From an uncultured bacterium (GTDB lineage Bacteria > Hydrothermota > UBA3073 > NMUJ01): DNA of 28,549 nt. The notes beneath the pieces are model-generated. The model was not told the DNA's origin and searched no databases. It saw only the letters and a list, made by a program, of their open reading frames with translations. Numbering within the stretch: the first letter of the stretch is position 1; every line of letters begins with the position of its first letter. Below, piece by piece: positions 1 to 28,549 of this stretch. The DNA is taken from NCBI GenBank assembly GCA_965612795.1, contig CBFDTI010000009.1:1-28549 (forward strand), read 5' to 3'. The position numbers and the translations under genes were made by a program.

Positions 1-1370
1 GTCCTACCCCATGGATCTGTTTCCACACCCCCATTCTGATAATGTAATGTAGGGAATACAAGTACCGGATCCTTTGTGATATCGATACCAAACCGTTTGA
101 ACATCCTCACCATCGCGGGAAATGACTTCTCGATGTAACCTTTACCCTGTACTATCTCAATAAGCGGTGTATCCAGCCACACACCACGTAACCCAGTGGG
201 TGTCACTATACCATTATTCCTAATATAACATTCGCGGATAATGGCAGCTGCCTCTACATCCCTGGGCTCCAGTGGGAACACAAACGCTTCACCGTACTTG
301 TTTACCGGTTGTGCACCTGCTGTCCTAAGCTTTTCGGTCAACAATAACCCCACTATCTGTTGTGGATATACAGCACCTGTTGGATGGTACTGCACAGTAT
401 CTGTATCCCTAAGTTTAGCACCTGCACGATATGCTAACACCAAACCATCCGCTGTCGCACCATAGTGGTTAGTGGTAGGGAACCCCCTAATATGTAAGCG
501 TCCAAACCCACCCGTCGCCAGTATAACAGCCTTAGCACGTACGATTTTGTACTCGTCTGTCTCTAGATTCACCAGTATCGCACCTGTCACCCTATTATCG
601 CCATCAGTGAGTAACTCGATCGCTGGATAGTACTCAAGTACTGGTATACCCCTATTTCTAAACTCGTCACGTAGCACACGTAGCTCCTCCATCCCTGTAT
701 AATCTCTACATGCGTGCATACGTTTACGTGAAGCGCCACCACCTGAGAGCTCGACAAAATTGCCATCCTCGTCTCTATCGAACATCGCCCCTAAATCACA
801 TAGCCACTTCATAACTTTAGGTGCATCCTCAACCAGTGCTTTCACCACATCCGGTTTGTTCGCGAAATGGCCACCCCCCATAGTATCGATGTAGTGGATT
901 ACGGGGCTATCCTCTGGCCTATCAGCTGCTTGTGTACCACCCTGTGCCATTATGGAATTGGAATCACCATGCCTCAACTTAGTAGCTAATAGTATTCTAT
1001 CCACAGGTATACCTGAATCGTTTGCTAACAAAGCGGCACTTGTACCTGCAAGGCCACCCCCTATGATCAGGATATCGACATCGTAATCCACACAGTTGAG
1101 ATCGATCTCGTCAGGTTCTATCAATGGATATGCTTCGAGTAGATCCACCACCTCATTGGGTGCGATATCGCCTTTGTTTTGGCCTATTGAAATTGGACGT
1201 TTGCCACCAGGTGCATAATCTGGATGACATAGGTTTAGAACTTCTTCACGTTCCTCCATCGTCATCTGGGGTGGTAGCTTACCCACCCTCTTCGGGCGTG
1301 TCTTCTCCACCAATTTAATAGATTCCCGCATATATTCGGGATACCCACCTATGAGTTTAAGTTCAGCCAT
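1..1370 (-). CDS. Succinate dehydrogenase/fumarate reductase/L-aspartate oxidase family flavoprotein (FrdA/SdhA-like), 3' end outside the window
   Basis: Absent from the ORF track because it has no stop in the window. Hand translation from ATG 1370 (SD TAAGGAGGTGTG) stays open to the edge: MAELKLIGGYPEYMRES...DVDILIIGGGLAGTSAA (FAD GxGxxG), GDSNSIMAQGG, VILATGGFGR, VQYHPTG, LLTEKLR, LEPRD, PTLHYQNGG. About 95-aa extension before the Rossmann motif. Confidence 0.88.
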   Translation of the reverse strand, partial: MAELKLIGGYPEYMRESIKLVEKTRPKRVGKLPPQMTMEEREEVLNLCHPDYAPGGKRPISIGQNKGDIAPNEVVDLLEAYPLIEPDEIDLNCVDYDVDILIIGGGLAGTSAALLANDSGIPVDRILLATKLRHGDSNSIMAQGGTQAADRPEDSPVIHYIDTMGGGHFANKPDVVKALVEDAPKVMKWLCDLGAMFDRDEDGNFVELSGGGASRKRMHACRDYTGMEELRVLRDEFRNRGIPVLEYYPAIELLTDGDNRVTGAILVNLETDEYKIVRAKAVILATGGFGRLHIRGFPTTNHYGATADGLVLAYRAGAKLRDTDTVQYHPTGAVYPQQIVGLLLTEKLRTAGAQPVNKYGEAFVFPLEPRDVEAAAIIRECYIRNNGIVTPTGLRGVWLDTPLIEIVQGKGYIEKSFPAMVRMFKRFGIDITKDPVLVFPTLHYQNGGVETDPWGR

Positions 1371-1379
1371 CACACCTCC

Positions 1380-2141
1380 TTAGTAAATTTCGCGTCCCTT
1401 TTGTTGTTCAACATAGAGCTTTTCAAGTTCTTCCCTGCTGAGGCTCATCACCTTCTTGAATTCCTCTTCGTACTTACCACTCTCTATCTCCTCAATACGC
1501 TTTTTGAGGTTCTGCTCCTCTGGTAGCTCATACTTACCGTACAACCTACGTATGAGTTGCGATACATGATAGTGTACAATCTCAGCTGGACAGCGCATCG
1601 CACATAGCCCACATTGTACGCAGTCGAATGATTCATTAGCTGCTGTGGCAAGGTCACCCCTAAGTGCCGCTTGTATGTAGTCCATTACTTCCAGATCCTG
1701 TGGGCACGCCTTTGTACATGTGTTACATGAGACACATCTTGCGAGCTCCGGATAATACTTAAGTATCGTGTTGATATCGCATCGCTCGCTGTTGATATCA
1801 TAGGTTGCCTTCTCAGCAGGTGCAAACGGTATCTGTACAAGATACATACCATCTTCAACCCTTGTCTGACATGCCAGCACCGCATGTAACTTATAATCAC
1901 CCTCCTTACGGTAGACGGTTGCACATGCACCACAGAAGCCTGCCCTACAGCCACACGATCTGATGAACCTATACCCCGCATATTCCATAGCTTGCATGAT
2001 TGTGAGTGCTGCCGGCACTTTATATGCCTTACCCATTATGTATATTGTTACCCAATGTTCTATGTCCTTCTCATCCACTCCCGTAGTTGCTACCTTACTG
2101 GTCTCTGCGATTCTATCCATGATGCTCTTCCTATCTTCCAT
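1380..2141 (-). CDS. SdhB/FrdB-like iron-sulfur subunit ([2Fe-2S] + 2x[4Fe-4S])
   Basis: Motifs CGCRAGFCGAC...LAC, CVSCNTCTKACP and CVQCGLCAMRCP. Start moved to ATG 2141 (AGGAGGCACC-ATG). Lies directly upstream of the FrdA-like gene. Confidence 0.85.
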   Translation of the reverse strand: MEDRKSIMDRIAETSKVATTGVDEKDIEHWVTIYIMGKAYKVPAALTIMQAMEYAGYRFIRSCGCRAGFCGACATVYRKEGDYKLHAVLACQTRVEDGMYLVQIPFAPAEKATYDINSERCDINTILKYYPELARCVSCNTCTKACPQDLEVMDYIQAALRGDLATAANESFDCVQCGLCAMRCPAEIVHYHVSQLIRRLYGKYELPEEQNLKKRIEEIESGKYEEEFKKVMSLSREELEKLYVEQQKGREIY

Positions 2142-2176
2142 GGTGCCTCCTATTGCCGTACTTGATAGCACATATT

Positions 2177-2204
2177 AGTCTTAGCTGATGTTAAATTTTG
2201 TCAA
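2177..2204 (-). promoter_or_regulatory. Possible sigma70-type promoter for the frdB/frdA-like pair
   Basis: Perfect TTGACA at 2204-2199 in an AT-rich gap. The -10 match is weak (TAAGAC or AAGACT at 15-16 bp spacing). Confidence 0.35.
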
Positions 2205-2230
2205 TGGTTTCAAACACCCATGGATGTCGC

Positions 2231-2506
2231 TCATTTACTTAATCGGTCAACTACATATGCTTGTGATACACCCTCTACCCGTATGAGCTTCTTTCTACTG
2301 GTGAGCCCCTTCTCTATTCGTATGCTGGATTTGGCCACACGTAACTCTGTGCTGAGCAAGTTGATAAGTTTTGTATTCGCCCTCCCCCTAATAGGAGGGG
2401 CGGCTACCTTCACATATAATACACCCTTCGCGTATCTTACCACCTCATCCCTCGTTGCGTTTGGTTGCACCTTCACCACTATACGAGCTGCAGTTGTGGT
2501 ACCCAA
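2231..2506 (-). CDS. DUF167 / UPF0235 (YggU) family protein
   Basis: VKVQPNA...LYVKVAAPPIRGRANTKLINLLS...SSIRIEKGLTSRKK is the characteristic DUF167 pattern. TTG start 3 nt after the pck stop. Confidence 0.85.
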   Translation of the reverse strand: MGTTTAARIVVKVQPNATRDEVVRYAKGVLYVKVAAPPIRGRANTKLINLLSTELRVAKSSIRIEKGLTSRKKLIRVEGVSQAYVVDRLSK

Positions 2507-2509
2507 CTG

Positions 2510-4402
2510 TTAATTAACCTCCTCAAACTTATCTGGTGTTATATAATCCCCATATTTATTGCGTGCTTCTTCCAACCGCTTACGCTCTGCTTCTAACACC
2601 TCAAACACTATCTGTGGCGCATCGGGTACCTTCGTTTCATAGATCTTCTTGATCCTATCGATCTTGGCCAGATTCTCTCGCACCCTAATCGTGAACTGCT
2701 TCATATAGTCTTCTTTTGAGTAATCCTTACCCAACACCTCCTTGAATAAGCGCTTAAGATCTTCATACTTGGGTATATAACCGGTTGGTGTTTTGATTGC
2801 ACCCACCTCACCATGTACACGTAGCTCCATCCACTTGTACCATACGCGTTTATCAACTTTATCGTTCAGGAACTCACCTGTCTCTTTATCCTTTAAGAAA
2901 TAGTTAACCCCGAATATCTTCGGCTTCTTATTCAGTTTCTTACCAAACTCGATATTAGCCTGTATGTATTTACCTACAGGGATTGAAAGGAAGTCGAGGT
3001 TCGACATCGGGTTGAACTCACGTACCCCTTCTTTACCCAATACGGCTGCTGTGCGTTCGGATTCAAGTGCCGCACCTTTAGCTACTATACCATGCACCCA
3101 ATCAAACGCCTCCTGAACCGGTACCCATGTATCTGAGTCTCGTCCTCCATAGACGATAGCACCTACTGGTACACCTTCGGGGTCGTGTAGCTTCGGATCC
3201 ACATTTTCAAAATGCTTCAACTCAACCGTGAACCTAGCATTCGGGTGCGAACATGGTATCTCCTTGCCTTCGGCATCTTTTTTACCGATCCACCATTCAC
3301 CTGAGTGATTATAGCCACGAGGTGGTACCTCACCATCCTTACCAATCCAATGTACACGTTTATCCTCTGTCACTAATACGTTGGAGAAGATGATCTCCAC
3401 TGGACTATGTAGAACTTTCCACTGTATTGGATCGTCTTTCGAATTTATCCCTTGTATTATACCGAATACACCCTTTTCCACGTTTACTGCACGTGCCTCA
3501 CCGTTTATGTTCCTAATGTACGCTATATCGTCACCTACGATGGATTCGCCCTCCAGCATGGCGGTCGAGGTTTTACCACACAGTGACGGGAATGCACCTG
3601 TAAAGTAGGTTACCCTACCCTTGGGGCCATGTACTCCCATGATCAGCATGTGTTCGGTTAGCCATCCCTCTTTTGAGGCATGGTTGATAGCAAGTCGCAT
3701 CGCCAGTTTCTTCAACCCTATCGTATTACCACCGTACTGGGTATTCGTGGAATAAACCGTATCTTCTTCCAGATCAATATATATACGACGTTTATCTATG
3801 TTTTTGGATGTCTTACGTTCATCAAGCTCGCCCTCCGAATGTACGAATTTGAAGAATTTCCTTGTGGGGCCACGCTTTATGAACTCCTCATATCCCTGTC
3901 TGTAGAGTATGTTCTCACTATGTGCAACGTAGCTCGAATCCGTCAACTGTACACAAGGTATGGAGAATACCGAGTTTGTAGGCCCTAAGCAGTAGAAGCA
4001 TACGTAAAGTTCGTGTCCCTTCATTATGTCTTTTAGTATTTCGTGTATCTCACGTAACCCTTCGTCCTTATCCATCGCTTTGATTGTGGGCCCAAGATCT
4101 ACCCCCTTCGGTAGGAGGAATTTGGTATGTTCGCGGTCACGTGCCTGATCGTAATAGCCATCGAAATGCACGGTATGGCCAGGAATTGCAAGTGGCATCT
4201 CCTCACCGGTTTTGATCGCTGCCTCCCTTATGTACTGGAGTGCCTCATCTGAACCGTCTGATACGAAGATACTATCTGGGTTACAAAGCTCTATGTACTT
4301 GGCCACAAACTCGTGTAAGTACGGATTGTTGATCGCCATAAGCTTCTTATAGTTGGGTTCATCCAACCTTTCCTTAAGGATATCAAGATAATTTTTACCC
4401 AT
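2510..4402 (-). CDS. pckG: Phosphoenolpyruvate carboxykinase (GTP)
   Basis: DQARD, YGGNTIGLKK, EGWLTEHM, GAFPSLCGKTS (PEPCK-GTP signature), VGDDIA, HPNARF, YGGRD, FNPMSN, FGVNYF. ATG 4402 lies 8 nt after AGGAGG. Confidence 0.95.
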   Translation of the reverse strand: MGKNYLDILKERLDEPNYKKLMAINNPYLHEFVAKYIELCNPDSIFVSDGSDEALQYIREAAIKTGEEMPLAIPGHTVHFDGYYDQARDREHTKFLLPKGVDLGPTIKAMDKDEGLREIHEILKDIMKGHELYVCFYCLGPTNSVFSIPCVQLTDSSYVAHSENILYRQGYEEFIKRGPTRKFFKFVHSEGELDERKTSKNIDKRRIYIDLEEDTVYSTNTQYGGNTIGLKKLAMRLAINHASKEGWLTEHMLIMGVHGPKGRVTYFTGAFPSLCGKTSTAMLEGESIVGDDIAYIRNINGEARAVNVEKGVFGIIQGINSKDDPIQWKVLHSPVEIIFSNVLVTEDKRVHWIGKDGEVPPRGYNHSGEWWIGKKDAEGKEIPCSHPNARFTVELKHFENVDPKLHDPEGVPVGAIVYGGRDSDTWVPVQEAFDWVHGIVAKGAALESERTAAVLGKEGVREFNPMSNLDFLSIPVGKYIQANIEFGKKLNKKPKIFGVNYFLKDKETGEFLNDKVDKRVWYKWMELRVHGEVGAIKTPTGYIPKYEDLKRLFKEVLGKDYSKEDYMKQFTIRVRENLAKIDRIKKIYETKVPDAPQIVFEVLEAERKRLEEARNKYGDYITPDKFEEVN

Positions 4403-4417
4403 CTTCAAGACCTCCTT

Positions 4418-5470
4418 TTACTTTAATGCTTGCCAAACTAAGTCTAACAAGTTCCTTACCTCAATCTTGTCACCCCTCTTGGCAATATTGCCAAGGTTCA
4501 GCTCACACGTAGGACATAATGTTACCAACATATCGACACCAAGTTCTATTGCCTCATTTAATCTCCTTTCTGCAATCTTCTCGGCTAGCTCGCGATTAGT
4601 GACCAACAAACCGCCGCCACCACCACAACATTCTGCTTCTTTACCGTTTGTGGGTAACTCCACTACCTCAACACCTATCATCCTCAGTATATCACGGGGT
4701 TCTTCTATCATACCCAACCCTCTTGCTAAATTACACGGGTCGTGGTACGTCACTTTTAGACCCAGCTTCTTAACATTAACGTTGGGTAGCCTTTCTCTTA
4801 TCACTTCGATCACGTATTTGGGGTTCAATCCCGAATAGCTTTTCTTAATAAAGAATGTACATGTGGTGCATAAACAGATGAATTCATCTCCAGGTAACCG
4901 CTTACGGAATTCCTGTTGATGGTGGATGAGCTCGTCTTTATACCCCAATACACCAAATGGCATACCGCAGCAGATTTCGTCAAACACCTTTGGTTTGATA
5001 CCTATCCTTTCCAGTATCTCAAGGTATCGTTGTGCATCCTCACTCCGCTCGAGGAACCTACATCCAAGTAATATCGGGGTTTCACCCTCACGTATAGGTG
5101 GGGTCAGCTTCTTACCAAATATGTTGCCAGTTTGTTTAATTTTATCCAGTAACGCTCGATGTTCGTCGTATACGAAACCTGCACTCACCAGGTCTGCACG
5201 TGCTGCCGCCAGTATATCCGGGATTGCTACATTTGCTGAACATCTTTCGGTACAATCCCTGCAAAACGAACATTCATAAATCTTACGTACAACGTAGTCT
5301 GAAGGTTCAAGCTCACCCGTAAGCAACCCATACGCAAGTACTGCCTTGCCACGAGCACCATCAACTTCCCAACCCAGTTGCTTGAATACAGGACACCCCT
5401 CAAAACAGTATGCACACCTGATACAGGTATTGAGCTCGGCTTCCCAAGCTTTTAGGTACTGGATATCCAT
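4418..5470 (-). CDS. GlcF/HdrD-like Fe-S protein: N-terminal 2x[4Fe-4S] domain plus two CCG domains
   Basis: CIRCAYCFEGCP and CSFCRDCTERC; GC...EICCG...CTTC; YHDPC...ECCGGGGG...CPTC. Strong SD AAGGAGG before ATG 5470; an alternative in-frame ATG at 5545 overlaps the upstream stop (ATGA). Confidence 0.88.
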   Translation of the reverse strand: MDIQYLKAWEAELNTCIRCAYCFEGCPVFKQLGWEVDGARGKAVLAYGLLTGELEPSDYVVRKIYECSFCRDCTERCSANVAIPDILAAARADLVSAGFVYDEHRALLDKIKQTGNIFGKKLTPPIREGETPILLGCRFLERSEDAQRYLEILERIGIKPKVFDEICCGMPFGVLGYKDELIHHQQEFRKRLPGDEFICLCTTCTFFIKKSYSGLNPKYVIEVIRERLPNVNVKKLGLKVTYHDPCNLARGLGMIEEPRDILRMIGVEVVELPTNGKEAECCGGGGGLLVTNRELAEKIAERRLNEAIELGVDMLVTLCPTCELNLGNIAKRGDKIEVRNLLDLVWQALK

Positions 5471-5541
5471 CTTATCCTCCTTGATGATCCGTTGTGATAC
5501 AGTTATGGTATCTGGATTTAAGGAATGCTTATCTTTTGATA

Positions 5542-6978
5542 TCATGCTTTCACCTTATATCTAAGTGGAGTAGCTGTCAACCAATCCTCTGGTGCATCCA
5601 TCAATTTATGTGGATTCAGTATGTTATTGGGATCGAGTGCACGCTTAATGGCACGCATCACGGGTAGGAGATCTTTGCGTGCTTTCTTCCATGAAGGTGC
5701 TTTCGATATCGCTATACCATGTTCACCGGATGTTATCCCGCCCACACTATGTACGTAATCGTAAATCTCTTCAACTGCATGTTTGGCTGCTTCCCATTGC
5801 TCTTTCCGGGTGGGATCCATCAATATCTTTGTGTGCATGACACCTGAACCACAGTGCCCATATGCAGTCATTATCACACCGTACTTTTCGGCTACCTCAT
5901 GTATCTTCTTGGCACATTCAGCCATCTTCGAGTATGGTACCGCCATATCGTCTGCCAACGCAGTACAGGCAAGCCCCTCTTTATATCTCGATAGTGCTGC
6001 GAATAGCTTCTTACGACCTGCGTAGATTCTTGTACGCTCCTGTGCGTCATAGCTCATCGCTTTCACTTCACCATGATGTTTTTCGCAAATCGATTTCATC
6101 GTCTGCATTTCGTAATCCACAGCCTCTTTGACCTTGCCATCGGCTTCAAACAGCACTATGGCTTCAACATCTGGTAAACCCATATTCAACGTGGTGTTAA
6201 CCGCTTTTATAGCAATATGATCCATAAGCTCCAACATGGATGGCTCTGCACCACTTGTAATTATATCAGCAATCGCATCACCAGCATATTCGATTCTGTC
6301 GAAGGTCGCCATACCTAAGCAACGTAATTTCGGTAATGGTATGAACTTCATGGTAGCTTCAACGATAATACCAAGCGTACCTTCTGAACCGACGATCAAC
6401 CTATGTATCTGGTAACCAGCTGCCTCCACACGTGTGGTGGCACCAAGGTTGACGAGATCACCGTTTGCAAGCACTAACTTCATACCGAGCACATAGTCCC
6501 TTGTGGCACCATACTTTACCGACCTTATGCCGCTGGCGTTATTCGCAATTTCACCCCCTATTGTAGCAATCCTACTTGATGCAGGTGAAGGTGGATAAAA
6601 CATACCGTAAGGTTTGAGTGCACGGTTAAGGTCGTCGTCCACCACACCTGGTTCTACCCTGCAATACATGTCTTCTGGCCTTATCTCCAAGATGCGGTTC
6701 ATACGCTTCATATCGAGAATAATACCACCATCAATCGGCACTGTATGACCTGACATACCCGAACCTGCACCTCGTGGTATCACCGGTATAAGTTCGGCGT
6801 TCGCATAACGCATAATTTCCTGTACCTGCTCGATAGTTCTTGGCTGTACCACCACGTCTGGCATACTCTGGTGTACGGAGGCATCTGCACCGTACACATA
6901 ACGTATAGCGGGGTGGTTGGATACGTTCTCCTTGCCAACTATGGATTCTAGCAATTTGATATCCACATTTTTGCCCAT
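5542..6978 (-). CDS. FAD-linked 2-hydroxyacid dehydrogenase (GlcD / D-lactate dehydrogenase family)
   Basis: PDVVVQP, PRGAGSGMSG, ATIGGEIANNASG, VKYGATRD, VGSEGTLGII, GHCGSGVMH, SGEHGIA, LDPNNILNP. Substrate cannot be assigned from sequence. Confidence 0.9.
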   Translation of the reverse strand: MGKNVDIKLLESIVGKENVSNHPAIRYVYGADASVHQSMPDVVVQPRTIEQVQEIMRYANAELIPVIPRGAGSGMSGHTVPIDGGIILDMKRMNRILEIRPEDMYCRVEPGVVDDDLNRALKPYGMFYPPSPASSRIATIGGEIANNASGIRSVKYGATRDYVLGMKLVLANGDLVNLGATTRVEAAGYQIHRLIVGSEGTLGIIVEATMKFIPLPKLRCLGMATFDRIEYAGDAIADIITSGAEPSMLELMDHIAIKAVNTTLNMGLPDVEAIVLFEADGKVKEAVDYEMQTMKSICEKHHGEVKAMSYDAQERTRIYAGRKKLFAALSRYKEGLACTALADDMAVPYSKMAECAKKIHEVAEKYGVIMTAYGHCGSGVMHTKILMDPTRKEQWEAAKHAVEEIYDYVHSVGGITSGEHGIAISKAPSWKKARKDLLPVMRAIKRALDPNNILNPHKLMDAPEDWLTATPLRYKVKA

Positions 6979-6990
6979 ATCACCTCCTTA
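6979..6990 (-). promoter_or_regulatory. Shine-Dalgarno site with extended complementarity to the 16S rRNA 3' end
   Basis: Minus strand reads TAAGGAGGTGAT immediately before the ATG at 6978. This is the exact complement of the canonical bacterial 16S tail AUCACCUCCUUA. Confidence 0.8.
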
Positions 6991-7051
6991 TCCCACATGG
7001 TGTCCCGTAATGGAAAATATTCCCATAATCATGATTGAGTAAATTCCATCC

Positions 7052-7079
7052 AAAATAATATTGGTGTCCTTGTTGTCAA
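7052..7079 (-). promoter_or_regulatory. Putative sigma70-type promoter for the leftward glcD-glcF-pck operon
   Basis: Minus strand TTGACA (7079-7074) - 16 bp - TATTTT (7057-7052). Confidence 0.5.
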
Positions 7080-7201
7080 CCTTAATGGATAGCGATGTAA
7101 GTTCTGAGTAGATTCATCACATAGCTGTGCTCAGCAATTGAGGGTATGGCTGTAATTTCCTTACAGATATTGCAATTTGAGAGTGCCCGTAATTAAAAGA
7201 C

Positions 7202-7228
7202 TTGACTAAAAAAAATTTTCCATAAAAT
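7202..7228 (+). promoter_or_regulatory. Putative sigma70-type promoter for the rightward hydrogenase/Hdr operon
   Basis: TTGACT (7202-7207) - 15 bp containing an A8 run - TAAAAT (7223-7228), with an AT-rich upstream segment. The spacer is short. Confidence 0.5.
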
Positions 7229-7241
7229 GATATGCAACATT

Positions 7242-8237
7242 ATGGCAAAGGTCTTTCACGTAGATCCGGATGCGTGGAAAGCCGGTGTGAAAGCCCTGTT
7301 GCGGACATATGCTGTTTATGGGCCGATTGAGTCAACCTTCGGTATAAAGTATTCGTTATTAGACGAGGATAACGTTGATAAGCTTGTCAATTTAGGTGCA
7401 AGAATCTACCCATCTATTAAGTTTTTCCTCTACCCAGTACAAGAGAATGTTGTGAAGGAATTCCAACCCAAGAACACGATCCTAATGGGTGTAAAGGGGT
7501 GTGATTTACGTGCAGTTGCAACCCTGGACAGCGTATTCCTTGATCCGGATTTTATCGACGATTACTACAAGCTACGTAGGGACAATACGATAATAATCAG
7601 CGAAGATTGTTTTAAGCCACTGGATGTGTGCTTCTGCTCTTGCCTTGGAGATACACCGTTCCCGGAGAAGGGGTTTGACCTCAATCTATCCTACTTAGAG
7701 GATAAAGTTCTCGTCGAGGTGGGTACAGAAAGGGGGCAAAAGGTGCTCGATGAAATGAATATCGAGTTAAATGAAGCGGATGCAGCACAAATCGCAGAGA
7801 GGGATGAGCTCCGTAAAAGGGTTGCTGAGGCAATCTTAGAGTCGAATAAGAAGTTCAAATTTCCACAGGATATATATAACCTATTAAAGGATAAATATGA
7901 AAGTGAAGTATGGAAACAGCACGCCGAGACCTGTGTCACTTGTTTCGCATGTACGAACGTATGCCCAAGCTGCCACTGTTTCCTGCTGCAGGAGTTAGAA
8001 GATTTCGCAAAAGCACGTGTGTGGGATTCGTGTCAATCGGTCGGTTACGCACGTGTGGCGGGAGGTGCCAACCCACGTAAACATTTATTCGAGCGTTTCC
8101 GTAATAGGTACTACTGTAAATTTGTGTATAGGTTTGAGCGGTTTGGGTTACGTGCATGTGTTGGGTGTGGCAGATGTATAGAAGCGTGTCATGGTAAGAT
8201 CGACATGCGTGAAGTGTTAACCGATTTAGCTAGGTAG
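7242..8237 (+). CDS. AsrA / sulfhydrogenase beta (HydB) / FlxB-like Fe-S protein
   Basis: GVKGCDL, C..CFCSC, CVTCFACTNVCPSCHCF, WDSC, ERFRNRYYCKF, CVGCGRCIEAC. Start is ATG 7242 or 7227; the latter overlaps the predicted -10. Confidence 0.85.
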   Translation: MAKVFHVDPDAWKAGVKALLRTYAVYGPIESTFGIKYSLLDEDNVDKLVNLGARIYPSIKFFLYPVQENVVKEFQPKNTILMGVKGCDLRAVATLDSVFLDPDFIDDYYKLRRDNTIIISEDCFKPLDVCFCSCLGDTPFPEKGFDLNLSYLEDKVLVEVGTERGQKVLDEMNIELNEADAAQIAERDELRKRVAEAILESNKKFKFPQDIYNLLKDKYESEVWKQHAETCVTCFACTNVCPSCHCFLLQELEDFAKARVWDSCQSVGYARVAGGANPRKHLFERFRNRYYCKFVYRFERFGLRACVGCGRCIEACHGKIDMREVLTDLAR

Positions 8238-8241
8238 TGAA

Positions 8242-9057
8242 ATGAGTATTTACAGACCTATTAAAGCGAGAATCGACCGCGTAATCGATGAGACACCTAC
8301 AATCAAAACGTTTGTATTGATACCAGAGAAGCCGATTGAGTTTGCGACCGGTCAATTTGTAGAGATAACAGTACCGGGTGTGGGTGAGGCACCTTTTACT
8401 CCATCTTCGTCACCTTTTGAGAAAGATAAGCTTGACGTAACTATCATGAAAGTCGGTACGGTTACCGAGAAGTTGCACGAGATGAAGGAAGGCGACGTGG
8501 TAGGGATACGTGGCCCGTATGGAAAGGGTTACCCGCTCGACAAAATGTATGGGAAAGAGGTTCTAATACTCGGTGGTGGTGTAGGTATGGCGCCATTGCG
8601 ATCGTTTCTACTTACGGTGCTTGAGACACCCGACAAGTTCAAGCGTATTGTGTTATGTTATGGTGCACGTACACCACAGGATATAGTGTATAAAGAGCAG
8701 TTTGAAAAGGAGTGGATGCAGAACAAATATCTTGAGGTCTTCCGTAGTGTAGACAAGAAGGACGAAACTTGGAAAGAAACCGAGGGTGTTGTAACTGTAT
8801 TGTTGGACAAATTCAAAATGGACTATGATAACGCAGTAGCTGTGGTGTGTGGGCCACCGATAATGATGAAGTTTGGTACTTTGAAGTTGCTCGAATTGGG
8901 GTTCAAGCCTGAGAATATTTACCTTTCGATGGAGAAAAACATGTCGTGTGGACTTGGCAAGTGTGGCCATTGTGCATTGGGTAAATACTTTGTCTGTAAG
9001 GATGGACCGGTGTTCAGTTACGATATGATAATGGATGTACCGGAGATATGGGAATGA
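8242..9057 (+). CDS. AsrB / sulfhydrogenase gamma (HydG) / FlxA-like FAD/NAD(P)-binding [2Fe-2S] protein
   Basis: GQF..GVGEAPF, RGPYGKGY, GGGVGMAPLRS, CGPPIMMKF, EKNMSCGLGKCGHC...CKDGPVF. Confidence 0.9.
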   Translation: MSIYRPIKARIDRVIDETPTIKTFVLIPEKPIEFATGQFVEITVPGVGEAPFTPSSSPFEKDKLDVTIMKVGTVTEKLHEMKEGDVVGIRGPYGKGYPLDKMYGKEVLILGGGVGMAPLRSFLLTVLETPDKFKRIVLCYGARTPQDIVYKEQFEKEWMQNKYLEVFRSVDKKDETWKETEGVVTVLLDKFKMDYDNAVAVVCGPPIMMKFGTLKLLELGFKPENIYLSMEKNMSCGLGKCGHCALGKYFVCKDGPVFSYDMIMDVPEIWE

Positions 9058-9533
9058 AACGCTTATTTATAGATTTGGAGGTATGCTACAGGTGTCGTGA
9101 GTGTGTGGCGAAATGTAGCTACCCACACCATCCGGAAAATAATGGGATTGTGAGCCTGCTGGAAGAGGTGGCACGTGTACTTGTGTGTCGTAAATGTGAG
9201 GATGCACCCTGTGTGGTTAGCTGTCCTAATGAGGCGCTCGAGAAGCGTGAAGATGGTGTAGTTGTCCGCCACACCATGTTATGTACCGGTTGTGGTACGT
9301 GTTCGTTGGCATGCCCGTTTGGTACAATCTATCCTGAGATTATACCGTATTTGGTGTCGCGTTGTGATTACTGTATCGGACGTGTGGAAGATCAACCCCT
9401 ATGTGTGGAGACCTGTCCATACGGGGCGTTGAGGTATGAAGAGGTGGAGGAGGATAAGGAAAAGGACATATATCTCATAGGTGATCATCTTGCAGTACAT
9501 AGTATACCATGGATTAAGGAAGAGGTGAAATGA
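9054..9533 (+). CDS. HycB/HyfA/CooF/DmsB-type 4x[4Fe-4S] electron-transfer protein
   Basis: CYRCRECVAKC, CRKCEDAPCVVSCP, CTGCGTCSLACPFG, RCDYC...PLCVETCP. ATGA overlap with the upstream stop at 9054. Confidence 0.85.
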   Translation: MKRLFIDLEVCYRCRECVAKCSYPHHPENNGIVSLLEEVARVLVCRKCEDAPCVVSCPNEALEKREDGVVVRHTMLCTGCGTCSLACPFGTIYPEIIPYLVSRCDYCIGRVEDQPLCVETCPYGALRYEEVEEDKEKDIYLIGDHLAVHSIPWIKEEVK

Positions 9534-10453
9534 ACTGGCTGTTTAACTTCATAGTGTTTCCGGGTTTTATATTCACCGCAGCTATAGGGATGTTGGCGAG
9601 TTGGTTTGACCGCAAACTTACCGCCCGTGTACAGTGGCGGGTGGGGCCACCAGTTTTGCAGCCACTTTATGATTTTGTTAAACTATTGGGCAAGGAAACA
9701 ATCGTCCCGAAAGGTAGTTTCGGTACGTTCGTGTTGGCACCTATATTGAGTCTTGTATCGGTGACTATAGTATCAACTATGATCTGGAATGTGATGTTAT
9801 GGCCAGAGAGGGGGTTTGTTGGGGATCTAATTGTCACATTGTATTTGTTGACAATACCGTCGATTGCACTAATTATAGGAGGTGCGGCATCAAGGAACCC
9901 ACTCGCTTCACTTGGTGTGAGCCGCGAAATCAAGCTGATGCTGAGTTACGAGTTGCCGTTCATCATAGCGATGTTCGTACCTGTGATAAAAGCGGGCGGT
10001 ACCATCAAATTGGGTGGCCTGCTAACTTACCAATGGGCAAATGGCCTATTTATCGGGTCGTGGTCAGGTGCTATAGCGTTTGCATGTGTGCTTGCATGTA
10101 TACAGGCGAAACTTGCATATGTGCCGTTTGATATACCGGAGGCTGAAACCGAGGTAAACAATGGACCGCTAATCGAATATTCGGGTACACCGTTGGCGAT
10201 CTTCAAGCTATCACGCTGGATGTTGTTGTTTGTTCTACCAATATTTGTGATATTTATGTTTATGGGTGGTATAAGTTTACATGGCTGGCATATACTGTGG
10301 GGTATACTCAAATACATAATGATTTTGGGGCTTGTGGTATTGGTTAAGGCGACCAACCCAAGGGTTAGGATTGACCAGGCGTTGAAATTCTTCTGGTGGG
10401 GTGTTACACCGTTGGCGATCATTGCGGTAATTCTTGCATTTGTGGGGGTGTGA
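9530..10453 (+). CDS. Group 4 hydrogenase membrane subunit (NuoH/HycD/MbhM family)
   Basis: DRKLTARVQWRVGPPVLQPLYDFVKLLGKE, PFDIPEAETEV..GPLIEYSG, NPRVRIDQ; multiple hydrophobic helices. Confidence 0.92.
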   Translation: MNWLFNFIVFPGFIFTAAIGMLASWFDRKLTARVQWRVGPPVLQPLYDFVKLLGKETIVPKGSFGTFVLAPILSLVSVTIVSTMIWNVMLWPERGFVGDLIVTLYLLTIPSIALIIGGAASRNPLASLGVSREIKLMLSYELPFIIAMFVPVIKAGGTIKLGGLLTYQWANGLFIGSWSGAIAFACVLACIQAKLAYVPFDIPEAETEVNNGPLIEYSGTPLAIFKLSRWMLLFVLPIFVIFMFMGGISLHGWHILWGILKYIMILGLVVLVKATNPRVRIDQALKFFWWGVTPLAIIAVILAFVGV

Positions 10454-10869
10454 TGAGTGTTAAGCTTAAAGCGCTTAAACGTTCGATCTGGTTGTTCCAC
10501 TTCAATAGCGGGTCGTGTAACAACTGTGATATTGAAATCGTGGATTGTCTAACACCACGATATGACTTGGAGCGATTTGGTATCAAGCTTGTTGGTAGCA
10601 TACGTCATGCAGATGTTATGGTGGTTACAGGGTTTGTATCACGTCAGGCAGCACCAAGGTTGAAGCTACTATATGAGCAGGCACCCAAACCCATATTTGT
10701 TGTAGCTGTAGGTACGTGTGCATGTTCAGGTGGTATATTTGCGCCTTCGTATAATATGGCAGGGCCAGTCGATAAGATTATACCCGTGGATGCATATATA
10801 CCTGGGTGTCCACCCAAACCTGAAGCTATAATTATGGGGGTGGTGAAGCTTTTGAGTAAGTTGAAATGA
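10453..10869 (+). CDS. Group 4 [NiFe]-hydrogenase small subunit (HycG/MbhJ/NuoB family)
   Basis: GSCNNCDIE (CxxC, hydrogenase type rather than the CC of NuoB), RHADVMVVTG, GTCACSGG, YIPGCPPKPE. Start corrected to ATG 10453 (TGATG overlap). Confidence 0.92.
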   Translation: MSVKLKALKRSIWLFHFNSGSCNNCDIEIVDCLTPRYDLERFGIKLVGSIRHADVMVVTGFVSRQAAPRLKLLYEQAPKPIFVVAVGTCACSGGIFAPSYNMAGPVDKIIPVDAYIPGCPPKPEAIIMGVVKLLSKLK

Positions 10870-11312
10870 ACCCAATAGATAGTGTAAAGGAAAAATTTAA
10901 GGATAAGATTGTGAAGTTTCACGAGAAGTCGCCACGTCGATACTATATTGATATAAGGAAGGAGGATCTGCTGGACTTCGTGGAGTACATATTCAACGAG
11001 CTACATGCGCGATATATGATACTGAGTGGGGTTGATAACCCACCAGATCATATAGAGGTGCTGTATCACTTTAGTTTCGATAATATCGGTAAGGTGGTAA
11101 CGTTGCGGGTGACACTCGACAGAGAAAACCCAGAAGTCGAATCCATCAGCCCCATCGTGACGGGTGCACAGTGGATAGAGCGTGAAGTACAGGATATCTT
11201 GGGTGTGAAGTTCCTAAACCATCCCGACCCCAGACGGTTTATACTGCCGGATGATTGGCCGGAAGGTAAATACCCGTTACGTAAAGATTATAAGGTAGGG
11301 CAAGATGAGTAA
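10866..11312 (+). CDS. NuoC/MbhK-like subunit
   Basis: LSGVD..IEVLYHFS, ESIS...WIEREVQDILGVKFLNHPDPRRFILPDDWPEGKYPLRKD. Confidence 0.92.
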   Translation: MNPIDSVKEKFKDKIVKFHEKSPRRYYIDIRKEDLLDFVEYIFNELHARYMILSGVDNPPDHIEVLYHFSFDNIGKVVTLRVTLDRENPEVESISPIVTGAQWIEREVQDILGVKFLNHPDPRRFILPDDWPEGKYPLRKDYKVGQDE

Positions 11313-12495
11313 ACGTACCGTGATACCGATTGGACCATACCATCCGTTACAGAAGGAAGGTGAATTCTTCCAACTTTATGTGGAAGGTGAAACGGTTGTA
11401 GATATCGACTGGAAGACGGGGTACAACCATCGTGGTATAGAGAAGGTTTCCGAATCGCTATCTTTTGACCAGGTTACGTTCCTTGTTGAACGTGTCTGTG
11501 GGATATGTTCAACCTCACACCCGATGGCATTCTGTAATGCGGTTGAGGACCTGTGTGGGGTTGAGATACCCGAACGTGCTAAATATATACGATCGATAAT
11601 TGCTGAGCTGGAGAGGCTACATTCGCACCTGTTATGGTTTGGGCTTGCGGGTCACTTCATTGGATACGATACAGTCTTTATGTGGGCATGGCGGTACCGT
11701 GAACCTGTCTGCGATATTATGGAAGCGGTTACAGGTAACCGACAGAACTATGCGATGTTGAAGCCTGGTGGTGTGAGGCGTGACATAGAGGATGACGATA
11801 TACCAGAGATACTGAAGATGGTGCGCGAACTGAAGCCTGTGCTGGAGAAGTTTGTGAAAATTGTCATGGATGATCCCGTAATCCATGCACGTACAAAGGG
11901 TATTGGGGTACTGACGAAAGAGGCTGCACATAGGTTTGGTGCGGTGGGGCCTACCGTTCGTGCATCCGGTATACCGATAGATGTGAGGAAGGATTATCCA
12001 TACGCAGCGTATGATCTGGTGGAATGGAATGTTATAACATGTGAAAACGGTGACGTATTTGATAAGGTAGCGGTTAGGTTGTTGGAGATGTTGGAATCGA
12101 TCAAGATTATCGAACAGTGTCTTGAAAGGTTGAAAAAGGTGAAAGGTGAGATAGACGCTAAAATAAAAGAAATACCGCCAGGCGAGGGTATCGGTATAGC
12201 TGAGGCACCTCGTGGTGAGGTGTTCCATTACATTCGATCAGATGGCACAAATAGACCTGTTAGACATAAGATACGTGCACCAAGTTTTGTTAATGTGCCA
12301 ACTTTCAAAGCTACATGTGTCGGCTATCAGGTAGCGGATGCGGTGATAACGTTAGCTGCCGTCGACCCTTGTTATTCATGTACTGAACGTATGCAGGCAG
12401 TGGTTGACGGTGGTGAAAGAGTGTTAGGGTGGAAAGAGCTAGTTGAGTTAAGTCGCCAAAAAACTGATAGAATTAGGAAGGAGTTAGGCTTATGA
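11305..12495 (+). CDS. Group 4 [NiFe]-hydrogenase large subunit (MbhL/HycE family)
   Basis: GPYHP...E, GYNHRGIEK, L1 motif ERVCGICSTSH, EAPRGE, L2 motif DPCYSCTER, then a 34-aa C-terminal extension. Confidence 0.95.
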   Translation: MSKRTVIPIGPYHPLQKEGEFFQLYVEGETVVDIDWKTGYNHRGIEKVSESLSFDQVTFLVERVCGICSTSHPMAFCNAVEDLCGVEIPERAKYIRSIIAELERLHSHLLWFGLAGHFIGYDTVFMWAWRYREPVCDIMEAVTGNRQNYAMLKPGGVRRDIEDDDIPEILKMVRELKPVLEKFVKIVMDDPVIHARTKGIGVLTKEAAHRFGAVGPTVRASGIPIDVRKDYPYAAYDLVEWNVITCENGDVFDKVAVRLLEMLESIKIIEQCLERLKKVKGEIDAKIKEIPPGEGIGIAEAPRGEVFHYIRSDGTNRPVRHKIRAPSFVNVPTFKATCVGYQVADAVITLAAVDPCYSCTERMQAVVDGGERVLGWKELVELSRQKTDRIRKELGL

Positions 12496-14306
12496 GCGAA
12501 ATTTTGTATCTTTTGGCGATACCGTTTGTGACGGGAGTGGTTGCAATCTTCCTACCCAAAAAGGTACGCCCCGCTATCGAGACAGTTGGTATACTCGGTA
12601 GTGTGGGTAGTCTGGCATATGTTACTTATGTTTATGTGAACCTCGTAAGTTATACATCGAGCTGGTGGCGTATTGATGGGTTATCGCGTTTCATATTGCT
12701 GTTCTGTGGTGTGTTTGGATTCCTGATCGCATTGTATTCGTTAAAATTTATGCGTAGATTCGATAGGTTAAACGAATATTACGGATATCTGTTGTTTACG
12801 ATAGGTGCATCGTTTGGTGCTGTGCTTGCAAATAATATGATACTACTTGTGGGGTTCTGGGGGTTTCTTGCATTTACGTTGTTTATGTTGATCACAATTG
12901 GTGGCCCCGACCGCACTGGGGTATCTGAAGCAGCCAAAAAGACGCTCATAATTGTGGGCGGTTCTGACTGCTTAATGATACTGGGGGTTGTGATATTGGG
13001 GTTGTTGGGCAACTCACTGCGTATGGATTCGATGAACGTATCCGTAGGTACGTCGAGGTTGGCTGCACTTGCGTTTGTGTTGCTTGCGGTGACAAGCTTT
13101 GCGAAGGCGGGTGCCATGCCAATGCATACATGGATACCGGATTGCGCAGAGTTTGCACCTATCTCGGTGACTGCATTTTTACCTGCATCGGTGGATAAGT
13201 TACTCGGTATATATCTGCTTGCGAGATTGGTTATGGACATCTTTGTGCTAAATACTGCGATGAAGATATTCCTGCTGGCAGTGGGTGCGTTCACTGTACT
13301 TGCAGCTGTGATGATGGCACTTATCCAACATGATGCTAAACGGTTGTTATCCTATCACGCGGTTTCACAGGTAGGTTATATGGTGTTGGGTATCGGTACA
13401 TGTAATCCCATTGGTATAGCGGGCGGGTTATTCCATATGCTTAACCACGCAATCTATAAAGGATGTTTATTCCTAACCGCGGGCGGTGTCGAACACCGTA
13501 CTGGTACTACTCACCTGGATAGGTTGGGTGGGCTTGCACACTTTATGCCGATTACTTTTGTTAGCTTCCTTGTGGCTGCGCTCGCAATATCTGGTGTGCC
13601 GCCACTTAATGGGTTTGCAAGTAAGTGGCTCGTCTATCAGGGGTTAATCATGTTAAGTAATGAAGGTGGTAAACTATGGATCATCTGGTTAGTGGCGGCA
13701 ATGTTCGGTAGTGCGCTTACGTTGGCCAGCTTCATGAAGTTAGGGCATGCAATATTTTTGGGTCAAACACCAGATTATGAAAGAGCTACCGGGTACAAAG
13801 TGAGGGAAGTGCATTGGTCGATGTGGTTACCTATGGTTGTGTTGGCGGGTCTGTGTCTGGCTTTCGGTATATTTGCGTTTAGGTTACCACTTGCAAAATT
13901 TATTTACCCAGCAGTGGGTAAGGTGCTTATACCTGGGTTCTGGCAACCCACACTGGCAACAATTTTGATACTCGTGGGTATAGTGGTTGGGTTTATAATC
14001 TATCTTATGGGTAGAATTAAGATACGTGAAGATGCTGTACCATTCATAGGGGGTGAGGTCTTACCGGAAGAGGTACGGGTGACGGGGACCGACTTCTACG
14101 ACACTATCCGGGAGATGTCGATTCTACGTACAATTTACAGTAAAGCGGAACAGAAGCTGTTCGACATATACGAGCTGGGCAAAAGAGCGTTCCTATTCTT
14201 AGCGCGTGGTGTATCGTATGCACATGTGGGGGTGTTGACTTCATATGTGGCATGGATATTTTTGGGGTTAATGGCGATCTTGTTCGTAGTTGTTAGGTTG
14301 AGATGA
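12492..14306 (+). CDS. Long antiporter-like membrane subunit (NuoL/MrpA/HyfB family)
   Basis: AKAGAMPMHTWIPD, KRLLSYHAVSQVGY, HMLNHAIYKGCLF, GVPPLNGFASKW; C-terminal amphipathic segment plus final TM helix. Confidence 0.9.
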   Translation: MSEILYLLAIPFVTGVVAIFLPKKVRPAIETVGILGSVGSLAYVTYVYVNLVSYTSSWWRIDGLSRFILLFCGVFGFLIALYSLKFMRRFDRLNEYYGYLLFTIGASFGAVLANNMILLVGFWGFLAFTLFMLITIGGPDRTGVSEAAKKTLIIVGGSDCLMILGVVILGLLGNSLRMDSMNVSVGTSRLAALAFVLLAVTSFAKAGAMPMHTWIPDCAEFAPISVTAFLPASVDKLLGIYLLARLVMDIFVLNTAMKIFLLAVGAFTVLAAVMMALIQHDAKRLLSYHAVSQVGYMVLGIGTCNPIGIAGGLFHMLNHAIYKGCLFLTAGGVEHRTGTTHLDRLGGLAHFMPITFVSFLVAALAISGVPPLNGFASKWLVYQGLIMLSNEGGKLWIIWLVAAMFGSALTLASFMKLGHAIFLGQTPDYERATGYKVREVHWSMWLPMVVLAGLCLAFGIFAFRLPLAKFIYPAVGKVLIPGFWQPTLATILILVGIVVGFIIYLMGRIKIREDAVPFIGGEVLPEEVRVTGTDFYDTIREMSILRTIYSKAEQKLFDIYELGKRAFLFLARGVSYAHVGVLTSYVAWIFLGLMAILFVVVRLR

Positions 14307-14839
14307 TCGACCTTTATATTTGGACAGGGTTGATGATAATCGGTGCGATTGTGGCGCTTGAGGCACCGGATCTTATCTCAGCAATCATTTCATTGGGTGT
14401 GTGTGGGTTTAGTCTGGTGTTCATATTTTTGCGTTTACATGCACCTGATCTTGCAATCGTACAAATCATAGTTGAGACATTGTCGCTCATAATTTTGATT
14501 GCTGCGGTACTGAGGACTACACGTGAAGATACGCAGGAGAGGTTAAGCCTACAGAAGGTAGCGTTATGGTTGGGTGGTCTATTCTTCATGACGGTGTTCA
14601 TGCTCTCCGCATATCAGATAGCGCATGAGATGAGTAGGTTCGGGCATCCATTACTGCGGATGGCGGCAAGCTACTTAGATATGGGGTTGATGAAGACGGG
14701 TGCTGCCAACCTTGTAGCTGCGGTGATATTGGACTTTCGTGCATATGATACATTGGGTGAAGCTACGGTACTGTTCACGTCGGTTATTGGGGTGATGGCT
14801 GTACTGCGGGCGATTGGTAGGAAGAAGCGTGGAGGTTAG
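14303..14839 (+). CDS. MrpA C-terminal-like subunit (MbhD+MbhE-like fusion, DUF4040/MnhB-related)
   Basis: APDLAIVQIIVE and NLVAAVILDFRAYDTLGEATVL. Confidence 0.88.
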   Translation: MIDLYIWTGLMIIGAIVALEAPDLISAIISLGVCGFSLVFIFLRLHAPDLAIVQIIVETLSLIILIAAVLRTTREDTQERLSLQKVALWLGGLFFMTVFMLSAYQIAHEMSRFGHPLLRMAASYLDMGLMKTGAANLVAAVILDFRAYDTLGEATVLFTSVIGVMAVLRAIGRKKRGG

Positions 14840-15298
14840 ATGCATAATAATACCCAAAACACTCCGTCGGGTATGAGTTTGATCGTCAAAACCGTAGCCC
14901 GTATATTGGTGGGAATGATAATGCTCTATGGGATCTATATAGTGGCACATGGACACCTAACACCAGGGGGTGGGTTTGCAGGTGGTGTGATAATTGCGGG
15001 TAGCTTCATACTGCTTTATCTTGCATATGGGGCGACTGCTGCGGATAGTGATAGACGTAAGTGGTATGCTTCACTATATGAGAGCCTTGGTATATTTGGG
15101 TTCTGGATAGTGGCAATACTGGGGTTGGTTTTTGGTACGTACTTTTTGCTCAATATCTTTGCAAAGGGTACGCCGTTCCACCTGTTCAGCGCGGGGATAA
15201 TACCTGTATGTAATGTAGCGATTGGGTTTGAGGTTGCGGGTGCGTTGGTGGGAATATTCATAACGTTTGCAGCAGTTAAACTTTTGGAGCGAAAATGA
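14840..15298 (+). CDS. mnhB: Na+/H+ antiporter subunit B (MnhB/MbhF)
   Basis: HGHLTPGGGFAGG signature. Confidence 0.9.
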   Translation: MHNNTQNTPSGMSLIVKTVARILVGMIMLYGIYIVAHGHLTPGGGFAGGVIIAGSFILLYLAYGATAADSDRRKWYASLYESLGIFGFWIVAILGLVFGTYFLLNIFAKGTPFHLFSAGIIPVCNVAIGFEVAGALVGIFITFAAVKLLERK

Positions 15299-15630
15299 TA
15301 CATTATCTGTTGGGTATATTGTTATTTGTGATCGGCCTGTATGGGGTGCTGGTTAAACGTAACCTGTTCAAGATCGTCATCGGGTTGATCATCATGGAGT
15401 ATGCGACCTTCCTGTTGTTTGCACTCGTGGGGTTTAGGGAGCACGGTACTGCACCCATACAGCCGGGTGTGGCTGGTAAGGTGTTTGTCGACCCACTACC
15501 ACAGGCACTTGTACTAACAGCGATCGTTATAGGGCTCGGTACGACTGCACTTATAGCGGGGTTGGCGGTTAGGATTTACGAAAAGTATGGTACGTTGGAT
15601 ATTAGGAAGATTAAGAAGTTGAAGGGTTGA
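15295..15630 (+). CDS. mnhC: Na+/H+ antiporter subunit C (MnhC/MbhG)
   Basis: NLFKIVIGL and DPLPQALVLTAIVIG. Confidence 0.92.
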   Translation: MIHYLLGILLFVIGLYGVLVKRNLFKIVIGLIIMEYATFLLFALVGFREHGTAPIQPGVAGKVFVDPLPQALVLTAIVIGLGTTALIAGLAVRIYEKYGTLDIRKIKKLKG

Positions 15631-17126
15631 AAATGGTCAACTCTATACCATTATTTGTGGCGATACCGCTGGGTTGTGCATTTATACTGCCACTAATAGG
15701 TAGGAGATGGGAGCGTGCAGGCGACCTATTTGCTAACCTTGTAACTGCAACACTGCTGGGGCTCGCAATATGGAGTGTAAGGTTCATACGTGAGACAACC
15801 GTCTATCATGTGGGAGGTTGGGGTGCGGTGAATGGTATTCCAATAGGTATCTACCTTGTGCGTGATGGATTAAGCATATTTATGTTGGTGGTTGTTAATT
15901 TGATTGCGTTTGCAGCTACATTGTACTCGATCAACTATATGGAGCATTTCACGGATAAGACGAAATACTATACGTTGTTTATGTTGATGCTCGCCGGTAT
16001 GAATGGCGTTATACTGACGGGTGATTTCTTCAACCTTTATGTGTTCCTGGAGATAGCGGCGATCGCATCCTATGCGTTGGTGGCATTCGGTACGGAAGCT
16101 GACGAACTGGAGGCTGCATTCAAGTATCAAGTGATGGGTAGTGTAGGATCGGGGTTCATACTGCTAGGTATAATCCTGCTGTATTCATATACAGGTACAC
16201 TCAATATGGCGGACGTTGGTAGAGTTGTACTGGATAAGGGTACATCCAACCTTGTATGGTTTGTGAATGTACTGTTTATTGTGGGGTTTGGACTTAAAGC
16301 AGCAGTTGTACCGTTCCATATGTGGCTACCGGATGCACATCCGTCAGCACCTGCCCCTATTTCGGCAATGTTGTCAGGTGTGTTAATCGAATCAATAGGC
16401 GTGTATCCATTGACCCGCATAATGTACAATGTGATAGGGTTTGATGGAATTCTATCCAGTATCCTGATAGTCTTAGCGATTATATCGATGATGATAGGAG
16501 GCCTGTTAGCACTATGGCAGTGGGATTATAAGAGGTTACTGGCTTACTCCAGTATAAGTCAGGTAGGTTATATCTTGTTGGGGATTGGTTTAGGTACGCC
16601 GTTGGGCTTGTTGGGGGCGCTGTTCCATCTGTTTAACCATTCCGCATTTAAGGGGTTGCTATTCTTAGACTCCGGCAGTATAGTTTACTCGGTGGGTACG
16701 AGGGATCTACGTGAGATGGGCGAACTTGACCGCAGGATGCCAGTCACCAGTAAAACCAATCTTGTTGCCGCTATGTCGATAGCTGGTGTACCACCGTTTA
16801 ATGGGTTTTGGAGCAAACTTATTATAATCATCGCATGTATACAGGCGGGTCGATATGGGGTTGCGGGGTGGGCTATTTTGGGTAGTATCTTGACATTTGC
16901 GTATATTTTGAAAGCTGAACGCTATGCGTTTTATGGTAAAGCTGGACGAGATATGGCGGATGTGAAGGAATCACCCCCGCTCATGTGTGTTGCATTGATC
17001 ATACTTGCTGTTATATGTGTGGTGGCTGGCCTTATGTTGCTACCCAATGTGAGGGAGACGATTCTATTCCCTGTGGTTAATACATTAACAAGCGGTACAG
17101 AGTATATATGGAGGGTATTGCGATGA
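15627..17126 (+). CDS. mnhD: Na+/H+ antiporter subunit D (MnhD/MbhH)
   Basis: GDFFNLYVFLEI, LEAAFKY, GLKAAVVPFHMWLPDAH, KRLLAYSSISQVGY, GVPPFNGFWSK. Start is TTG 15627 or ATG 15633. Confidence 0.92.
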   Translation: MKMVNSIPLFVAIPLGCAFILPLIGRRWERAGDLFANLVTATLLGLAIWSVRFIRETTVYHVGGWGAVNGIPIGIYLVRDGLSIFMLVVVNLIAFAATLYSINYMEHFTDKTKYYTLFMLMLAGMNGVILTGDFFNLYVFLEIAAIASYALVAFGTEADELEAAFKYQVMGSVGSGFILLGIILLYSYTGTLNMADVGRVVLDKGTSNLVWFVNVLFIVGFGLKAAVVPFHMWLPDAHPSAPAPISAMLSGVLIESIGVYPLTRIMYNVIGFDGILSSILIVLAIISMMIGGLLALWQWDYKRLLAYSSISQVGYILLGIGLGTPLGLLGALFHLFNHSAFKGLLFLDSGSIVYSVGTRDLREMGELDRRMPVTSKTNLVAAMSIAGVPPFNGFWSKLIIIIACIQAGRYGVAGWAILGSILTFAYILKAERYAFYGKAGRDMADVKESPPLMCVALIILAVICVVAGLMLLPNVRETILFPVVNTLTSGTEYIWRVLR

Positions 17127-17608
17127 GGTACTTCGTGCTATTCTTATTTGCGTTCGTTCTGTGGTTACTACTGACGTGGCCTGCGGATTGGCAACATATT
17201 ATTGTGGGGGTGATAGTTTCGACCCTTGTGATGGTGCTCTTCGGTAGGTTGGCTGTTGTCGGTGAAGTGAAGATGTTCGACCCAAAGCGATGGGCTTGGT
17301 TCATTGTATATCTGGTGGTTTTCGTTTGGGAATGTATTAAAGCAAATCTTGACGTTGCGTATAGGGTGATACATCCGCGTATGCCGATAAAGCCTGGTAT
17401 TGTGAAGGTAAAGACTAACCTCAAGTCGGATATTGCACGTACGTTTCTGGCGAATACGATCACCATGACACCGGGTACGCTGTCGGTTGATGTTGACGGT
17501 GATGAACTTTACATACATTGGATATACGTGCGTGATGAAACTGTTGAAGGTGCAACAAAATATATCGTGGGTAGGTTTGAGAGATTTTTGGCAAAGGTGT
17601 TCGAATGA
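17123..17608 (+). CDS. mnhE: Na+/H+ antiporter subunit E (MnhE/MbhA)
   Basis: KANLDVA, IKPGIV, LANTITMTPGTLSVD, LYIHW. ATG 17123 with ATGA overlap and GGAGGG SD. Confidence 0.92.
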   Translation: MRYFVLFLFAFVLWLLLTWPADWQHIIVGVIVSTLVMVLFGRLAVVGEVKMFDPKRWAWFIVYLVVFVWECIKANLDVAYRVIHPRMPIKPGIVKVKTNLKSDIARTFLANTITMTPGTLSVDVDGDELYIHWIYVRDETVEGATKYIVGRFERFLAKVFE

Positions 17609-17666
17609 GTAGCAAACTACAGGTGAAAATATGGGGTGAGGTTGACCGATTCATGAAGGGGTAGGG

Positions 17667-17924
17667 ATGATCTATACACTTATTGTTATACTTGCGGGGA
17701 TTGCAGTATTATGCTTTATACGGGTATGGCGTGGCCCGACAATGGCGGATAGGATGGTGGCAGTTGATATGTTTGGAATCTTAGTTGTAGGGATAACACC
17801 GCTGTTGGCACTTCTATATAAGCGTGAATTCCTTATAGATATTGGGTTGGCATGGATATTCATAAGTTTTATAGGTACGATAGCGTTGGCAAAATATTTG
17901 GAAGGAAGGAAGTTCGATGAATGA
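17667..17924 (+). CDS. mnhF: Na+/H+ antiporter subunit F (MnhF/MbhB)
   Basis: RGPTMADRMVAVD and SFIGTIALAKYL. Confidence 0.92.
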   Translation: MIYTLIVILAGIAVLCFIRVWRGPTMADRMVAVDMFGILVVGITPLLALLYKREFLIDIGLAWIFISFIGTIALAKYLEGRKFDE

Positions 17925-18261
17925 GGTGATAGGTTTGATAATCATAACTGTGGGGGTGGCGTTTGATTTCTTTGGTGTGTTGGGGCTTTTGAGGTTACCT
18001 GATGTGTATAATAGGTTACAGGCGGCTACCAAATGTATAACACTCGGTACTTGTGGTATAATGCTGGGTACGTTCGTTATGAATGGATTTACGGGGTTAG
18101 GGATTAAGGCATTGATTGCGATACCATTTATATTCTTTACTGCGGCAACGGGGTCACATGCGCTTGCACGTGGTGCACATAAGTTTGGTATCAAGTTGTG
18201 GCACAAAAGCGTATGCGATAAGTACAGGGAAAGAGTTACAAGTGACGAGGGTAACAAGTAG
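17917..18261 (+). CDS. mnhG: Na+/H+ antiporter subunit G (MnhG/MbhC)
   Basis: GLLRLPDVYNRLQAATKCITLG and SHALARGA. Confidence 0.92.
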   Translation: MNEVIGLIIITVGVAFDFFGVLGLLRLPDVYNRLQAATKCITLGTCGIMLGTFVMNGFTGLGIKALIAIPFIFFTAATGSHALARGAHKFGIKLWHKSVCDKYRERVTSDEGNK

Positions 18262-18905
18262 TGGTGATGAAGTATCCAAAGTTACGTGAGCTGGGTGAAG
18301 CAATACGTGCGTTGTTTACGGGGCCATATACAACGAAGTTTCCAAAGGTACCACATGTGCCGGCGAAGAAGTTTCGTGGTAAACCTGTACCTGATGATGA
18401 ATGGTGTGTGGGTTGTACCGCATGTAAGGAAGTATGTCCAACGGGTGCGATAGAAGTGCATGACGATGCTGAAAAAGGTATACGAACCATCATCAGGCGA
18501 TACGATAAGTGTATATTCTGTGGACAGTGTGAACTTTACTGTATTACCGAGAGAGGTGTGCGTCTAACTCAGGAGTATGATCTGGCGACATTCGACCGCA
18601 GTACGCTATATGTTGAACAGCAGAAGGAGTTACTCGTATGTGATAGGTGTGGTGCGGTGATAGGTGCCAAACAACATATACTGTGGTTGATACACAAACT
18701 GGGGCCACTCGCCTACAGTAACCTGCCGTTAATGTTGGTATCACAGGAGGAGTTGAAAGTTGCGGAGGTGCCACGTGAGAAGATAACTATGGAGAAACCT
18801 GTCACCCGACAGGATATGTTTCGAATACTGTGTCCCAAATGTAAGCATGAGGTGTTGATCTACGATACCTACGCGAGACGTGTTGAACCCACTGATGATA
18901 AATAA
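18261..18905 (+). CDS. NuoI/HycF/MbhN-like 2x[4Fe-4S] subunit with C-terminal CxxC...CxxC extension
   Basis: GPYTTKFP..FRGKP, CVGCTACKEVCP, CIFCGQCELYC, then CDRCG...CPKCK. Start is GTG 18261, GTG 18264 or ATG 18267. Confidence 0.9.
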   Translation: MVMKYPKLRELGEAIRALFTGPYTTKFPKVPHVPAKKFRGKPVPDDEWCVGCTACKEVCPTGAIEVHDDAEKGIRTIIRRYDKCIFCGQCELYCITERGVRLTQEYDLATFDRSTLYVEQQKELLVCDRCGAVIGAKQHILWLIHKLGPLAYSNLPLMLVSQEELKVAEVPREKITMEKPVTRQDMFRILCPKCKHEVLIYDTYARRVEPTDDK

Positions 18906-19263
18906 GGTTATTGAGCTATCAGAACAGAACCTATACGCATGTTATCAGTGTGGTAAGTGTTCGGCAGGTTGCCCAAGCGTTAGTTTGATGGATCTTATGC
19001 CTAATCAGGTGATACGATACTTGCAGATAGGTAAACCTGATAAGGTGTTACAATGTAAGACGATATGGATATGTGCATCATGCTATACGTGTAGTGTGAG
19101 ATGCCCAAGGGGTATCGACCTGACACGTGTGATGGAGGCGATACGGTTGATACAATTGCGGAAGAATATCGACTATATAAAGGTACGTGAGATAAGTGAA
19201 GATGTGCTGGTAAGTTTACCACAGATTGCATTGGTGGCAGAGTTCAGGAAACACACAGCATGA
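18895..19263 (+). CDS. hdrC: Heterodisulfide reductase subunit C (short form)
   Basis: CYQCGKCSAGCP and IWICASCYTCSVRCPRGID; precedes hdrB and hdrA. ATG 18895 preferred. Confidence 0.9.
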   Translation: MINKVIELSEQNLYACYQCGKCSAGCPSVSLMDLMPNQVIRYLQIGKPDKVLQCKTIWICASCYTCSVRCPRGIDLTRVMEAIRLIQLRKNIDYIKVREISEDVLVSLPQIALVAEFRKHTA

Positions 19264-20123
19264 AAGTATTCTACTATCCAGGGTGTACATTGAAGACGCA
19301 GGCGAAGAATTTTGAATGTTCCGCTATGGAGGTGATGAAATTATTGGGTTACGAGCTGGTGGAGCTCAACCGCTGGAACTGTTGTGGTACGGTGTATTCG
19401 TTGGCATCGGACGATTTGATACATAAGGTTGCACCCATAAGGAATTTGATCCGCGTAAAGGAGCAGGGTGGTGACAAAGTTGTAACCCTATGTGCGATGT
19501 GCTACAATACGTTGAAACAGGCGAATGTATTCTTCAATTCGGATCAGGAAGCACGTGATAAGATAAACAGCTTTATGGATACCGAGATAGATTACGAAGG
19601 TGATGTGGAGGTATTGCATCTGCTTACAGTCCTTAAGGATGAGGTTGGGTTCGACAATATCAGCAAAAAGGTTGTACGTAAACTTAACCACATAAAGGTG
19701 GCACCCTATTATGGGTGTCTGTTGTTGAGGCCATCAACTGTCGCTATAGATGATGCGGAGAATCCATCCATCATGGAGGAGCTGTTACATGCGTTGGGTA
19801 TTGAAACGATCGATTTCCCTTATAGGAATGAGTGTTGTGGTACGTACAACACTGTAAGTGCGGTAGATCTTGTCATAGATAGGACGTATAGGATAGTGGG
19901 GTTGGCGAGAAATTTAGGTGCAGATGTGATTGTGACAAGTTGCCCATTGTGCCAGTTTAATCTTGAAGTACGGCAGAAGGATGTTAAGGAGAGGTTCCCT
20001 GAGTTTGAGCAGCTACCTGTGATATATTTTACGCAATTGATGGGTGTAGCGCTTGGTGTACCAATAGAGAGGTTGGGGTTTGACCTTAATCATATAAAGC
20101 CAAAAGTGTTGATGGAGTTGTGA
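19260..20123 (+). CDS. hdrB: Heterodisulfide reductase subunit B
   Basis: YYPGC...WNCCG...LCAMCYNTL and YYGCLLLRP...ECCG...SCPLCQFNL (two complete CCG domains). Confidence 0.93.
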   Translation: MKVFYYPGCTLKTQAKNFECSAMEVMKLLGYELVELNRWNCCGTVYSLASDDLIHKVAPIRNLIRVKEQGGDKVVTLCAMCYNTLKQANVFFNSDQEARDKINSFMDTEIDYEGDVEVLHLLTVLKDEVGFDNISKKVVRKLNHIKVAPYYGCLLLRPSTVAIDDAENPSIMEELLHALGIETIDFPYRNECCGTYNTVSAVDLVIDRTYRIVGLARNLGADVIVTSCPLCQFNLEVRQKDVKERFPEFEQLPVIYFTQLMGVALGVPIERLGFDLNHIKPKVLMEL

Positions 20124-20124
20124 C

Positions 20125-22083
20125 ATGGAGCCACGTATTGGGGTGTTTGTTTGTCACTGTGGGATCAATATCGCATCGACGGTAGATGTTAAACGTGTAG
20201 TGGAGGCGATTAAGGGTTACCCCGGTGTGGTGCATGCTGAGGATTATGTGTATATGTGTTCAGATCCGGGGCAGGAACTTATACGTTCACGTATTAAGGA
20301 GAAGAAACTAAACGGTGTAGTGGTTGCGGCATGTTCGCCAACCCTACATGAGGCTACTTTCAGGAATACCGTGGGACAGGTGGGGCTTAACCCATACAGG
20401 TGCGAGATCGCCAACATACGTGAACATTGTAGCTGGATACATACGGATAAGGATAAAGCTACGGAGAAAGCGATAAAAATAGTTAAGTCTATTGTTGAGA
20501 AGGTGAAATTAAACGATGAGCTGTTACCCATCAGTATACCTATCACCAAACGTGCGCTGGTTATAGGGGGTGGTATCGCTGGTATACAGGCGGCACTCGA
20601 TATCGCCAATGCAGGGTATGAAGTGATACTGGTGGAGAAGAATCCATCGATTGGCGGGCATATGGCACAGCTTTCGGAGACGTTTCCGACATTGGATTGT
20701 GCACAGTGTATATTGACACCTAAGATGGTGGAGGTGGGGCAACATCCCAATATCAAGCTATACAATTATGCGGAGGTTGAGGATCTGTCCGGGTATGTGG
20801 GTAATTTCAAAGTGAAGATTAGGTTAAAGGCATCGTATGTGGATTGGTCCAAATGTGTTGGCTGTGGTGTATGTATGGAGAAATGTCCGACGAAGGTACC
20901 GTCAGAGTTTGAGATGGGGCTCACCACACGTAAAGCTATATATGTGCCGTTCCCGCAGGCGGTACCTAACAAGCCGGTTATCGATAGAGAGAATTGCCTG
21001 TATTTTAAGACAGGTAAGTGTCGTGTATGTGAAAAGGTATGTACGTTTGAGGCGATAAAATTTGACGAACAGGATGAGTTTGTTGAAGAAGAGGTAGGTG
21101 CAATAATTGTAGCGACAGGGTATGAGCTATACCCGATTGAGAAGATTGGTGAGTATGGGGGTGGTAAGTACAAGGATGTGATAAATGGGTTGCAGTTTGA
21201 GCGATTGCTATCAGCGTCGGGACCGACGGGTGGTGGGGTGCAGCGGCCATCGGATAGGAAGGTACCTAAGCGGGTGGCATTTGTTAGCTGTGTGGGGTCA
21301 CGTGACCCTGAGTTACATAAACCATACTGTTCGAAAGTGTGTTGTATGTATCTGACGAAACATGCAATGTTGTACAAGCATCGTGTGCCAGATGGCGAAC
21401 CCATTGTGTTCTATATTGACATAAGGTCGGATGGTAAAGGATACGAGGAGTTTGTACAACGTGCACAGGAGGAGGATCACGTCACCTACATAAGGGGTAA
21501 GGTGTCGAAAATCTACGAAGATGATGGTGAGCTGGTGTTGCTTGCGGTTGATACGTTAACGGGTGAACCACTGGAGGTGAGGGTTGATATGGTGGTGTTG
21601 GGGATGGCTATTGTGCCATCGCCGTTGGTTTATGAGTTGGCGAAAAAGTTGAAGCTCCAGATAGATGCGAATGGGTTCCTGACGGAGGCACACCCGAAGT
21701 TGAGGCCGGTTGAAACACTTACACCGGGTATATTTCTTGCGGGGTGTGCACATGCACCTAAGGATATACCGGATACGGTGGCACAGGCGTCGGCGGCAGC
21801 AAGTAAGGTGTTGGAGATGTTCAGCCAGAAAGAGCTACAGCATGATCCGATGGTGGCAACAGTTGATGAAGATCGTTGTAGTGGGTGCGGTGTATGTGTA
21901 ACATTATGTCCGTATGGGGCGAGGGAGCTTGAGGTTAAAGATGGTAAGCGGGTAGCTAAGGTTAACGAAGCTAAGTGTGAAGGTTGTGGCAGCTGTATAG
22001 CGGGATGTCCGGCGGGTGCGTGTCAACAACGTAATCTTAAGGATGAACAGCTGGTGAATATGGTGAAGGCAGTACTGGAGTAG
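20125..22083 (+). CDS. hdrA: Heterodisulfide reductase subunit A (electron-bifurcating flavoprotein)
   Basis: CHCGINIA, YMCS, ACSP, NIREHCSW, GGGIAG, TFPTLDCAQC, inserted ferredoxin domain, QFERLL, CVGSRD, YCSKVCCMYLTK, C-terminal 2x[4Fe-4S] domain. Confidence 0.96.
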   Translation: MEPRIGVFVCHCGINIASTVDVKRVVEAIKGYPGVVHAEDYVYMCSDPGQELIRSRIKEKKLNGVVVAACSPTLHEATFRNTVGQVGLNPYRCEIANIREHCSWIHTDKDKATEKAIKIVKSIVEKVKLNDELLPISIPITKRALVIGGGIAGIQAALDIANAGYEVILVEKNPSIGGHMAQLSETFPTLDCAQCILTPKMVEVGQHPNIKLYNYAEVEDLSGYVGNFKVKIRLKASYVDWSKCVGCGVCMEKCPTKVPSEFEMGLTTRKAIYVPFPQAVPNKPVIDRENCLYFKTGKCRVCEKVCTFEAIKFDEQDEFVEEEVGAIIVATGYELYPIEKIGEYGGGKYKDVINGLQFERLLSASGPTGGGVQRPSDRKVPKRVAFVSCVGSRDPELHKPYCSKVCCMYLTKHAMLYKHRVPDGEPIVFYIDIRSDGKGYEEFVQRAQEEDHVTYIRGKVSKIYEDDGELVLLAVDTLTGEPLEVRVDMVVLGMAIVPSPLVYELAKKLKLQIDANGFLTEAHPKLRPVETLTPGIFLAGCAHAPKDIPDTVAQASAAASKVLEMFSQKELQHDPMVATVDEDRCSGCGVCVTLCPYGARELEVKDGKRVAKVNEAKCEGCGSCIAGCPAGACQQRNLKDEQLVNMVKAVLE

Positions 22084-22087
22084 TAAT

Positions 22088-22522
22088 ATGGAGGGGTTTG
22101 AACCCAAAATTGTGGCGTTCTGCTGTAAATGGTGTTCGTATGCGGCAGCCGATCTGGCGGGTACGTCGAGGTTGAAGATTAAGCCTAACTTTGTGGTGAT
22201 AAGGACGATGTGTTCCAGCCGCGTAGATCCCGAATTTATACTTGAGGCGTTTTGGAATGGTGCGGATGGTGTGCTGGTGGCGGGATGTCATCCGGGTGAT
22301 TGCCACTATGTGAATGGTAACTACAAGACGTTGCGTAGGGTGATGTTGTTGAAGAAGATGTTGGAACAGCTGGGGATCGATCCGAGGCGGTTACGTCTGG
22401 AGTGGATAGCAGCTAGTGAGAGCCGTAAGTTTGTTGTCACCATAAGGAAGTTTGTGGATGAATTGAAGCAGCTGGGGCCGTTGAGGTTGGAAGCGAGTGG
22501 TGATAATGGAAGTAACGGTTAG
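22088..22522 (+). CDS. mvhD: MvhD/FlxD [2Fe-2S] subunit
   Basis: FCCKWCSYAAADLAG, MCSSRVDP, GADGVLVAGCHPGDCHY..GN. Confidence 0.95.
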   Translation: MEGFEPKIVAFCCKWCSYAAADLAGTSRLKIKPNFVVIRTMCSSRVDPEFILEAFWNGADGVLVAGCHPGDCHYVNGNYKTLRRVMLLKKMLEQLGIDPRRLRLEWIAASESRKFVVTIRKFVDELKQLGPLRLEASGDNGSNG

Positions 22523-22925
22523 GTGGATAAATGGTATGCAGTTTGTGGGTAAGACTGGGTCAGGACATATGGTGGTGATGGATACCTCGACGGAGTTTGG
22601 TGGCGAAAACATGGCACCGACACCTATGGAGTTGCTGTTGGTGGCATTGGGTGGATGTACGGGGATGGATGTGATGTCGATCCTACGTAAGATGCAGGTG
22701 AAGTGTGAGTGCATGGAAATAAATGTTAAAGGTGAACGCAGTGATGAACATCCAAGGATGTTTAAAAAGATAGAGCTCGCGTATAGGGTGAAGGGTAAGG
22801 ATATACCGGAGGATAAGGTTAAGAGGGCGGTTGAGCTTTCGCAGGAGAAGTATTGTTCGATATCGGCGATGCTTAAGACAGTGGCCGACATTACATACAG
22901 GGTGGAGATAGAAAATAATAATTGA
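22506..22925 (+). CDS. OsmC/Ohr superfamily (YhfA-like) two-Cys protein
   Basis: SGHMVVMD, PTPMELLLVALGGCTGMDV, AVELSQEKYCSISAML. Start is ATG 22506 or GTG 22497; overlaps the mvhD 3' end. Confidence 0.9.
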   Translation: MEVTVRWINGMQFVGKTGSGHMVVMDTSTEFGGENMAPTPMELLLVALGGCTGMDVMSILRKMQVKCECMEINVKGERSDEHPRMFKKIELAYRVKGKDIPEDKVKRAVELSQEKYCSISAMLKTVADITYRVEIENNN

Positions 22926-22937
22926 TGGAGGTACAAC

Positions 22938-23915
22938 ATGGGTAAACCAAAGTTTGCATTTTACTGGTGTGCATCATGCGGTGGATGTGAAGAGACGGTG
23001 CTCGATCTCAACGAGAAGATACTGGAGGTTGTTGATAAGATAGATATTGTGTTTTGGCCGGTGGCACTCGACTTCAAACGTAAGGATATTGAGGCGATGA
23101 AGGAGGGTGAGATAGATGTTGCGTTTATAAATGGGGCGATAAGGACGAGTGAACAGGAGGAGATGGCTAAATTGTTGCGTGAGAAGGCGAAATTTGTGGT
23201 GGCGTTTGGGGCATGTGCGCAGTTGGGTGGTATACCGGGGTTGGCAAATTTCTGGGTACGGAGTGATATTTTTGATAGAGTCTACAAGGGGGTGCCCACT
23301 GTGGCAAATCCAGAAGGTGTGGTACCACAGCAGGTAGTGGAAATGGACGGTTATAAGCTGACGTTACCTGAATTTTACGATACGGTTAAGACGTTGGACC
23401 AAACAATAGCGGTGGATTACTATCTGCCGGGGTGTCCGCCACCACCTGATCTTATTATGGATGCGATAGAGGCCATACTTAAGGGTAAGCTACCGGAGAG
23501 AGGTACGGTGTTGGCACCCGATAAGGCGCTATGTGATACATGTCCAAGGAATGAGACCAAGCCGGAAAAGTTATCGATAAAAGATATAAAGCGGCCACAT
23601 GAGGTGATAATCGATCCGGAGAAGTGTTTCCTTGAACAGGGTATTATATGTTTGGGGCCTGTGACACGGTCGGGGTGTGGCGAACGTTGTATTAACGCTA
23701 ACATGCCATGTCGTGGATGTATGGGGCCGACGAGCGAGGTACGTGACCAGGGTGCGAAGGCGGTATCATTTATTGCATCTATTCTTGGGGTGGAAGATGA
23801 GGAGAAGCTATCAGAAGAAGAGGTGCAGAAGTTGATAGATAAGATTGTCGATCCAGCAGGTACGTTCTATAGGTTTTCACTACCGGCATCGTTACTTAGA
23901 AGGAGGCGCAAATGA
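22938..23915 (+). CDS. mvhG: Group 3c [NiFe]-hydrogenase small subunit
   Basis: WCASCGGCE, FGACAQLGGIPGLAN, LPGCPP, LCDTCPR, CFLEQGIICLGPVTRSGC..RC...PCRGCMGP. SD GGAGG. Confidence 0.93.
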   Translation: MGKPKFAFYWCASCGGCEETVLDLNEKILEVVDKIDIVFWPVALDFKRKDIEAMKEGEIDVAFINGAIRTSEQEEMAKLLREKAKFVVAFGACAQLGGIPGLANFWVRSDIFDRVYKGVPTVANPEGVVPQQVVEMDGYKLTLPEFYDTVKTLDQTIAVDYYLPGCPPPPDLIMDAIEAILKGKLPERGTVLAPDKALCDTCPRNETKPEKLSIKDIKRPHEVIIDPEKCFLEQGIICLGPVTRSGCGERCINANMPCRGCMGPTSEVRDQGAKAVSFIASILGVEDEEKLSEEEVQKLIDKIVDPAGTFYRFSLPASLLRRRRK

Positions 23916-25369
23916 GACGTGTGACTATCGACCCTATAACGAGGCTTGAGGGGCACGGTAAGATAGAAATATTCCTCGATGATAAAGGTGAGGTTGAGCG
24001 TGCATTCTTCCAGATACCGGAGTTGCGTGGGTTTGAGAAGTTCTGTGAGGGTAGGCCAGCTGAGGAGATGCCAAGGATTACACCACGAATATGTGGGGTG
24101 TGTCCGACTGCACACCATATGGCGTCAACTAAGGCGCTCGACGACCTATATAAGGTAGAGCCACCGGAAGCTGCTAAGAAGATACGTGAACTCATGTACT
24201 GTGCGTTCCAGGCGGAGGATCATCTGTTGCATTTCTTCTTCCTTGGGGCACCGGAGTTCATTGTGGGGTTGGATGCACCCAAGGGTGAACGTAATATACT
24301 GGGTGTTATAGGGAAGGTAGGGCTGGAAATCGGTGGTAAGGTGATAGAAGCACGTAAGAGGTGTCGTGAGATTATTACGTTGATAGGGGGTAAGGTTGTA
24401 CATCCGGTGTGTGGGTTACCAGGTGGGGTGTCGAAACCGTTAACCGAAGAGGAGCGTGCGAAGATTAAGGAAGCGGCAGACTTTATGGTGGAGTTTGCTA
24501 AGTTTGTGATGGAGCTATTCAACAAGCAAGTGGTACAGAACACGGAGTATGTGGAGTTGATAAGGAGTGATACGTATACACACAGAACTTACTATATGGG
24601 GTTGGTGGATAAGGACAATAAGGTGAACTTCTACGATGGTGATATTAGGGTGGTCGACCCCGATGGTAATGAGTTTGCGAAATTCTCGGCTGGTGAGTAT
24701 CTCAAGTATATTGCGGAACATGTTGAACCATGGACTTATGTGAGGTTCGCATACCTGAAGGAGGTGGGTTGGAAAGGGTTTGTCGATGGTAAAGATAGTG
24801 GGGTATTTAGGGTGGCACCACTGGCGAGGCTCAATGCAGCTGATGGTATGGCGACACCGATGGCACAGGAGTATTACGAACAGATGTATGATGTGTTGGG
24901 TGGTAAACCAGTGCATCATACGTTGGCATTCCACTGGGCACGCCTTATAGAGGTGGTGTATGCAGCGGAGAGGATGAAGCAGCTTGCGGAGGATCCAGTG
25001 CTTACGGATACGAATGTACGTAATATACCGGAAGCTACACCGGAGGAGGGGGTGGGTGTGGTGGAAGCACCGAGGGGGACGCTTTTCCATCACTATAAAA
25101 CTGATGGGAATGGTATACTTAAGGAAGTGAACCTCATAGTGGCGACACAGAACAATGCTGCTGCTATATGTATGTCGGTGGAGAAGGCAGCGAGATCGCT
25201 TATCAAAAGGGGTGAGGTTTCGGATAAGCTATTGAATATGATAGAGATGGCGTTTAGGGCGTACGATCCGTGTCATGCGTGTGCAACACATACGTTGCCG
25301 GGTGAGATGCCGCTGGAGGTGATAGTTTACAACTCGAAAAACGAACCGATAAAGGTGCTAAGGAGATAA
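23912..25369 (+). CDS. mvhA: Group 3c [NiFe]-hydrogenase large subunit
   Basis: DPITRLEGHG, ELRGFEKF, L1 motif PRICGVCPTAH, EAPRGTL, L2 motif RAYDPCHACATH, then a 25-aa extension; hdr/mvhD context. Confidence 0.94.
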   Translation: MRRVTIDPITRLEGHGKIEIFLDDKGEVERAFFQIPELRGFEKFCEGRPAEEMPRITPRICGVCPTAHHMASTKALDDLYKVEPPEAAKKIRELMYCAFQAEDHLLHFFFLGAPEFIVGLDAPKGERNILGVIGKVGLEIGGKVIEARKRCREIITLIGGKVVHPVCGLPGGVSKPLTEEERAKIKEAADFMVEFAKFVMELFNKQVVQNTEYVELIRSDTYTHRTYYMGLVDKDNKVNFYDGDIRVVDPDGNEFAKFSAGEYLKYIAEHVEPWTYVRFAYLKEVGWKGFVDGKDSGVFRVAPLARLNAADGMATPMAQEYYEQMYDVLGGKPVHHTLAFHWARLIEVVYAAERMKQLAEDPVLTDTNVRNIPEATPEEGVGVVEAPRGTLFHHYKTDGNGILKEVNLIVATQNNAAAICMSVEKAARSLIKRGEVSDKLLNMIEMAFRAYDPCHACATHTLPGEMPLEVIVYNSKNEPIKVLRR

Positions 25370-25383
25370 CCTTAAAGCTCAGC

Positions 25384-25827
25384 ATGAAGACCCTCGTACT
25401 GGGGCTCGGTAACCCGATACTGGCGGATGATGGTATCGGTATAAGGGTGGTACAGGAATTACGTAAAAGGGTGAATGGTGTTGAGTTTAAGGAATGTAGT
25501 ATCGCAGGGGTGGGTGTGTTGGATGAGATCGATGGCTATGATAGGGTTGTGATCATAGATGCGATCAAAACGGGTACGGGTGACCCAGGTACGGTATATA
25601 AGTTGAAGTTGGAGGATTTTGACAAAGCCTGCCCGATGGGGTCGCATGGGTGTGGGTTATCTACGGTGATAGAGCTGGGTAGGCGGATGGGGTATAAAGT
25701 GCCAAAGGTTATCGATATCTATGCGATAGAAGTGAAGAATAACGAGGAGTTTGGTGAAAACCTGACACCGAAGCTAGCTAAACAGTTGAATAATATAGTG
25801 GAAAGGATTGCGAAAGAGATAGCATGA
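25384..25827 (+). CDS. Hydrogenase maturation endopeptidase (HyaD/HybD/HoxW-like)
   Basis: LGLGNPILADDGIG, IIDAI, PGTVY, SHG; directly after mvhA. Confidence 0.9.
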   Translation: MKTLVLGLGNPILADDGIGIRVVQELRKRVNGVEFKECSIAGVGVLDEIDGYDRVVIIDAIKTGTGDPGTVYKLKLEDFDKACPMGSHGCGLSTVIELGRRMGYKVPKVIDIYAIEVKNNEEFGENLTPKLAKQLNNIVERIAKEIA

Positions 25828-26390
25828 AGCTAAAAGTTGATAAATTAAAGAAGTGGGAGAATGAGCTCAATGTATGTATCAGGTGTGGTTACTGTTACGA
25901 ACATTGTCACCTGTTTAAGTTGACGGGTTGGGAGGTAGATACACCCAGGGGTAAGCTGTTATTGATCTATGGGTTGGTTACGGGTGAGATTGTACCTTCG
26001 GAGTACATAGCGGAGAAGATATTTGAGTGTTTCTATTGCAAAAACTGTGGTAAGAGCTGTTCGGCGAATGTAGCAGTTACTGATATATTTACGGAGGCCA
26101 GGGAGGTACTGAAAGAAGCGGGGTTTGATGTCGATGGTACCACAGTAAAGGTTGATAAAGATATGTGTTCAGGCTGTGGTATATGTGTATCAGTCTGTAA
26201 AGCGGAAGCTACGAAGGTTGAGAAGGAGGAGGGTAAAAGGAAGGCGGTTGTTGATAAGGTGAAATGCCAATCCTGTGGTGTATGTGTGGCAGCATGTCCG
26301 ACAGGGGCACGTAAGCCGAAGGAGGGGTATCAAATATCGCCGAAAGAGCTTAGGGCAAAGGTTGCAGGATATCTGGTGGGTGCAAGATGA
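25824..26390 (+). CDS. Chimeric 4x[4Fe-4S] protein: GlcF-type N-terminal di-cluster domain + HdrA-C-terminal-like ferredoxin domain
   Basis: CIRCGYCYEHC, CFYCKNCGKSC, CSGCGICVSVC, CQSCGVCVAACP. Hand alignments to two other genes in this window are given under findings. Confidence 0.85.
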   Translation: MKLKVDKLKKWENELNVCIRCGYCYEHCHLFKLTGWEVDTPRGKLLLIYGLVTGEIVPSEYIAEKIFECFYCKNCGKSCSANVAVTDIFTEAREVLKEAGFDVDGTTVKVDKDMCSGCGICVSVCKAEATKVEKEEGKRKAVVDKVKCQSCGVCVAACPTGARKPKEGYQISPKELRAKVAGYLVGAR

Positions 26391-26782
26391 GCGACCCTAA
26401 AATAGTTGTGTTCTGTTGTAACTGGTCGGTATATCCGGGGTTGCAGCTAAGTGACCTGGAAGGGGAGCCGGATATATCGGCGGGGACGATTGTCACCATG
26501 TGTACGGGTAGGATAGATCCTGAACTTGTACTGGAGGCGTTCGATAAGGGTGCGTGGGGGGTGATGATAGCGGCATGCCCGTTGGGTGAGTGTGAGCATG
26601 ACGGTAATTATAAAACAGTACGTAGGGTGATGCTGCTCAGAAAGATGTTAAAACAGCTGAATATTGAACCTGAAAGGGTGAGGCTGGAATACATAGGTAC
26701 GGGTGAGGTGGCCAAACTCAATAAGGCTATACGTGAGTTCCGTGATAGTGTGGTGAAGCTGGGACCGTTAGGTAGTGGGTGA
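26387..26782 (+). CDS. Divergent MvhD-like protein (second copy)
   Basis: PKIVVFCCNWS, TMCTGRIDP, AACPLGECEHDGNYKT, ERVRLEYI, KLGPL. Confidence 0.88.
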   Translation: MSDPKIVVFCCNWSVYPGLQLSDLEGEPDISAGTIVTMCTGRIDPELVLEAFDKGAWGVMIAACPLGECEHDGNYKTVRRVMLLRKMLKQLNIEPERVRLEYIGTGEVAKLNKAIREFRDSVVKLGPLGSG

Positions 26783-27251
26783 CGAGTTACGTGAGTTCCT
26801 GGAGCGACATCGAGGTGGTAAGATTGTAGTCATAGGGGTGGGTAATACATTACGTGGTGATGATGGGGTAGGGCCAAAGTTTGTTGAGAGAATTAAAGAT
26901 TTTACAAGTGATAGGTTTGTGGCAATAGATGCGGGTGAGGTGCCTGAGAACTATCTGGGTAAGGTGGCTAAACTGCAACCCGATGTCATAATACTGGTGG
27001 ATGCAACTAATATGGGGGAAACACCCGGTACGATGAAGGTGTTGACACGTGAAGCTATAGAGGGGGAGGCGTTCTTTACACATAAGTTGCCGTTGAGTTT
27101 TGTGATGAAGCACTGGGAGGATGAAGGGTTTAAGGTGTTTCTGATCGGTATACAGCCGGAGCAGCTGGAGTTCGGTAAGGGGTTGTCACCGAGGGTGGCG
27201 AAAGCATTGGAGGAGTTGGTGAGGATATTCCGAAATACGGTGACACAATAG
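26775..27251 (+). CDS. hycI: Hydrogenase 3-type maturation endopeptidase (HycI family)
   Basis: GVGNTLRGDDGVG, GEVPENY, LVDATNMG..PG, THKLPLS, IGIQP. Confidence 0.85.
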   Translation: MGDELREFLERHRGGKIVVIGVGNTLRGDDGVGPKFVERIKDFTSDRFVAIDAGEVPENYLGKVAKLQPDVIILVDATNMGETPGTMKVLTREAIEGEAFFTHKLPLSFVMKHWEDEGFKVFLIGIQPEQLEFGKGLSPRVAKALEELVRIFRNTVTQ

Positions 27252-27270
27252 TTTATAGAAGTGAGACATA

Positions 27271-27903
27271 ATGTGTGATAGGGTTGAAATCTTTGAAAAA
27301 TACGCAGAAGAGTATGATGGGTGGTTTGATAAGCATAGGTTTGCATATGAATCGGAGATTGTGGCGCTCAAAATGTGTGTACCGAAAGATGGTAAAGGGA
27401 TGGAGATAGGTGTGGGTACGGGAAGGTTTGCGGTACCACTTGGTGTGAAGATAGGGGTTGAACCTGCGAAGGCGATGGCCGATATAGCACGTAGACGTGG
27501 GGTGAAAGTTATCGAAGCAAAAGGAGAAGAGCTGCCGTTTGATGACAACGTGTTTGATTATGTGTTGATAATTGTCACAATATGTTTCGTGGAAGATGTC
27601 TGGCAGGTGCTCAAAGAGGCGAAGAGGGTGGTTAAACCTAGTGGATATGTGATCATCGGTATGATAGATAAGGACAGCTTTCTGGGTAGATGGTATATGA
27701 AGCGAAAGCATAAGAGTAAATTTTATAGGTATGCAAAATTCTATTCCACTGAGGAGGTGATGGGGTGGTTGAATGAGTTGGGATTTAAGGAGCTACAGAT
27801 ATGGCAAACAATATTTGAGCTACCAGAAAGGATGACACAGGTGGCACAGGTGAAACCTGGGTACGGTGAAGGTGGGTTTGTGGTGATCAGGGCAGTGAAG
27901 TGA
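27271..27903 (+). CDS. Class I SAM-dependent methyltransferase
   Basis: Motif I EIGVGTGRF; GEELPF...FD; EAKRVVKPSG. Confidence 0.9.
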   Translation: MCDRVEIFEKYAEEYDGWFDKHRFAYESEIVALKMCVPKDGKGMEIGVGTGRFAVPLGVKIGVEPAKAMADIARRRGVKVIEAKGEELPFDDNVFDYVLIIVTICFVEDVWQVLKEAKRVVKPSGYVIIGMIDKDSFLGRWYMKRKHKSKFYRYAKFYSTEEVMGWLNELGFKELQIWQTIFELPERMTQVAQVKPGYGEGGFVVIRAVK

Positions 27904-27907
27904 TAAA

Positions 27908-28507
27908 ATGGCGGATTGCGGAGACTGGTTCAACGGTGAGGGTGAACGGTTTCTACAGGCGGTTGGTGTAAAATCAGGTAATATAGTGGTGGATTTTGGT
28001 TGTGGTAGCGGATGCTATGCTGTTCCAGCGGCAAAGTTGGTGGGTGAAACCGGCACAGTGTACGCGGTGGATGAGAATGACGATATGTTGGAAAAGTTGA
28101 AATCCCGCATGATGATGTATGGAGTGAAAAATGTTGTCACCATACATGGGGATGAGACCAGCTTGCGTGTGATCGGAAATGATACAGTTGATGTTATACT
28201 GGCGTATGATGTGCTACACTTTATGGATAAAGTCAGAAGAGGTAGGTTGTATCAAGAGTTCCACAGGATACTGAAACCAGAGGGTCTGCTGTCGGTCTAT
28301 CCAAAGCATAATCGTGACGATAGCCCGATGTGGGAGTTACAGGAGCTCAGTGTAGATGATGTTATCGAGGAGATTGAAGCAAATGGGTTCAAACTGGTGG
28401 CTAAATATCGTGAGAGGTTGATACATGATGAATCGTACGAGGTGGGTGTGGTGATAAATTTCGTGAAAGTTAACCCGTACGACTGTATACATGAAGAGCT
28501 ATCATGA
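27908..28507 (+). CDS. Class I SAM-dependent methyltransferase
   Basis: Motif I VDFGCGSG; VYAVD; EFHRILKPEG. Confidence 0.88.
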   Translation: MADCGDWFNGEGERFLQAVGVKSGNIVVDFGCGSGCYAVPAAKLVGETGTVYAVDENDDMLEKLKSRMMMYGVKNVVTIHGDETSLRVIGNDTVDVILAYDVLHFMDKVRRGRLYQEFHRILKPEGLLSVYPKHNRDDSPMWELQELSVDDVIEEIEANGFKLVAKYRERLIHDESYEVGVVINFVKVNPYDCIHEELS

Positions 28508-28549
28508 CTAAATATCAGAATATGCCCTATGTATCGGATATTTTGCAGC

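Follow-up and report, generated by a model that had tools for sequence, protein, structure and literature searches.

What might a small iron-sulfur protein, half resembling a subunit of a 2-hydroxyacid dehydrogenase and half resembling the tail of HdrA, do between two hydrogenase maturation proteases? The protein, which we call X (188 aa; 25824..26390, + strand), is encoded in a stretch of 28,549 nucleotides, here referred to as the window. Upstream of X lie mvhG (22938-23915, +) and mvhA (23912-25369, +), whose Pfam matches and best NCBIfam matches (VhuG and VhuA) identify them as the small and large subunits of a group 3c-type [NiFe]-hydrogenase, followed by maturation protease 1 (25384..25827, +; PF01750); mvhG and mvhA belong to the same overlapping gene string as X. 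An ATGA overlap at 25824 joins the end of protease 1 to the start of X, and a second one at 26387 joins X to the gene of a divergent MvhD, here called MvhD2 (131 aa; 26387..26782, +), whose end overlaps maturation protease 2 (26775..27251, +; PF01750). From these letters, mvhD2 is predicted to be translationally coupled to X; protease 2 shows synteny with locus L083. A classical Hdr module detected by Pfam (hdrC, hdrB, hdrA and mvhD1; 18880..22522, +) stands upstream of mvhGA. On the opposite strand, near the start of the window, are genes for a GlcD-type FAD D-2-hydroxyacid dehydrogenase (5542..6978, -; PF01565 and PF02913) and a GlcF-like Fe-S/CCG protein (4418..5545, -; Fer4_8 and CCG), with a soluble fumarate-reductase-like FrdA/FrdB and a GTP-PEPCK downstream of them (3..4408, -; Pfam and NCBIfam).

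Pfam, BLASTP, and the conservation of its Cys residues predict that X is a four-cluster iron-sulfur protein. Its N-half (residues ~1-104) is a GlcF/HdrC-type di-cluster domain, with Pfam matches in residues 14-83 to PF13183 (Fer4_8, 52.6 bits) and PF13534 (Fer4_17, 48.2 bits), and its C-half (residues ~105-165) is a 2x[4Fe-4S] ferredoxin domain of the HdrA C-terminal type, with Fer4_7/Fer4 matches in residues 108-163. The short tail that follows the C-half is the linker in homologs fused to MvhD. Sixteen Cys are invariant across 27 X homologs, eight of them in the N-terminal di-cluster domain. Because Pfam finds no CCG domain (PF02754) in X, while the window's GlcF scores 84 bits for this family, X is not a GlcF; nor does X match Pyr_redox or any other FAD family in Pfam. 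The Pfam families assigned to it are generic Fer4 families, with no curated family for X, and no NCBIfam model reaches its cut-off (FwdF, 46 bits against 375; VhuB, 34 against 600).

Both halves of X have close counterparts in the window itself. Residues 8-101 align without gaps to residues 31-124 of the GlcF-like protein (55 of 94 identical), and residues 110-162 align without gaps to residues 580-632 of HdrA (28 of 53 identical). These are the counts given by hand in a preliminary description of this DNA, and they proved exact on recount; its observations of an mvhD homolog with an ATGA overlap, of a position between two PF01750 proteases, and of missing CCG and FAD domains also stand. BLASTP agrees for the GlcF-like protein (60/116 identical, E 3e-40) and for HdrA (38/106, E 2e-17), where the alignment stops at the C terminus of HdrA and only the last 60-70 HdrA residues match X. 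As a control, we slid the 53-residue segment of X along six proteins of the window: it gave 28/53 at HdrA position 580, compared to only 9-12/53 at the best positions of the MbhN-like, Fer4, FrdB-like, AsrA-like, and HdrC proteins.

With 55 residues, the C-half offers too few columns for a tree, and we placed it by ranking scores within the genome, across the loci, and against the PDB. Within the 1.42-Mb genome, the HdrA tail is its best non-self match (63 bits; 49% across 59 aa), the runner-up is a 115-aa ferredoxin (49 bits), and the HdrA tail and the C-half are reciprocal best matches. Among solved structures, the best single stretches are HdrA C termini (60-68 bits), and the best non-repeat ferredoxin-type chain, the complex I subunit TYKY/NuoI, reaches at most 37.6 bits. 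The polyferredoxins FwdF and MvhB have the top summed PDB scores because they contain many repeats; their best single stretch scores 34 bits. An AF2 model of X (pLDDT 81) has HdrA chains as its top six Foldseek matches. Residues 94-319 of P0019, a fused homolog, are colinear with positions 558-775 of the 777-position HdrA2 model (E 2.7e-47), a region that corresponds to the HdrA tail plus MvhD. By single-stretch scores, then, the C-half goes with HdrA tails rather than with generic ferredoxins, as the preliminary description had proposed, and the HdrA of the window is a possible representative of its source type.

For the N-half, the PDB search returned nothing above HdrC at 27 bits. A tree built from 81 X N-halves (among them that of the window) together with 15 GlcF and 24 HdrC sequences recovers the X N-halves as a single clade, with SH-aLRT support of 100, from which all of the GlcF and HdrC sequences are separate. 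Judging from the alignments, GlcF is the probable source type of this half. MvhD2 likewise belongs to a lineage linked to X. It is a predicted [2Fe-2S] adaptor with a PF02662 match over residues 6-126 (121.3 bits, cut-off 22.3), and it shares 66 of 130 residues (51%; BLASTP, E 7e-44) with the hdrA-linked MvhD1. Two changes account for the 76 X-linked copies on the MvhD tree, a single-clade constraint is not rejected (p-AU 0.635), and one set with support of 100 takes in 54 of the 55 non-X-linked copies. The window's MvhD2 groups with the X-linked copies, its nearest relative being that of locus L003 (65%). This near-clade also has its own signature: 99-100% of the 76 X-linked MvhDs retain C11, C39, C64, and C69, and the fifth MvhD Cys, which is Cys in 93% of the 55 others, is Ser in 92% of the X-linked copies.

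Far from being a one-off, the architecture of X is shared by uncultured anaerobes among both archaea and bacteria: it recurs in at least 396 species genomes, with Thermoplasmatota, Dehalococcoidia, Acidobacteriota, Cloacimonadota, and WOR-3 among the groups represented. We counted the genes around 80 fetched X loci, with flanks of up to 10 kb per side. In 44 of the 80, X and MvhD are one fused protein; of the 36 unfused loci, 34 have mvhD immediately after X and the remaining two run off their contigs, such that MvhD is fused or next in all 78 loci where the contig permits a view. At 61 of the 79 loci with enough upstream DNA, the gene directly upstream of X on the same strand encodes an ortholog of the window's GlcD (64-84% identity); seven further loci have the order glcD-glcF-X, and GlcD is present somewhere in 70 of the 80 loci. 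Within the window, glcD is ~19-20 kb from X and on the opposite strand, not adjacent as in most relatives' loci, and therefore the GlcD-X link rests on other genomes. The window's GlcD is nonetheless the sole close copy in its genome and is 84% identical to the GlcD of L003, where the gene order is glcD-glcF-X-mvhD-mvhG-mvhA. Among 110 longer X homologs (E <= 1e-20), 109 are X-MvhD fusions and one is GlcF-like; no GlcD-X fusion was found in this set, which is weak evidence of absence.

We modeled the complex of GlcD and X. The model scored 0.91 (runs 0.92, 0.91, and 0.91) compared to 0.16 for the best of three controls, although it cannot separate X from its paralog GlcF, since close cousins also pass the test. 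Scores up to that mark were obtained for 116 of 157 solved complexes and for 2 of 215 mismatched pairs. The runs share at least 90% of their contacts, with a partner pLDDT of at least 78, and the modeled GlcD contacts are confined to residues 12-82 of X, in the GlcF-like N-half. A PDB sequence search turned up no GlcD-GlcF-type complex, which makes it less likely that the score echoes a known structure. The predicted interface on X uses a motif common to X and GlcF (the region of W36, E37, and R42), suggesting one GlcD site for both. The preliminary description had named X-MvhD2 as an alternative partner for GlcD on domain resemblance and without synteny; both the position of GlcD upstream of X in other genomes and the predicted interface now support the partnership, whereas its role as an alternative to GlcF is less certain, because the same-genus genome G075 lacks glcF and X-mvhD2 together.

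If GlcD is the catalytic partner, as we infer, X and MvhD2 would form a five-cluster adaptor, with four [4Fe-4S] clusters and one [2Fe-2S] cluster, for this FAD dehydrogenase. The GlcF-like N-half would sit on GlcD beside the flavin, the C-half and MvhD2 would reproduce the unit of HdrA C-terminal ferredoxin domain plus MvhD found in Hdr complexes, and MvhG-MvhA, the presumed docking partner, would attach to the assembly via MvhD2. Electrons could then pass along a soluble chain from substrate to FAD, four cubane clusters, the [2Fe-2S] cluster, the MvhG clusters, and finally [NiFe], or in the reverse direction, with no bifurcating flavin on the route. We lean, by a modest degree, toward this reading of X-MvhD2 as an adaptor that wires GlcD linearly to MvhAG, yielding an H2-linked 2-oxoacid/D-2-hydroxyacid oxidoreductase. 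In the account of published Hdr structures given in PMC12350162, the MvhD cluster feeds a flavin; there is none after MvhD2 here, which counts against a linear wire.

The idea that X-MvhD2 plugs GlcD into MvhAG had also been put forward in the preliminary description, and its genomic side has gained ground. At 14 of the 80 loci, mvhG is the next gene after the X-MvhD module, in operons of the order glcD-X-mvhD-mvhG-mvhA, and orthologs of protease 1 follow mvhA at 31 of the 80. MvhA is found elsewhere in the genome in 5 of 5 genomes with an X locus that does not include it, and in a sample of 201 genomes of the phylum it is present in 8/8 X-bearing compared to 79/193 X-less genomes, a co-occurrence counted among related genomes and thus not an independent test. 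On this view electrons would pass to MvhAG, putatively along a non-bifurcating path. There are also 24 of 80 loci with GlcD-X-MvhD and neither Mvh, HdrA, nor Frd in flanks of up to 10 kb per side, indicating that the hydrogenase is either not the sole partner or is encoded elsewhere.

Other readings of the module have to be weighed against this wiring. One is that X-MvhD2 is a mere accessory ferredoxin pair of the hydrogenase, comparable to MvhB and with no tie to GlcD. The position of X-mvhD2 in the mvhGA-protease string would fit, as would the summed PDB scores of FwdF and MvhB and the name that NCBI gives to the fused X-MvhD forms, 'hydrogenase iron-sulfur subunit'; however, linkage to glcD (70/80 loci) is tighter than linkage to mvhA (33/80), the single-stretch scores place polyferredoxins well behind HdrA tails, and the N-half is specifically GlcF-like and predicted to bind GlcD. 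We regard this reading as very improbable. Somewhat less improbable, but still a long way from likely, is that GlcF and X-MvhD2 are parts of one larger GlcD complex, perhaps a GlcD dimer to which one GlcF and one X-MvhD2 are bound, in which electrons from H2 would reach both the flavin and the CCG site of GlcF. The same-genus genome G075 speaks for it: this genome is missing exactly glcF (window 4436-5541, a clean gene-sized gap) and exactly X-mvhD2 (window 25847-26770, with protease 2 directly after protease 1), and the flanks of both gaps are 93-96% identical to the window. In addition, 12 loci hold glcF inside the module, seven as glcD-glcF-X and five after mvhD. Against it, GlcF is present in only 16 of the 80 loci, the shared interface motif suggests a single site, and G075 is only 87% complete. 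G075 keeps a GlcD with 98% identity and has neither glcF nor X-mvhD2, which indicates that GlcD can persist without either and counts against the adaptor reading; synteny of the closest relatives revealed indels and no second copy of the X arrangement.

A rival with more in its favor, though one that we consider unlikely, sees GlcD-X-MvhD2 as an arm that donates electrons to, or accepts them from, an HdrA-based bifurcating or confurcating complex, like the arms of Mvh, Fdh, and Elp, with the 2-hydroxyacid/2-oxoacid couple as one leg alongside ferredoxin and H2. Lactate or malate oxidation coupled to H2 formation is uphill, and confurcation would help. The hdrCBA-mvhD1 genes, a possible second partner of the hydrogenase, are immediately upstream of mvhGA-X-mvhD2 in the window; HdrA occurs at 30 of the 80 loci, and GlcD, Mvh, and HdrA occur together at 10 of the 17 Thermoplasmatota loci. 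[quoted passage not shown] Yet X has its own copy of the HdrA C terminus and its own MvhD lineage, which looks like a replacement of the HdrA arm, and the HdrA genes retain their own MvhD1. Moreover, in flanks of up to 10 kb per side, 50 of the 80 loci have no HdrA, and 16 have Mvh without HdrA.

The linear wiring leaves a choice of substrate, for which we favor oxaloacetate/D-malate as the more probable pair in this organism and give pyruvate/D-lactate a distinctly smaller chance. The latter, combined with the linear wiring, would make the enzyme an H2-evolving or H2-consuming lactate dehydrogenase that works with a lactate racemase, a combination that we consider possible but rather doubtful. 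In its favor, the closest solved relative of GlcD is LctD of Acetobacterium woodii (269 bits), followed by glycolate oxidase (266 bits), with D2HGDH at only 145 bits, a ranking that counts against D-malate. Part of the literature on sulfate reducers proposes GlcD/GlcF-type lactate dehydrogenases from gene clusters (PMC5165239), and a LarA homolog, called lactate racemase by Pfam, is present at 31 of the 80 X loci. However, all seven LarA homologs that we scored, from six loci and the window's own genome, match the LarAH6 malate racemase model NF052593 best (360-395 bits compared to 275-306 bits for the lactate racemase model, a difference of ~85-105 bits), even though every score is below the curated cut-offs (500 for NF052593 and 460). 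GlcD residue K384, in the side-chain pocket, is invariant in 34 of 34 sequences, and lactate or glycolate enzymes have Ile (mouse LDHD Ile407), Tyr (LctD), or Leu (glycolate oxidase) at this position. According to PMC10589216, Ile407 of the mouse enzyme is part of a hydrophobic side-chain pocket. The neighborhoods are also rich in C4-dicarboxylate enzymes, with fumarase at 19 of the 80 X loci, Frd at 19, SucCD (succinyl-CoA synthetase) at 18, carboxylase at 9, and malic enzyme at 6. The window's own genome (99.48% complete) has PEPCK, fumarase, Frd, and SucCD, and no match to PF02866, PF02615, or PF00390 was found in it, that is, neither malate dehydrogenase nor malic enzyme. A search of this genome for LarC (PF01969) also returned nothing, leaving the supply of the racemase cofactor unexplained, which counts against D-malate. 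PMC7583248 places COG0277/COG0247 dehydrogenases near several LarA groups and describes no X-type adaptor there.

With D-malate as product, the Frd and PEPCK genes of the window would provide the metabolic context for an oxaloacetate-malate-fumarate-succinate branch; the best NCBIfam matches of FrdA and of the GlcF-like protein are TfrA and TfrB, respectively, both below cut-off. PEPCK would supply oxaloacetate, which GlcD would reduce with H2-derived electrons, a LarA-type racemase would convert the product to L-malate, and fumarase and soluble Frd would carry it on to succinate. We tentatively extend this to a broader hypothesis, which we think has a fair way to go before it could be called likely: a five-subunit H2:oxaloacetate oxidoreductase (GlcD-X-MvhD2-MvhG-MvhA, forming D-malate) and a nickel-pincer malate racemase may together stand in for NAD-malate dehydrogenase where anaerobes without MDH run the reductive C4 branch, and the GlcD-X-MvhD plug may be reused in other phyla for soluble fumarate reductase, MetVF, or HdrA modules. 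If the wiring is correct, the MvhD connector has been detached from HdrA and joined to another flavoenzyme, and hydrogenases gain direct access to the 2-oxoacids of central carbon metabolism. If D-malate is correct as well, it explains how oxaloacetate is linked to fumarate in genomes without malate dehydrogenase. Metabolic reconstructions of the groups that have the module miss this link, as its genes bear no other names than 'ferredoxin' or 'hydrogenase iron-sulfur subunit'. The X-mvhD2 pair is small and self-contained, and thus directly testable by co-expression.

GlcD-X-MvhD is a widespread module for which we found no published description in the open-access literature; within that scope no GlcD partner composed of a GlcF N-domain, a ferredoxin domain, and MvhD was found, and the GlcD and Mvh systems treated there are different ones. 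To our knowledge, MvhD-based connectors have so far been known only as the arms of HdrA bifurcating complexes (Mvh, Fdh, and Elp). These complexes, MvhAGD-HdrABC, FdhAB-MvhD-Hdr, and ElpABC-Hdr (5ODC, 7BKB, and 8RVU), resemble X-MvhD2 in their connector of MvhD plus an HdrA-C-terminal-type ferredoxin domain, and the first of them uses the same MvhAG type of hydrogenase that is encoded in the X operon. Unlike HdrA, X lacks both the FAD/thioredoxin-reductase domain and the inserted ferredoxin domain and is without attached HdrBC; its ferredoxin domain is instead grafted onto a GlcF-type di-cluster domain, its partner is the GlcD flavoenzyme, and its MvhD2 is of a separate lineage without the fifth Cys.

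On the dehydrogenase side, archaea are known to have GlcD-HdrD pairs. The iron-sulfur subunits of GlcDEF glycolate oxidase and of the GlcD/GlcF-type (CCG) D-lactate dehydrogenases of sulfate reducers have an N-domain homologous to the N-half of X, whereas X is without both CCG domains, has a ferredoxin domain plus MvhD, and is not accompanied by a GlcE; even compared to the GlcF encoded alongside them, X N-halves form a separate clade. MvhB and FwdF are, like X, multi-cluster Fe-S proteins encoded with Mvh hydrogenases, but X has one bacterial-type ferredoxin repeat only. The Ldh-EtfAB complex of A. woodii (LctBCD, PDB 7QH2) likewise pairs a GlcD-type flavoenzyme with a dedicated electron-transfer partner and not with quinone. 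In that complex, the partner is the flavoprotein pair EtfAB, working with NAD and ferredoxin, whereas Pfam detects no Etf gene in the window, and the candidate partner here is an all-iron-sulfur adaptor encoded near a hydrogenase.

We drew a gene map of the window (28,549 bp, 46% G+C; contig C9 of a 1.42-Mb genome, completeness 99.48%) from Pfam matches. The reverse strand carries frdA-like (3 to 1373), frdB-like (1380 to 2171), GTP-PEPCK (2510 to 4408), glcF-like (4418 to 5545), and glcD-like (5542 to 6978) genes. On the forward strand follow sulfhydrogenase beta/gamma-like genes (7227 to 9057), an Mbh/Mrp-type membrane hydrogenase set (9048 to 18905), hdrC, hdrB, and hdrA, mvhD1 (22088 to 22522), an OsmC-like gene (22497 to 22925), mvhG and mvhA, protease 1 (25384 to 25827), X (25824 to 26390), mvhD2 (26387 to 26782), protease 2 (26775 to 27251), and two methyltransferase genes. 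Overlapping start and stop codons tie X-mvhD2 to its neighbors. The OsmC-like gene overlaps mvhD1 by 26 bases, and its protein is 94% identical in a same-genus genome. The best NCBIfam match of the GlcF-like protein is TfrB, a thiol:fumarate reductase subunit (158 bits against a cut-off of 385), and that of FrdA is TfrA; this Frd may be a soluble enzyme with thiol or Fe-S linkage instead of quinol linkage. The sulfhydrogenase-like genes best match ShyB/HydB and ShyC/AsrB, every one below cut-off, and directly adjoin the membrane hydrogenase set, whose start at 9048 overlaps their stop at 9057. An X-bearing locus of another genome, L073, has an equal order (AsrA-like, AsrB-like, MbhN, NuoH, NuoB, NuoC, NuoD), and the whole stretch from 7227 to 18905 may encode an NAD(P)H-linked membrane complex.

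X is a 188-aa Fe-S protein with a GlcF-like N-half and a C-half resembling the HdrA tail. Our recount reproduced exactly the identities claimed in the preliminary description, 55/94 to GlcF and 28/53 to the last HdrA ferredoxin domain; five proteins tested besides HdrA gave only 9 to 12 of 53 for the C-half. BLASTP E-values were 3e-40 against GlcF and 2e-17 against HdrA, and in a whole-genome search the HdrA tail and the C-half were reciprocal best matches (63 to 67 bits, versus 49 to 55 for other ferredoxins). When an X profile was compared to the PDB, the best single stretches were HdrA C-termini (60 to 68 bits), with NuoI-type proteins at about 37; polyferredoxins led the list only through summed repeats, the best single repeat scoring 34 bits, and we rejected X as a polyferredoxin. 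The six best Foldseek matches of the AF2 model (pLDDT 81) were all HdrA chains, and a fused homolog, P0019, aligns colinearly with the final 220 positions of an HdrA2 model, the section made up of the HdrA tail and MvhD. Pfam detected neither a CCG nor an FAD domain in X; lacking a flavin core, X is not an HdrA, and lacking CCG, it is not a GlcF. Sixteen cysteines are invariant across 27 homologs, which would suffice for four cubane clusters. MvhD2 and MvhD1 share 51% identity.

A search of 5.8 billion proteins returned 224 near-length matches, many of which carry PF02662 at a length of 310 to 329 aa and are therefore X fused to MvhD; among longer-range matches, 109/110 are such fusions. Clustering at 50% leaves a handful of full-length representatives, which indicates a compact, strongly conserved family. 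One further homolog, P0121 (561 aa), matches the N-half over residues 1 to 135 (54% identity), with a weakly FliG-like and acetyltransferase-like remainder, and is either an unusual fusion or a gene-calling error. Contigs sampled at one genome per species contain 396 stretches that encode an X relative. We counted the best 80, labeling ORFs by likeness to the window's own proteins: 17 are from Thermoplasmatota, 10 from Chloroflexota, 9 from Acidobacteriota, and 6 from Cloacimonadota, with eight further phyla represented and no phylum in the title for 29. X and MvhD form one fused protein in 44 of these loci; among the 36 unfused ones, an MvhD gene comes immediately after X in 34, and the other two end at a contig edge. 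The preliminary description had proposed the X-GlcD partnership without synteny, which we now supply: 79 loci have 300 bp or more of DNA upstream of X, and in 61 of these the gene immediately before X, in the same orientation, encodes a GlcD ortholog (64 to 84% identical); seven more have the order glcD-glcF-X. Overall, GlcD occurs in 70 of the 80 loci, MvhA in 33, HdrA in 30, FrdA in 19, and GlcF in 16. The window, in which glcD is separated from X, is an atypical member. Seven Thermoplasmatota loci (L023, L031, L035, L036, L047, L055, L062) are arrays of about 20 kb with three MvhD genes, ordered hdrA(large)-hdrC-hdrB-mvhG-mvhA-protease-mvhD-glcD-X+mvhD-mvhD, a gap of about 1 kb, then AsrA-like, AsrB-like, hdrA, and hdrA.

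Both parts of the pair form distinct lineages. The 81 X N-halves are one clade (SH-aLRT 100), separate from the 15 N-domains of co-resident GlcF proteins and the 24 HdrC sequences, so X arose once and was not reassembled repeatedly. The 76 X-linked MvhDs require only two changes on the tree, a tree holding them together does slightly better (p-AU 0.635), and 54/55 other MvhDs fall in one set with support 100. X-linked copies keep four cysteines (99 to 100%), have Ser at the position of the fifth Cys of classical MvhD, and have their own W57, P65, and H71.

We modeled the GlcD+X complex with 34 aligned GlcD sequences and 27 aligned X sequences. It scored 0.91 (runs 0.92, 0.91, 0.91), compared to 0.16 for the best of three controls, in a model that cannot tell X from its paralog GlcF because the contact motif is common to both. 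In the calibration of the method, 116/157 solved complexes and 2/215 mismatched pairs attain this mark. Runs share at least 90% of contacts, with partner pLDDT of at least 78. Confident X contacts all lie in residues 12 to 82, within the GlcF-like half, with the invariant W36-E37 and R42 region among them; the GlcD side of the interface comprises residues 20 to 33, 71 to 73, 89 to 92, 134 to 137, and 324 to 340. The prediction supports, rather than shows, binding of X by GlcD.

G075, a genome of the same genus (87% complete), aligns collinearly with the window, at 93 to 96% nucleotide identity. It lacks window positions 25847 to 26770, exactly X plus mvhD2, so that protease 2 follows protease 1, and about 25 bases upstream of the protease 2 start still resemble the mvhD2 end. 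It also lacks 4436 to 5541, exactly glcF, and PEPCK abuts glcD. No match to the N-domain of X or GlcF was found anywhere in G075 (E <= 1e-30), and GlcD is kept at 98% identity. X-mvhD2 thus behaves as a two-gene cassette whose occurrence in this genus follows that of glcF, and GlcD can persist without either. The adaptor role proposed earlier for X and MvhD2, between GlcD and MvhAG, is supported in its core; its strict reading as an alternative to GlcF is weakened by this co-variation. Their joint absence keeps alive another arrangement, GlcF and X-MvhD2 in one complex.

Gene order supports the claimed link to MvhAG: mvhG-mvhA directly follows the MvhD module in 14 loci, and 16 loci, viewed with flanks of up to 10 kb per side, have Mvh without HdrA; in several of these 16 the X-linked MvhD is the only labeled MvhD. 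The simplest operon is glcD-X-mvhD-mvhG-mvhA-protease. In 5/5 genomes whose X locus is without Mvh, an MvhA ortholog lies elsewhere. Among 201 genomes of the window's phylum-level group, all 8 with full-length X have MvhA (E <= 1e-100), compared to 79/193 without X; because the eight are related, this is supportive only. Other neighbors suggest other electron acceptors: HdrA (chiefly Thermoplasmatota), hdrCB-frdBA (Dehalococcoidia), and metV-metF in six Acidobacteriota loci (L067, L068, L070, L072, L077, L079). These six are ordered glcD, X+mvhD, larA-like, metV (PF12225), metF (PF02219). This order suggests that GlcD-X-MvhD could serve a methylene-tetrahydrofolate reductase in these Acidobacteriota, a role that HdrABC-MvhD has in Moorella. 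The MvhA ortholog in the genome of L072 (G001:C9:120746-122186) is split into two adjoining matches, with in-frame TGA and TAG in the N-terminal match; gene breakage, a frameshift, or recoding could explain this. In 24/80 loci, flanks of up to 10 kb per side contained no Mvh, HdrA, or Frd. We read GlcD-X-MvhD as a portable plug, whose socket in the window is most likely MvhG.

As the substrate pair of GlcD, we lean toward D-malate/oxaloacetate, although with limited confidence. X-locus neighborhoods are rich in C4-dicarboxylate enzymes, and the window genome encodes PEPCK, fumarase, soluble Frd, and succinyl-CoA synthetase; across this whole genome we found neither of the two MDH/LDH families, Ldh_1_C (PF02866) and Ldh_2 (PF02615), nor malic enzyme (PF00390), all of which matched in control genomes. 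A homolog of LarA, of the nickel-pincer racemase family, is present in 31/80 loci, usually as the next gene. All seven tested (six from X loci plus the copy on contig C7 of the window genome) best match the LarAH6 malate racemase model (360 to 395 bits, versus 275 to 306 for lactate racemase, both below curated cut-offs). LarAH6 of Thermoanaerobacterium is a biochemically demonstrated malate racemase (PMC7583248). GlcD Lys384, invariant in 34/34 sequences, aligns with Ile407 of mouse LDHD, which lines a hydrophobic pocket excluding D-malate (PMC10589216); the position is Tyr in LctD and Leu in a glycolate oxidase. Against D-malate, the solved structures closest to GlcD belong to lactate and glycolate enzymes, none of the racemase scores reaches its cut-off, and no LarC (PF01969) that would account for the nickel-pincer cofactor was found in the window genome (99.5% complete). 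We consider D-lactate/pyruvate a possible but clearly less probable pair, and what likelihood is left falls to other substrates. The genome's own LarA homolog (C7:26827-28122, reverse strand; L081:2828-4123) scores 360 bits with LarAH6 against a cut-off of 500.

We found no description of this architecture in the open-access literature searched. The module is built of known parts, is widespread and uncharacterized, and is directly testable at the bench. It would work like the MvhD connectors of the Mvh-, Fdh-, and Elp-Hdr complexes; in LctD, the nearest characterized GlcD relative, the flavoprotein's partner is EtfAB, whereas the proposed partner here is X-MvhD.
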